From NCBI GenBank assembly GCA_013416795.1, contig RQSC01001312.1, positions 1-64,000 on the forward strand: a DNA stretch of 64,000 nt, written 5' to 3'. Below the pieces are notes generated by a model that was not told the origin of the DNA, did not search any database, and saw nothing but the letters and a program-made list of their open reading frames with translations. This DNA comes from Prasinococcaceae sp. CCMP 1430 (Eukaryota > Plantae > Prasinodermophyta). The translations under genes and the position numbers were made by a program. Numbering within the stretch: position 1 is the first letter of the stretch; the number at the start of each line of letters is the position of its first letter. Shown piece by piece: positions 1-64,000 of this stretch.

Positions 1-1170
1 AAGCGCGCGCGCACCGCGGCGGCGGTGGAGACGGCGACGCCCGCGGCGGAGAAGACGGCGTCGACGCCCGCGGCAGCGACGCCCGCGGCGTCCGCGCCGC
101 CGCGGGAGGCAGCGGCGTGGCGGCTGTGCTGGCTGCAGTTCGACGTGGTGGACGACGGCGCGGGCCTCACCGAGGCGCAGAAGGCGCAGGTGTTCCAGCC
201 GTTCGCGCAGGTGCCCGAGGCGAGCTCGTACGGCGGCGCGGGGTGGTGGGGCGCCACGGAGATCGCCGCCGCCGAGAGGAGGGACGAGGGCGGCACCAAG
301 GAGCTGCCGGGCGACAAGGCGCGCCGCACGGGCCTCGAGATGGCCATCGCGCACGGCCTCTGCCAGGCGCTCGGCGGGCGGCTCGAGCTCGTCTACTCGG
401 AGCTGGGCGAGGGCTCGGACTTTCGCGCCACGCTGCCCTTCCTCGTGGTGCCGCCGGACGAGGACAAAGCCGGCGGCGACGGCGATGGCGGTGCTGACGT
501 GGCCGGCGTCGCCGCCACCGCCGCCGCGGATGGTGCCGCGGATGGCGCCGACGGCGGCGCCGACGCCGGCGGCGGCCGCGAGGGGGCCGGCGCCGCGGCA
601 TGGATGGCCGGGTACGACGCGGACGCGCCGGAGGGGGCTGCCGCCGACCAGGAACTGGTGGCGGCGCTGCCGCGGCTGCGCCTGCTCATCGCCGAGGACC
701 ACGCGCTCAGCCGGCGCGTGCTCGTGCGCCTGCTGCGCTCCTGGGTGGGCGTGTCCGACGTGACGACGGTAATAGACGGCCGGGAGGCCGTCGAGATGGT
801 GATGTCGAGCAGGGCGGCGGGCAAGCCCTTCGACGTGGTCCTGATGGACGTGGAGATGCCGCGAATGGGTGGCATTGACGCCGTCAACGCCATCCGGGAG
901 GCGTACGGCGGCGGCGGCGGCGGCGGGCAGGTGGGGTCGTGGGGGAGGGCGGGAGAGGGCGTGAGCGAAGCGGAGGGCGAGGGGGTGGCGCAGGCGGCGG
1001 CGGCAGGGAGCGAGATGCCTTACATATGCATGCTCTCCGCCAACGCCACGCCGAAGGACGTTGACGCGTGCTACTCGCAGTGCAAGCCCGACTGCTACCT
1101 CACCAAGCCCATGAAGGGAGCCGAGCTTCGGCAGATGCTCTGCGCCGCACTGCGGCAGCGGCGCGCTTGA
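1..1170 (+). CDS. Hybrid histidine kinase, C-terminal part (HATPase_c + receiver domain); 5' end outside window
   Basis: G1 box DDGAGL, F box VFQPF, degenerate G2 (TGLEMAI), GSDFRATLP. Receiver motifs LLIAEDH, VLMDVEMP, LSANA, YLTKP. Stop TGA 1168-1170. Confidence 0.9.
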   Translation, partial: KRARTAAAVETATPAAEKTASTPAAATPAASAPPREAAAWRLCWLQFDVVDDGAGLTEAQKAQVFQPFAQVPEASSYGGAGWWGATEIAAAERRDEGGTKELPGDKARRTGLEMAIAHGLCQALGGRLELVYSELGEGSDFRATLPFLVVPPDEDKAGGDGDGGADVAGVAATAAADGAADGADGGADAGGGREGAGAAAWMAGYDADAPEGAAADQELVAALPRLRLLIAEDHALSRRVLVRLLRSWVGVSDVTTVIDGREAVEMVMSSRAAGKPFDVVLMDVEMPRMGGIDAVNAIREAYGGGGGGGQVGSWGRAGEGVSEAEGEGVAQAAAAGSEMPYICMLSANATPKDVDACYSQCKPDCYLTKPMKGAELRQMLCAALRQRRA

Positions 1171-1448
1171 GGCGCTGCGGCGATGGCACGGACGACAGAC
1201 AAGTCGAAGCGCTGCTACTGGGGAGATGGGGACGTGGAGCGGGAAGGGGATGGTGGAAGGGGGGGAAGGAGGGCGAACAGTAACATAAAGCTCTGTCTAG
1301 GCCGCGCAGTCATCGCCGCGCCCGCCGCGCGCTCGTAGCAGCGTGCGCTGCCCGGCTTCTTGCACACACGCGCCGTCCTCGCGCCGCGCGCCTACCGTCC
1401 CTACGTGCCGTCCAAATGCGCCCCTCCCCCCCCCCCCTCCCCGGCGGA

Positions 1449-4178
1449 CTACTCGATGACCACAAGGTAGTCCGCCTCGCTCCTGAGGAAGTCGAGGGCG
1501 AGGTGGTGGTCCTGCGTCGGCAGGATGGGCACCTTTTTCTTCCGCAGCGTGGCGCCCTCACCGACGCCGAAGCTGCTATGGATGACGCGTCGCACATCGC
1601 CCATGGTGGTCTCCGCCTCCAGGGTGACCACGCCCAGGAGGTTGGACGCCGGCTCGGGCGCGTCCCGGAACACACGCACCGCCGGCAGTGTGACACCCGC
1701 GGAGGCGAGTCCGGGTGTCTGCGTTCTGGACGCGGCCATGCTCCCCACGGACGGCGCCGCTGGTGTCTGCGCGACAGCCGGCGCCCTGTCCGCGTGCGTG
1801 GTCGCCGCCGGCTGCCGCGCTTGGGCCACCTCAGCCGCCGGCGCGACCGCCACGGCCAGGCCAGCACCCGGGGCTTGCGTCTGCGCGAGCGACGCCTGCA
1901 TGGGCATGTGTCGGCCGTCTGCAACGGCGGAGCCCGGCGCGCGCGGCGCGGTCGCCGGCGCCCCCATGAAGCCTGCTGCCACTGACGCTTCGAAGCCCTG
2001 CATGCGCTGGTGAATCGCGAGCGCGCGCTGCGTCTGGTCAATGCGGACCTGCTCAAGGCGCGCTCGCTCCGCCTCGAGGTCCGACGCAATGCGCGTGCGC
2101 TCCTGGGCGAGCTCGTACTGCACCATCTCGCGCTCCGCCTCGTCGAAGGATTTGATGGCCTCCATCTGCTGGCGTATCTTGGAGCGGTCCGCCTCGAGCG
2201 CCGAAAGTGCCTCGGCTTTTTCTGCCTCGAACGCGCGTCGCTCCTGGGAGAGCACCATCTGCGCATGGTCGAGGTACGCCTCGCGCTGCGACCAATCGAA
2301 CTCGAGGCGCACGCGGTCGTCGGCAATGTCCGCCTTGGCGCTCTCCATGGCCTGGCGCTCGGCTTCGATCTCGCCACGAGCCGCCTCCAGCTCGGCCACG
2401 GCGCGCGCCTTGTCGGCCTCGAAGGCGGCACGCTCCTCGGCGATGATGCCCTGCAGCAGCTTGTCAGCAGCGTCGCTGTCCTCGCGGATGCGTTCGAACT
2501 CCGCATAGTCCGACTCGATCGCTGCGCGCTCGTCGTCGACGGCCTTGCGTTCGGCAGCGACGGCGTCCTTCTCCACCTGGAGGCGCTGCCACGCGCTCTC
2601 CATTGCGCGCTCCTCGCGCGCCACGGCCTCCTCTCGCAGCTTCACCTCCGCCCTGGCATCCACGACGGCCTCCTCGCGCCTCTCCATCTTGAGGCGCTCC
2701 GACTGGGCGAACGCCACCGCCTTGGACTTCTGCTCTTGCACGTCGCGCTCGAATTTCTGAACGCGCCCGCGGCCCTCCTCGACGGCGGCATGCTCCGCCT
2801 CCGTCTCCTCTCTGACGGCCCTCAGGCGCGCGCGCGCCTCATCGACCTCCTGCTGGAGTACCGCAGACTCCGCCCGCAGTGACTCCGCAAGTTCCTGGTG
2901 CTCCTCCTCGAGGCGCTCACGGTACGCCGAGTATTCTGCCTCTAGCTTTGAGAACTCGTCGGCGAGCGAGCCGTACATGCTGTTGATCTTGCCCATGGTG
3001 TTTTCGCACTCGTTGAGAAATGCGCCACTGCGCGCCACCGCGCCCGCTACCCTGTCGTGCAGCCGCCCCGCGCCGCCGCGCGCGAGCCCCTCGTTTGCGC
3101 TCACCACTGTGCCCGGCCCCGGCGCACCTCTGCGCGTCCGCGCGGCGCTCGCAATGGCCTTGGCTGAGCTGTAGCGCTCGGTCCGCATGGCGCCCCTGGC
3201 GCCGGCCCTGTCGTCCCCATCCAAACCACGCCGCTCACGCACGCGCGCGCGCCGCGCCGACGTGCGTTCGGCCGTCCGCATTGGGCCGACGGTGTTTCGC
3301 CCGCCTAGCACGAATGACGGGTTGCGCTTGAGGACCTCCCCTTCACTCCCGGACTCGGAGACTTCGCCCGCGGACCGAGGCGCCTCGATGGCTGCAGCGG
3401 TCTTCGACCTCGACGCGGTCGTCGACGCCGGCGTTGACGCTCTGGGCAGCTGCGCTGTCCCCGCGCCGGCGCCTTCGACGGTTTTGAGCAGCGGGTCAGC
3501 CGCGCTGCTGCCGCCGAATGCCGAAGCCATCGCCGCCTGCTCGCTCTCGGCGGGCCTGGCCTCGGCGTCCCTCCCGTTCCTGGCAGCCTCCTCGGCCGCA
3601 TCAGTGTATTTCTCAGCATCGTACTCCGCCTGCACACCCCGTGGGTCGGCGCTTCTGAGCGCGCCGGCGAGCTCCGCCACTTCGCCAAGGGGCACGAATT
3701 CGTCCATGCCGTCCGTGAACACCGGCGTGCCGTCGTCGATCTCGTCGAAGTCGTACATGATGCGCAGCGAGTCGATGAAGTGCGGGCCGGCCTTCTCGCC
3801 AGAGCCGTCCTTGTAGTACCACACAGCCTTTCTGGCGTTGATGGCGCTGCCGCTCGCGCGCAAAGCGCCGTGCAGCTCGGGCAGCGTTTTTACCTGCGCG
3901 AAGTCTTCCATCTTGCCCTCGAGCCAGACGTAGCTGTCGCCGTCGAGCTTGCCCGACGCCCACATCTCCTTGAGGTCGTCGACCGTCCTCGGGCCCTGGT
4001 GGCGCGCGCCCGCGCGCGCGATCGGGACGCGCGCCGGCGTCAGCGGCCGCGGCACACACAACGCACCGACCCCGGTCGCAGTCGCGCGGGCGCGCACCTT
4101 GGTGGGGATGTCGACGACCTGCCCCCCCTCATTCTTGACGACGTCGATGAAGAACCACGCGCCCGAGAGCGCCCCCAT
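1449..4178 (-). CDS. Protein with two GYF_2 (DUF4339)-like domains, a long coiled coil and a small C-terminal globular domain
   Basis: Exons 4098-4178 and 1449-3995 (102-nt GTGCGC..CAG intron, branch GCTGAC). Motifs WFF..GP..DDLKEMW..G.L...YVW.EG and WYY..GP....L..MY....I...T.VF..GM..F; E/A/R-rich heptads. Confidence 0.7.
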   Translation of the reverse strand: MGALSGAWFFIDVVKNEGGQVVDIPTKVRARATATGVGALCVPRPLTPARVPIARAGARHQGPRTVDDLKEMWASGKLDGDSYVWLEGKMEDFAQVKTLPELHGALRASGSAINARKAVWYYKDGSGEKAGPHFIDSLRIMYDFDEIDDGTPVFTDGMDEFVPLGEVAELAGALRSADPRGVQAEYDAEKYTDAAEEAARNGRDAEARPAESEQAAMASAFGGSSAADPLLKTVEGAGAGTAQLPRASTPASTTASRSKTAAAIEAPRSAGEVSESGSEGEVLKRNPSFVLGGRNTVGPMRTAERTSARRARVRERRGLDGDDRAGARGAMRTERYSSAKAIASAARTRRGAPGPGTVVSANEGLARGGAGRLHDRVAGAVARSGAFLNECENTMGKINSMYGSLADEFSKLEAEYSAYRERLEEEHQELAESLRAESAVLQQEVDEARARLRAVREETEAEHAAVEEGRGRVQKFERDVQEQKSKAVAFAQSERLKMERREEAVVDARAEVKLREEAVAREERAMESAWQRLQVEKDAVAAERKAVDDERAAIESDYAEFERIREDSDAADKLLQGIIAEERAAFEADKARAVAELEAARGEIEAERQAMESAKADIADDRVRLEFDWSQREAYLDHAQMVLSQERRAFEAEKAEALSALEADRSKIRQQMEAIKSFDEAEREMVQYELAQERTRIASDLEAERARLEQVRIDQTQRALAIHQRMQGFEASVAAGFMGAPATAPRAPGSAVADGRHMPMQASLAQTQAPGAGLAVAVAPAAEVAQARQPAATTHADRAPAVAQTPAAPSVGSMAASRTQTPGLASAGVTLPAVRVFRDAPEPASNLLGVVTLEAETTMGDVRRVIHSSFGVGEGATLRKKKVPILPTQDHHLALDFLRSEADYLVVIE

Positions 4179-4212
4179 GGACCCGCCCGCGCGCCCCGCG
4201 CGCGCCGCTCAC

Positions 4213-4296
4213 CCTCCCAAAGAGGTCGTCGAGCTCGCGCTCGCGCACGTCGCCCGGCAGCGACGCGCAGTACACCGTGTACATCCCACGCGGCAT
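4213..4296 (-). pseudogene. Orphan first exon of an SR splicing factor (SRSF1/SR34-like RRM N-terminus)
   Basis: Reads MPRGMYTVYCASLPGDVRERELDDLFGR then a GTGAGC donor; resembles the SR34-type YVGNLPGDIREREVEDLF. The rest of the RRM is not found downstream. Confidence 0.55.
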
Positions 4297-5072
4297 GGCG
4301 CGCGTGCGCTTCCTGGTCGCGGAAGCGGGCGCGGCGTGCGTGCGTGCAGGCGCGGGGGCGGGGGAGGGCGCGCCGGCGGCCCGCGCGCGCGTGTGTGGCG
4401 CCCGCGTTTTTCAGCGTCTCCCGGCGGGCGCTTTTTCCCGCCACGTCTCACGCGCGCGGCGAGACCCACCGACGTTCATCGACACACGCCACTCCAATCA
4501 GCACGACATATGTACCCACGGGAGATCCGAATCAGATGACTCAGACGGACTCAGACGCACATCACGGGCCCACGTGATGTGACTCACACCATCCACGGCA
4601 TGGTTGGGGTTACGACAAAAAAATCAGCCCGGCGGATGTACGCCCCACATCCCCGGCCGCGCCGGCGCGCGCGGCGCCGCGCGCGCGGCCGCGCCCGCTC
4701 CATCGAACGCGGCCGTCGAGGCTGGTCGGTCAAATCGGCGTGTTTGAGGTTTTGTAACACCAATCAGGGTTCATATCTGCGCNGGTGCCCCGCGAGCGCG
4801 CGGGCGCGGCGGTGCCCGGCCACCCCGCGCCTGCGAGACGCCGCCCTCCGACGACCTCGCAGCAGCAGCGGGCGCACTGCCGCCCGCGTGCAGAAAAACA
4901 CAATTTGTCGGCATGTAGCAATTCGGCGCCGTTTCTACGCATATTTGACCTATCTGTGCATGTATTATGATATTTTCATTGCTGCGTGTTGTGATCCGCG
5001 TGCTGACGCGCTCTCGCGTGCTCCGCTGCGCCTGCGCCACGCACGCACGCCCGCGTGCCCGCGCGAGCGTAG

Positions 5073-5704
5073 AAGTGCCGCGAGGTGCTGGCGTGCATGG
5101 CGAGCTCGGGCATCCCCGAGGACGCGTTCTACCGGCGCCACGTGGAGAAGAACTGGGGCGGCAAGATGGCGATGGCGTCGCGCGCGACAAGCCAGGAGGC
5201 GCTCGAGGAGGAGCTCGGCTTCCAGGTGGAGGAGGTCATCAGGGCGGGGGACAAGCAGGTGCGCGAGCGCCACGCCCCCGCTCCGTGCACGCGTGCAGCG
5301 TGCGCGCGCGCGCGCGGCGCTTGAGCGCCTGCCGACGTCCATCCGCTCCCGCGTGCGCAATGCTGCGCTTGCGCCGCCGAGCCGCGAGAGCAGCGCCTCA
5401 CTTTTCTTCGGACCGTGCTGACCTCCTCTGCACACGCGCACGCGTGCGCACTGACTCCGCCCCCTCCCACTACCCTCAGCTGGACCTCATCCCCTTCATC
5501 GCCAAGGAGCAGGCCTGGCGGCCGCGCGACCCGTCCGCGCCCGCGCAGTACTTCCAGGAGGTGGACGTCATGATGCCGCACGAGATGGGCGCGCGCGTCG
5601 TCGACGAGCGCGAAGTCGTGGCGCCCACGCCCGAGGAAGAGGAGGCCGCCGCAGCGGCGGCAGCTGCCGCCGCCGCCGCCGAGGAGGAGGGCGCCAAGAA
5701 GTGA
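5073..5704 (+). CDS. NDUFA5: Complex I subunit NDUFA5 (B13), 5'-partial
   Basis: Exons 5073-5258 and 5480-5704: IPEDAFYRRHVEK...QVEEVIRAGDKQ|LDLIPFIAKEQAW. First exon not found, possibly lost at the n at 4783. Confidence 0.8.
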
Positions 5705-5915
5705 GGCGCTGCTGCCGCGTGCTGCGGGGACGCATGGCGCGATATTTTTTGCATAAACACACACACGCACACGCTCCCGCGGGGAGTCTTTTTTGGCAAC
5801 CTGGGCGTTCCGCGCGCTTCAGGCAGAGAGTGTTGCGCATAGTTCACATGTACAGTGGTGCCGCGCGCGCGCGCGCCCAACGCGTGGCATCCCCCTCGGC
5901 CTCCCTTTCCCCTCG

Positions 5916-6450
5916 CTACCGCACGGCGAGCCACAGCAGCAGTCCGATCGCGACGATGGCCGACACGGTGTACACCATACGCCGCGAGTCCTTGCCGTCG
6001 AAGACCAGCTTGAAGCGCGCGAACGACGCCTCGAGCAACCCGCCCACGCCGCCGAAGGACGTGTCCATTCCGTCCAGCAGGCGGTTCTGCGCGCGTGCGC
6101 GAGTGCGGGAACGTGGATGTGCGCGCGTGGATGCGTGCAGGCGGTCACAGGCAGACCAGCGGCGAGCGGAGCGCGGCGTCAGTCAGTCGGCGGCCAAGGG
6201 GGTCTGCCGCGCACGCACGGCCCGCGGCGCGGCGCGCACGCGTGCGCGCGTGCGCTCGCCCGTGCGCGCGCTCGCTCGCTCGCGCACCTGCGACTCGGAC
6301 TCGTCGTGCAGCCCCTGCGTGATGCCCTTGAGCGTCGCGATGCGGTCCGAGAGCGCCGCCGACATGGCGTCGTTCTCGCGCTCCGCCTGGCCGACCTCCA
6401 CGTCGCCGCCGCCGCCGCCGAACGCGCCGCCGCCGCGCCGCGAGCGCTTG
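5916..6450 (-). CDS. BET1: BET1/SFT1-like Qc-SNARE with C-terminal TM; no ATG in frame upstream of the SNARE helix
   Basis: Exons ~6288-6450 and 5916-6086: ERENDAMSAALSDRIATLKGITQGLHDESESQ|NRLLDGMD...RFKLVF...SRRMVYTVSAIVAIGLLLWLAVR*. Confidence 0.85.
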
Positions 6451-6454
6451 CTGC

Positions 6455-6711
6455 AGCATCTCCATGAGCACGTCCTCCACCTTGGACGTCTTTCTCTCTG
6501 TCAGGTACTTGCACGCCGCGACGACCTCGCGCGCGAGTGCCGGCACATCCGAGCTTGCATCGAGCGCCGGCACGCGGATGCGTTTGACGCCCGGCTTCTG
6601 CTCGACCACCCGCACGGACTCGCCCAGCGTGGACATCTCGTGCTTCTCCTCGGTGTAGTGCACGAGCACCGCCCCGCCGCGCGGGTCCGCCTCGATCGCC
6701 CCAGGGCGCAC
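6455..6711 (-). CDS. Kinesin-associated protein (KAP3/FLA3) N-terminal domain fragment
   Basis: After acceptor GACAG (6712-6713): VRPGAIEADP..AVLVHY...VKRIRVPALDASSDVPALAREVVAACKYL...KVEDVL, matching the recalled KIFAP3 N-terminus. No ARM repeats follow. Confidence 0.7.
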
Positions 6712-6928
6712 CTGTCGTCCGTAAATGCGAGCGTGGCGGGATGACGAGCCAAGGAGGGCGTGCAGTGCGCGTGCACCATGGGAGACATGCGCGGGTCAGC
6801 AACCATGTTTTCGTGTGGCACAGCTAGACTCCTCTCGCGCTTGCATGCACGACACGGTGGTCAAGCGAGCGCTCTGGTGCACCTGCCTGCGCTCGGGCGG
6901 TGTGCAAGCGCGCACGCGAGCGGACTCN

Positions 6929-7704
6929 TGCGCTGGTACGCCGCCGGCGAGGGCGCCGAGGGCGCGGCCAAGGCCGGGGCGGCCAAGGCCGGCGCGGAAG
7001 CGGGCGCGGAAGCGGGAGCCTCGGCGAGCAGCGGCCTCTTCGCTGCAGGCTACGGCAAGCCCATGACCTGGCGCGTCGCCGGCGCGACGCTCGTCACCGG
7101 TGCGGCGCTGACCGCTGCGTACTTCTACGAGAAGGAGAGGCGCTTCAAGGAGATCCTCGCGTCCAAGACCGCGACGGCCGGCGAGGCCGCCATCGGCGGG
7201 CCGTTCTCGCTGCGCGAATCGGTGAGCGGCAAGGCGTACACGGACAAGGACCTCATAGGCAAGTGGACGCTGCTGTACTTCGGCTTCACCGCCTGCCCCG
7301 ACGTCTGCCCCGAGGAGATGGAGAAGCTGGCCGAGGCGATCGACATGATCGAGAAGGTCGCCGGCGAGGGCGCGATCAACCCGGTCTTCATATCCATCGA
7401 CCCCGAGCGCGACAGCCTTGAGGAGGTGCGCGAATACGTCAAGAAGTTTCACAAGCGCATGGTGGGCCTGACCGGCAGCGTCAAGCAGTGCAATGCCGCC
7501 GCGCGCTCGTACCGTGTGTACCACCACAAGACCTCGGAGGACGCCGACTACCTCGTCGACCACTCGATCATCCACTACTTGGTGGGACCCGACGGCAAGT
7601 TCCGCAAGTTCTTCCTCAAGAGTGACGAAGCTAAGACGATTGCCAGCGGCGTGCTCAACCTCATGGCTGACGAGTTCAAGGCCGAGCGCGCTCAGAAGGG
7701 ATAG
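6929..7704 (+). CDS. SCO1: SCO1/SenC cytochrome c oxidase copper chaperone, 5'-partial
   Basis: TM segment then IGGPFSL, LLYFGFTACPDVCPEE (CxxxC), FISIDPERD, YRVY, YLVDHS. 5' end interrupted by the n at 6928. Confidence 0.95.
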
Positions 7705-8049
7705 GGGGTGACAGGCCTGTGAGCTCGCAGTCGTCCTGCCCAGACAGCGGGCGGGCTCTGCGCGGCCGTCGCGGCACCTCCGCGCACACAACTCGAGCGA
7801 CTCCGGGGCCGCCATTCTTTCTGGCGCGACTACGCGCCGTGTTTTCATTTTTGGTCCACAAGCGGGGCGGGACCAGCCAGCGCTGCGGCGGTGTTGTAAG
7901 CATTGCCCTTGCCTGCAAGGCAGCGGTGCCCTGTGCTTGTACCCCCAGCAGGCACGCGCACGCGCGCAGGCGCGCGCACGCGCGTTGCGTTCCCACGGCC
8001 GCGCGCGCGGGGAACATGTCTAAGGACTCGGCTGGTGGTATTACATGGT

Positions 8050-9370
8050 CTAGGCGCCGAATGCGGCGTCGAGGTCCGCAATGAGGTCTTCGATGTCCTC
8101 GATGCCGGCAGAGATGCGCACGAGGTCGTCGGGAAGGCCGCGCGCCGCGCGCACCTCGGCGGGGATGCTCGCGTGCGACATGAAGCACGGCAGCGAGATG
8201 AGGCTGTTGGTCGAGCCGAAGCTGACGGTGATCTTGAACAGCTTGGTCTCCTCGACGATGCGCCGCGACAGCTCAAGGTCGCCCGTCTCGAAGGACAGCA
8301 GCGAGCCGCCCAGCTTCGCCTGCGAGTCGTGCACGTCAGCGAACGGGTGGCCGGGCAGGCCGGGGTAGTTCAGCTTGGTGACCTTTGGGTGCGCGGCGAG
8401 CCACTCGGCGAGCTTCGCGCAGTTCTCCACCTGCCTCTCCATGCGCAGCCCCATGGTCTTGAGCCCTCGCGCCGCCAGCCAGCACTCGAAGGGGGCCATG
8501 CCGCTGCCCTCGGCGTTCTGGAAGAAATACACGCGCTTGGCGAGCTCCTCGCCCTTGATCGCCAGCAGCCCGCCCGTCACGTCCGAGTGTCCCGCCACGA
8601 ACTTGGTGGCCGAGGTCATGGAGATGTCGGCGCCAAGCTCGAGCGGCCGCTGGTAGAGGCAGGTCATGATGGAGTTGTCGACGCACACGAGCGCGCCGAC
8701 CTCCTTGGCCATGGCCGCGATGGCCGCGATGTCGGTCACCTGCATGCGCGGGTTGGTGGGGCTCTCGAGCATCACCATGGTCGTCCCCGGCGTCTGGATC
8801 GCCGCGCGCGTGGCCTCGAGGTCGGTGTGGTCCACGTTGGTCACGCGCAGGCCCGCGGCCGGCGCGCACTGCGCCAGGAGGCGCGAGGTGCCGCCGTAGA
8901 GGTCATCGCCGGCCACGACGTGGTCGCCCGCCTTGCAGAGCCTCGTGACCACGGCGAGCGCGGCCATGCCCGAGTTGAACGCGAACGCGGCGTCCGCGCC
9001 CTCGAGGTCCGCCCACTGCGTCTGCAGCAGGTCGCGCGTCGGGTTGCCCGAGCGCGTGTAGTCGTAGGGCCCGTTGGAGACGGCGTCGGGCTGCCCGAAG
9101 GTGGCCGTCTGGTAGAGCGGCGGGGCGCTCGCGTTGAAGGGATCCTCGGGCTTGAAGCCGTGGGCCAGGCGCGTCGACAGGCCGTACTCGCGCTCGCCGC
9201 CGCCGCCCTCCCCCGCGCGCGCCGCCGCGCGCAACGCCGCCGGCGCCGGCGAATGGAGGCGCGCTTCCCAACGCGGCCTCGCCCGGCGCCCTCGGGGCGG
9301 ACCTCGACACGCCCGGCGTCGAAGCGGCGCTGCGCGAGCAGGCGCGCGAGGAGCGGCGGACGCCGCTCCC
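8050..9370 (-). CDS. CBL: Cystathionine beta-lyase, plastid type; start codon not found
   Basis: PLYQTATF, YDYTRSGNPTR, MLESPTNP, SATKFVAGHSD (PLP Lys), VSFGSTNSLISLPCFMSHASIP. The Arg/Ala transit-like frame stays open to ~9393 without an ATG. Confidence 0.93.
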
Positions 9371-9380
9371 CGTCTCCGAG

Positions 9381-11243
9381 ATGATCGGGGGCGTCAACCA
9401 GGCACAGAAGATCGCCGCCCTCCGCCGAGTCACCGAGGGCGAGGTGCTCATCAAGCAGGACACGAGCGGCAAGAGGTTCAAGAAGGCCTTCGGCCAGCGC
9501 TTCTTCTGCTTCGAGGCGCGGCGCCTGTGCTACGGCCGGCTCTCCAAGGTCAAGCGCGTGGACGTCGAGGGGGTGCTCATCGACGACTTCGAGCCCCCGC
9601 GCGGCTCGCGCATGGTGGCGCGCCCGCGCAGCCTGCTGGTGTTCGAGCTGGCGGACGGTGGACAGCTGCGCTGCTTGATGCCCGGCTATGCTGCGGCGAG
9701 GATGTGGGCCCTCGGCACCATCCTGTGCTTGGCCGGCGTGACGCTCCAGGACCTGGAGCGCTCGCGCGGCGGCGCCCTCTCGCCGGGCGTTAGCATCCGC
9801 GAGGAGGGCGCGGGGCGCGATTCGGACTCGACGCCCAACGGCGGCGACGCGCGCGCAGCAGCCGAGGGCGCCCGAGACGCGGCCGCGAAGCAAGGGGAGC
9901 AGCTCGAGGCGATGCCCGGGGCCGAGCAGCAGCGAGAGCATCAGCGGCACGAGCAGCCAAAGGCACCGGCGCCTCGACCCGATCTCGACGCGGACGCGCG
10001 GACGCTGCCTCCGCCGGGCTCGGCGCCGCTCGGAGACCGCACGCCCCAGGCGCCCGCCGCGCTCGGTGGCTCGCCGGTGCTACCGCACGTCCCGAGGCTC
10101 GACCTGTCGACGGCGCTTGCCCAGCCGCAGGACGACGCCAGCCCTGAGCCGGCGCCGCGCGGGGATGACGCCAGTGCCGCCAGCGACAACAGCCCAGAGA
10201 GCGCGAGCTCGGGGCCGGACGACGGCGATGCCCTTTCGCAGGACGACCTGTCGGCCTCGGCGGACGGCGACGACGAAGGCACCGCCGCGGAGGAGCTCCA
10301 GTCGCTGCGCGACCAGTGCGTGCGCGCGCGCCGCGAACGCGAGGTGGCCGAGGCTGAGGCTCGCGCGCTGCGCGCTCGCCTGGACGCGGCCGAGGGCGAG
10401 CGCGCACGCCTTCTGGCCCAGATCCGCCGCAGCGAGGAGCGATCACTGCGCCTGGACGAGACGCTCCTGTGCCGCCACGCGGCGGCCACGCGCGACGCCC
10501 TCGCGCGGGGCCGCCGCGGGGGCTCCAACGGCATCCCCGAGGGCATCGAGGCCGCCTTCCGCTGCGGCCCGCCCGCCGGGCTCGTGGATGCCGCGGACGG
10601 CGAGGCCGAGGGCATCGAAGGCTCGTCGGGCGGCGCGGGTGCCGCGGAGGTGAGCGACGCTCGGCGGGTGAGCGACGTCAGTGCCGTCAAGGACGAGGTC
10701 AGTGCGCGCCTTGAGGCCACCCTGACGTTGTGCGTCGAGATGGCGGGCCGGTGCAAGGCCGAGCTGGCCGCTCTCCGGGACGAACACGCCGAGTGGCAGA
10801 TGTCGCACGCCGCGGCCGAGGTGCGCCTGGCCGAGCTCCGCGTCGAAGCGGGCGCGTGCGAGGACAAGCTTCACGCGAGCGGCCTCGCCATCCAGGAGGA
10901 GGAACAGAAGATCAAGCAGGCTGAGGACGTGCGCTCGCAGAAGACGGAACTTCTTCACAAACTGAAGGAGCTCGAGCTCTGCGACGATGCGGACCTCGTC
11001 GAGCTGCTCTCCAAGAAGGCCGTGCAGGCGGGCCGCCTCCACGACGAGGTGGTGACCGCCAAGGACCAGCTGAAGCGCATGAAGCGCATAGCACTCGAGA
11101 TGGAGAGAGAGCTGGGAGACAAGCAGTCGGTCGTCCAGGACCACGACAAGGCGATGGACGCGCGCCAGAACGTGCACGCGCGCGCGCTCGCCGCGCACCT
11201 GGAGGCATTCGCTGCGGGCGTGGCCGAGATTGGCTCCGCGTGA
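9381..11243 (+). CDS. PH-like domain plus coiled-coil protein
   Basis: 620-aa ORF. N-terminal GEVLIKQD.SGKRFKK...RFFCFEARRLCYG is PH-like, followed by an acidic linker and C-terminal heptads. Confidence 0.6.
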   Translation: MIGGVNQAQKIAALRRVTEGEVLIKQDTSGKRFKKAFGQRFFCFEARRLCYGRLSKVKRVDVEGVLIDDFEPPRGSRMVARPRSLLVFELADGGQLRCLMPGYAAARMWALGTILCLAGVTLQDLERSRGGALSPGVSIREEGAGRDSDSTPNGGDARAAAEGARDAAAKQGEQLEAMPGAEQQREHQRHEQPKAPAPRPDLDADARTLPPPGSAPLGDRTPQAPAALGGSPVLPHVPRLDLSTALAQPQDDASPEPAPRGDDASAASDNSPESASSGPDDGDALSQDDLSASADGDDEGTAAEELQSLRDQCVRARREREVAEAEARALRARLDAAEGERARLLAQIRRSEERSLRLDETLLCRHAAATRDALARGRRGGSNGIPEGIEAAFRCGPPAGLVDAADGEAEGIEGSSGGAGAAEVSDARRVSDVSAVKDEVSARLEATLTLCVEMAGRCKAELAALRDEHAEWQMSHAAAEVRLAELRVEAGACEDKLHASGLAIQEEEQKIKQAEDVRSQKTELLHKLKELELCDDADLVELLSKKAVQAGRLHDEVVTAKDQLKRMKRIALEMERELGDKQSVVQDHDKAMDARQNVHARALAAHLEAFAAGVAEIGSA

Positions 11244-11383
11244 AGGAGCCCCGGAAGGATTGTGAGGACAGTCGGGCGCCTTGTTGGCCGAAGCGTATGC
11301 CCGGTGGAGTGCGCCTCCCGCGCGTGCGCGCGCTGGCACCGCGCAGGGCGCCGCCGCCACCGCCGCGCATAACTCATCATCCC

Positions 11384-13369
11384 ATGTTGCTTCTCCTCCG
11401 CGGGCCCCGCTGCTGCTCGCGGCGCGCGCGGCGCTGGCGCATCGCACTGCGCCCACTCGAGCAGCTCGGAGAGCCCGAAGGAGCGGCGCGCGGCGCGCTC
11501 GCGTCTCCCCGCGCACCCTCCCCTCCAACGTCCCCCCGCCCCACCCTCAGCACCGGCCACCACATCGCGGCCGAGGAGCTATGGCGAGTTGCGCCTGGAG
11601 GCGGGCCCCGCCGTATTCGTGCACTCCGGCGGGCCGGCGCGGATCTGCGCGATTTCCGGGAGGCGGTGGCCGACGGCGCCACCGCCGTGCCCGTGTACGC
11701 GCGCGTCTTCTCGGACCACCTCACGCCCGTGCTCGCCTACCGCTGCCTCGTGCGCAACGACGACCGCGAGGCGCCCAGCTTCCTGCTCGAGTCGGTCGTC
11801 GGCGGCGACACCGCGGGGAGGTTCTCCTTCGTGGGCGCGCACCCTGCCATCGAGGTGGTCGCCAAGGAGGACGAGGTGCGCGAGCGTCCCCGCGCCGGAG
11901 CGCGCGCGGCGCACGCGCTCTATCTCTCCTCGAGCGCACTCGCTGACACCCGCCCGCTCGCACGCGCGCCCTGCCCTCACGCGCTCGCACGCGCGCCCTC
12001 GCAGGTGGTCGTCCTGAACAACGAGACCGGCGAGCGCACCGTCACCCGCGAGGCGAACCCCATCGATGTGCCCGCGCGGCTGTCGCGCGGCTACGTGGCG
12101 CACGCCGCCGAGGGCCTGCCGCCGTGCTTCTGCGGCGGCTGGGTGGGCTACACCGGCTACGACGCGGTGCGCTACACCGAGCCGAGCAAGCTGCCCTTTT
12201 CGGCCGCGCCGCCGGACGACCGCGGCCTCCCCGACATCCACCTGGGGCTGTACAAGGACGTGCTCGTCTTCGACAACGCGCAGAAGGTGGCCTACGCCGT
12301 GCACTGGGTCTTCATGGAGGACTTCGACTCCGCCGACGAGGCGTTCGAGAGCGGCATGGAGAATTTGAACAAGCTGGTGGAGCAGGTGTCGCCGCAGGCG
12401 GCGCCCGAGCTGCCCACGGGGCGCGTGGGGCTCTCCACCGCCAGCTTCAGCTCGGCGCCGCTGCGGTCCAACATGAGCAGGGAGGGCTTCCTGGACGCCA
12501 TCGCGCGCGTCAAGGAGTACATCCTCTCGGGGGACGCCTTCCAGATCGTGCTGAGCCACCGCTTCGAGCGACGCACGTACGCTGACCCCTTCGAGATCTA
12601 CCGCTCGCTGCGCGTTGTCAACCCGTCGCCGTACATGATCTACCTGCAGGCGCGCGGCGCCATCATGGTGGCGAGCTCGCCGGAGATCCTCTGCCGCGTG
12701 GCGCCCGACCCGGAGACGGGGCGGCCGCAGGTGGTCAACCGGCCGCTGGCGGGCACGCGGCGGCGCGGCAAAACGGCGGAGGAGGACGCGGCCACCGAGG
12801 CGGAGCTGCTGGCGGACGAGAAGGAGGTGGCCGAACACACCATGCTGGTGGACCTGGGGCGCAACGACGTGGGGCGCGTCGCCGAGCACGGCAGCGTGGT
12901 GGTGGAGCGGCTGATGAACGTGGAGCGCTACTCGCACGTGATGCACATCTCCAGCACGGTGACGGGCCTCCTCAAGGCGGGCGTGGACGCGTGGGCGGCG
13001 CTGCAGGCGGCGCTGCCCGCGGGCACCATCAGCGGCGCCCCCAAGGTGCGCGCCATGCAGATCATCGATGAGCTGGAGGTGTCGCGGCGCGGTCCGTACG
13101 GCGGCGGCATCGGCCTGGCGGGCTTCAACGGCTCGATGGACATGGCGCTCGCGCTGCGCACCATGGTCATCCCCACCGCCAACCGGGACACGCTGTACGA
13201 CTACGGCACGCCCAACCCGCGGCGCGAGTGGCTGGTGCACCTACAGGCGGGCGCGGGCGTGGTGGCCGACAGCGTGCCAGAGGCCGAGTACGAGGAGACG
13301 GTCAACAAGAGCGGCGCGCTCAGCCGCGCCATCGACCTCGCCGAGGCCGCATTCGTCGACGGCGAGTAA
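11384..13369 (+). CDS. ASA1: Anthranilate synthase alpha subunit, plastid
   Basis: LTPVLAYRCLV, SFLLESV, GDAFQIVLS, NPSPYM, SSPEIL, RPLAGTRRRG, EHTMLVDLGRND, GAPKVRAMQII. Intron 11876-12004. Start uncertain (11384 is the in-frame ATG). Confidence 0.95.
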   Translation: MLLLLRGPRCCSRRARRWRIALRPLEQLGEPEGAARGALASPRAPSPPTSPRPTLSTGHHIAAEELWRVAPGGGPRRIRALRRAGADLRDFREAVADGATAVPVYARVFSDHLTPVLAYRCLVRNDDREAPSFLLESVVGGDTAGRFSFVGAHPAIEVVAKEDEVRERPRAGARAAHALYLSSSALADTRPLARAPCPHALARAPSQVVVLNNETGERTVTREANPIDVPARLSRGYVAHAAEGLPPCFCGGWVGYTGYDAVRYTEPSKLPFSAAPPDDRGLPDIHLGLYKDVLVFDNAQKVAYAVHWVFMEDFDSADEAFESGMENLNKLVEQVSPQAAPELPTGRVGLSTASFSSAPLRSNMSREGFLDAIARVKEYILSGDAFQIVLSHRFERRTYADPFEIYRSLRVVNPSPYMIYLQARGAIMVASSPEILCRVAPDPETGRPQVVNRPLAGTRRRGKTAEEDAATEAELLADEKEVAEHTMLVDLGRNDVGRVAEHGSVVVERLMNVERYSHVMHISSTVTGLLKAGVDAWAALQAALPAGTISGAPKVRAMQIIDELEVSRRGPYGGGIGLAGFNGSMDMALALRTMVIPTANRDTLYDYGTPNPRREWLVHLQAGAGVVADSVPEAEYEETVNKSGALSRAIDLAEAAFVDGE

Positions 13370-13438
13370 CATCGATCTGTGTGTGCCGCGCGTTCGTGTA
13401 CGCGATAGTTACGTCGGCCGCAGCGTGCGGCCCCTTCC

Positions 13439-14277
13439 TCACGCCGGCGCGCCGCCGTCCGAAGCGGCCGCGTCGCCGGAGGTGACGGCTCCCTGTGCCA
13501 GCGCGCGAGCTTCCCGTCAGAGAGCTTGCTCACGCGCGTGTGTGTATGCGCGTGGGTCTGCATGCGTGTGCGTGTGCTCGTGTGAGACGCGCACGCACCT
13601 CAATTGGCTCCTCGTTGGCCAGCGCCGCTGTGGCCTCGAGCTGCTGCCTGAGCGTAGTGCGCAGGTCCTGGAACTCCGTGCGTAGCTGCTCGACCTCGGC
13701 GTTGAGCGTCGTGCGCAGCTCGCCGAGCTCGGAGCGGTACGTGCGGACCTGTGTGTGCAAGAGTGGTCAGCGCATGCGAGCACGCGCTGTCGTGCACGCA
13801 CGCGCGGGCCTGCATTCGAATGCTCGCTCGAGCACGGCCTCTCTTGAGAGCGCACCTGCGTGTCGAGCTTCCCGCGCCAATCGGCAAGGTCCTTCTTGAG
13901 CGTGTTGACGCGCCCGAGGAGCTCGTTGCGGCTCTCCTGCAGCTCGGCGAGCTGCGCTGTCTCCGCTTGGAACTTGTCCGCGCCGGCCTGCACTCGTGCG
14001 CGCATGCGCACAAAGGCCCAGGCGCGCGTGCGCGCGCGCGTCCGAGCGTGCGCGCGCGCGTGTGTGCGAGCGTGAGTTAGTCCAAGTGACGTCGTGCGTC
14101 TGCGCGCGGCGCGAGCTGCGCGGGCACTCGCGCTTTCTCTGAGGACTTTCCGAGCCGAGCCTGCGCCTGCGCCCGTGTCGACGCGCACGAATGAGAGCGT
14201 GCGCTCGCGCGCGACCGCGCACGCACCTCGAGCGCCTCGGGCATGCCGCCGCCCTCGGTCGCCGGCTGCAGCGCCAT
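13439..14277 (-). CDS. Small conserved green-lineage coiled-coil protein (CAP-Gly domain linker-like family)
   Basis: Exons 14227-14277, 13856-13987, 13599-13748, 13439-13492, all GT-AG and in phase: RNELLGRVNTLKKDLADWRGKLDTQ|VRTYRSELGELRTTLNAEVEQLRTEF. Confidence 0.8.
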
Positions 14278-14692
14278 CGCGCCGCCGACGCCGCCGACGC
14301 TCGGACACGCTTTGCGACGCGGCGCGCCCCGCCCGCGCGCGGAGTGGCGCCTTTCGCCACCTCGCCACGCAATCCACGGCACGCGCGCCTCCCACGAGCA
14401 CACAGGCGACGCACCAGCCCCCGCCCACCCCCGCGAGCACGCACGTACGTACGCGCGCGGGCGCGCCAGCGGGCGCGCGCGCGCGGGGGAACGCGAACGC
14501 CCCCGCCCGCGCGCCGAAATGGACCATTTCCGCGAATTGCTTTCGAATAATACCGTTACGCGCTCACGTTTTTTCATATTTGAATTTTCGCGGGAGCCCA
14601 ATTTTCGTCTGCGGCGCTTTTTTCCGGCGGGGCGTTTTCGGACGGCTTTAGCCGAAGCCGAAGCCGCATCGAGGGATCCCGGAATGGGCCGG

Positions 14693-15020
14693 GTCACACC
14701 TGGTTCAACTCGGGGCTTCACCCCATCGACACCCGCTCCATCCCCGGGTGTGTCGACGCCCCTCGGGGGTTTGACCCCGGGCACGCGGCTCGAAAGGGCG
14801 CGCGACATCCAAAACGGCGAACCCGGGATGAGCCGGTCGACACCCGGTTCAATTCATCCATCCCGTCATCGAACCGCTCCCTACCCGGGTGTGTCGATGC
14901 CCCTAGGGGGTTTGACCCAGGGCACGCGGCTCGAATCCCAATCAAAATCAAAATCAAAATCAAAATCAAATTCGGGGAGTTTCGAATCGAAAAGAAAACC
15001 CTTAAAATCAAAATCAAAAA
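14693..15020. repeat. Two degenerate ~142-bp tandem units followed by (ATCAAA)n
   Basis: CACCYGGTTCAA at 14697 and 14841; CCCGGGTGTGTCGA, GGGGGTTTGACCC and GGCACGCGGCTCGAA each occur twice. Confidence 0.75.
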
Positions 15021-15315
15021 GCCGACGCGCGCGGGCGTACACGTCGCCTGCCGGGCGCGGCGCCCACCAGCCGAATTTGGATGCGCGTACTGCGTTTATC
15101 GAATCCATTTGATGTACATATGAATGACCTTGCAAAATGCAGAATATATTTGGGTTGGTCATAAAATGTGAAAAGTGCGTGGTTGGGGAGTGTGCGTCTG
15201 AGCGTGTATGCGAGCGGGTGTGTGGGTGGGTGTGTGGGTGGGTGCACGCGCGCTCACGTGCCACACCGTGCGCGCGAGCTCTGCCGCGCCGCCCTCCCCC
15301 CCCCTCCCGGCCGCC

Positions 15316-16833
15316 ATGGCGTCGCTCATGACGCCCTTCGCCGCCAAGGCGTCGCCGCTGCTGCCCGCGCCGCGCCGCGCCGCGGCCGTCGCCAAGCAGA
15401 TGTCGCCGCTGTCGACCAAGAAGCGCATCCGCCAGGACGCCGCGCGCCGCGTGGAGAACAAGTCCAAGCTCTCCGAGGCGCGCACGTACATGAAGAAGGT
15501 GCGCGCGAGCGGGCGGTGGCGCGCCAGCGGGAGCGCGCTCGCGCGCGTGGGGGAAGGGTGGGCGCGCGAGAGGGAGGGACAGAGTGGGAGCGAGAGCGGC
15601 CCAGCGCGCGCTGGTGTGCGGAGCGCGGGCGCACGCGCCTCGCCCCGAGCGCTCGCGCGAGCGAGCGTGTGGGGCGGAGAAGGAGGGAGCGCTCGCGCAG
15701 GCGCACGTGCGGACGGCGCGCGCGGCGCGCTGCGCGTGGTGGCCGCGCCCGACACCGAGGAGGAGGTGGAGGACCCGCTCGCGCCGCCGGAGGAGTGGAC
15801 GTCGCCCAAGCCAGGGCGCCGCCCGGACATCTTCCCCGAGTTCGATAAGCTCAAAACGCCGCCGCCGCGCGAGATGCCCGGCGACCCGCCGCTCCCCGAG
15901 GAGGAGGAGGAGGACGAGTTCGCCGAGCCCGCGCCCGAGGAGGACCCGGACAACCCGGACGACCCCGACAGGGATCCGGACGAGGACGAGCCCGAGCCGG
16001 AGAAGGATCAGCCGCCCGAGTGAGCGGGCAGCGCGCGCGCGTGCCCTATCCCCCTTCCCCACCTTTCCCTCCGAGCCGTAACTACAGGCACGCACTCGCC
16101 GGCCTTCGCGCGGCGCCGCACGAGAGCGCGCCCCTCGCTGCGCCCGCCAGACTGCGCGCGAGTGGGTCTGGTGAGTGGCGCGACGCGACGTGCGCGCGGG
16201 GGCCGACGCGCGCCGAGGAGGCTTCCGGGGTCGGACGCGTGCGTGTGCGTGTGAGCAGGGGAGGCGGGGAGTCGGGGGGTGCGGGCCTAGGGCGAATCAG
16301 GAGGCCGCGCGGCGCTGCCGCAGCCGGCGGCGCGGCCCTCCCCCTGCGGCGCCCACCCCCGGCGCTCGGACCCGAGCGCATGGGCCTCGCGCTCGCCCGC
16401 GTGCGTGCCGCCCGTGCCCTCGCGATCGCCTTCCCCCGCGCGCTCGCGGTGCGCGCTCGAACGCGACGGCGCGCCAGTGGGCTCGCTGCGGGGGGTGGTT
16501 GCATGCGGACCGCCGGGGGGGGCGAAGGAACGGCTGGGCGGCCGGTGTGGAGGCGGGCGTCGCTGCGCACGCGCTGCGATTGGTGCGCGACTGGTGACAA
16601 GGCCGGTGCTGACCCCGCTGCTCGCGCTCGCGCAGACCATGGAGGGCTTCAACACCGCCGCTTTCATGAAGGACGCCTCGAAGGCTGAGGAGGCGCAGAA
16701 GACCATGAACGTCGCCTTCCAGAAGATCGACAAGCTCACCAAGGCCAACATCATGACCTCCAACACGGCCGCGCGCCGCAAGGCCAAGCTTGCGCGTGCG
16801 CGCGCCAGCGCGCTCGAGGCCGTCTCCGAGTGA
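15316..16833 (+). CDS. PRPS20: Plastid ribosomal protein S20
   Basis: Exon 15316-15498 (transit peptide + STKKRIRQDAARRVENKSKLSEARTYMKK) and exon 16636-16833 (AFQKIDKLTKANIMTSNTAARRKAKLAR). Phase-0 intron with GCTGAC branch at ~16608. Confidence 0.88.
15701..16023 (+). CDS. Exon of a second, acidic Pro/Glu-rich plastid-type protein inside the PRPS20 intron
   Basis: After GCGCAG (15699-15700): ..ARGALRVVAAPDTEEEV..EWTSPKPGRRPDIFPEFDKLKTPPPREMPGDPP + acidic tail, TGA 16021-16023. Coding-like codon usage; recalled similarity to an uncharacterised green-lineage family. Confidence 0.65.
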
Positions 16834-16968
16834 GCGCGCCTGCGTGCTCGCGTACGGGGTGGTGTAACTAATTGATCTACTACTACTACCGCGGCTGCGA
16901 CGGGGGAGCTGGCTGGCTGGCTGGCTGGCTGGCTGGCGCGCGATGCGCGCAGGAAGGGAGCTGGACAG

Positions 16969-17158
16969 CGCGCGCGCGCGCGCGCGCCCACCGCGTCCGC
17001 AGTCCTCCGGAATCGCAAGCTAGAGCGTTACACTGCTCCTCGTATTAGTAGTTGGCGCCGTGGCCACACGCGCGCACTTTCGGACTCTGGCGCGAGCGCC
17101 GCTCAATCGGCCTCGGCGCCCGCCAGCTTCTCCTTCTGCGCGGCCGCGCGCGCGGCGA
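16969..17158. repeat. Exact 190-bp duplicate of 25813-26002 (mnmG C-terminal codons + 3' UTR)
   Basis: Base-by-base identity at offset 8844; both ends lie in (CG)n tracts. Confidence 0.92.
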
Positions 17159-17541
17159 TGGCGCGGCTGCGCGAGCTGCTCGCGGAGGTCGCCGCCGGCG
17201 GCGGCATCGACGATGAGGGCGCGCGGCAGCGAGCGGTGGAGACCATCGCGAGGGCGCTCGGGCGGCTCTCCACGGGAAAGGTGTGTGTGTGTTTGCCTGT
17301 GTGTGTGTATGTGTGTGTGTGTGTGTGTGTGTGTTTGGGTCTAAGAGAGTCTGGGTGGTGGTGACTTATCAGCTGACTCCGACCCCACCACCGCCACACA
17401 CGCACATACACGCGCGCGCAACAGGTGCCCGCGAGCGAGGTCGACGAGATCAGGACGCTCCTCATCGAGCAGCAGCCGCCACTGCATGCCGCAGCCGCCG
17501 TGGCACTGCTCAGCGCGCAGCTGACGATGGCGGGGATGTGA
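17158..17541 (+). CDS. C-terminal two exons of an unidentified helical protein
   Basis: Exons 17158-17280 and 17425-17541, GT-AG intron with GCTGAC at ~17372, in phase, TGA 17539-17541. Confidence 0.5.
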
Positions 17542-18004
17542 GCGTAAAGCTTGCGCGCGTCGGCATGTGCACGCCTGAGTCCTCGCGTGTGTCCTTACGT
17601 GCGAGCGTGCGTGTATGTGTGTGTGTGCGTGTGTGTGTGTGTGTGTTCATGCGCGTGTGTGTGTGTGTGTGTGCGCGCGCGGGCGCACGCGCGGGGCCTG
17701 TCTGCCCTCATGCCTGGTCCATGAGGTCGAGCAGATCGTCTCCCCCTTCATCGCCCGCGCCGTCACCGCCCACGTCGAGGTCCGCAACGAGCGACGTAAG
17801 GCCCTCCGCGGCCACACGCGCGCCCGACGCGGCGCTCGTCGCATCGATGACGAGCGCGTCCGCCGCGCCGGCGAACTGCGCGCGGGGAGCGCGCGTGTGG
17901 CAGCGCCTGTTAGCAGGTCTCATGCCCGCGCGCACGAACGTGCATTTGGTGTGTGCGTCGTGCGCGTCTGTGTGTATGTGTGTGTGTGCGTCGTGCGCGT
18001 CTGT

Positions 18005-18078
<74 letters not shown>

Positions 18079-18131
18079 GTGTGTTTGTGTGTGTCTGTGT
18101 GTGTGCGTGTGTGTGTGCGTGTGTGTCTGTG

Positions 18132-18194
<63 letters not shown>

Positions 18195-18215
18195 GTGTGT
18201 GCGTGTGTGTCTGTG

Positions 18216-18281
<66 letters not shown>

Positions 18282-18886
18282 CGCGCGCGCAGGTGCGCCT
18301 TCGCTGCAACGCGCCTTCCCTCGGCGGTCCCTTCGCCGCCCTTGGAGGCCAGCATGGAGGCCAGCACCTCGAGGTGGCGCACGGTGACGTCCACGAGCGC
18401 CTCGGGGCGCGTGCACCAGAGCACCTGGTACTTGAGCCCCATGGTCATGAGCGCGTAGAGCTTGTCCATCGAGTTGGCGGAGAGCCTCATGATGCTCGAG
18501 TGCGCCAGCTTGTCGAAGACGAGGCGCATCGCCCAGCTCGAGTACACCTCCTGCGGCCTGAAGAGCTCCTCGAGGAAGGACCGCTTGAGGAGGTTGGCGA
18601 CCACGTCGCCGAGCACCTTGGCGGCCTGGTCGTCGGGGATGCCCTGCGCGCTGAGGCGCCGCTCGAGGACGTAGAGCATCTCGCCGCCGAGGTTGAGGAC
18701 GAGCAGCGGCATGGCCAGGCGCGCGCCCGCGCGGGCCATCGCGGCGCGCGCGCGCGGGCGCGCGCGCGAGCGTGTGCGTGTGCGGTCGCGCTTGTGTGTG
18801 GCGAGCGCGCGCGCATACACACACGCGCGCACACACACGCGCACGCACGCACACACACGCACGCACGGGCGCACGCGCGCACACAC

Positions 18887-18918
<32 letters not shown>

Positions 18919-18938
18919 GCACACACACAGGCACACAC

Positions 18939-19006
<68 letters not shown>

Positions 19007-19220
19007 GCGCACGGACGCCCGCGCCGGTTTGGGGTTTAGGTTTTCCCGTTTTAAGGTTTTGTGCCGTCTGATGGTAGTAGGGTCCATCTCGTTCGAAATT
19101 TGGGTTCACAGAAAATGTTTACTGTACAGAAGATAGGGTCCATCATGGTCGCGCTGGTGTACGACGCCGTGTGTGTGTGCTGTGTGTGTGTGCTGTGTGT
19201 GTGCTGTGTGTGTTGTGTGC

Positions 19221-19252
<32 letters not shown>

Positions 19253-19534
19253 GGGCGTCGACCGTGTGTGCACAGCGCGCGCGCGCTGTGCGAGTCCGCC
19301 CGGCGCCCGCGCCGCCGCGGAAAGCTCGACCCTTACCTCAGCAGGCACAGCAGGTACTTCGTGCGAGACGCCGGCGGGCGCCGACGAGGCCGCCTCGCTC
19401 GCCGACGGGCGCGCCGCCGCCCTCCCAACGCACATGGCCGGCGAGCACGCGAGCACGCCCCTCACCCCCTCCCACACGCACACACGAGGTGCCTGAACGT
19501 AGTACACCCCCGCACACCAGCATGCACACACACG

Positions 19535-19566
<32 letters not shown>

Positions 19567-19575
19567 CACACACAT
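17280..19575. repeat. Cluster of (GT)n/(CA)n microsatellites
   Basis: Tracts at ~17281-17335, 17610-17675, 17950-18280, 18820-19010, 19170-19250, 19525-19575. Confidence 0.95.
17708..18739 (-). CDS. OSCP1: OSCP1 (organic solute carrier partner 1) homologue, middle section missing
   Basis: MPLLVLNLGGEMLYVLERRL..AQ.IP...ELFRPQ..LAHSSIMRLS..SMDKLY.LMTM..KYQ (~18290-18739). Last exon 17708-17875 ends GDDLLDLMDQA*. No GT donor at the junction. Confidence 0.88.
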
Positions 19576-19973
19576 CCGCGCCGTGCGCGCGCGCGGCACA
19601 CGCGGCGTGAGGGCCGCCAAGGGGCGCGCACGCGCGCCCTTTCAGCTGATACCGCAACTAAATTATTCCGTTTATTATTTTAATAATACATGACAAATTA
19701 TATTTTATATCGCGTAATTACATGGAATTGAGGCGTTGCTCGCCGCGCGTGGAGTGCGCGCGCGAAAGCGCGGGCGTGTGGCGCGCGCGCGCCCGAAGGG
19801 GCGCTCCCTCCCTCCCTGCCGCTCCCGCTCCCGGGGCGCTCGGTCGGTAGCGGGGGGGGAGGTGGGGGGGGGAGGAGGTCCGGCCGCGCGCCACAGCGAC
19901 GGCCCGCCACGCCCGCGGCTCGAGGCAGGCACGACGGATTACGGCGGGCGCGTCAGCCCGTACCCGCGCGGCG

Positions 19974-21348
19974 ATGGCGGCGACCGCGCAGACCCTGGCG
20001 CTGTTCGGGAGGGCGCCGGCGTCCAAGGCGCCCAAGAGGGGCGCCGCGGGGAGGGCCAAGCCCACCAGGCGCGCGGCGCCCAAGCCGGCCAGGAGGGCGC
20101 AGCAGCCGCGCAGGGCGGCCAACAGCTGGAACGACCGCGGCGAAGGCAGTGGCGAGTTTCTTGCCACTGCCACGACTGACAAAGACGGCAACTACACCGC
20201 GGCGTTGGCGCTGGTGGCGGCGGCGCTGCTGGCGCAGGTGCGGCAGCCGCGCGCGCGGCGCACACTGGCAGGCGCATAGCCCCTCCAGAAAGACGCGCGC
20301 GCGAGTGCGTGCGCGCGCGCGAGCGCGCCGCTTCAGAGACCGCGCGCGCGGCGGGCACCACGCGTCCGCGTGGCATCTGACTGGGCGTCTTGCCCGCCAA
20401 CTCGCCGCCTTCTGACGCGTGCAGCAATCCCAACAACAACAGGAATCGCCGGCAGTGGCAGAGCCTCCGACTGTCCAGGAGGTGAGCGCCTCGACTGGTG
20501 ACGGCGCCGTCGAGGCTGTTGCGGCCGTGGCGGAGGCCGCGGAGGCGGAGGCGCCGCCCGTCGAGGTCGAGGAGGCGCAGGCGCCGGCCGTCGAGGTCGT
20601 TGTGCCGGCGGAGCAGACGAAGAAGACGGTCGAGAGCGCGCGCGAGCGCCAGGCGAGCCAGCGGGCCGACCGAGAGGCCAGGGCCGCCGCCATCGCCGAG
20701 GCAAAGGCTGCGAAGAAGGCCGAGCTCGCCGAGGCTAGGGCGGCCGACAAGGCGCGCAAGGCCGAGCGCATCGCTTCGTTCCGGGCGAAGGCGGCCGAGC
20801 GCGACACCGCGCGGGAGGACGCGACGCGTGTTGGCCTTGAGAATCGCCAGCAGGTCCTCCAGGAGGCGCGCGAGGCCCGCAAGGTCACCATTGCCCAGCG
20901 CGCCGCCGAGAAGAAGGCCGCGCAGGAGGAGCGGGAGGCGGCGGCCAACGCCGTCAGGGCCGAGCGCGAGGAGGCCGCCCGCGTCAAGCGCGAGGAGCAG
21001 GCCGCGCGCCAGCAGGCGGCCCGGGAGGCGGCCGCCGTCAAGGCCGCCAAGCGCGCCGAGGAGGCCGCAGCCAGGAAGGAGGCCGAGGCGGCGGCGAAGG
21101 CGGCGGCGAAGGCGGAGCGCGGCGAGACGGCCGCCAGCGGCGCCGAGGATGGCGACGGCAACGACCTGACCACCTTCGGCGCGGCGTTCGTGCTGGGCTT
21201 CGCGGCACCCGCCGCCGCCTTCTTCAAGATGCGCTCTGGCGGCGACGACTCGGACGGCAAGGACGGCGACGACAAGGCGAAGAAGGACGCCGCCAAGGCT
21301 GACGACAAGGAGCTCGTCAAGGCGTCCGCGGACAAGAAGGACTCGTGA
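19974..21348 (+). CDS. Putative plastid membrane protein: transit peptide, TM, long Ala/Glu/Lys/Arg coiled coil, TM
   Basis: Exons 19974-20237 and 20425-21348 (phase 0, CTGAC branch at 20412). Hydrophobic segments AALALVAAALLAQ and FGAAFVLGFAAPAAAFF. Confidence 0.65.
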
Positions 21349-21919
21349 GCGGCGCCAGCTGCTAGAGGCGGCAGGCCCTGATGCCCCAGGCCGCGAAGAG
21401 CGCCACCTCGCGCAAAGGCGGCGGCGGCGGCGGCGGCGCCAGCGCGTGCCTAGGATCTCACACACCACATGCCTACACCATACAACACGCACGTAGACAT
21501 TTTTTCTTCGTCCTCCCGCACCACGCACACCGCGTCGCAGGCGCGAGCCTCGAAGGGCGCCACCCCGCGCTGCCGCTGCTGCGGCGGCGGTGCAGTGGGG
21601 GGGATCTCGCACACACGCCTGCGCCACGCAACACGCGCGAGGACAATCATCCCTCCCCCTTCCCGTGCGCGCACGCACACACACGGGCACGAGCCTCGCG
21701 CGAGCGCGCAGGTGCAGCAGCCTCGCGCCGCGCCTGCTCGAGCTCTCCAACTCGCAGACGGACGGCGGCACGTTCACCCTCATTTCCGTTTGTGTAAATA
21801 AAGCAATTTGACGTCGAATATGCTCTCCCGTGGGTGAAAAGTTCAATGTTTGACGTGCGTTTCGGGTGCGGGTGGGGAGGTCTGGCTGCGCTCGCCACAG
21901 CGCGTGCGCTGAGCGCTGC

Positions 21920-22303
21920 ACGCGCACGCACACACACACACGCACACACACACACGCACACACACACAAACGCCTATACACGCACGCACACACACACACA
22001 TACACACACGCGTATACACGCGCACGCACGCCAGCGCGCGCTCACAGGTGGCCACGCTCGGCGCGCGCGCGCGCCCGCGCCCTGACGAGCATACACACAC
22101 ACAGGAGAGAGCACACACGCGCGCGCCCGCACGCACACACGCGAGCGCAGCGGATGGGCGCCTCGCGCGGCGTGGTGCCCGTTGACGTGGCGGTGCACTC
22201 GCGCGACGCCGGCGCTGCGCCGCGGCGCGAGCGCGTGTGGGTGGAGGTGCCCGCCGAGGCGGCGGCTGGTGCGTGCATGCGCGCGCGCACACACACACAG
22301 CAC

Positions 22304-22347
<44 letters not shown>

Positions 22348-22400
22348 CGCACACACACACACACACAACACGCCCACGCGCGCGCGCGCATGCACACACA
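21920..22400. repeat. (CA)n microsatellite tracts
   Basis: Tracts at ~21925-22025 and 22285-22400. Confidence 0.9.
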
Positions 22401-22657
22401 CTGACACATACACGCACACGCCTCTTCGCGCTTCGCAGGCGCCTCCGGCGCCGCGCCCTCCGCCCCCCCCTTCGGCCGCACGTCGAACGACCGAACCAAC
22501 TCACTTTTACTTTTAACTGCGCCGCCGCCTCTCCTTCCCTTTTGCCTGTGTTCCTTTTCCCTTTCTGCGTTGCCTTTGCAGTCGATGCTTCCGATGGCAT
22601 CTGCGAACTGATGGAAATCGTATCTGTGCAGCACCGAATAGCTTGAATGCATGGCAT

Positions 22658-22955
22658 GGACCCTTCAAAAAAGGTGTAACCTGAACTTGGATCATACCCC
22701 TAACCTCGCCGCCCTCCCGGCCTCCGCTGATCCCAGACCATTGGAACGATCGACATCGGCCGAATGAAGCGGACCCTTCTACGTGTGTGACCTTAAACCG
22801 CAAAAGAATCCTAACCTCAACGCCGGCCCCTCCCCCGATGATGGGATCGGGCGGATGGCGATCTCGGGTGCCATCGGATCGGAATGCAGGAACTGGACCC
22901 TTTCAAAGGCGTGACCTGAACTTGTGACGTACTGTAACCTCAACCCTCTCTCCTG
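22658..22955. repeat. Three degenerate 113-123-bp tandem units
   Basis: GGACCCTT starts at 22658, 22771, 22894, each followed by GTRACCT.AA and TAACCTC. Confidence 0.65.
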
Positions 22956-23339
22956 GTCTTTTTCCGTCAGAGGCCACGTGGGGAGGCCGATTTTTTCTCC
23001 CCTTTTTTTTTTTTTTTTGGAGGGGCGGTCCGCGATGGGCTGATGAGGGGGATGCTGCCTTTTTTTTTTGAAACGCGGGGCGATTTCTGCACGTTTCGCC
23101 GGCGCGTCCCGCCTTTTCCCGAGGGCGTTTTGATGGGCGGTGCGTGCGGGACGGCGAGGATTTCGCGGGGCGCGTTCCGCGTTTTGTGTTTTTGTTTTTT
23201 TTTGTTTTTTCCCCGGCGGTTCGAAAATTTCGCGGCCCGGTGCGCGCGAGAGAGAGGTCGCCGGCGTGCCACAGTGCGGGGCGGCGGCGGCGAGCGCACG
23301 GCACGCGCCCCTCCCTCCCCTCGCGCGCCCAGGGCCGGC

Positions 23340-23615
23340 GAGTCGCTCGCTCTCGCTCGCTCGCTCGCTCGCTCGCTCGCTCGGCCGATCGATCGACCGA
23401 TCGACCGATCGACCGGCCGATCGATCGCCCCGCGCGGCGCGAGCGCGGTCAATTTTTTTGTCACCCTCCGCCTTGGTATCAGGGAGCTGAGGCGCAGCAC
23501 GCCGGCGGCCCCTTGCAAACAAACAAACAAACAAACCATTTTTGGGTGGCGTATCGGATGCATGCATGCATGCATGCATGCAGCATGCAGCATGCATGCA
23601 TGCATGCATGCATGC
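23340..23615. repeat. Adjacent tetranucleotide repeats (TCGC)n, (CGAT)n, (AAAC)n, (GCAT)n
   Basis: Directly visible at ~23345-23385, 23387-23425, 23516-23535, 23558-23613. Confidence 0.9.
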
Positions 23616-25946
23616 TTTTTTCACGCGCTTCGGGAGCGGGGGGCGTGTCCTCTGACCTCGACTTTTTGTATGGCGCGTATCAATACGCATGCGCAATCGA
23701 CGACGGTGCGCAGGCGCAGTATCACACTGTACGTACTGTACCATCGTGATGGTAAGAAGCCTCTTAGACAAATTATTAGTACTAGAGTCCCGCTACGAAT
23801 TAGTCCACACAGCCCACTATTAGCTAGCAGCTGGAATGCGTGCTTTTTGCGATGCCCCGTTTTTGATGGCAATTCCAGGTTGTGTAGTCTATTGGGATTT
23901 CGGAGCGGCTGGAATTGATCGATGTGGGTTTTGTTTGTCGGATTGTTTGACCGGCGGAGAAATTCCCGGGCCGGGCGCCGCGCGCCCGAGGGCGCGCGCG
24001 CGCGGGCCACACGGCGTCTGTGTCGAGGCGCACGCCGCNNNNNNNNNNNNNNNNNNNNNNNNNNNNNNNNNNNNNNNNNNNNNNNNNNNNNNNNNNNNNN
24101 NNNNNNNNNNNNNNNNNNNNNNNNNNNNNNNNNNNNNNNNNNNNNNNNNNNNNNNNNNNNNNNNNNNNNNNNNNNNNNNNNNNNNNNNNNNNNNNNNNNN
24201 NNNNNNNNNNNNNNNNNNNNNNNNNNNNNNNNNNNNNNNNNNNNNNNNNNNNNNNNNNNNNNNNNNNNNNNNNNNNNNNNNNNNNNNNNNNNNNNNNNNN
24301 NNNNNNNNNNNNNNNNNNNNNNNNNNNNNNNNNNNNNNNNNNNNNNNNNNNNNNNNNNNNNNNNNNNNNNNNNNNNNNNNNNNNNNNNNNNNNNNNNNNN
24401 NNNNNNNNNNNNNNNNNNNNNNNNNNNNNNNNNNNNNNNNNNNNNNNNNNNNNNNNNNNNNNNNNNNNNNNNNNNNNNNNNNNNNNNNNNNNNNNNNNNN
24501 NNNNNNNNNNNNNNNNNNNNNNNNNNNNNNNNNNNNNNNNNNNNNNNNNNNNNNNNNNNNNNNNNNNNNNNNNNNNNNNNNNNNNNNNNNNNNNNNNNNN
24601 NNGGGGGGGCACCCCACGGCGGCGGCCGGCGGCGCCGCGCCGTGTGGCATCGGTGTCGCCACGCCCACGCAACCCGGCGGCTGCGCTAAATAAAATAAAC
24701 CCTAAAATAACCCTAAACAGGTCGTGGGTACGTGCGGAGACCCCCCCCGCTGTGTTTTGCACGCCGCGTGCGTCACCCTCACCCCAGGCCGCGCTGCGTA
24801 GTGCTGCGCCGCACCGCCCGAGCCGGAGGTGCAGGTAATTCTATTGTACATGGAGAGCACTCAGTCGCTCAGTCGACGAGCGCCCCGCCGCCGCGCAGGC
24901 CGGCGCCACTCGGGACGCCTGCTGCGGCTCCCTCGAGGCCGAGGCCTCCGGCGGCGTGCGTGCGTGCCACCAGCCAGCCGCTACCCCACCACGCGCAACT
25001 CGGGCGCGTCGACGGCGAAGGAGCCGGGCATTCTCGCTCGGACTCGGATGCCTCCGGGTCCCACGCCAGCAGCTTCAAGGCGCCACACCATCGCGCCGGC
25101 GGGCCCGGCGAGGCCGTCGCCCGCGCCCACGGCCATGCCCGCGCCGCGCGCGCCCGCGTCGTCCTCAGGCTGCCGCCGCTGCACCCCCTTGGCTGCTCGC
25201 GCGGGAGGGCGCCCGAACGCGCGGCGGGCCAGGCCGCGCTCGCGGATATTTCCCCCGTTCGAAACGCATTTCGCATCCCAATCCGCGTTTTACCCCCCGT
25301 CCATTTGATTCATTCAGACGCGTGAGTCATTCGGAAGGGAGGTTTTGGAACGGCGCGGGTTTGGCCTCGCGGTGGGGATTCGGCGCGGGGCGGCGTAGGG
25401 TTTTGGGAGCGGCGGCTGCGCCTGCCCTGTGCGCGCGCGCGCGCTGCGGCGGCGGCCCGCTGCGGCAGCTCAACACCCGCCGCTGCGATGCNNNNNNNNN
25501 NNNNNNNNNNNNNNNNNNNNNNNNNNNNNNNNNNNNNNNNNNNNNNNNNNNNNNNNNNNNNNNNNNNNNNNNNNNNNNNNNNNNNNNNNNNNNNNNNNNN
25601 NNNNNNNNNNNNNNNNNNNNNNNNNNNNNNNNNNNNNNNNNNNNNNNNNNNNNNNNNNNNNNNNNNNNNNNNNNNNNNNNNNNNNNNNNNNNNNNNNNNN
25701 NNNNNNNNNNNNNNNNNNNNNNNNNNNNNNNNNNNNNNNNNNNNNNNNNNNNNNNNNNNNNNNNNNNNNNNNNNNNNNNNNNNNNNNNNNNNNNNNNNNN
25801 NNNNNNNNNNNNCGCGCGCGCGCGCGCGCGCCCACCGCGTCCGCAGTCCTCCGGAATCGCAAGCTAGAGCGTTACACTGCTCCTCGTATTAGTAGTTGGC
25901 GCCGTGGCCACACGCGCGCACTTTCGGACTCTGGCGCGAGCGCCGC

Positions 25947-28226
25947 TCAATCGGCCTCGGCGCCCGCCAGCTTCTCCTTCTGCGCGGCCGCGCGCGCGGC
26001 GAGGGCGGCCTCCCTGCGCGCGCGCGCGCCGAGCGGCTTGCCGCCAGGGTGCGCGCCGCCGGCCGCGCGCCGCGCCTTCTCGAGGTGCAGCAGCAGAGCG
26101 TCGATGTCGGCGGGCGACACGCCGGCCACGCGCTGGGCGGCGGCGATGTCGCGCGGCCGCGCGGCAGACAGCTTCTCGCGCGCTTCGGCGCGCAGCGTCG
26201 CCACCTGCGCGTAGTCCAGCTCGGACGGCAGCGCCATCGCCGCGCGCCCCTCGACGCGCTGGCGCTGCTTCTCGGCGCGCTCGATGAAACCCGCGTACTT
26301 CACGTCAATTTCGACGCCCTCCCGCTCGGCGAAGCTCAGCGAGCGGGCGGGATGGTCCGCCGCGAGGCCCTGCGACGATGCGCGGGCGCGCGAGGCAGCG
26401 ACAAAGAGAGCGTCGGCGTCAGCACCCGCGCGCGAGAGCGCCTGCGAGCGCGCGAGCGCGCGCGGTCACGCCCGGGTCAAAGGAGTCGGGGGCTGTGCGC
26501 GCGTCGCGCTGATGAGCGACAGCGCTCGGCGGCCCAGGCGGAGCAGCAGCGCACGCACCTCGTAGAACTCCTCCCCGGCCTGCGCCAGCGTGTCGTACCC
26601 AACGTGGCCGCGCTGGAGCAGCTTGGCCAGCTTGACGGGCGCGTTGGGGTCGGCCATCGGCTGGCCACTGGCCGCCGCGGCGGCGTCGCCGACGGGCGAA
26701 CTTGAGCCCACGCTGGTCTGGTGCAGCCGCGCCTTCTCCGCGTCGATGGCGGCGACCTTCGACTCGAACGCCGCCCAGCGCTCGTCGCCCACCAGGCCCC
26801 ACTCTCGGCCGAGGGGCGTGAGGCGCCTGTCGGCGTTGTCGCCGCGCAGCAGCAGCCTGAACTCGGAGCGCGAGGTGAGCACGCGGTAGGGCTCGCGCAG
26901 GTCCTTGGTGACGAGGTCGTCCACCATGGTGCCGATGTACGAGCTGTGGCGCGGCAGCTCCACGAGGTCCTCGCCGCCCGCGTGGCGCGCGGCGTTCACG
27001 CCCGCCAGCAGGCCCTGCGCGGCGGCCTCCTCGTACCCCGTGGTGCCGTTGATCTGCCCCGACAGGAAGAGCCCGCTCACCCTGCGCGTCTGCAGCGTGT
27101 GGTGGCACTGGTTCGCGGGGAAGTAGTCGTACTCGACGGCGTACGCCGGCCGCAGCATGGACACGTTCTCGAGGCCCGGCAGCGAGCGCAGCATGGGCAG
27201 CTGCAGCCGCTCGGGCAGGCCCGTGGAGAAGCCCTGCACGTAGATCTCGGGCGTGTGTCGCCCCTCGGGCTCCAGGAAGATCTGGTGCGACTCCTTGTCG
27301 GCGAAGCGCACGATCTTGTCCTCGATGCTCGGGCAGTAGCGCGGCCCCTTGGCGTCGACCCAGCCGCCGTAGGTGGGCGTCTCGTCCAGGTTGTCGCGGA
27401 TGAGCTTGTGCGTGGCGGCGGTTGTCCGCGTGATGTAGCAGCTCATCTGCTCGCGCCGCACGTGCGCGGCGGGGTCGAAGCTGAAGAAGCGGTCGTGCGC
27501 CTCGCCCGGCTGCTCCTCCATCCCGGAGAAGTCGATGGTGCGCGCGTCCACGCGCGCCGGGGTGCCCGTCTTGAGGCGCCCCGTCTCAAAGCCGAGCTTC
27601 TCCAGCGCCTCGGTGAGGCCCTCGCTGGGCGCCTCGCCCGCGCGCCCCGCGGGCAGGCTCGTCCGCCCCACCCATATCCTGCCGTTGCCGAAGGTGCCCG
27701 TGGTGAGCACCACCGCGCGCGCGTGCAGCTCCATGCCGAAGAGCGTGCGCACGCCGCGCACGTCGTCGTTGGGGCCCAGCAGCACGTCGGTGGCCATGCC
27801 CTCGCGCAGCGACAGGTTGGGCGTCGACTCGAGCACCTTGCGCATCTCCTCCGCGTACTCCTTCTTGTCCGTCTGGCAGCGCAGCGCCCACACGGCGGGG
27901 CCCTTGGACATGTTCAGCACGCGCTTCTGGAGGTACGTGCGGTCGGCCAGCTTGCCGATCTCGCCGCCGAGCGCGTCCACCTCGTGCACGAGCGTCGACT
28001 TGGCCGGCCCGCCCACCGCGGGGTTGCACGGCTGCCAGGCGATGCGGTCGAGGCTCATGGTCAACAGGAGCGTGCTGCGTCCCATGCGCGCCGACGCCAG
28101 CGCGGCCTCGCACCCCGCGTGGCCGCCGCCCACGACGACCACGTCGTACGTCTCGCCGTCGTCCCCCGCGCGCGCCGCGGACGCGCACGTCCGCGCGGCG
28201 CGATCCTTTCCAGTAGGAGGCGAGTG
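25947..28226 (-). CDS. mnmG: tRNA uridine-34 modification enzyme MnmG/GidA, plastid (cyanobacterial type), 5'-partial
   Basis: [80 protein letters not shown]. Exons 26559-~28226 and 25947-26369. Start lost at the n at 28227. Confidence 0.96.
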
Positions 28227-28352
28227 NCCCCCCGCCCCCGCCCCCGGCGCGCGCGCGCGCGCGGGCCAGCCGCCTTTAACTCCGACGAGCGGGGTTTGGG
28301 GTCGGATCCTAATTTGGGTCAATATTTAAGGGTTTATAGTCACGGCTCGGTG

Positions 28353-28517
28353 GGGAAGGTGACACCGCCACCGACGAGGCGCTCGCCGTGCCCGCGGTGT
28401 CGCCCCCGTCCGTGCCATGGCACCGACGGGGCACAATGCCGTCGGCGACGCCGGCGCGCTCTTGTGCTGCAGCTGCGGCTTGATCGTTAGTTGGGAAGGT
28501 GACACCGCCACCGACGA
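28353..28517. repeat. 25-bp exact direct repeat 140 bp apart, enclosing a hairpin
   Basis: GGGAAGGTGACACCGCCACCGACGA at 28353-28377 and 28493-28517; CCGTC-C-GTGCCATGGCAC-C-GACGG at ~28406-28429. Confidence 0.85.
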
Positions 28518-29339
28518 TGCCCCTCCCACCCTGCAGACGGCGCGCCCGGCGACTCCGCCACGCGCGTGCCGCACGTCGTGTCCACTGCGAAGGCGCCGTA
28601 CACGCGGTGCACTTGGCACACGTTGGGATCGACGGTGACTCGGCCGGCGGTCCACGGCTGATCGTCGGTCGCGTCGAGCGCCGCGCACGTAGGCGCGGCG
28701 CGTCCGCGATGCGGACAAGCGCGCCCGCGATGTTGACAAGTGCGCCCGCGTGGCCAAGCGCGAGGAGACGGAGGCGCTGCATGCGGCAGAGGCGGCGACC
28801 TCGGGGGTGACCCACGCCGCCGAGTGCTCCGTCTTCGAGTATGAGCAGCCGGCGAAGCGCCCGCGTAGCGGAACCAAGGGGCATGGGTACAGGCGCTGCT
28901 CCCGTGCCCGCTACATGGCGAAGCTAGAGTTTTCCGCATCCTCGGCACTCAACCACGAGGAGCCTTCCGATCCGCTCCGCGCGCGCGCCGCCCACGTCCA
29001 CCCATTTCGATGGCGCCTCAGTACGACCACCTCCGAAATCCGAAAGTACCCCACAACTACCCACGGGAACGCGGGATTCTTTCGCACGCACACGTCAAAA
29101 TGAGAGGGACGCCGCGCGCGCCGCGGCGGCGGGTGCGAAGTGCGCGCGCGCGAGATTTTTTTTTTTAAACCCACACGCAGCCGCCGGGCGGAATGCATTG
29201 AGAGGAAGGCGTCTCTTTTTTGCCGTGGTGACTAAAAAGAAACAAACGCATGCATTTTGACCGGAGGTGCGAGCCAACGGGGGCCACAAAAAACTTTAGA
29301 TTCGTTTTGGGGAGGTTGGGCGAGGGGCTCCGTCGCATC

Positions 29340-29515
29340 CGAACCAGGTGTGCGCGCGTCGAACCCGGTACGTCCACTTTGACCCGGTCAGTCTGTTTGC
29401 TTTCGGGGGGATGTTGGCACGCCCGGTCAGGCCGGCCAGGTTCGGCGCGGGTCTCCGTCGCACTCGAACCAGGTATTAGCGCTTCAAACCCGGTACGTCG
29501 AGTTTGACCCGGTTT
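29340..29515. repeat. Two degenerate 125-bp tandem units
   Basis: CGAACCAGGT at 29340 and 29465; ACCCGGTACGTC and TTTGACCCGGT each occur twice. Confidence 0.75.
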
Positions 29516-29721
29516 GTCTGTTTTCTTTTTCAACCCGGCCGATCGCGAAAGTGCGAATTTCGAGCGCGCGGCGCCACACTGCGCGGGCGGTGCGCCCGCG
29601 GGGGAGGGGCAGGGAGAGGTGGGTGGGGCGTGAGGGAGGGTGGGTGTTGGGGGGGTGACGGCCCTCGGTTGTGTTGAAGAGGAGGGCGTGAGGGTGGGGG
29701 TGAGGGGAAGAGGTTGAGGCG

Positions 29722-31567
29722 ATGGCGGCGCTCGCGGCCGCGCGCGCGCGGCCGCGCGCGATCGAGGGCGCCAGGGCGCGGCGGGCGGCATGGAGGCGCT
29801 CGACGCGCTGGGCGCCGCGGACGCGGCGCTGGCCGCGCTGGGCGTGGACGGGGCGGGCCGCGGTCGGCGGCCGACCGGGGGCCTCAAGCCGACCGGGTCC
29901 ATTCGGCCGCCGCGGCCCTTGGACGACCTCATCCGCTACTCGGCCGCCGAAAAAATGAAGGCTCTGCCCTTCGACGACGGCACCGGCGATGACGAGATGC
30001 ACCCGCAGCTGAAGCGCCAGCCCCTGACGGCCGAGGGCGCGAAGTCGGCCTTCTGGGACTGGGCGCCCGCCGAGAGCGAGGCCGCGGAACCCGCGTTCCT
30101 CGACATCGCGTTCGAGTCGGCCGTGCTCGCGCCGAGCGCGACCTCGTCCACCGACGCGGGCCTGCCCGGCTGGGAGTCGGACCAACGCGACGCCACCCCG
30201 GACGCCGGCTGGGAGTCGTCGGACGAGGAGGACGCCGGCGCGGACACGAGCGACGTCCAGACCGTGGCGGGCGCGCCGTCGTACCTCGTCCTGAAGGCCA
30301 CCACGGCGAAAGTCGACGACTCGGCGAAGACCGATGCGCTCGACGCCGAGACGTTGGCGCACAAGAAGGAGTCGGAGGTCGCGCGCCTGGCGGAGAAGAA
30401 GGTGTCCGAGGTCGCGCGCGCGGTGGCGGAAGCGGCAATCGCTGCGGCGGTGCCAGACTCGGGCATCGAGGTGTGCGCCAAGACCGCCGACGGCACCACC
30501 ACGTGGACCAGCCGCGGCACTGAGGATGTGGGCGATGGCCGCCTGCGCCGTTGGACGCGCGTCCGAGGCGCTGCGGCGGACGGCTCCACCGAGTGGGAGG
30601 AGCGCTGGTGGGAGACGAGCGACCGCTTCGGCTACCGCGAGCTGGGTGCCGCCAAGGAGGGGCGCGACAGCAAGGGCACGGTCTGGGCAGAGTCCTGGAC
30701 CGAGGCCATCGACGAGGCCGCCGGCGGCCTCACGGCCGTGCAGCGCTCCGCCGACAAGCGCGGCGCCGACGCCGACGGCGCCGAGTGGCACGAGCGCTGG
30801 GGAGAGTACTACGAGGACGGTGGCGTCGCAGACAAGTGGGCCGACAAGTGGTCGAAGGTGGCGCCGGGCGCGTACGTGGCGCCGGGCCACGGCTCGTACT
30901 GGCACGAGCGATGGGGAGAGAGATACGAGGTACGCGTTGCGCGCGTGCGGGCTGCGTGACGCTCTGTGGATGTCCATGTGGGTGCCGTGCCAGCGCGCGC
31001 AGGTGTGCGTGCGCGAAAGTGCGCGCGCGCGTGTGTCTGTGTGCGCGCGCGCTGACGGCCCCGGCTCCGAACGCCCGCGCCCGCACTGCAGACTGGAGGG
31101 GAGATCCTCAAGTGGACTGATCGGTGGGCGGAGCGCCAGGCTGAGGGCTCCTCGTGGGGCGACAAGTGGGAGGAGAACCACGCCGCGGGCGGGGGAGGAT
31201 GGAAGCGGGGCGAGACGTGGAAGAAATGGGCCGACGGTGGGCAGTGGGTGCAGCAGTGGGCGGAGGAGTCGGCGTTTGGCGGCGTGCGCAAGTACGGCGG
31301 CAACAGCGACGGCCACAACTGGGACAGCTTCGAGGATGGCGCGCTCTGGGTGTCCGGGAATCACTTCAATTACGACATGGCACTCTCGCACTCGCCGTAC
31401 CTCCTCTCCGTGAAGCTGAGAGGCGAATACGAGCTGGAGCAGATGGCGGCGCCGACGCAGGCGGCGAAGGACGCGCCGACGTCGGGCGCGTTGGGCTCGG
31501 TGGCGATGTTTGGCGCCGCTGGACCCCCCGAGGGCGCCGACGGCTCCGCCGCCGCGCGCGCCGCTCG
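29722..31567 (+). CDS. LESV: LESV/ESV1-family Trp-rich starch-granule protein, 3' end in gap
   Basis: RWTRVRG..ADG..EWEERWWETSD.FGYRELG..K.GRD..G.VW.E.W, WHERWGE.Y, KWTDRWAER, WGDKWEE. Intron 30930-31091. Probable transit-peptide ATG at 29722 is out of frame with 29790 across a (CG)n tract. Confidence 0.92.
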
Positions 31568-32289
31568 NNNNNNNNNNNNNNNNNNNNNNNNNNNNNNNNN
31601 NNNNNNNNNNNNNNNNNNNNNNNNNNNNNNNNNNNNNNNNNNNNNNNNNNNNNNNNNNNNNNNNNNNNNNNNNNNNNNNNNNNNNNNNNNNNNNNNNNNN
31701 NNNNNNNNNNNNNNNNNNNNNNNNNNNNNNNNNNNNNNNNNNNNNNNNNNNNNNNNNNNNNNNNNNNNNNNNNNNNNNNNNNNNNNNNNNNNNNNNNNNN
31801 NNNNNNNNNNNNNNNNNNNNNNNNNNNNNNNNNNNNNNNNNNNNNNNNNNNNNNNNNNNNNNNNNNNNNNNNNNNNNNNNNNNNNNNNNNNNNNNNNNNN
31901 NNNNNNNNNNNNNNNNNNNNNNNNNNNNNNNNNNNNNNNNNNNNNNNNNNNNNNNNNNNNNNNNNNNNNNNNNNNNNNNNNNNNNNNNNNNNNNNNNNNN
32001 NNNNNNGGGCGCGTTGGTGGAGCGGCCTCCACGAGCTTGCGCGGCACCCGCGGCGCGCTGCGGGCGCGTACGAGGATGAAGTCGTGGGTTTTACACACGT
32101 CCTCCCGGAGTGACTGCGCGAGGGCCGCGTCGGCAGCCGCTGCGCGCGCGCGCGCGCGCGACGTGCCGCGCGGCGGCCGCGCACTCCGCGCGTGCGTATA
32201 GTGGGGTGGAGAGTAGAGTGCGTCCATACCGTCCCTTGGCATTGCATCTGGTACGATGCGCGCTAGCGAAGTGTCTCCATGGCGGGCTT

Positions 32290-32420
32290 CATGCCGAGGG
32301 CGAAGTTGGAGGCGTCGGTCATGATAACCTCGGGGCGATCTGCGCGCGGGAGGGCCAGCACCGGTGCTCTTGTATGGCGCTCCATGAGTTCCTCAAAGGC
32401 CGCCTGTTCCACATCGCTGC
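32290..32420 (-). mobile_element. Relic of a Ty3/gypsy LTR-retrotransposon pol (RT/RNase H connection)
   Basis: QAAFEELMERHTRAPVLALPRADRPEVIMTDASNFALG matches the known AF..LK..LT.APVLALP....PF.+.TDAS..ALG pattern. No flanking pol sequence. Confidence 0.75.
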
Positions 32421-32814
32421 AGTCTGCGAGGGCGAGCATCTCGCCGCCGATCCGGCGGACCGGCGACGTCGTGGGTGGCATTCCGCGTGCGCATCGCCCG
32501 CCATGGCGGGCCTAGGGTCCTAGATGCATTGCGTTTTCTCGCGTTTGCGCGCGAGCGTTCACAGCAAAAGCATTAGATTCCATATCAAAACTTATCGAAA
32601 TGCATTTTGACGTACATTCACCACACAAATTCCAGACGATCGCGCGGCATTTGCGCGCGACGGCGGCGCCACAGCGCGCGCGCGGCCCTGCGCCGGCCAA
32701 CAGCCCCCCCCCCGCGCGGAGCCCGCGACGCGCCCCCGCGGCCCGAGTCGCCGCCGCCTGCGCTCTGTGTTTTTCCGGCAGCGCCGACAAGTGGGTGATC
32801 GGCCGGCGGCGGCG

Positions 32815-34056
32815 ATGAGCGCGTGGGGCGGGGGGTCGGACAACCCGTTCGCCGCGCCGGCGGCGGCGCGGCCTGCGGTGGGCACGGCTGACAACCCCTT
32901 CCGCGACGGCGGTAACGAGTTCGTGGTGGCGCCGGAGGATGATGCGGGGCCGCTGCCCAGCGCGGCCGCGGACTCGCCCTTCGGGCTGCGCGCCGACGCC
33001 GGCCAGCCGCGGGCATCGCCGAACTCGTACATCAGCTCGGAGTCGTACGCCAGGAAGATGGAGACGCCCAGCCCCGGCGCGGGAGGGTCCGCCTCCACTT
33101 CGGGACTCAACGGCACCCCGACCACGCAGCGCGAGCTCGATCTGGAACGCCGCGAGGTACGCTCGCGCGCGCGCGCATTTGCAGTACACACAGACGCATC
33201 TTCCAGGCGCGCCTCTTTTTGGTCTCTGTGCCTCCGATAGACGCACAACGTGGCATCTATGCCGGACGCATGCGCGCATGCCCGCCGACTCACCCGCGCT
33301 CAACGCACTGACATCCAATGCGAACGTGCGCGCCTCGCCCGCCCGCTCGATCGGCAGGCCGAGCTCGAGCGCCGCGAGCAGGAGGTACAGCGCCTCATCA
33401 AGGAGACAGGCTACAAGCCCAAAAACTGGCCGAGCTGTTACCCCATTTTGTACCACGACATTGCTGCTGAGATCCCTGCAGACAACCGGATGCTCGTGCG
33501 CTGGGCGTACTACAGCTGGATGCTCACTGTGGCGGCCTGGCTGTGGTTCTGGTTCAGCGTGCTCCTCGGCGTCATTTTCGACGCGAACAAGCTTCTGGGA
33601 GGATTTTCCAATTTCGTGGTGAACTCCATGGCGACGGTCATCGGGCTGTGGGTGAGCTGGAATGTCAACTACCGCACGCTCTTCCGTGCGGCGAGAATCG
33701 ACAGCGTGCTCTCATACGGCTGGTTCTTCCTGAACCACACTGCCCACATCGGATGGTGGTGCTGGTGCGCCGTAGGGGTCCCGGCGCTCAACTACCCGCC
33801 GGGCTTCATGACGATGCTCGATGCGCTCGGTGTCAATACCTTCGCGGGCGTCATTTACGCCATCGCCTTCGCCTTCGATGTCCTCGTGGCGGGGTTCAGC
33901 ACGTGGGTACAGTTGTACGCTATCAAGAAGTTCCGCGGGCAGGGCGGTGTCGCTGAGCTCACGCGACAGGGCCAGGCGGCGGCAACGGCGGTGAGGGCCG
34001 CCAACACGCTGAACTCAGCGAGCGGTGGCTTCCAGTCCTCGCCAGCAATACCCTAG
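32815..34056 (+). CDS. SCAMP: Secretory carrier membrane protein
   Basis: NPF repeats (DNPFAA, DNPFRD), ELERRE, KNWPSCYPILYHDIAAEIP, four TM segments. Exons 32815-33156 and 33358-34056. Confidence 0.93.
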
Positions 34057-34478
34057 GAGCGTTCCATGCTGGATCCATTTACATGTGCGAGCAAGCTACC
34101 GGTGACGGGCCACTGGTGGCTGGGCGCGTGCAACAGGTGGAAGGACGAGAGTGAATGCGCACACGACCGTGCGTCGGGGGCTAGTGTGTCACTGCGTGCG
34201 ACCAGTGTGCACACGGCGTTCCACTCGACCGTGACAAACGAGACGCGCGTGTGCTGCCAGCGGCGAGCAGAATGGCGCGCGGTACCGCGCTAAGCCGCCA
34301 CAGATACATGTAGGCGCGCGTGCGGACGTGCGTCCATGCGCCGTACGTCATACATCTAAGCTCAACTTAACGATCGGCGTACTCGGCACTCTGTCCTCCA
34401 CGCGCACGCGCTAGGCACGCGCCGCATGTCCTGGTGCAAGAGCTATCTAGGGAAAGAGCGAGCGTCGCGCAGGGATAT

Positions 34479-35584
34479 CTATGCATCCTTTTCACGCGTG
34501 CCAACGGCCGGCGCGACCATCGCCAGGCTGCTCTGGCTCGCTGCGAACCGCTTCACTGACGCGGGCAGCCATCGTACCAACGCAGAAGCGACAACCGCCG
34601 ATCCTTGGTCCGCTCCTGCCAGCGCCGCCTGGCGGGCCTTGAGCGCATCGAATGTGTCACGCACATGCGGCAGCAGCCCAGGGGGCATGCGCAAGGGCGA
34701 GAAGAGCTCCGATAGGTCGCCTCGCCCCCAGCGCACGCGCAGCACGCTGTAGGCGTGTACCATTGCCATGTAGTCGAGCATGTCCTGAGGCATGTGCGCC
34801 TCCTCCACCAGGTGGGACTGCGCGCGCGCAGCCATATTATCGCCCGCACGAGCAAGTGAAAACCCACCACCACACGCACACATGCACCATCATGACGTTA
34901 GCTAGCACACGTACATCGGGGTACCGTCAATGCGGCCGCCAGGTTTAGCCTCTCAACTACTCCACTTACCTCTTGCTCGATGATCGTGGCCACGCGCTGG
35001 TGTGCTGGCAGGATGCTGGTCTCCATCCACTCGACGTATGACTCCCTGAGGGTGTCGTCCTCGGCAACGCGCCTCATCAATTCCGGCATGCCTTCCGGAT
35101 ACTTCACGCCGACGACGGAGCGGGCGAACAGGGAGAACACCGCGGTCGTCGAACTCAGAACTGCGAGGAGTGGCCCGTACAGGCGTTCGAGCTTGTGCGC
35201 GTGATGCGGCAAGAAAGCGGCGACAGTTGGTAGTCAGCACGTACGATGTGCAGAGGCGCTTACCACATGCGATACACGATGGAAGATGCCATCTATGCGC
35301 GACCACGAGCTACGCACGAACGAGGAGGATCTTTCGGCCGACGCGTACCTGCGCGTCTGCGCGTGCCAGCGCTGCGCGCCCGCACGAGTGCCGAGTCAGC
35401 GCGAGCATCGAACGCAGGGTCCGGTGTGCGCGAGGCCAGCGGCAGCGGCGCGGGCACTCGGTGACGCACCTGCCCGACGCCGCGCCGCGCGCAGCTCGAG
35501 GGCGCCCTGCGCCAGGTACGCCAGCGCGGCGCCCAGCAATGACAGCACCGAAAACAGCAAGGAGGGCGCCGCCTCCCCAAGCAT
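34479..35584 (-). CDS. Uncharacterised N-anchored membrane protein (QL.RLYGPL...W family)
   Basis: Exons 35470-35584, 35349-35371 (23 nt), 34970-35191, 34479-34817; all phases match and the three introns are GT-AG. N-terminal TM; motifs LYGPL, YVEWME..LP, HL.E, W.RGD.S, F..LK.RQ..L. Confidence 0.75.
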
Positions 35585-35847
35585 CCTGTGCGGGCGCACG
35601 GGCGCGCACCAAACGGCGGCCGCGCCCTCTGCTCCTCGAGACGCCTCGTCGCTCTCTCCGCCCCCCCTGCCAGCGCGCCGTGTGCCGTGCTCCCCAATGG
35701 CTCCCCCGCGCGCTTCCGACACGTTTGCGCGCAGCAGGGCGACGATTTTTGTACGCCCCCGCAGATGCCGTGAAATTGCTGTGTTGGCGCTGCAGCGCCA
35801 ACGGGTGGTGCCACATTGCGCGCACGCGCCGCGCCGCGCGCGCGCGC

Positions 35848-37410
35848 ATGCGCGCGCTGCGACGCATGAGCCCAGCGATGCGCGCTTGCCCCACCGCCGC
35901 GCTGCTCGCGTGCTTGGCCCAGGCCGGCACTGCGCTGCTGATGCTGCAGGCGGTGGTGGGTGTAGCCACAGGTGGTGAGGACGGAGAGGAGGGCCTGCCC
36001 CTGCCGCCGTGGATGCAGTCGGCCCCTGCTGGCCTGCCCCGCTGCGTGCCCCCGCCGCTCAGCGTCAACATTACCGCCGACGTCGCGGGCGGGTGCGACG
36101 CGGACGCGCCCGCAGCGTCGCTAGCGAAGGCGCGCGCGAGCGCGTGGCGCTGGGCGCCGCGCGTCAGCTTCCACCCAGACGAGCGGTACTTCCTGGACAG
36201 TGCGGCGCGCTACCTAGACGCCAGTGTGCTCTTTGGGCCCAACGGCGAGCACCTGGGCCCTGCCACCCCCGCCAACGTGCGTAGACAGATTGAGGCGGGC
36301 TTCGCGAATGCGACCTATACGGTCGCAACGTGGGACGTGGGCAACTGGAGTGGCATGCCGCTAGACTCTAACAACATGTCCACGGCACCGATTTACGCAA
36401 ACGTGTACCTCGGCCAGGAGGGACAATGGGTGTACAACTTCTGGCTCTATTACTCGTGGAACCCGCCAAGTTCTTTCCAGGTGAACCGCCAACGCCAAGA
36501 GGGCGGCCGGTGGGAGTGGCTGGACGTTTTGTTCGACGGCGGCTATGGCTTGCACGAGGGTGACTGGGAGAGCGTGACGGTTGAGATGTGCCCGGATCTC
36601 TCACGGCCTCTCAAGCAGGTGCTGCGAACGCACTGGTTCAATAGTGCGTACGACTGCACGAAGAACGAGTGCGAGTTCGCGCCGGGGAGCAACGGGACCA
36701 ATACGACGCACATGGACGTGCTCTGCGCCCTGGGCGGACACGCCTCCTACCAGCGCTCCAAGGAGGCGTCAGAGGTGATGTACTCGGTGGTAAACGCGTC
36801 ATCAGATCTCGTCATGCCCTGCGGCATCCATGCTTTGACGCGCACGGACCGCACGTGGGCGCCAGAGCAGGGCGCTGCGCACTTCCAGCCAACTGAGGAA
36901 AATGTGATAGTTCTGGACGCACCGAGCGATGTGGACTGGGGCGACGCCTCCGCAGATGCCAAGGCAACATGGCAACAGCTCGAAGCGGTCGGTCTGCACC
37001 CGTGGAGCGCGTATCCTGGCCGTTGGGGTCTCGCTTACTACCAGGACGTGCATCCCGTGGGCGCGCCAATGTGCTACACAGATGGCCAAAGTGACATCGT
37101 GCCGTGCAGCGAGCTGCGCCCCGAAGACGCGAGCGCGCTCCCCCAAAACATCTTCGACGTGACGTCGGCTCTCGCGAACGCCGACGAGGCCATTGCAAAC
37201 CAGTCGGCGGCGGACGGTGCGGCGCTCGTCGCCGCCTGCGGGCACGTGGACCCGTCCTTCTGGCCGAGGCTCGTGGCGTTCGGCCCCCTCGGACCTGCAT
37301 TCAAGACCTTCTGGGGCGAGGTTGAGGTCGCGGTGCCCTCGCCTCTCCAGGCAGATACCGGCGGCGTGCAGCTCGCGTGCCCCGACTACGCGCACCACGT
37401 CGCCGTGTAG
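35848..37410 (+). CDS. Vps62-like secreted protein
   Basis: Signal-like N-terminus, WAPRVSFHPDERYF, YNFWLYYSWN, LHEGDWESVTV, LGGHASY, W..YPGRWG. Intronless. Confidence 0.75.
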   Translation: MRALRRMSPAMRACPTAALLACLAQAGTALLMLQAVVGVATGGEDGEEGLPLPPWMQSAPAGLPRCVPPPLSVNITADVAGGCDADAPAASLAKARASAWRWAPRVSFHPDERYFLDSAARYLDASVLFGPNGEHLGPATPANVRRQIEAGFANATYTVATWDVGNWSGMPLDSNNMSTAPIYANVYLGQEGQWVYNFWLYYSWNPPSSFQVNRQRQEGGRWEWLDVLFDGGYGLHEGDWESVTVEMCPDLSRPLKQVLRTHWFNSAYDCTKNECEFAPGSNGTNTTHMDVLCALGGHASYQRSKEASEVMYSVVNASSDLVMPCGIHALTRTDRTWAPEQGAAHFQPTEENVIVLDAPSDVDWGDASADAKATWQQLEAVGLHPWSAYPGRWGLAYYQDVHPVGAPMCYTDGQSDIVPCSELRPEDASALPQNIFDVTSALANADEAIANQSAADGAALVAACGHVDPSFWPRLVAFGPLGPAFKTFWGEVEVAVPSPLQADTGGVQLACPDYAHHVAV

Positions 37411-37600
37411 TGGCCAGACCCTTCCAGGCAGGCGGGCTTGCTCGCTCGCTGAAGCTGCCAGTGACAAGCTGCCCAGTGCTTCTACGACAGAGATGAATGT
37501 GCGCAGGACAGAGCCGCGTGAGTAGGACGCTGACGGCGATGCCTTCCGTGAGCGTGAGTGCCCACGCATTGCAGGATGAATACTTTAATAGCATACGCAT

Positions 37601-40594
37601 TCACTCGCCACCACCCGCTGACGCAGCCCGCCCAGCACCGCGCTGCCACCTGCTGCGCCGCGTAGCGAGAAGGCGCACGGCGAGAGCCCCCCCACCAGCG
37701 AGAGCCGCGCCGCCGCTGCCGTCCAGCGGCGTGTCGCGAGGCACCGCCCTCGTCTCGCCGTCCTGGTCGAGCACCTCGACGCGCACCAGGTCGCCCTCGA
37801 CTAACGCCTGCGGCCCAAGCTTGGCCGCCGCGAAGAGATCTTCGGCAGTGCTGCCAGGGCGCATGGCGATCGCCAACGGGCAGGCCGCACGCGCCGCCTG
37901 CAGGACAGCGCCGTCCGCAGCTTTCCCCACGGCCCGCAGCCGCGCGACCTCGGCCGGTGCAGCGACGTCATCGGTGGTCGGGAAAGCAAACACGGGCGGC
38001 CGTAGCGCCACGGCCGCGTTGAGCGCCGCGCGGCAGCCGGTCAGCTCCGTGGCATAATCCGCGGCTAGTTTCTCGACCTGCTCGCGCCCCGTCATCTGCT
38101 CACCCGCCTCCACGTGTGCCTGGTACTCGGCACGCGCGCACACCGGCGTGCTGGCGACGCCCGGGTACGACTCGCGGATGCGCCGAATGTGCCGCCCCGA
38201 GCTGGGCAGGTCCGCCTTGTTGAGTGCCAGCACGCACGGGAAGCGCATCGCACAAAACGTCGCGACGATCGCGTGCAGGTCCGCAGGTGTCCATGAGGGC
38301 AGCCGCTTGACCGCCTCGGCCCATGTGCGGCCAAACCCCGCAAGCCTGACCGCTTCGAATGCCACCGACGTGGTGCAGTGGTAGCCGACGAAAAGCTGCA
38401 AGAAGTAGTCGCTCGGCTCGTCGGCTCGGCTCCGCATCAGCTTGCGCAACACCGTGGGCCACTTGTTCCTCACGTTCTGGTAGATCCACATGTGCAGCTC
38501 TAGTTGGACCCACTCGACATCGCGTGCTGGATCGCCCTGCGCGTCTGCGTCGGTGCCAGCCGCCGCGCCATCGCTGAGCGTGGTCCCCGACGCGTCAATC
38601 ACGTGGATCAAGCTGTCGGCATCGCACAAGTCGTTCAGAAAGGCGTTGCCCTTGCCGGCGCCCTGGCACGCACCCGGCACCAGCCCCGCGACGTCTTTTA
38701 TTGTCACGGGCAGTGTCAGCCGCTCGGCGTACCCTCGCTCGCCGCCCTCCCTGCACGGGTCGGCCTCGGCGGGTGGCGAGAAGAATGCTGCCGCGATGTT
38801 GGGCTCAATTGTCGTAAAGGGAAACGCCGCCATCCGCGCCGCTTCCGCCTCACTGTTGGGCAACGTCACCGCGCTGCGTGCATGAGTGTGTGTGTGCGTG
38901 CACGCGCGCGAGCGTAAGCATCCGCGCGCCAGTGCGCGCGCGTGCGCGTCCGTGCGCGCGCGCATGTGTGCGTGCGCGTGCATTGCGCGCGCGCTCGCAC
39001 TTGAAAAAGGTCGACTTTCCAGCGCTCGGCTTCCCGACCAGCCCGACTGTGTACTCCCAGCGTCCACGCCGGCGGTCGCTCGCACGCAACGCCGCGGCCG
39101 AATCGATGCCGCGCGCGCCCTCAATGGCGCGCTGAGCCAGCGCGCACTCCTCCTCGGGGTCGAGCTCATCGCACAGGAGGCGCGACTCAGCCACCACATC
39201 GCCGCTATCATCGGCGGTCTCGTCCATGACAGCAGCAGCGGCCAGAGCTTGAGCACCTGCCACCTGCTCACCATCCGCCGCCTCACCACCGCCGTGCTCA
39301 TCCAGCCACTCGGCCGCCCGCGCAGCCAGCTGGTACACCATCGCGTTGCCGCGCTCCTCTTCCGCGAGGCGGACTAGCTCTGCCAGCAGCGCCACGCGCG
39401 CTGCCTCGCTCAGCGCGTGCCCCTCGATGTCCAGCAGCGGCACCGCCGCCTGGCCACTGTCCACCCCGTCGCCGTGCGGATAGCCACGCGGGAAGGCCGC
39501 TGCCAGCCACACGCCCTCGGCGACGCGCACGCGCGCGAGCAGCATCGGCCCGGCCTCCTCTTCCTCGCCGCCGCCGCCGCCGCCGCAGCGTGCCTCGTCC
39601 TCCTCCTCGTCCGCGCGCGGGCAGTCGCCACCAACCGCCTGGTCTCCGAATATCGCTGTGAGCGCGCCGAGCTCCTCGCGCTGCGCCTCGCGCTCGTCTG
39701 GCAGCCACGCCCCGCACGCGGCCGCCAGCCGCGCCTCGCCCCCAGGGTCACCCGCATCGCCGCCGGCAGCCGCCTCGGCTGCGCGCGCGCGCAAGAACGC
39801 CTCGAGCGTTGCCACGTGCTCCGCGCGTTGCGGAAAGATATGCCCGCCGGCGTGCCGCACCACGTCGGCGCCGCTGCCGAACGCCGCCGCCAGCGCCTCA
39901 GACTCGTTCGGTGGCACGGCCTCGTCACCCTCGCCAACGAAGTGCAGCGAGCGCACGCCCGCCAGGTGCACGAGCGGCGCGCCACCCGTGGGCGGCTGCG
40001 GCGCGCCAGCAAGCACGGCAAAGCGCAACGCGGCGAGCGCGGGGAACGCAGCGGGGTCGGCGCGCGCCGCCGCGAGCGCCGCTGCCGCCAGCGCGCCTCC
40101 CTGCGTGCGTGGTCGTGGGCGCGCCGCCGGGATTAGCTCCAACACGCGCGCGCATGACCCACGCGTATGCACGCACACGCACGCGAGAGTGCGCACGCAT
40201 ACACACGCGCACGCCCACGCTTCCGCCTCGGCGCGACGCCTACCTGCGAGAAGCCCAACACGCCGTCGAAGGGCGGCACGCGCTGCAGCTCGCCCTCGAG
40301 CCGCCGCACCGCCTCGTCAGCGCCGCCCCCGCCTCCATACCACTGCAGCCCGCCGCCGGCCGCGCCGCCGGTCGCGTCCGGGAAGCGCGTCGCGCCGAGC
40401 ACACCGCGCAGCCGCCACGGCGGCCGGCGGCGGCGCCCACGGCGCGGCGCGCCGCAACTGAGCGGTGTGGCGCGGGGCGACGCGCCGAAGGGCCGTGAGG
40501 AGCAGAGGGCGGGGATGAGGGGGGGGCGGGAGGGGTTGGAGGTGGCGTCTGTGCGTGCGCACGTGCGTGCGTGCGCGCTATGCGACAAAGGCAT
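37601..40594 (-). CDS. Fusion protein: FSH1/OVCA2 serine hydrolase + RWD domain + Ygr210/Obg-family GTPase with TGS-like end
   Basis: Exons ~40244-40594 (start uncertain), 39001-40100, 37601-38873, phases consistent. PFDGVLGFSQ|GG, HFVGEGDEAV, HAGGH; QREELGALTAIF, FPRGYP, GNAMVYQL; GLVGKPSAGKSTFF|N, FPFTTIEPN, DVAGLVPGA, LNKAD. Confidence 0.85.
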
Positions 40595-40595
40595 T

Positions 40596-40650
40596 AAACC
40601 CTAATTACAATTGTGCAGTAGTTGACCCTAATAATGATAACCTTAACCTC
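40596..40650. promoter_or_regulatory. Telo-box-like motifs in a compact divergent promoter
   Basis: AAACCCTA at 40596-40603 plus GACCCTAA and AACCTTAAC, between the fusion gene (-) and PDK1 (+). Confidence 0.5.
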
Positions 40651-40816
40651 GCGTGTGCAGTCTGAGGAGCGAGGGGGCGCACGCGCTCGCCTGCCACACC
40701 ACACGTACTCCCAGCGCCGGACCCCCCCCCACCCGCCGCCGCCCTCCTGCCGCGGCGCCCGCTCGCCGGGGGTGGCGGCGCCCCGCCCCCCGGCCTCGTG
40801 GCTCGGCCCTCCCGCC

Positions 40817-42168
40817 ATGCCGATGGAGGACCGCCTCGCGTCCGACCCGGCCGCGCGCGCCGTGCGCGCGCCGCGCGCCCGGCTGTCGCTCGCCGACTTC
40901 GAGGTCGTGGGCGAGCTCGGCGAGGGCAGCTTCTCGCGCGTCGCGCTCGCGAGGCTGCGCGAGACGGGCGAGGAGTACGCCCTCAAGATAATGCTCAAGG
41001 TGGGCGCGCGTGCGGGGAGGGGGAGGAGGCGGTCCTGCGGCTGTGCGCGCGCGCGCGGTGCGCCGTTGCGAGCGCAGCGCGCCTGCCTCTGCCACTTGCG
41101 CGCACCTCGGCGCTGACTGGAGGCGTGCGCGCCGTGCGTGGCGCGCCAACCCGACGTGCAACGCGCTACGCAGCGTCACCTGATTCGCGAGAACAAGGAG
41201 GGATACGTGAAGCTCGAGCGCGATGTGATGGACTCGCTTGACCACCCAGGCGTCGTGCGGCTCGCGTTCACCTTCCAGGACCAGGAGAACCTCTACATGG
41301 GGCTCGAGGCGTGCCAGGGCGACCTGCAGCGGCAGCTCGCGCGGCTGCGGCGCGCGGGGCGCCGCATGAGCGTGAGAGACGTGCGGTGGTACCTCGCTGA
41401 GGTCGTCGAGGCGCTCGCGCACGTGCACGCGCGCGGCGTGTGCCACAGGGACCTCAAACCGGAGAATCTGCTCTTCGACGCCAGCGGCCACCTCAAGCTA
41501 ACCGACTTCGGATCGTGCCGGGACGTCTCGATGGGCTGCTCGAGCGGGGCTGACGCCGGGGGGCAGCAGGCGGCCGACGCAGTCGCGGACGAGGACGAGG
41601 ACTCGCCAAAGGGTCGTCGGTGGAGTTTCGTGGGCACGCCTGAGTACATGCCACCTGGTGAGAGGCGCGCCCGCAGCGCGTGCGCCCGTGGGCTGCCTTT
41701 GCGTGTCGCCTCCCGCGGCGCACGCTGACGCCGCGCTTGCTCGCACGCCCCGTACCACCGCTCGCGCCCATTGCGCCCTCACGTGCAGAGGTCGTCAGGA
41801 TTGACAGCGACGCGAATGCCGCCGACAACCCGTACGCTGTGGACAACTGGGCGCTGGGCGTCATGCTCTACCAGATGTTGGTGGGCGAGCGTCCCTTCCA
41901 GGCGCCGACCGAATACCTCGTCTGGCAGAAGGTCGCAGCGATGGAGTGGGAGATGCCAGAGGATGGCTCGGTGCCCCAGGATGCCGCTGACCTCATCAAT
42001 CGCTTAATGGACCCGAATCCGGCCACGCGAGCAGGGCTCGACGACGTGCGCGCGCACGCGTTCTTCAGCGGCGTCGAGTGGGGCGCGGGGCTCTGGGACC
42101 GCGGCGATGCTCCCGAGCGGCTACCCGCCGACGAGAGCGAATGCGCGCGCACAGCTAAATCACCCTAA
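40817..42168 (+). CDS. PDK1: PDK1-like AGC kinase (no PH domain seen)
   Basis: Exons 40817-40999, 41174-41657, 41789-42168. GEGSFSRV, YALKIMLK|RHLIRENKEGYVKLERDVM, FTFQD, HRDLKPENLL, DFGS, SFVGTPEYMPPE. Confidence 0.88.
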
Positions 42169-42281
42169 TAATCCATCTGTTTTTGTATGCTCAGCGCTGC
42201 TTGTGCTCTGCGGAACGGGGAAGTCCTTACACGTATGCGCAGGCGAACGCCACCAATGCCAGCGACGTGGCGCGTGCGCGC

Positions 42282-44215
42282 TCACTTGAGCACACGATCG
42301 ATTGTCTTGCACTGCTCCTGCCAGCCGACGAGAGAGTGGGCGACGAGCATACCGCCCGCAGCCACGGCAGGCACGCCCGGGCCCGGAAAGTTACTTCAAG
42401 CCGTCACAGTATCGAGAGAGTGGGCGATCGACGCTGTCAGCGCTGCGCGTGCAGTTGGATTCTCGTGATGGCTCGGGGCGCTCGACACACAAGCGCACGC
42501 GCGCAGAGGCAGTGCACGCCACCATCGAGCTGACAAACACGGCGCAGTGGCAGCACCACCAGGCCTCGCGACACCACGCACCTGTCTCCAACACACCAGA
42601 AACCGTCGAGCGGCGTCCCCACGCTGAGGTTGGCCACGGTGCCCTCGCCCTTCGAGATCCAGCCTCGGCCGCCGTACGTGCCGCGGTGGCGGCGCAGGAA
42701 GCGCGAGCACGTGAGCGGCGTGCCGATCATTTCGATTTCCACGCGCTCGCGCGCCCCGGGCACGGCCTTCTCCACGGCCTCCCACAGCTTGTCGGCCCTC
42801 TCGCGCTTGAGGGCCTTGTACTCCTCCGACTTGCGGTCCATCCCCTCCCACTTCTCGTACGGCTCGGTGCCCGGGTAGTACGCATGGATCACGTGCTTGC
42901 CCTCGGGCGCCATGCTGGGGTCGATGGCACTCGGGATGGACACCAGAACGACGTTGCGCTCGGCCTCAACGCCCTTCTCCCAGTCGTCGACGACCATGTG
43001 GTGCAGCTTCACGTCCTCGAGCCCCTCAGCGTCTATGCCCAGGTGAAGGTGCATGAAAGAAAGGCACTGATCGGTGTCTTCAACCTGCTGCGTGAACTCG
43101 TCCGGCAAGGCGCCCTCTGGCATGAGCGGCAGCGTGTCCCACAGCGAGGCGTTCGAAATCACGGCCTCCGACGCGCGCACCTCCTTGCCGCCGCGCAGGC
43201 GCACGCCCACCGCGCGTTCGTTCTCCACGAGCACCTCCTCGACGTGTGCGGATGTGACAAGCTGCCCGCCATACTTCTCAAGGCCACGCACGAGCGCGTC
43301 GATCAGCGCGCCGGAGCCGCCCTTGGGAAACTCAAGCATGGCGTTCGGACGGTACCAGTCGTCAAACATGAACCCAATCTCCGACGCCGGGGTGCCCGTC
43401 GCCGGGGCGCCGCTCAGCATGAAGCAGCACAGCTCCAGCCAGTCGCGGATGAACTGTGACTTGAGACCCATCTTGTCCATCACTTCCGAGTATGGCTTGG
43501 TGAGGTCTTCGAGGCTGCCCGCGGACTCGACCACGCGCGGCAGGAAGCGAGCGAGCGTCACGAGCGCCGCGGGGTCGTTGCGCACAGCCAGCACGGGCAG
43601 GCACATCGCCGCCTTGGCAAGCGGCTTCATCTCCTCGCGCAGGCGCACGAACTCGTCCACGGTGTCCTCGTCGTACGCCTCGCGAAGGACGGCGTTGAAG
43701 TTATCCGTGCCGATTTTCATCTCGAACTTGCCCACGGGCTCGGGGAAGTGGCACGTCCAGCCGTTGTACTCGTGGCACGGCAGCTCCTCGCCCAGCGCCT
43801 GCAGGACCTGGCCCATCGGGTTCATTGTCCCCGGCGTCGTCATCGTACTGTACAAGCTCGGTCCGCTCTCGAAGGTGTACCCGTCGCGCTCCCACGCGTG
43901 CGCGGCGCCGCCGGGCACGTCGTGCGACTCCAGCACGACCACCTTCTTGCCGTACATGGCGAGCAGCGCGCCGGCCGACAGTCCACCACTGGGCACACGG
44001 GCAGCAAGCGGGCGCGCGCGCGCGGTGCGCAACGCGCGAGTCAGACGGATTCGCGCTCTCGTGCGCGCGCGCCATCGCAGCACACCAGCTAAAGCCATTG
44101 CGCTCGAGACGGCGGTCGTTGCGGGAACTCACATGCCCGCGCCGATGACCACCACCTCTGCCGCGTCGGGCGCGTCGCGCGCCGCCGCCGCCGCGCGCAC
44201 GCGCAGCGTCGCCAT
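42282..44215 (-). CDS. CRTISO-like FAD oxidoreductase (At1g57770-type)
   Basis: Exons 44133-44215 (start uncertain), 42582-43988, 42282-42393: VVVIGAGIGGL, ESGPSLY, SFMHLHLG, HAY.PGTEP, GTPLT..RFLRR.RGTYG, GDSNFPG.GVPAVA. Confidence 0.9.
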
Positions 44216-44886
44216 GCACGCTCGGTGCGCCCGGCGCAGTGGAATTTTTGGGGCAGGCCTCGGGCAACGCCGACGCCCCGAACCCCGCAGGCGCCCGCGC
44301 CGCACGCGCTCTGCCGCGCCAACCCCGCCCCTGCCCCTCTCCCACCCCCTGCTCACCCGCCACCCCTCGTCTCAGAGAAGCAGGCGCTGCCCGTCCCAGC
44401 AGGCACGTGCTGCAGGCGCGCCCGCTCGTGCTCCCTCATCCGAAACTCGTGGCCCAGGACGCGCGCGCGCGTCGCATGCGTTTTGACCTCACGCATCAAT
44501 GCTCTCCCGTGGTCACAAATGACTCAAATATCAGATGTAAACATCTCAAAGAGTTTCCCGTCAGTGGATGTGACATATGTTATGATGCATCGTCGAATAT
44601 GCAAACGGAGTTTGCCACGTCAGACGGTCACAGGCAGAGGAGTCACTCGCGCGCCCGCACACACACCTGCGACGGAGCAGGGAGCAGGCGGGGTGTGGGG
44701 GGAGGAGGGTACGAGCGCCACAGGCTGCGTCTGTCGCGCCGCGAGGCGCGCACTGAACTGCCGCTGCGCTCGCTGTGCCGACTGGGCCTGGTGTGTGTGC
44801 CGTGCCGGCTGCGCGTGCTGTGTTGCGCGCGTGCGGGCGCTGCATCGGCGGGGTGCCGCGGGTGGGTGGGTGGCGCGCCGAGCGCG

Positions 44887-46303
44887 ATGGTGGAGGGCCC
44901 GGAGTGCCACAGGGTAGCGGCAGCGCATGCGTGCATGGTGGGCTCGCGCATCGTGAGCGCGAAGTCGCCCAACGGCAAGTTCGCCGACGGAGCGGCAGCG
45001 ATCGAGGGCGACTGTCTGGATCGCATCGAGGGTGAGCGCGCTGCGCGAGCGCGGGCGAGCTTGCGAGCGCGAGCGAGCATCGCGCGCGAGCGAGCTTCGA
45101 GCACGCCCGCGTGCGCGGCGCATTGCCGCGCGCCACAGGAAGGCCGTGCACGCCGTGATCTGACGTGCGCGCTCGCGCCGTACGTGTGCCTGTGCGCCCA
45201 GTCCATGGCAAGAACATGTTCTACTTTTTTGGGCAAGGCCACGTCATGCACGGTACGCCTGCGCTTCAGCACGCTTGCATTTGACTCGCATTGCGCTCGC
45301 TGACCCGTGCGGGCACACGCACACCGGCGCGCGCCCACGCGCACGCGGACGCGCGCGCGTGCGCTCGCACACAGTCCACTTCGGCATGGCGGGTGAGTTC
45401 GCCACGTTCAAAGAGGGTCCCTATCCCGCTGTCAAGCCGACCACGCGCTTGGTCCTGGAGTTCGAGAACGGCGTGCGCGCGCACCTCTCAGCGATGACCG
45501 TCGTCCTCGACACTGTGGCGGCGCTCTACGAGCCCAAGGTGGCCGCGCTCGGGACGGATCCGCTGCGCGCAGACGCCGACCCGGCGCGCTTTGCGGCGGC
45601 GTGTGCCAGCTACGGCAAGAAGACGATCGGGGCGCTGCTCCTCGACCAGTCGAAGATCGCGGGCGTCGGCAACATCTACCGAAGCGAGATGCTCGCCGAG
45701 GCGCACATTCACCCCAACGAGCCCGCGAGCAGCCTCGAAGGCGAGGTTGTGGATGCGCTGTGGAGGGTGATAGTCAAGCAGATGCGTGCGGGCTTTGAGT
45801 CGGGCTCGATATGGGACCCCGTCACGGGGCCTAAGGTGTACGGCAAGACCAAGTCGCACCTCGGTGGCAAGGTGGAGACTTGGCGCGTGAACGGGCGCTC
45901 CCTGTACGCGGGGGCGCACCAGAAGCTGGGTTTCCCAGGGGCGGGAGCGGACGCGAGCGCAAAGGCGACGGCGAAGGCAGGAAAGCGCAAGGGGGCCGCC
46001 CTTGAGGCGAAGGAGATGGTGACTGCCGGGGATGCGCGCGCGACCAAACGCGCGCGAGGCGAGAAGCTGAATGCACAGCACACCGCACTGAAGGACGACG
46101 CCGTGCGCGACGCCGAGGCGGCCGAGGCCGCCGCGTCAAAGCGCGCGCCTGGAAAGAAGTCCAAGGCCGCCAAGAAGAAGGCGCCCAAGGCCGCCAAGAA
46201 GAAGGCGCCCAAGGCTGCCAAGAAGAAGGCGCCCAAGGCCGCCAAGAAGAAGGCACCCAAGAGGTGGATGTCAGCCAAACGGCGGACAGCCAAGAAAAAG
46301 TGA
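44887..46303 (+). CDS. Fpg/Nei-family DNA glycosylase (H2TH) with Lys-rich tail
   Basis: Exons 44887-45031, 45202-45252, 45375-46303: MVEGPECHRV, SPNGKF, HGKNMFYFF, VHFGMAG, LLDQSKIAGVGNIYRSEML. Confidence 0.88.
46163..46258 (+). repeat. 4 x 24-bp coding tandem repeat (KAAKKKAP)
   Basis: AAGGCCGCCAAGAAGAAGGCGCCC repeated with synonymous variation. Confidence 0.9.
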
Positions 46304-46441
46304 GCTAAGACAGTGGGTGCTCCTCTTGGGCGCAGCGCTGCCACGGCATGCCTTGTCAACCACACCGTATTATAGCAGGCTACCGAGCTGTGTGCGCCCG
46401 CGGGTAGCGATCGGGATGTACAGCGCGCCCGTCGCGTCCGC

Positions 46442-47386
46442 TCAAGCTGTTGCAAAGACAAAGACAAAGCCATGTGCGTGCGTGTGCGCGCCCGAGGTCA
46501 GCACATATCCCATGTAGTGGCCCTTGCTGCAAGCGAGTGTGTGCGTTCGCGTGCGCACGAGGGTGTTCGCTCGCACACTTCGCCCGAACGCGCGCGCACC
46601 TTCTGCCGATGCGCCTGCTGCCGCAGAGTCTCGCTCCCCCCAGCGCGCTTCTGCTGCTGTGAGCGCGCTGCTGAGCAGCGCGCCAACACGTGCGTGCTCG
46701 TCGGCCTCCGCGCGCGAGCGTGGCGGCGGCGCGTCGCGCGCGGCCGCCAGCGCGAAGTCCAACGCCGCTGCCGCATCCGCGACAGTGTCGGCTTCTTCCC
46801 GTGCCGGGCGCTGGGTGCGCGGCGCATCCACTGTAGCCGCCTGATTTGCGCGCCGCGCTCCGTCAGCTGAATGCCTGCGGAGAGCGCGTTCGCGTGCTCG
46901 TGTCCGCGCGCGTGTTTGTGGACGCATGCGCGCGCATGCGCCCGCACCTCCTTAGGGTCGGCGTACGCCTCTGCCGTGAAGAGCTCGAGCGCCTTCTCGA
47001 GCCTGTATGCTGCGCGCGACACGCGCGCGCCAACGACCGCCCCCGCGCTGGGGCACATGTACGCCACGCCGTCGAGCACATACAGCTGCATCAGCAGCGT
47101 GGGTCGCGCGCCGGGCGCGTCGCGCCGGCGCTTCTGCACCACGAAGAGGTGCGGCGGCCGCGCCTCGGCGACGACGAACTCTGTCCTCGGCGCGAGGCGC
47201 GCGAGCTCGGCCTCGTCGCTCGGGTCGCGCGCCCCGCGCTGCATGAGCGCCTCATTGGCGCTGCCAGCGTCCCAGAAGGGCGACTGGCGCAGGTAGGCGA
47301 GCACTGACGGCGCGTCCCCCGGAGGACCGTAGCTGTTGATCCACACGCCGTCGTAGAAGCACACGGAGCTCAGGTCGGAGGGGACG
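46442..47386 (-). CDS. MED6: Mediator subunit 6, first exon not located
   Basis: Exons 46948-47386, 46600-46840, 46442-46446: CFYDGVW, SPFWD..SANE, PHLFVVQKRRR, LYVLDGVAY.CP. Confidence 0.82.
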
Positions 47387-47903
47387 CTGGCAGCGCGCGC
47401 GGGAGCCCGTGCGCGCACGCGCGCGCGCGCGCAGGTGAGCGCGCGAACGACGCACGAGTCAGTGCGGATGCATGTGTCGCAGCCGAGCGTGGCGAGCGAG
47501 CACGGAAGCGGCGAGGCTCTCTTTCCCTTGTTCGCTCTCTTGCCCCCCCTCTCTCTCCACCCCCTGAACGCGCTCGCCCGCACGCTCGCAGCATCGCCCG
47601 TCCCAGCGCGCGCGCGCGCGCGAGCCAGCGAGCGCGCACTCGCGCCGCACGGGCCCGCTGTGGCGCGCCGCAGGCCTCGCCGCCGCGGCAGCGCGGCGCA
47701 GCTCGCCGCGATGCACTCTGACGAAAAGCTCGCGCGCCCTACAGCGCCCGCACGGACGGCGCTCCCCACGACTGCTCGCGAGAGGGTGGCGTGGGCCTCG
47801 CGGGCGCGCGCGACGCACACGCACGCGCGCGCGTGCGCGCACACACAGATGGTGGGGAGAGGGACTCTCTCCTCGCGTGGCGGCAGCTCCGAGACACGCG
47901 CCC

Positions 47904-48568
47904 TTACTTGATGTGCGCGTTGGGCACGCTCGACGCGCACGCGCCCGCGGCGCACTTGAGCGGCACGCCCTTGTAGCACGCGGCGCCCTGGGCGTCGGTG
48001 GTGAGGTCGGGCGCGACCTTCTCGAACTGCTTCTTCTTGGGCACGAGCACCTCGGCGGGCTCGCCGTCGAAGCCCTCGGCGGTGACGCGCTCGCCGAGCG
48101 CGGCGCCCTCGGGCGGGACCACGAAGTCGACCACCGTGTGGTCGGCGTTCGAGGCGCACAGCACCATGCCCTGCGACGCCACGTCGCGCATCTTGGACGG
48201 CTTGACGTTGGCCAGCACGAGCACGCGCGCGCCCAGCATCTGCGCCTCCGTCTTGAACTTCACGAGGCCCGACACCACCTGCCGCGGCCCGCTCTCCTCG
48301 CCCATGTCGATCTTCTCCACCCACAGCGAGTCCGCGTTGGGGTGGCGCTCCACGGACACGATCTTGCCCACGCGGATGTTCAGCACGCTCACGTCGACCT
48401 CCTTGGCCTTCATGTCGCCGCCCTTGGCCGCCTTGGCGTCGCCGCCCTGGGCGGCCGCCTTGGCGGCCTTCTTCGCGGCCTTCTCCGCCTTCTTGTTGGC
48501 CATCTTCTTGCCCTCGGCGGCCGCGCCCGCCGCCGCGGGCGCGGTGGCCGCCGCCGCGGCCTTCGCCT
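47904..48568 (-). CDS. EMAP II-like OB-fold tRNA-binding domain (Arc1p/AIMP1 or MetRS/TyrRS C-terminus), N-terminus in gap
   Basis: LNIRVGKIVSVERHPNADSLWVEKID.GE..PRQVVSGL, NVKPSKMRDVASQGMVLCAS, PKKKQFEKV. Confidence 0.9.
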
Positions 48569-49469
48569 NNNNNNNNNNNNNNNNNNNNNNNNNNNNNNNN
48601 NNNNNNNNNNNNNNNNNNNNNNNNNNNNNNNNNNNNNNNNNNNNNNNNNNNNNNNNNNNNNNNNNNNNNNNNNNNNNNNNNNNNNNNNNNNNNNNNNNNN
48701 NNNNNNNNNNNNNNNNNNNNNNNNNNNNNNNNNNNNNNNNNNNNNNNNNNNNNNNNNNNNNNNNNNNNNNNNNNNNNNNNNNNNNNNNNNNNNNNNNNNN
48801 NNNNNNNNNNNNNNNNNNNNNNNNNNNNNNNNNNNNNNNNNNNNNNNNNNNNNNNNNNNNNNNNNNNNNNNNNNNNNNNNNNNNNNNNNNNNNNNNNNNN
48901 NNNNNNNNNNNNNNNNNNNNNNNNNNNNNNNNNNNNNNNNNNNNNNNNNNNNNNNNNNNNNNNNNNNNNNNNNNNNNNNNNNNNNNNNNNNNNNNNNNNN
49001 NNNNNNNNNNNNNNNNNNNNNNNNNNNNNNNNNNNNNNNNNNNNNNNNNNNNNNNNNNNNNNNNNNNNNNNNNNNNNNNNNNNNNNNNNNNNNNNNNNNN
49101 NNNNNNNNNNNNNNNNNNNNNNNNNNNNNNNNNNNNNNNNNNNNNNNNNNNNNNNNNNNNNNNNNNNNNNNNNNNNNNNNNNNNNNNNNNNNNNNNNNNN
49201 NNNNNNNNNNNNNNNNNNNNNNNNNNNNNNNNNNNNNNNNNNNNNNNNNNNNNNNNNNNNNNNNNNNNNNNNNNNNNNNNNNNNNNNNNNNNNNNNNNNN
49301 NNNNNNNNNNNNNNNNNNNNNNNNNNNNNNNNNNNNNNNNNNNNNNNNNNNNNNNNNNNNNNNNNNNNNNNNNNNNNNNNNNNNNNNNNNNNNNNNNNNN
49401 NNNNNNNNNNNNNNNNNNNNNNNNNNNNNNNNNNNNNNNNNNNNNNNNNNNNNNNNNNNNNNNNNNNNN

Positions 49470-49529
<60 letters not shown>

Positions 49530-49610
49530 CACACACACACGCACACACGCACGCACGCGCGTGCTGGCGAGCCGTGCCGCCCGCCGCCGCCAGCCTCGGG
49601 CCCTCCCCAC

Positions 49611-49960
49611 GTCAAAACGCACGCATTCCCTCGCGCCAATGCGTTTTGACCTCCGCGCGCGTCACAGCGCACGTCACAGCGCGGGGCTGGGGCACGTTTG
49701 GGTTGGGTGTTTGGGGTTTGGTGTTGGGGTTTGTGATTTGGACCTCCCACGTCAAAACGCACGCATTCCCTCGCGCCAATGCGTTTTGGCCTCCGCGCAC
49801 GTCACAACGCACCCATTCCCTCGCGCCTATGCGTTTTGACCTCCGCGCACGTCACAGCGCACCCATTCCCTCGCGCCGATGCGTTTTGACGTCGCGCACG
49901 TCAAAACGCACGCATTCCGTCGCGCCAATGCGTTTTGGCCTCCGCGCACGTCGCAGCGCA
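49611..49960. repeat. 50-bp palindromic minisatellite (5 units) in a divergent promoter
   Basis: Units start at 49611, 49751, 49801, 49851, 49900; consensus GTCAAAACGCA-N18-TGCGTTTTGAC-CTCCGCGCAC. Confidence 0.92.
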
Positions 49961-50431
49961 CGCGCAGCGCGGGCTGGGCCCCGTTTGGGGTGGGGGTTTA
50001 GGGTTGTTGTGTTAGGTTTTATTTTCGTCGGCCGCGTTCCCCGGGCCACGGCGCGCGCGCGCGCTTCCGGGCGGCGCAGGCACACGGCAGGGGGGTGCAG
50101 GAAGGGGGGGGGAGGGGGGACAGCAGGAGGCGGTGGCGCAGCCGTTCGGTTAAGAGGGAGGTCGGGAGGGGCGCGGTTTGTGGTGCTGCCTCCGTTCGCG
50201 GGCGGGCGAGGCGGGGGCGAGCGAACGGGCGAGCGGGCGAGCGGGCGGCGGGGGCGGCAGGCTGCGCGCTCCGCACGCGCGCCACATCATTGGCGTCGGT
50301 GGACACTGGTGCTGCGGGCGCGCGCGCGGGGCCGCAGAGGCGGGAGGGCCGGCCGGGGGGCATCGAGCCGGCGTCCACGCGCGCGTGTCAATAGGCTCGC
50401 CGCCTTTGGCTTCGCTCGGGCTTTTCGCGCG

Positions 50432-52720
50432 ATGGTGGGCGGGCGGCGCGCGGCCGTCGCCGCGGCGCTCGCGTCGGCGGCGTGCCTCGCCGTGTCCGCG
50501 TCGGCGGCGCCGACGCTCGTCGAGCTCGGCTTGCCGCGGCAAGGGCCCAATGCTGCGGCGACTCCCGAGGACCACGCGCGCGAGGCTCGCGCGCGCCAGC
50601 TCGCGATGGGATCGCGCGAGGCCGCGAGGCCCATGCGCGAGCAGCTCGAGGGCGCGCTCGCTGCGACGTTCCCTGGAGAGGTCGCCGAGGAGGGCGCTCG
50701 CCGCGCGCTCGATGAAGCGGAGCCAGCGCCGATGCGACTCATGCTCTCTTTCCAGCTGGACGATGCGCCGCTGAGCGCCGACCACAAGGCGTTCCTCACG
50801 GACACGGTCGGGCCGCTGCTTCGCGACATCGTTGCGGACATGCTGAAGGTTCGCAAGCCCGTCGCCGAGGGGCAGGCGCTCAAGATCCCCGGTACGTGCG
50901 AGGCCGCGTGGTCGTTCGGGGAGGGATTGCCGACACCGTGCGGCCGCGTGACGGCGCCGTCGCAGGCGACCTGCGGCTACGCGGTGCACGATCCCCGGTA
51001 CCTCGGCGAGACGGAGGTGTGTGACTGTTCGGTGGCCTTCACTCCCGACGACTGTGCGTGTGCGCCCGCGTACGAGGCTGGCGAGGGCGCCGCCGACGCC
51101 GACTTCATCATGTACGTCACGGCGTACGAGTGGGGCCCGTGCATTGGCACTTCAAACTTTGCGTTCGCGAGCAGCTGCGTGTCAGACTACGATGTCATGT
51201 ACGGCTCGGCCAACCGGCCGCTGTCAGGCAACATCAACTTTTGCCCATCGATGACGGCGACGAGCGCCTCGGACGCCATGGCGATGAGGCCGTCGCCAGC
51301 GCCCGGAGCGGCACCCACCACCAACCTGGTCGCATCGCAGCTCCTCGACTTTGGGGTGCACGAGGCGCTGCATGCCCTATTTTTCAGCCCGCTGCTCTTT
51401 GGGGAGTTTGTGGACCCCGCCACCAACGAGCAACTCCCGCTGTCGGCGATTGTCAGCCAGGACGAGTACGGACAGCAAGCAATCGTCACCCCGCGGGTGG
51501 TCAGCGAGGCGCGCGACTACTTCGACTGCGACACCATGACCGGAATGCCACTTGAGGACGCCGGTGGCGAGTCGTCAGAGGATTCGCACTGGGACCAGGT
51601 GGTGCTCTACGATGAGATCATGTCCTCGACGGGGTTGGTGGGCATCAACTCCTGGATCAGTCGCATGACGCTAGCCCTCGCCGAGGACAGCGGCTGGTAC
51701 TTGCCGGACTACTCGATGGCCGGAGCGTCGCCCTACGGCTACGCCAGGGGCTGCCCCCTGGCGATGCACCATCCCATGAAGGAGGCCGGCGGCGCGAACT
51801 GCCCGGCGATGGATGGCCTCTGCGCGCCAGCTGCCGGTGCGCAGCTGGGCTGCTCGTACGACTCGCGCTTCCAAGCGGGCTGCGCGGAGATCCCAAACTC
51901 GGCCTGCGGCGTCATGCTGGGCTACGTGAACAAGGACTGCACCAACCCCGACCACTTGTGGAACCCCTCCACCGAGACGGCCTTCGGCGAGACCTTTGGC
52001 CTTAACTCGCGCTGCTTGCCGAAGGCGGGCGAATGGGTACGCGACGACGGCTACTACGTTGAGGCGGAGGCGGGCTGCTACTCGAGCATGTGCGAGGTTG
52101 ACGACGCCACCGGTGAGACGCGTTTCATGGTGGGCATCAACGGCAAATACCTGCACTGCCCCTCGGGCGGCTACGTCGATGCGAGCGCCTTCGGCGGTTT
52201 CATTGAGGGCCAGCTCGGGCCCTGCCCGGACAACGAGCAGGTTTGCTCCTTCCATGGCTGCGACAATGATTGCAGCGGCCGTGGCGCATGCATGCGCGGC
52301 GTGTGCCGCTGCTTCCTAGGCGCAGCGGGCCCCGACTGCTCGCGCGATCGGTGCATGCCCGGCGACACGCAGTGCGAAGCGGAGCTCAGCGCACTCATGA
52401 CAGAGGCGGCGGGGGGCGAAGGCGAGGGCGGCGGGGAGGGTAAGCTAAGCGACGGCGGCAGCGAGACCGTATCTGAGGCTGACAACGGCGGCGGCGACAA
52501 GGAGGGGGCCACTGAGGGGGGCAACAAGAAGAAGGCAAAGAAAAGGTCCAAGAAGAAGAAGACGAAGAAGTCCAAGAAGAAGAAGTCCAAACTCAAACTC
52601 TCCGCACAGCAGGTCAAGAAGCTCTGCAGAAAAGCGAAGAGCAAAAAGAAGTGCAAAAAGGGCGATGCCAAGAAACACTGCGTGTACAACAAGCAGAAGA
52701 GCAAATGCACTCCCAAGTGA
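50432..52720 (+). CDS. Leishmanolysin-like metalloprotease (peptidase M8/GP63) with EGF-like module and Lys/Cys-rich tail
   Basis: Signal peptide, ADFIMYVTA, RPLSGNINFC, HEALH (HExxH), SHWD..V..DEIM, S.MTLALAEDSGWY, CSGRGACMRGVCRC. Confidence 0.9.
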   Translation: MVGGRRAAVAAALASAACLAVSASAAPTLVELGLPRQGPNAAATPEDHAREARARQLAMGSREAARPMREQLEGALAATFPGEVAEEGARRALDEAEPAPMRLMLSFQLDDAPLSADHKAFLTDTVGPLLRDIVADMLKVRKPVAEGQALKIPGTCEAAWSFGEGLPTPCGRVTAPSQATCGYAVHDPRYLGETEVCDCSVAFTPDDCACAPAYEAGEGAADADFIMYVTAYEWGPCIGTSNFAFASSCVSDYDVMYGSANRPLSGNINFCPSMTATSASDAMAMRPSPAPGAAPTTNLVASQLLDFGVHEALHALFFSPLLFGEFVDPATNEQLPLSAIVSQDEYGQQAIVTPRVVSEARDYFDCDTMTGMPLEDAGGESSEDSHWDQVVLYDEIMSSTGLVGINSWISRMTLALAEDSGWYLPDYSMAGASPYGYARGCPLAMHHPMKEAGGANCPAMDGLCAPAAGAQLGCSYDSRFQAGCAEIPNSACGVMLGYVNKDCTNPDHLWNPSTETAFGETFGLNSRCLPKAGEWVRDDGYYVEAEAGCYSSMCEVDDATGETRFMVGINGKYLHCPSGGYVDASAFGGFIEGQLGPCPDNEQVCSFHGCDNDCSGRGACMRGVCRCFLGAAGPDCSRDRCMPGDTQCEAELSALMTEAAGGEGEGGGEGKLSDGGSETVSEADNGGGDKEGATEGGNKKKAKKRSKKKKTKKSKKKKSKLKLSAQQVKKLCRKAKSKKKCKKGDAKKHCVYNKQKSKCTPK

Positions 52721-52902
52721 GACGAAGCTCAGGTGGGAGGCAAGCTGCCCTACTCCAGCATGCGCACGCACAGCTTAATACGACGGCGGAGGGTCAACAC
52801 GCGGGCGCCGCGCGTCCAATGTACTGTACGCGATAACGAGTATCTGTTTGTACTGTTGTTTGCATTGCCTGCGTTGGCGCGCTTCTGTGCGTCCGCGTGC
52901 GG

Positions 52903-55283
52903 TCACGCATCGTCTCCATCGATGTCGTCAAGCGTGCGCGTGCCAGTTGGCAGTTCGAATGTCGACGCCTCAAGGCCGGCGCTGGTGGTGACGCTCGAGC
53001 CCTGAACAGACGCACACGAGCGAGCGACCGTGCCGGCTGCGCCATCGGCGGTACCCGCGTATATGCTGCAATCGATGGCCCTCCGGGAGTCGTCGTCAGT
53101 GCCCAAGTCGCACAGGTCGAGCGGTTGCAGAATGTCCTGCCAATTGAAGCTGCCATCGTCCGTACGGCTGGTTTCCCCATCGTCGCCAACCTCGCCTACG
53201 CGCTCCAGGGCCGCTTCCCAGGCGGCGCGCACCACGCCACGCTTGACCCGATTATCGACGGGTCCGCGCTTGCCGAGCGCGACGTGACGGTTCACTTCAA
53301 GTAGCCAGGGCGTGCCGCTCTGATCAAGGAGAAGATCCACGCCGAGCACCTTGGGCACAGCCGCGCGGTCGGCGTCGGCCGCGCTCACGTCGCCTACCTT
53401 CTCTTCAAGTGACGAGCTCGCCGCCCGCAGCGCCACAGCGCATGCCCGCACGCACGCCTGCCATATCGTGGCGTAGTGGAGTCCCCGGGCGGCCACCAGC
53501 TTGGCGAGCGCGCTCAGCGGGCGTGTGTTACCCTCCGCCTCGGCCGTAGCGAGGCTGTTGCTGCCAGCGACAAAGTAGTCGGCGTGAGTGTTGTTGAACG
53601 ACTGGTTGGTGATGTGCGCGTGCATGTCTATGTCGGCTGCCTCTTGCGCCTGCGCGTGCTCGCCCTCGTGCGGCGCGTAAGGCGCCGCCGCCAGAAGGCA
53701 AAGCCCCGTGCGGGCCACGTACGCACGCAGCGGCGCGAGACGCGTAGTCACTATGTAAAGGCGCAGCGAGAACTTGCGACCGTCGAGCAACAGAGGGCGC
53801 TCCACGTAGCGCTGCACGACGCAATCCGCGGCGCTCACGAGCGCCTGTCGTGCTCGCGTGCTGTGCAGCTCACCAAGCAGCACGTTGCCAGCACCGCCAT
53901 GGCCCATGCGGTCCTTCAGAATCCAGAGCGGCGCGCGCACGCCGTTGCCTGCGTGCGCGCGCACAGCGGCATCATGTGCACGGAGCGCGGTCGCCTGGTC
54001 GGGCATCTCGAATGTCGCCGGCGCTACCACCGCGCACGCGTGCGGGAGGCCGGGCGCGCCGAGGATGCGGTGCAGGCCGACCTTGTCGTCAATGCTCCTC
54101 CACTGCGGCGCCTCGAGCTTGTTGTTGGCCGCGCACAATGAGTCTTGGGGCTCGCAGCCCGCGTCGAAGCGCCCGGCATGTGCCTCACGCAGCAGCGCGC
54201 GAAGCGCCGCGAGGGCGCTCGTTCGCTCGTTCGCAAGCAGTTCCAGCTCTTGGCTACCATCAGCGCTGCCACCCATGGTGCCTGCGCCCCCGGCCGCGCG
54301 CACCGCGAGCGCCGCCGCATCGCATGCACGTACGAGCATGAACGCCCATGGCGCCTGCCTCGGCGCGCGCTCGTGCGCTGCGGCGAGAACCCGCACCGCC
54401 TCGAGCGCGTCCGCCCGCCTGCCGAGCGCGAGCAGCGCCCATCCACGCATCCCCAAGGGGTACGCGCCGAACGCCGCCGCGAGCGGCGTGCCCCCCACCA
54501 CCTCGGCGTGCAGGCGCGCGTGCGAAAGCGCTCCCACGCCGCGACGCGCGCACTGATTACTGCTGGGGTCGCTGACGTCGACGCCACGCTCGCACCTGTC
54601 TTCGACAGTGTGCACCGCCGCACGCCCAGGCTCGCGCAGCGCGTCGCGCGCGCGCCCCATGGCGTGCATGCTCTCGGCCACATACACAGCAAGCCGTGCA
54701 TCGAGCGGATCAGCGTCTCGCGCGCGGCCGAAGGCTTCGAGCGCGCCCGCGGGGTCGCCGAGCGCACTGAGCACCACGCCGAGCTTGCGCAGTGCGGGCA
54801 CGAAGCGCGGCGCCTTTCGCACGGCTGCACGCAGCCACGGCAGGCCGTCGCGATTTCGCCCGGCGCCGTGCAGCTCGGCGCCCAGGTTCACATCCGCGAG
54901 GAACATGGCGTCATCGTGGCGCAGCGCGAGCCGCCACAGCTCGCGGGCTCGCACGCGGTTGCCGGCGTCGAGCGCTTCGTCTGCGGCGACCATGCAGCGC
55001 GCAGCATCGGGCGACACCGCGGCTGCGCCGCTCAGCGCGCCAGCGCCGCTGCCTCGCGCCGCTGCGTTGAGCGCGTCCTCAGCGACAGCAAGTAGCGCGC
55101 GCGCGGGTGCGGCGTCGCCGGCATGCGCACTGCTCGAGATTGCGCGACCGCACGCGAGTACCGCGCCGAGCGCGTGTCCGCCGGCGTGCAGTGCGCTCGC
55201 GAGGCGGTAGTACGCGCGCGCGAGCGCGGCGGCGCCCTCCGCGCCGCCGCGCGCGAACGCCACCGCCTCCTGCGCGGCCGCGG
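52903..55283 (-). CDS. TPR-repeat + tubulin-tyrosine-ligase-like (ATP-grasp) protein, N-terminus in gap
   Basis: Several TPR-like helices, then DDKVGL, WILK, QRYVERPLLLDGRKFSLRLY, HITN, GVDLLLD..G.PWLLEVN. Confidence 0.88.
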
Positions 55284-55974
55284 NNNNNNNNNNNNNNNNN
55301 NNNNNNNNNNNNNNNNNNNNNNNNNNNNNNNNNNNNNNNNNNNNNNNNNNNNNNNNNNNNNNNNNNNNNNNNNNNNNNNNNNNNNNNNNNNNNNNNNNNN
55401 NNNNNNNNNNNNNNNNNNNNNNNNNNNNNNNNNNNNNNNNNNNNNNNNNNNNNNNNNNNNNNNNNNNNNNNNNNNNNNNNNNNNNNNNNNNNNNNNNNNN
55501 NNNNNNNNNNNNNNNNNNNNNNNNNNNNNNNNNNNNNNNNNNNNNNNNNNNNNNNNNNNNNNNNNNNNNNNNNNNNNNNNNNNNNNNNNNNNNNNNNNNN
55601 NNNNNNNNNNNNNNNNNNNNNNNNNNNNNNNNNNNNNNNNNNNNNNNNNNNNNNNNNNNNNNNNNNNNNNNNNNNNNNNNNNNNNNNNNNNNNNNNNNNN
55701 NNNNNNNNNNNNNNNNNNNNNNNNNNNNNNNNNNNNNNNNNNNNNNNNNNNNNNNNNNNNNNNNNNNNNNNNNNNNNNNNNNNNNNNNNNNNNNNNNNNN
55801 NNNNNNNNNNNNNNNNNNNNNNNNNNNNNNNNNNNNNNNNNNNNNNNNNNNNNNNNNNNNNNNNNNNNNNNNNNNNNNNNNNNNNNNNNNNNNNNNNNNN
55901 NNNNNNNNNNNNNNNNNNNNNNNNNNNNNNNNNNNNNNNNNNNNNNNNNNNNNNNNNNNNNNNNNNNNNNNNNN

Positions 55975-57418
55975 CCGCCGGCGCCCGCGGCGGCGCCGAG
56001 GGCCTCCGTGGCGCTCGCCGCGAGGCCCGGGAGCGCGGGCGGCGTGGGCGGCGGTGCGTAGCGCACCGAGAAGATGTCGGCGCCCGCGTCCAGCAGCTCG
56101 AGCAGGTAGTCGTCGGCCGTCTTCAGCGCATCGCACAGGCCCTTCTCCAGGGCGTCCTCGCCGAACCACGTCTCGCCGGTGGCCACCTCGTCGAGGTCCA
56201 ACTGCGGTCGGTTCTTCCCAACGAAGCCGCGGAAGAGCTTCAGGATGTCCGCCACGTCCTCCTTGCTCTTTGCGAGGTCCTCCTCGGTGACCTTCTTCGT
56301 CGGCGTCAGCGTGCGCTTGTACTTGCCCGCCGTCACCGTCGTGAACTCGATGCCCTCGTCCTTGAGGCGCTTGTACACGTTCGGCTGCTCCGAGATGACG
56401 CCGATGGAGCCCAGCACGGCGAAGGGCGAGGCGTTGATGGTGTCGCCCACGCACGCCATCATGTACCCGCCCGAGGCCGCCACCTGCTCGACGTTGATGG
56501 TGAGCTTGATGCCGGCGGCCTTGATGCGCGCCAGCTGCGCGGCCGCGAGGCCGTAGCCGGTGACGGTGCCGCCGCCGGAGGACAGCACCACGACGCACTC
56601 ATCACCGCGCTCGCCGTCGGCGCCGCGGATGACGGCGGTGACCTCCTCGCGCAGTGCGTTCACCTGCGACGCCTGGATGTCGCCCTTGAAGGTCAGCACG
56701 AACACGCGCTTGGGCCCCGCCGCGGCGGCGTCCGCGCCCGCGGCGTGCGCCTCCCGACGCGGCAGCAGCGAGGGCGCAGCGAAGCCCGGCGCGGACTCGG
56801 ACGCCAGCAGGGCCGTCAGGCGCTCGCGCTGCTCGCCGTCGAGCGCGGCCGCCACCGCGGAGACGTAGCGCGCCTCGGCGCTCGCGCGCGCCTTGAGCGC
56901 CTTCTCCATCTCCTTCTCCAGCGGGCTAGCGCCAAAGGACGGCATCTTGAAGCCGCCCTCGCCGTCACCCGCCTCGCCGTCGCTGGCGCCGTCGCCCTTG
57001 CCGTCCGCCTTCTTCTTGGCGGCCTTGGCGACGGCCTCCGCGCGCATCGCGCGTGCCACGCGGTCGAGCTCGGCGTTTGCGGCCGCGCCCGCGCGCGCCC
57101 ACTGCGCGTCGGCCGCGTCGAGCGCGGCGAGAGCCTCCGTGTCGAGGCTCTGCACGAGCGCGGGGCCGACGCGGCGCTCGAGCGCCCGGCGACGCGCGGC
57201 GGAGAGCGCCGCGCCGCCGCCGGCGGTGGCTTTCTGCAGCGAGTACGAGTAGCTGTCCAGCCTCGCGTTGAGCTTCTCCACCTTGAGGTACTCGGTCGGC
57301 GCGCCGCGCGCGGCCTTCTTGCCGCCGAGGCCCAGGCCGCCCAGGCCTCCGCCGCCCCGCCCGCCGGGCGCGCGGCCGAGCTCCTCGTCATCGAGCTCGG
57401 CCGCGCGCGCGAGGGCGG
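55975..57418 (-). CDS. sohB: S49 serine peptidase, SohB type; both ends in gaps
   Basis: VFVL.FKGDIQAS.V..LREEVTA, LSSGGGTVTGYGLAA.QL, VAASGGYMMAC, GSIGV, TAGKYKRTLT, ATGETWFG. Confidence 0.9.
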
Positions 57419-57999
57419 NNNNNNNNNNNNNNNNNNNNNNNNNNNNNNNNNNNNNNNNNNNNNNNNNNNNNNNNNNNNNNNNNNNNNNNNNNNNNNNNNN
57501 NNNNNNNNNNNNNNNNNNNNNNNNNNNNNNNNNNNNNNNNNNNNNNNNNNNNNNNNNNNNNNNNNNNNNNNNNNNNNNNNNNNNNNNNNNNNNNNNNNNN
57601 NNNNNNNNNNNNNNNNNNGCGCTCCCGCGCTCCCGCGGAACCGCGCGCCCGCGAAACGCCCCGCCGCGGGTTTTCGCTCCGGCCCGGAACGCCATCGGGG
57701 CGAACGCGCGCGCGCCGCCCGAAAACGCGGGGGGTGCGCGCGCGAGGAGGGGACGGAAAAAGATCTTTTTTTTTTTTTCCCTCTCCCCAATCGCTCGGCG
57801 CGGCGCGCCCCGCGCGAGGGCGGGGAAGAGCCGCCGACCAACCAAACAAACGAAGGGAACAGGAAGATTCGGAGGAGTGAGCTGTGCTGTGGGAGGACGC
57901 GTCCAAAGGGTGGCATGGAACCGGGCGGTTTTCTTTGGAAGGGTTGAAACAGGGTTCACGGGAGACGCGGCGCCGCGCGGGCGCGCGCTCCGAAAGGCG

Positions 58000-58150
58000 C
58001 GAGGATTGAAATTCTAAAAGACGTCAAAATCACACACGGGAGACATCGTCAACCACGGCGAATGTGGGTTCGGGTGAGAAATGAGGTCAAATAACACAAC
58101 GGGAGACTTCGTGCCGCCACCCTCATCCAAGCAAGGCGTTTTGACGCGCG
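58000..58150. promoter_or_regulatory. Cluster of GTCAAA(A) and ACGGGAGA motifs in a divergent promoter
   Basis: GTCAAAA 58023, CACGGGAGA 58045, GTCAAA 58086, ACGGGAGA 58099, TTTTGAC 58139. Confidence 0.5.
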
Positions 58151-58435
58151 CCTGCGCGCGCGCGGAAAGCCGTTTGAAAAGAGCCATCAAAAGCGGTGAG
58201 GGGGGGGGGCGCCGAGGGTTTTTACCCTACGTTTGATGACCCTGCAACCGAAAGTGCGATGCGGTTCGTGTTTGGGGTTAGGGTTCAGTTTTCTTGCGGT
58301 CGTGTGTGCGCGGTGCGGGCGAGGGCGGCAGGGCGGTGGTGGGTGTGGGTGCCAGACGAGCGCCTCGGAGCGCTGCCGGGCGCGCCTCGGGGACTCTACC
58401 GGGTCGGTTCCGCGCGAGGCGTGGCGAGGGCGAGG

Positions 58436-58881
58436 ATGTCGCCGGCCTTGGCGCCGGCGGGCCGCGCGGCGGCCGCCGCGGCGGCACGGCGTGGACGGGC
58501 TGGGCGGCGGCCGCCGCCGTTCTGGCGGCGGGCGCGCCCTTCGAGGCGCGCGCCGCGCCTGCCGCCTCGCGCTTCGACGGCACGTACGCGGACACCAACC
58601 ACCCGGGGTGTGCGCGCACGATTAGCGACGGGGTGCTCAGCGGCGAGGACCCCGTACCGTTCGTGCCGGCGCCCGGCGACGGCACGCCCGGCTCGCCCTG
58701 CACGCCCGGCGGCGAGACCAAGCCGTGGAGCATCAGGCTAAAGGAGCAGGATGAGCGCGCGGGCACCGTGTTCATCAACTTCGATGAGAAGGACGGCAGC
58801 GGCGAGGCGTTTACCGCCAGGCTGACCGCGGACGGCGGCCTGCGCATCAACGACACCACGCTGTGGCCGCGCCTCGAGTGA
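58436..58881 (+). CDS. Small putative thylakoid-lumen protein (F.G.Y.D.NHPGC.R.I family); 5' frame unresolved
   Basis: AAAAAVLAAGAPFEARA (A-X-A site) then RFDGTYADTNHPGCARTI...W.I...FINFDEK.G...DTTLWP. The ATG at 58436 is out of frame with the mature part. Confidence 0.6.
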
Positions 58882-59063
58882 AGGCGGGGCGCACGCAGGC
58901 ACACGCACGCGCGCGCGACACACACGCGCGCTCGCGCCCACACAGGCCTATCCCTGTGCCACGCGCGGTGCAACTGCGCCACTAAGGCTGTGTCACTACT
59001 TCTGGATATTAGACGCCCGCCCCACGCCACGCGGCGCCGCTGCGACAGGCGCGTGTGCCGGCG

Positions 59064-60945
59064 TCAGCGCTCGCGGCCAGGGCTCGAGACAGTCACGCCA
59101 GCCTCCTCCTCCTCGGCGAGGAGAACGACCACCTCCGCATCCGAGGCTTGGAGCTCGCCGTTTTTGCCGCTGTCGCCATTGTTGTTGTTGTTGTTGCTGC
59201 TGCTGCTGCTGGTGGTGGTGTCGTTACCGCCGTCGGCGTCCTCCTCGTCCTCGGATTCCGTTTCCTCAGCGTCGCTGCCCACATCGCCGGCGATCGCGCG
59301 CGCCACCGCCAGGGTCTCCCTCTCCGGTTCGTCTGGGTCGTTCGGAAACGCCGCCGCCACCTCCAGCGCGAGCGCCTCCTGCTCGCCCTCGCTATCGCTG
59401 GCCTCGTCGATCGCCGCCTCGCCGAGCGCGGCCACTGCCTCCTCGCCGCCGACGACGCGCAGCGCGAGGTCCAGCGCGAGCGGCGTCAGGGCCATGCTCA
59501 GGATGATGACGCCCACGAGCAGCTCGCTCAGGCCCGGGGGCAGCACCGAGCTGGCCCCCGCGCCCGTGTTCGCCGACGCCTGCGCGAAGATGACGAAGGC
59601 GAACTCGCCGCCCTGCGCGATGGCGCTGCCCGCCACCAGGCCCTCCTGCCAGCTGAGCCCGACGAGCCTGCCGGCGCCCGCCACGACGCCCGTCTTGACG
59701 GTGACGAGGGTGACCGCCATGACGAGCGCGATGGGCCACACCTCCGACAGCAGGTCGATGTTGATGGTCGTGCCCACGGTGACGAAGAAGAGGCTCAGGA
59801 AGAGCGACTTGAAGGGCGTGATCTTCTCGATGATCTCGTGGCCGTAGGGCGTGTCGGCCAGAACGATGCCCGCGAGGAAGGCGCCGAGCGTCGCCGAGAA
59901 GCCGAACGAGTCGCAGGCGCTCGAGAAGACCGCCAGCACCAGCAGGGAGAGCGCGACGGACACGTCGTCGCCCGCGTCGGTCTTCTTCACCAGCCTGTAG
60001 AGGGAGACGGCGAGCCTCTGGCCCACGAAGGCGAGCACGCCCAGGTCGAGGAAGCTGGTCGCGCCCCCCGCCGCGAGCAGCTCGTAGTTGATGTCCCCCC
60101 CGCCGGTGATTGCGTCGCGGATCACCGGCAGCATCACGATGAAGGGGACCACCGCGACGTCCTGGAAGAGCAGCATGCCGAGCGCCGCGGTGCCGAAGCG
60201 CGTCGACATCATGCCCTTGTCCGCGAGCAGCTGGATCGCGAACGCGGAGGAGCTCAGCGTCAGCCCGAAGCCCACCACGAGCGCCTCGAGGTTCGACCCG
60301 ACGCGCAGGAGGTCGTCGTGGCCGGGCTGCACGAAGTCCAGCACGTGCGTGCCCAGCGCGTCCCCCACCGGCAGCAGCGCGGCCGTGAAGCCCACATTGG
60401 TGAGCACCACCTGCGCGGCGCCGAGGCCGAAGGCGTACTTGGCCAGGCTCTTCAGGCGCGACGCGCTGAGCTCGAGGCCCATCTCGAACAGCAGGAACTG
60501 GATGCCGAGCTCGCACAGCTGGTCCACCTCCTCGTTGTCGACGAAGAGCCCGACGCGGCTGAGCAGCAGTCCGGAGAGGAGGAAGCCGAGGACGGGCGAC
60601 TGCTTGAGCGCGCGGAAGATGGGCGTGACGGCCACCACGGCCATGAGGAAGAAGACGCTGTCGGTGCCGACGGCTCGCACGACCTCGCTCCACTCCTGCT
60701 CCGGCAGCCCCGCCGCCGCCTCCAGCACCTCCCTGTCCGACTCCAGGGTGTCCCCCACGAACTTGCCCGGGTCGAGCGCGAACTCGACCGTCTCGCCCAG
60801 CGGCAGCTCGTCCTCGCTGAGCGTGCCGCCGCTGGCGGCCTCCAGGCCGCGCTGGATGGCGCGCACCAGCTCGGCGACGGGGGAGAAGCGCTCCGACTCG
60901 GACTCCAGGCGGAGCGCCGAGATGGCGTCCGCCAGCGGCGGCGCG
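59064..60945 (-). CDS. KEA3: KEA3-like K+/H+ antiporter (CPA2), 5'-truncated, no KTN domain
   Basis: SPVLGF, ELGIQFLLFEMGLELS..RLKSLAKYAFGLG, LSSSAF..QLL..KG...TRFG, QDVAVVP, LGAFLAG, PFKSLFLSLFF.TVG, QGGEFAFV. The KEA3-type insert GTHVLDFV..HDDLL is present. Confidence 0.9.
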
Positions 60946-60949
60946 TGCG

Positions 60950-61104
60950 CGTGCGCCCCGAGTGGCTGCCCTGGCCGCCGCACATGCGCCTGCTGGGCGT
61001 GCAGTTCCTCGGCCCGCCGCAGATCAACTTCAGCGTGTCGGGGGCGACCGACATCCCGGGCGTCGAGGCGTGGCTGCGCGGCGCCATCGACAGGCTGGTG
61101 CGCT
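60950..61104 (+). CDS. Fragment of an SMP (synaptotagmin-like) domain, runs into gap
   Basis: PHMRLLGVQFLGPPQINFSVSGATDIPGVEAWLRGAIDRLV resembles the SMP C-terminal part. No start; directly abuts the KEA3 5' end. Confidence 0.45.
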
Positions 61105-62796
61105 NNNNNNNNNNNNNNNNNNNNNNNNNNNNNNNNNNNNNNNNNNNNNNNNNNNNNNNNNNNNNNNNNNNNNNNNNNNNNNNNNNNNNNNNNNNNNNNN
61201 NNNNNNNNNNNNNNNNNNNNNNNNNNNNNNNNNNNNNNNNCGCGCGCCAGCCACGCTGCCGGCGCGCGCCGACGTGGCGCGTGCGCGCGGCGGCCACAGG
61301 TCGCCCAATTCGCGGCCGGACGCGGAATTCGCGAGGGCGCTCCGCGAAAACGCAGGAGGAGGGGTGTGTGTGCGCCCCAGTGAATCACAAATGACAACGA
61401 TGAAGTGAACGTCGGGGCGAATGAAAACGCAAATGAACACACTTTTTTTTTTAAAAAAACGCCCGACACGCAGCCTTGGTCTGGATTCTGTGTGGTTTTG
61501 TTTTTTTGTTTTTATTTTTGTTTTATTATTTTTAAAAATAAAAACAAAAACAAAAACAAAGCGTTTGGTTTGGTGTCAAGAACACCAAAAAAACAAACAA
61601 AAAAAACAGCATGTGGTTTGGTTGGATTCAGAAAACGAAAACGCCCAAAGCACGGAACCTCATTTGGTTCTGGTGTCAAATGAATACGCGCGGAAAACGC
61701 CGCGAAAAAGGGGAGCGCGCGCGAGAGCGAGCGCCGCTCCGCCTCCCTCCCGCACTTCGATTGGACTCCATTACGCCGGATGCGTGGAGAGGCGAAAACG
61801 GTTTGAACTCCGCGAAACGCGCGCGTGGGACCGCGCGCACACCGCCATTTCGCCGGCGGACGGAAAAAATCCGATCCGCCCGATCCGCGGGCGTGGCGTC
61901 CCGATCCGCCCGCCCGGCGCGCGCGCGCCCGCGCGGGCGACGTGAGACACAGCTTGGCGTTACAGTCACCCACGGGCGAGTGATGGTGCGCTGGGGCGTG
62001 ATACGGCGTTTCTGGCCTGGGTCGAATCTGTCGAAATCTGCCACTCTCCGTGCGCTGCCTGTATGTGGGACGGGGTGGTGGGTGTAGGTGTGGTACCCAC
62101 GCTGCGGGCGCTCGGCGCAGGCCTCCCTCCCTCCCGACCGGGCGACCAGCCACAGACAGGAGCCGACCAGCCCGCCAGCCAGCCAGTGGTGGTGGGTGCT
62201 GTGTCTGGTTGCTACGGTACCGCGAGCGTGCTGCCTGAGCTCTGGCTATGTCACCATCATGATGGTGCTGTAGTGGGCATTCGGACGTGGGTTTGGGTTG
62301 GTGCGTCACCGGTTGCCTGGCTGGGGGAGCCGTCGTGAGTTAGGTATTTGAGGTAGGGTTACCTGTGCCACAGCGCGCGCGGCCCACGCCGCGCTCTCGC
62401 GGCGGCGTGGAGGCGGGCGCGCGCGCCGCGGCGGGCTCTGCTGTGGAGCAGGCGGGGTTGGAGGGGAATCCGGAGGTCCAGGGAGGTCACACCACACACA
62501 CAGGTCGCAGGCGTGCTGCTCGGCCGCGGGGGAGAGGTCAGCTGCCTCGCGGCGACGGAAGACGCCGCGCTCGCGCCGGCAGGCGGGCGGGCGGAGAGAC
62601 TGCTCGTTGCGCTGCTCGGGGAGGGGGTGGGGGGGGGACGCTTTGCGTGGGCGTGGGGGTGGGCGAGGCGCGGACGGAGAGGAGGAGGGCCCTCGGCCCT
62701 CGTCGCCCCTGCGGTCGCACGCTCGGGCGAACTGAGCGGGGTTGGGTGCGAGGGCCGGCGGGGCGGCGTTGCCCGCGCGCGCCCCTCCGGCCGGTG

Positions 62797-62976
62797 CTTG
62801 ATGCAGGGCATCATGCCCTGCCTGTCGACCGCTTCTCTGTCTAGCACCTTGATGGCGTACGGCGTCCGCGCCGGGTCCTGCGAGTCCACGGCGTAGCGCA
62901 CCTTGCCAGCGGCGCCCTCGCCCAGCGTGCGGCCGAGCTCGAAGCGCCCCAGCCGCGCATGCGCGCGCGGCCCGGG
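62797..62976 (-). CDS. N-lobe fragment of a CIPK/SnRK-like kinase, truncated
   Basis: RLGRFELGRTLGEGAAGKVRYA..YAIKVLDRE.V.RQGM...IK, then similarity is lost with no splice donor. Confidence 0.65.
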
Positions 62977-63529
62977 NNNNNNNNNNNNNNNNNNNNNNNN
63001 NNNNNNNNNNNNNNNNNNNNNNNNNNNNNNNNNNNNNNNNNNNNNNNNNNNNNNNNNNNNNNNNNNNNNNNNNNNNNNNNNNNNNNNNNNNNNNNNNNNN
63101 NNNNNNNNNNNNNNNNNNNNNNNNNNNNNNNNNNNNNNNNNNNNNNNNNNNNNNNNNNNNNNNNNNNNNNNNNNNNNNNNNNNNNNNNNNNNNNNNNNNN
63201 NNNNNNNNNNNNNNNNNNNNNNNNNCCCCGCCCTCCTGCACGCGCCCTCGGTGCGCTGGCGGTGGACGCCCGCGTCGCGCCGCGAGCCGCGCGGCCGCTG
63301 GGCGCGCCGCGCGGAGGGCGCGCGCGCCATGCGCCACAGGGCGCGGCCGCGCTTCGTCATGGGCGACGCGTCCAACGTGCGCGACACGCCCGACGGAATA
63401 GCCCTCGCCGAGGACGACTGAACGCTCCGGACATCGTAGTCGCAGTGGTCGTAATAGAAACAGCAAAAGGCGCCGCTGCCAGGGCAGAGCTCTCTCGTGC
63501 GCGTGCTTGCTTCGCTCGGTGGCTCCTCC

Positions 63530-64000
63530 TCACGCGGCCTGCGCGGCGGCGCCCTGCTGCGGCGGGCGCATGGGCGCGTACGCGCCCATGCAGTGCGCCT
63601 GCCATCCGCCGTTGAATCGCACGCTGCCCGCCTCGTAGTCGTACACCCAACCGTTGTGCTTCGCGTTCGCCTCGCGCGGCTGTGGCTCGCCCGCGGCGGA
63701 GGAGGGACAAGGCGCGAACACCAGCTGCGCGTCGTTGAGCATCCGCTTGTCGAACTCGCCGTTGTCCGCCAGCGCGATGCACGCCCGGCTGCCGGCGGCC
63801 GCCCCCATCCCCGACGGCACGGACGCTGATATGGTGCCCTCGTACGCACGCAGCACGACGTCGTCCAAGGCCTGCGGCGAGTCGCACGGCACGAGGCGCA
63901 TCAGCCGGTCCGATCCAACGCCGGCACACAGCGGCGGCGTCGACGAGTCGGGCGCGAGCGTGCTGCGCAGCGTGAGCCGCCCGCCGCTCAGCGTCCACGC
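63530..64000 (-). CDS. C-terminus of a secreted-type protein, possible ricin B beta-trefoil; 5' outside window
   Basis: LC...LVPC, CIAL...LVFAPC, WVYDYEAGSVRF...HCM pattern. Stop at 63530. Confidence 0.4.
   Translation of the reverse strand, partial: AWTLSGGRLTLRSTLAPDSSTPPLCAGVGSDRLMRLVPCDSPQALDDVVLRAYEGTISASVPSGMGAAAGSRACIALADNGEFDKRMLNDAQLVFAPCPSSAAGEPQPREANAKHNGWVYDYEAGSVRFNGGWQAHCMGAYAPMRPPQQGAAAQAA

What the first reader, a model, noticed from the sequence alone, without database searches (positions are those of the whole stretch)
37601..40594. Three-domain fusion: FSH1 serine hydrolase - RWD - Ygr210/Obg GTPase
Seen: the hydrolase second half (Asp and His of the triad), the whole RWD domain and the GTPase G1 motif lie in one uninterrupted exon (39001-40100), and both flanking introns restore GFSQ|GG and STFF|N in the right phase. 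Established: the GTPase matches the archaeal/fungal Ygr210 branch of COG0012 (FPFTTIEPN, DVAGLVPGA, W+..N+..KW, TGS-like end), and related DRG/Rbg GTPases work on ribosomes with the RWD proteins DFRP2/Gir2 and Gcn2-type RWD partners. Inference: a single-chain GTPase-RWD module carrying an esterase, possibly acting on stalled ribosomes or peptidyl/acyl esters. I know of no description of this architecture. Caveat: the usual N-terminal LCLHG motif of FSH1 was not found.
Basis: partly seen in the sequence, partly recalled or inferred. Interest (0 to 1): 0.75.

Follow-up and report, generated by a model that had tools for sequence, protein, structure and literature searches.

The report
Hydrolase-RWD-GTPase gene, known family
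This alga has a real three-exon gene joining an esterase-type hydrolase, an RWD docking domain and a Ygr210-type GTPase in one protein, but the same design is already annotated (never studied) in many other eukaryotes, so it is an ordinary member of an uncharacterised family.

Summary
Observation confirmed. On the minus strand, three exons (40594-40244, 40100-39001, 38873-37601) with GT-AG introns encode FSH1 hydrolase, RWD and Ygr210-type Obg GTPase. A 58-69% identical relative (L001/P0001) has one uninterrupted ORF across both intron sites. The Ser/Asp/His triad, RWD YP motif and G1-G4 motifs are all present.

The novelty claim fails. A word search found 85 eukaryotic proteins with FSH1 plus this GTPase; 44 of them also carry a recorded RWD hit. 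They include kinetoplastids, chytrids, dinoflagellates and green algae. Molluscs have RWD-GTPase only, yeasts the GTPase alone. Sources auto-annotate it ("Serine hydrolase (FSH1)/50S ribosome-binding GTPase..."). One paper notes the same architecture in Chlamydomonas Cre12.g538200, deleted in a viable strain. I found no functional study.

The family's RWD profile is closest to RWDD1/DFRP2 and GCN2, both Gcn1-binding RWDs. This fits, but does not prove, recruitment to ribosomes.

One real oddity: this copy lacks the N-terminal LCLHG strand and first helix, which the relative has. Homology starts only at RLRGV. Real loss versus assembly fault is unresolved.

The scan also noted this same stretch in another window of the same genome.

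The parts
40244..40594 (-). Exon 1. It holds the only in-frame ATG (40594-40592) and a roughly 60-codon Pro/Arg/Ala/Ser-rich leader without a coding-like GC2 signature. The FSH1 middle part follows, from RLRGV to the nucleophile elbow GFSQ. The catalytic Ser codon is 40247-40249.
40101..40243 (-). Intron 1 (143 nt, GT...AG, phase 0). It splits GFSQ|GG.
   Evidence: The relative's ORF is continuous here.
39001..40100 (-). Exon 2. It encodes the FSH1 C-terminal half, the RWD domain, an acidic linker with a conserved pre-G helix, and the GTPase P-loop.
39810..40097 (-). FSH1 profile positions 111-209. The catalytic Asp codon is 39924-39926 (GEGDEAV). The catalytic His codon is 39840-39842 (GGHIFP).
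   Evidence: The triad is assigned by homology to OVCA2 Ser117-Asp179-His206 (PMC7077851).
39303..39689 (-). RWD domain (Pfam PF05773, full profile 1-112), including the conserved YP motif.
39009..39035 (-). G1 / P-loop, GKPSAGKST.
38874..39000 (-). Intron 2 (127 nt, GT...AG, phase 2). It splits STFF|N.
   Evidence: The relative's ORF is continuous here, with Asn at the junction.
37601..38873 (-). Exon 3, the rest of the Ygr210-type GTPase and its C-terminal domain.
- G2 (FPFTTIEPN): 38798-38824
- G3 (DVAG): 38684-38695
- G4 (NKAD): 38210-38221
- Stop codon: 37601-37603
40596..40604 (+). Telo-box-like AAACCCTAA in the short divergent promoter, 2 nt from the ATG. Whether it belongs to this gene's regulation is unknown.
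   Evidence: 2 matches in the window, 0.03 expected

Best explanation
**Shown.** The locus is one spliced gene for a roughly 900-residue protein. The order is an N-terminal FSH1/OVCA2-type alpha/beta serine hydrolase, a middle RWD domain of the RWDD1/GCN2 type, and a C-terminal Ygr210-type Obg-family GTPase with its helical insert and C-terminal beta-rich domain. It belongs to a widespread eukaryotic family with the same domain order. Across that family the hydrolase triad, the RWD YP motif and the G1-G4 motifs are nearly invariant.

**Inferred mechanism.**
- The GTPase acts as a nucleotide switch on the translation machinery, as its Obg-family relatives YchF/OLA1 and DRG/Rbg do.
- The covalently attached RWD domain replaces a separate adaptor such as Gir2/DFRP2 and docks the protein to Gcn1 on ribosomes.
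- The hydrolase cleaves an ester or thioester substrate there, possibly a hydrophobic acyl ester, as for FSH1/OVCA2.

**Peculiar to this copy.** The first strand (LCLHG motif) and first helix of the hydrolase are absent. The esterase may therefore be weakened, or the 5' end of the assembly may be faulty.

My confidence in the identity and family assignment is about 0.95. My confidence in the ribosome/Gcn1 mechanism is about 0.3.
For: **Gene model.**
- GT-AG introns in the right phase.
- A continuous ORF in the relative across both junctions.

**Domains.**
- Pfam and NCBIfam hits on each exon.
- Nearest solved structure for exon 3 is 1wxq, the Pyrococcus horikoshii GTP-binding protein, at 2.2e-24.

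**Family.**
- 85 of 120 listed homologues carry FSH1 plus the GTPase.
- 44 of those also carry a precomputed RWD hit.
- 10 more carry RWD plus GTPase without FSH1.
- Several are transcriptome ORFs marked complete (MMETSP, EukProt), so the fusion is transcribed as one mRNA elsewhere.

**Conservation in 83 full-length members.** Invariant or at least 90% conserved: GFSxG, Asp159, His186, RWD Glu239 and Tyr291-Pro292, GKPSAGKST, TT, DVAG, NKxD. The window's exons carry all of these.

**Family profile against solved structures.**
- 1wxq 7.7e-73
- Yeast Fsh1 (1ycd) 8.7e-22
- RWDD1 (2ebm) 6.8e-13
- GCN2 RWD domains 3.5e-11 to 5.2e-9

**AlphaFold2 model of homologue P0008.** Mean pLDDT 85.7, pTM 0.65, three folded domains with two low-confidence linkers. 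Foldseek matches it to 1wxq (TM 0.80), YchF, Fsh1 (TM 0.69) and acyl-protein thioesterases.

**Literature.**
- Gir2/Dfrp2 RWD binds Gcn1 and may recruit Rbg2 to ribosomes (PMC3510508).
- OVCA2 and FSH1 prefer long-chain alkyl esters and resemble APTs (PMC7077851).
Against: - No experiment on any family member was found.
- The ribosome/Gcn1 link rests only on domain homology.
- No DFRP-type segment was detected between the RWD and the GTPase.
- FSH1/OVCA2 chemistry (hydrophobic esters) does not obviously fit a peptidyl-tRNA substrate.
- The Chlamydomonas gene with this architecture is deleted in the viable lf5-2 strain, so it is not essential there.
- In this window the FSH1 match covers only profile positions 84-209 of 211. 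The relative's exon 1 matches positions 4-43.
- Pfam YGR210-like_G4 on exon 3 scores 24.2 bits, just under the 24.7 cut-off, and matches only the first 35 profile positions.
Confidence: 0.55

Rival explanations
1. In this species the hydrolase domain is a crippled remnant. A roughly 24-codon loss removed strand 1, the HG motif and helix A. The protein then works essentially as an RWD-GTPase, like the mollusc proteins that lack FSH1 altogether.
For: - Protein homology to the relative begins only at RLRGV.
- The window reads RRRRPPW-RLRGV where the relative has RRRRPP-LRLLCLHG...TMR-RLRGV.
- No LCLHG piece exists in any frame of the 64-kb window.
- The 5' 60 codons lack the low-GC2 coding signature.
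- RWD-GTPase proteins without FSH1 exist in molluscs and others.
Against: - Ser, Asp and His and the whole C-terminal half of the hydrolase are well conserved between the window and the relative. That argues for continued selection on the domain.
- The environmental variant P0121 (97% identical) also keeps them.
Confidence: 0.3
2. The missing N-terminal strand is an assembly or sequence fault in a very GC-rich repetitive stretch. A collapse between two similar CGG/CTGCGC-rich segments is one possibility. The real protein would then have a complete FSH1 domain.
For: - The flanks of the apparent deletion are similar GC-rich repeats, and the junction is in frame.
- The only ATG lies 59 codons upstream of the junction (codon 60, Trp, just before RLRGV) in sequence that looks non-coding.
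- Other agents' notes report a faulty join elsewhere in this draft assembly (untested by me).
Against: - There are no Ns or obvious breaks at the site.
- No independent copy of the 5' end could be read.
Confidence: 0.25
3. The family has nothing to do with ribosomes. It is a GTP-regulated lipid esterase or acyl-protein thioesterase, and the RWD domain is a general protein-protein adaptor of the E2-like fold.
For: - FSH1 and OVCA2 prefer long-chain alkyl esters and resemble APT1/2.
- Foldseek places the hydrolase domain next to APT1/2, LYPLAL1 and carboxylesterases.
- RWD domains also occur in RNF25 and RWDD3, which are not ribosome factors and which also match the profile.
Against: - The best RWD matches are RWDD1 and GCN2, the Gcn1-binding class.
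- The relatives of Ygr210 in the Obg family (YchF/OLA1, DRG, Obg, Nog1) are ribosome-linked.
Confidence: 0.3
4. The three domains belong to separate adjacent genes wrongly read as one.
For: None beyond the presence of introns.
Against: - The P-loop (G1) lies in exon 2 and G2-G4 lie in exon 3, so the GTPase is incomplete without splicing.
- The relative encodes everything from the FSH1 C-half to G3 in one ORF.
- There are dozens of full-length single-chain homologues, including complete transcriptome ORFs.
Confidence: 0.02

Closest known systems
Database-annotated FSH1-RWD-Ygr210 GTPase proteins, e.g. Chlamydomonas Cre12.g538200, the Leishmania/Trypanosoma 'Serine hydrolase (FSH1)/50S ribosome-binding GTPase/GTPase of unknown function C-terminal' proteins, and the Blyttiomyces, Zopfochytrium, Polarella, Effrenium and Tetraselmis proteins
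   Same: - Same domain order and similar length (about 850-970 aa).
- 32-39% identity over 87-99% of exon 3.
- Same conserved triad, YP motif and G motifs.
   Different: - The window's copy lacks the N-terminal LCLHG strand and first helix that full-length members have. In members, FSH1 profile coverage runs from position 3-7 to 207-210. Here it runs 84-209.
- It sits on a long branch in the GTPase tree.
S. cerevisiae Ygr210c and archaeal Ygr210-type GTPases (structure 1wxq, P. horikoshii)
   Same: - G domain with NKxD and the helical insert with the W..N...KW signature.
- YGR210-like_G4 region and C-terminal beta-rich domain.
- 1wxq is the best solved-structure match.
   Different: - Yeast and archaeal proteins are GTPase-only, about 400-430 aa (P0116-P0120).
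- They have no hydrolase and no RWD domain.
- Their function is also unknown in the literature searched.
DRG2/Rbg2 with DFRP2/RWDD1/Gir2
   Same: An Obg-family GTPase working with an RWD domain. The family's RWD profile is closest to RWDD1. The Gir2 RWD binds Gcn1.
   Different: - There the RWD protein is a separate polypeptide bound through a dfrp domain. Here the RWD is covalently N-terminal to the GTPase, and no DFRP_C match was found.
- The GTPase belongs to a different subfamily (Ygr210, not DRG).
- DRG complexes carry no hydrolase.
FSH1/OVCA2 serine hydrolases (yeast Fsh1 structure 1ycd, human OVCA2)
   Same: Alpha/beta hydrolase fold with a GxSxG nucleophile and an Asp and His triad.
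   Different: Those are stand-alone enzymes of about 230-240 aa. Here the domain is fused to RWD and a GTPase, and in this window it is N-terminally incomplete.
Mollusc 'uncharacterized GTP-binding protein YGR210C-like' proteins (Pecten, Argopecten, Mizuhopecten, Batillaria)
   Same: RWD directly followed by the Ygr210-type GTPase.
   Different: No FSH1 domain, and a length of about 440-570 aa.

Membership tests
FSH1 serine hydrolase family (Pfam PF03959) | Profile match above the gathering score | tested here: met
   Exon 2 scores 47.5 bits against a cut-off of 21 (profile 111-209). Exon 1 adds profile 84-110 at 14-16 bits.
FSH1 serine hydrolase family (Pfam PF03959) | GxSxG nucleophile elbow plus catalytic Asp and His | tested here: met
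   GFSQ|GG spans intron 1, Asp lies in GEGDEAV, and His lies in GGHIFP. All three align to the invariant or near-invariant family columns S100, D159 and H186. The triad is defined in OVCA2.
FSH1 serine hydrolase family (Pfam PF03959) | Complete fold, including the N-terminal strand with the (L)C(L)HG motif and the first helix | tested here: not met
   - An HMM of family N-termini against all six frames of the window finds nothing.
- The relative's exon 1 matches FSH1 positions 4-43, but the window does not.
- Homology starts at RLRGV.
RWD domain (Pfam PF05773) | Profile match above the gathering score over the whole domain | tested here: met
   31.1 bits against a cut-off of 22.8, covering profile 1-112.
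RWD domain (Pfam PF05773) | Conserved YP motif of the RWD/UBC-like fold | tested here: met
   The window's GYP aligns to the at-least-90%-conserved columns Y291-P292.
RWD domain (Pfam PF05773) | Binding to Gcn1 (the functional class of GCN2, Gir2/RWDD1 and IMPACT) | not testable with these tools
   Only ranked similarity is available: RWDD1 6.8e-13, GCN2 RWD domains 3.5e-11 to 5.2e-9, IMPACT 1.1e-3.
Ygr210 subfamily of Obg-like GTPases | G1-G4 motifs with NKxD (GTP-type G4, unlike YchF) | tested here: met
   GKPSAGKST, FPFTTIEPN, DVAGLVPGA and NKAD are all present.
Ygr210 subfamily of Obg-like GTPases | YGR210-like_G4 domain (PF08438) and PRK09602 profile above their cut-offs | tested here: inconclusive
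   - PF08438 scores 24.2 bits against a cut-off of 24.7 and matches only the first 35 of 108 positions.
- PRK09602 scores 139.7 bits against a cut-off of 387, on exon 3 alone, which lacks G1.
- Full-length homologues pass PF08438 at 53-74 bits.
Ygr210 subfamily of Obg-like GTPases | Closest solved relative is the archaeal Ygr210-type protein rather than YchF, Obg or DRG | tested here: met
   1wxq scores 2.2e-24 against the next best, OLA1, at 2.9e-9. The family profile gives 7.7e-73.
Ygr210 subfamily of Obg-like GTPases | C-terminal beta-rich (TGS-like) domain | tested here: inconclusive
   - No Pfam TGS hit on exon 3.
- Exon 3 aligns with the family to the very end, including the G..VR.E columns.
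- The model of homologue P0008 shows a beta-rich C-terminal domain.
- The window's own protein was not modelled.
FSH1-RWD-Ygr210 fusion family (e.g. Cre12.g538200, kinetoplastid 'Serine hydrolase/GTPase-like protein') | Domain order hydrolase - RWD - GTPase in one polypeptide | tested here: met
   Phase-correct splicing, a continuous ORF in the relative and the same order in homologues.

The most novel reading that the evidence does not exclude
The FSH1-RWD-Ygr210 family is an ancient eukaryotic translation-surveillance enzyme. The RWD domain would dock it to Gcn1 on stalled or collided ribosomes. The GTPase would sense the ribosome state. The serine hydrolase would cleave an ester there, on a nascent chain, a tRNA ester or a modified translation factor.

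The fusion would then act as a 'Rosetta stone'. It would link the stand-alone, function-unknown FSH1/OVCA2 hydrolases and Ygr210c to translation. From memory and untested: human OVCA2 shares its locus with the diphthamide gene DPH1.
Probability: 0.15. Interest if true: 0.7.

Novelty: new member of a known kind. Interest (0 to 1): 0.3.

Why it matters
For this window alone it matters little. The gene is one more member of a family that databases already annotate automatically.

The family itself is worth a specialist's attention for three reasons:
- It is widespread across eukaryotic supergroups.
- All three catalytic or binding signatures are conserved.
- No functional study was found.

The family also ties two orphan protein groups, Ygr210-type GTPases and FSH1/OVCA2 hydrolases, to an RWD domain of the Gcn1-binding type. 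Genetic systems that carry it already exist: Chlamydomonas (a viable deletion strain), Leishmania and Trypanosoma. The hypothesis is therefore directly testable.

The missing N-terminal strand in this copy is a small natural experiment on whether the esterase is dispensable, or else a flag for an assembly fault.

Tried and rejected
1. **Missing LCLHG exon.** I built an HMM of family N-termini and searched all six frames of the whole window with filters off. It found only the known GFSQ piece. Three-frame translation of the 220 nt upstream of the ATG showed nothing.
2. **Frameshift rescue.** A reading of LC in one frame plus PHG in another around 40480-40500 got no alignment support in any frame. 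I treat it as chance.
3. **DFRP-like linker.** I tested whether the RWD-GTPase linker is a DFRP domain. There was no DFRP_C hit in nine homologues at E up to 1, nor in exon 2 at E up to 0.1.
4. **Archaeal outgroup or archaeal fusions.** The genome-contig scan returned only two weak bacterial matches (29-35% identity) to the GTPase core. The tree therefore could not be rooted.
5. **GTPase-domain tree of 46 sequences.** Deep branches are poorly resolved. Yeast GTPase-only proteins sit on a very long branch next to the mollusc RWD-GTPase proteins (support 82). The direction of domain gain or loss cannot be inferred.
6. **Independent copy of the 5' end.** P0121 (97% identical) covers only exon 2. 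The exon-1 ORF search found nothing.
7. **Single-sequence search of exon 2 against solved structures.** It found nothing useful. The family profile was needed.
8. **Pfam scan of the whole 83-row alignment.** Precomputed Pfam columns were counted instead.
9. The structure prediction used the natural full-length homologue P0008. The large representative-protein search was not used, because relatives were plentiful.
Full report
**What is in the sequence.** The finding lies in about 70% GC eukaryotic DNA. On the minus strand I read three exons.
- Exon 1 is 40594-40244. It ends with the codons for GFSQ, followed by a gtaggc donor.
- A 143-nt intron ends in cag at 40101.
- Exon 2 is 40100-39001. It begins GGALAA and ends with STFF plus two bases, followed by a gtgcgag donor.
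- A 127-nt intron ends in cag at 38874.
- Exon 3 is 38873-37601. Its first base completes an Asn codon and gives STFF-N-AVT. It runs to TGA at 37603-37601.

Read without splicing, both introns run into stops. The gene is bounded by a convergent 746-codon ORF ending at 37410 and by a divergent protein-kinase gene starting at 40817.

**Domain content, exon by exon.** I never made, searched or folded a joined protein.
- Exon 1 matches FSH1 profile positions 84-110, weakly.
- Exon 2 matches FSH1 positions 111-209 (2.4e-12) and a full RWD domain (2.8e-7, above the gathering score).
- Exon 3 matches YGR210-like_G4 and MMR_HSR1.
- NCBIfam PRK09602 ('YchF-related putative GTPase') matches the P-loop at the end of exon 2 (positions 3-19) and exon 3 (positions 26-258, 1.1e-40).
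- The closest solved structure to exon 3 is 1wxq, the Pyrococcus horikoshii Ygr210-type protein, at 2.2e-24. It is well ahead of OLA1/YchF.

**Comparative proof of the single chain.** The closest relative is P0001, on an ENA metagenome contig fetched as L001.
- It has one uninterrupted ORF from the nucleophile elbow to beyond G3.
- Exon 2 aligns to its residues 13-368 (58% identity).
- Exon 3 aligns from residue 370 (69% identity).
- Residue 369 is the Asn of the split codon.
- The relative has no intron at either window position, and has one of its own before PPFDG.

A second protein, P0121, is 97% identical to exon 2. It ends in the same intron-2 read-through tail, so the same or a nearly identical species occurs in environmental data.

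**The architecture is not new.** I searched with the exon-3 part of a mechanical ORF, so that candidates of 311-990 aa were allowed. This listed 120 homologues.
- 85 carry FSH1 plus the GTPase.
- 44 of those also have a recorded RWD hit.
- 10 more have RWD plus GTPase without FSH1.
- Named sources include Leishmania, Trypanosoma, Leptomonas, Angomonas and Phytomonas.
- They also include the chytrids Blyttiomyces and Zopfochytrium and the dinoflagellates Polarella and Effrenium.
- The green algae Tetraselmis and Sanguina, and MMETSP/EukProt transcriptome ORFs marked complete, are listed too.
- Scallops and a snail have RWD-GTPase only. Yeasts have the bare GTPase.
- Sources already name some of these 'Serine hydrolase (FSH1)/50S ribosome-binding GTPase/GTPase of unknown function C-terminal' or 'Serine hydrolase/GTPase-like protein'.

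The only paper I found that mentions the architecture is PMC12711092. [quoted passage not shown] The gene is co-deleted with CDKL5 in the viable lf5-2 strain. Searches for YGR210C and for combinations of the domain names found no functional study.

**Conservation and structure of the family.** In an alignment of 83 full-length members, these are invariant or at least 90% conserved:
- the GFSxG elbow, the catalytic Asp and His;
- an RWD Glu and the YP motif;
- the P-loop GKPSAGKST, the G2 threonines, DVAG and NKxD.

Added as separate fragments, the window's exons carry all of them.

The family profile hits solved structures as follows:
- 1wxq at 7.7e-73;
- yeast Fsh1 (1ycd) at 8.7e-22;
- for the RWD part, RWDD1 (the DRG2 partner DFRP2) first at 6.8e-13, then GCN2 RWD domains (3.5e-11 to 5.2e-9), RNF25, RWDD3 and IMPACT.

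An AlphaFold2 model of the natural homologue P0008 has mean pLDDT 85.7 and pTM 0.65. It shows three folded domains, low-confidence linkers at 212-225 and 352-370, and a conserved helix just before the G domain. Foldseek matches the model to 1wxq (TM 0.80), YchF, Fsh1 (TM 0.69) and acyl-protein thioesterases. No solved structure has the combined architecture.

**The one peculiarity of this copy.** Full-length members match FSH1 from profile position 3-7 onward. The relative's exon 1 matches positions 4-43 and contains LRLLCLHG. In the window:
- Protein homology to the relative begins only at RLRGV.
- Just upstream the window reads RRRRPPW, where the relative has RRRRPP followed by about 24 residues (strand 1, the HG motif, helix A) before RLRGV.
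- No LCLHG-like piece exists in any frame of the 64-kb window or in the 220 nt up to the neighbouring gene.
- The only in-frame ATG is at 40594. The 60 codons after it lack the low-GC2 signature of the other exons.

I cannot decide between a real in-frame loss and an assembly collapse in this GC-rich repeat.

**How it probably works.**
- Shown: it is a spliced single-chain hydrolase-RWD-GTPase of a conserved family.
- Inferred from family knowledge: Obg-family relatives (YchF/OLA1, DRG/Rbg, Obg, Nog1) act on ribosomes.
- Inferred: the RWD class that this domain most resembles binds Gcn1, and in Gir2 it is proposed to bring Rbg2 to translating ribosomes.
- Inferred: FSH1/OVCA2 enzymes are Ser-His-Asp esterases that prefer long hydrophobic esters and resemble acyl-protein thioesterases.

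My best reading is a GTP-switched, RWD-docked esterase acting at or near the translation machinery. I put that at about 0.3. A GTP-regulated lipid or acyl-protein esterase unrelated to ribosomes is an equally live rival. No DFRP-type segment was found.

**Evolution.** A GTPase-domain tree of 46 sequences puts the window near green-algal members on a long branch. It leaves deep branches unresolved. Without an archaeal outgroup it cannot show whether yeasts lost the N-terminal domains.

**Organism.** Other agents' notes name the genome as Prasinoderma coloniale. I did not test this. The high GC content and the green-algal neighbours in the tree are compatible with it.

**Verdict.** The finding is a new member of a database-known, functionally unstudied family, and not a new architecture. 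The same stretch was also noted by the scan in an overlapping window of this genome.

Noticed in passing
window 23951-24700, 25401-25900, 31501-32100, 48501-49600, 55201-56050: Sharp, very AT-rich islands (13-26% GC, 0.5-1.1 kb) sit inside DNA of about 70% GC. They share no blastn similarity with one another.
   Followed up: partly
window 40596-40604 and 24697-24705: The plant-type telo-box AAACCCTAA occurs twice, against 0.03 expected. One copy lies 2 nt from the ATG of this gene, in the 220-nt divergent promoter shared with a kinase gene. The other lies in an AT-rich island.
   Followed up: partly
window 40817 onward, + strand: A divergently transcribed, intron-containing protein-kinase gene lies here. 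I read its sequence as PDK1-like AGC type. I did not search it.
   Followed up: no
window 35170-37410, + strand: A long uninterrupted ORF (746 codons as listed) converges on the 3' end of the gene. Its C-terminal two thirds look like a real secreted or surface protein with many N-x-S/T sites. I did not search it.
   Followed up: no
window 17281-22371: Long (GT)n, (CA)n and (CACG)n arrays, up to 333 bp. Similar CACG/CGTG-rich simple sequence fills both introns of the gene.
   Followed up: no
L001 5505-8720: The relative's gene has different intron positions. One lies before PPFDG and at least one lies inside the GTPase after G3. It has none at the window's two sites. Its neighbours (thiamine pyrophosphokinase, GST) show no synteny with the window.
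   Followed up: partly
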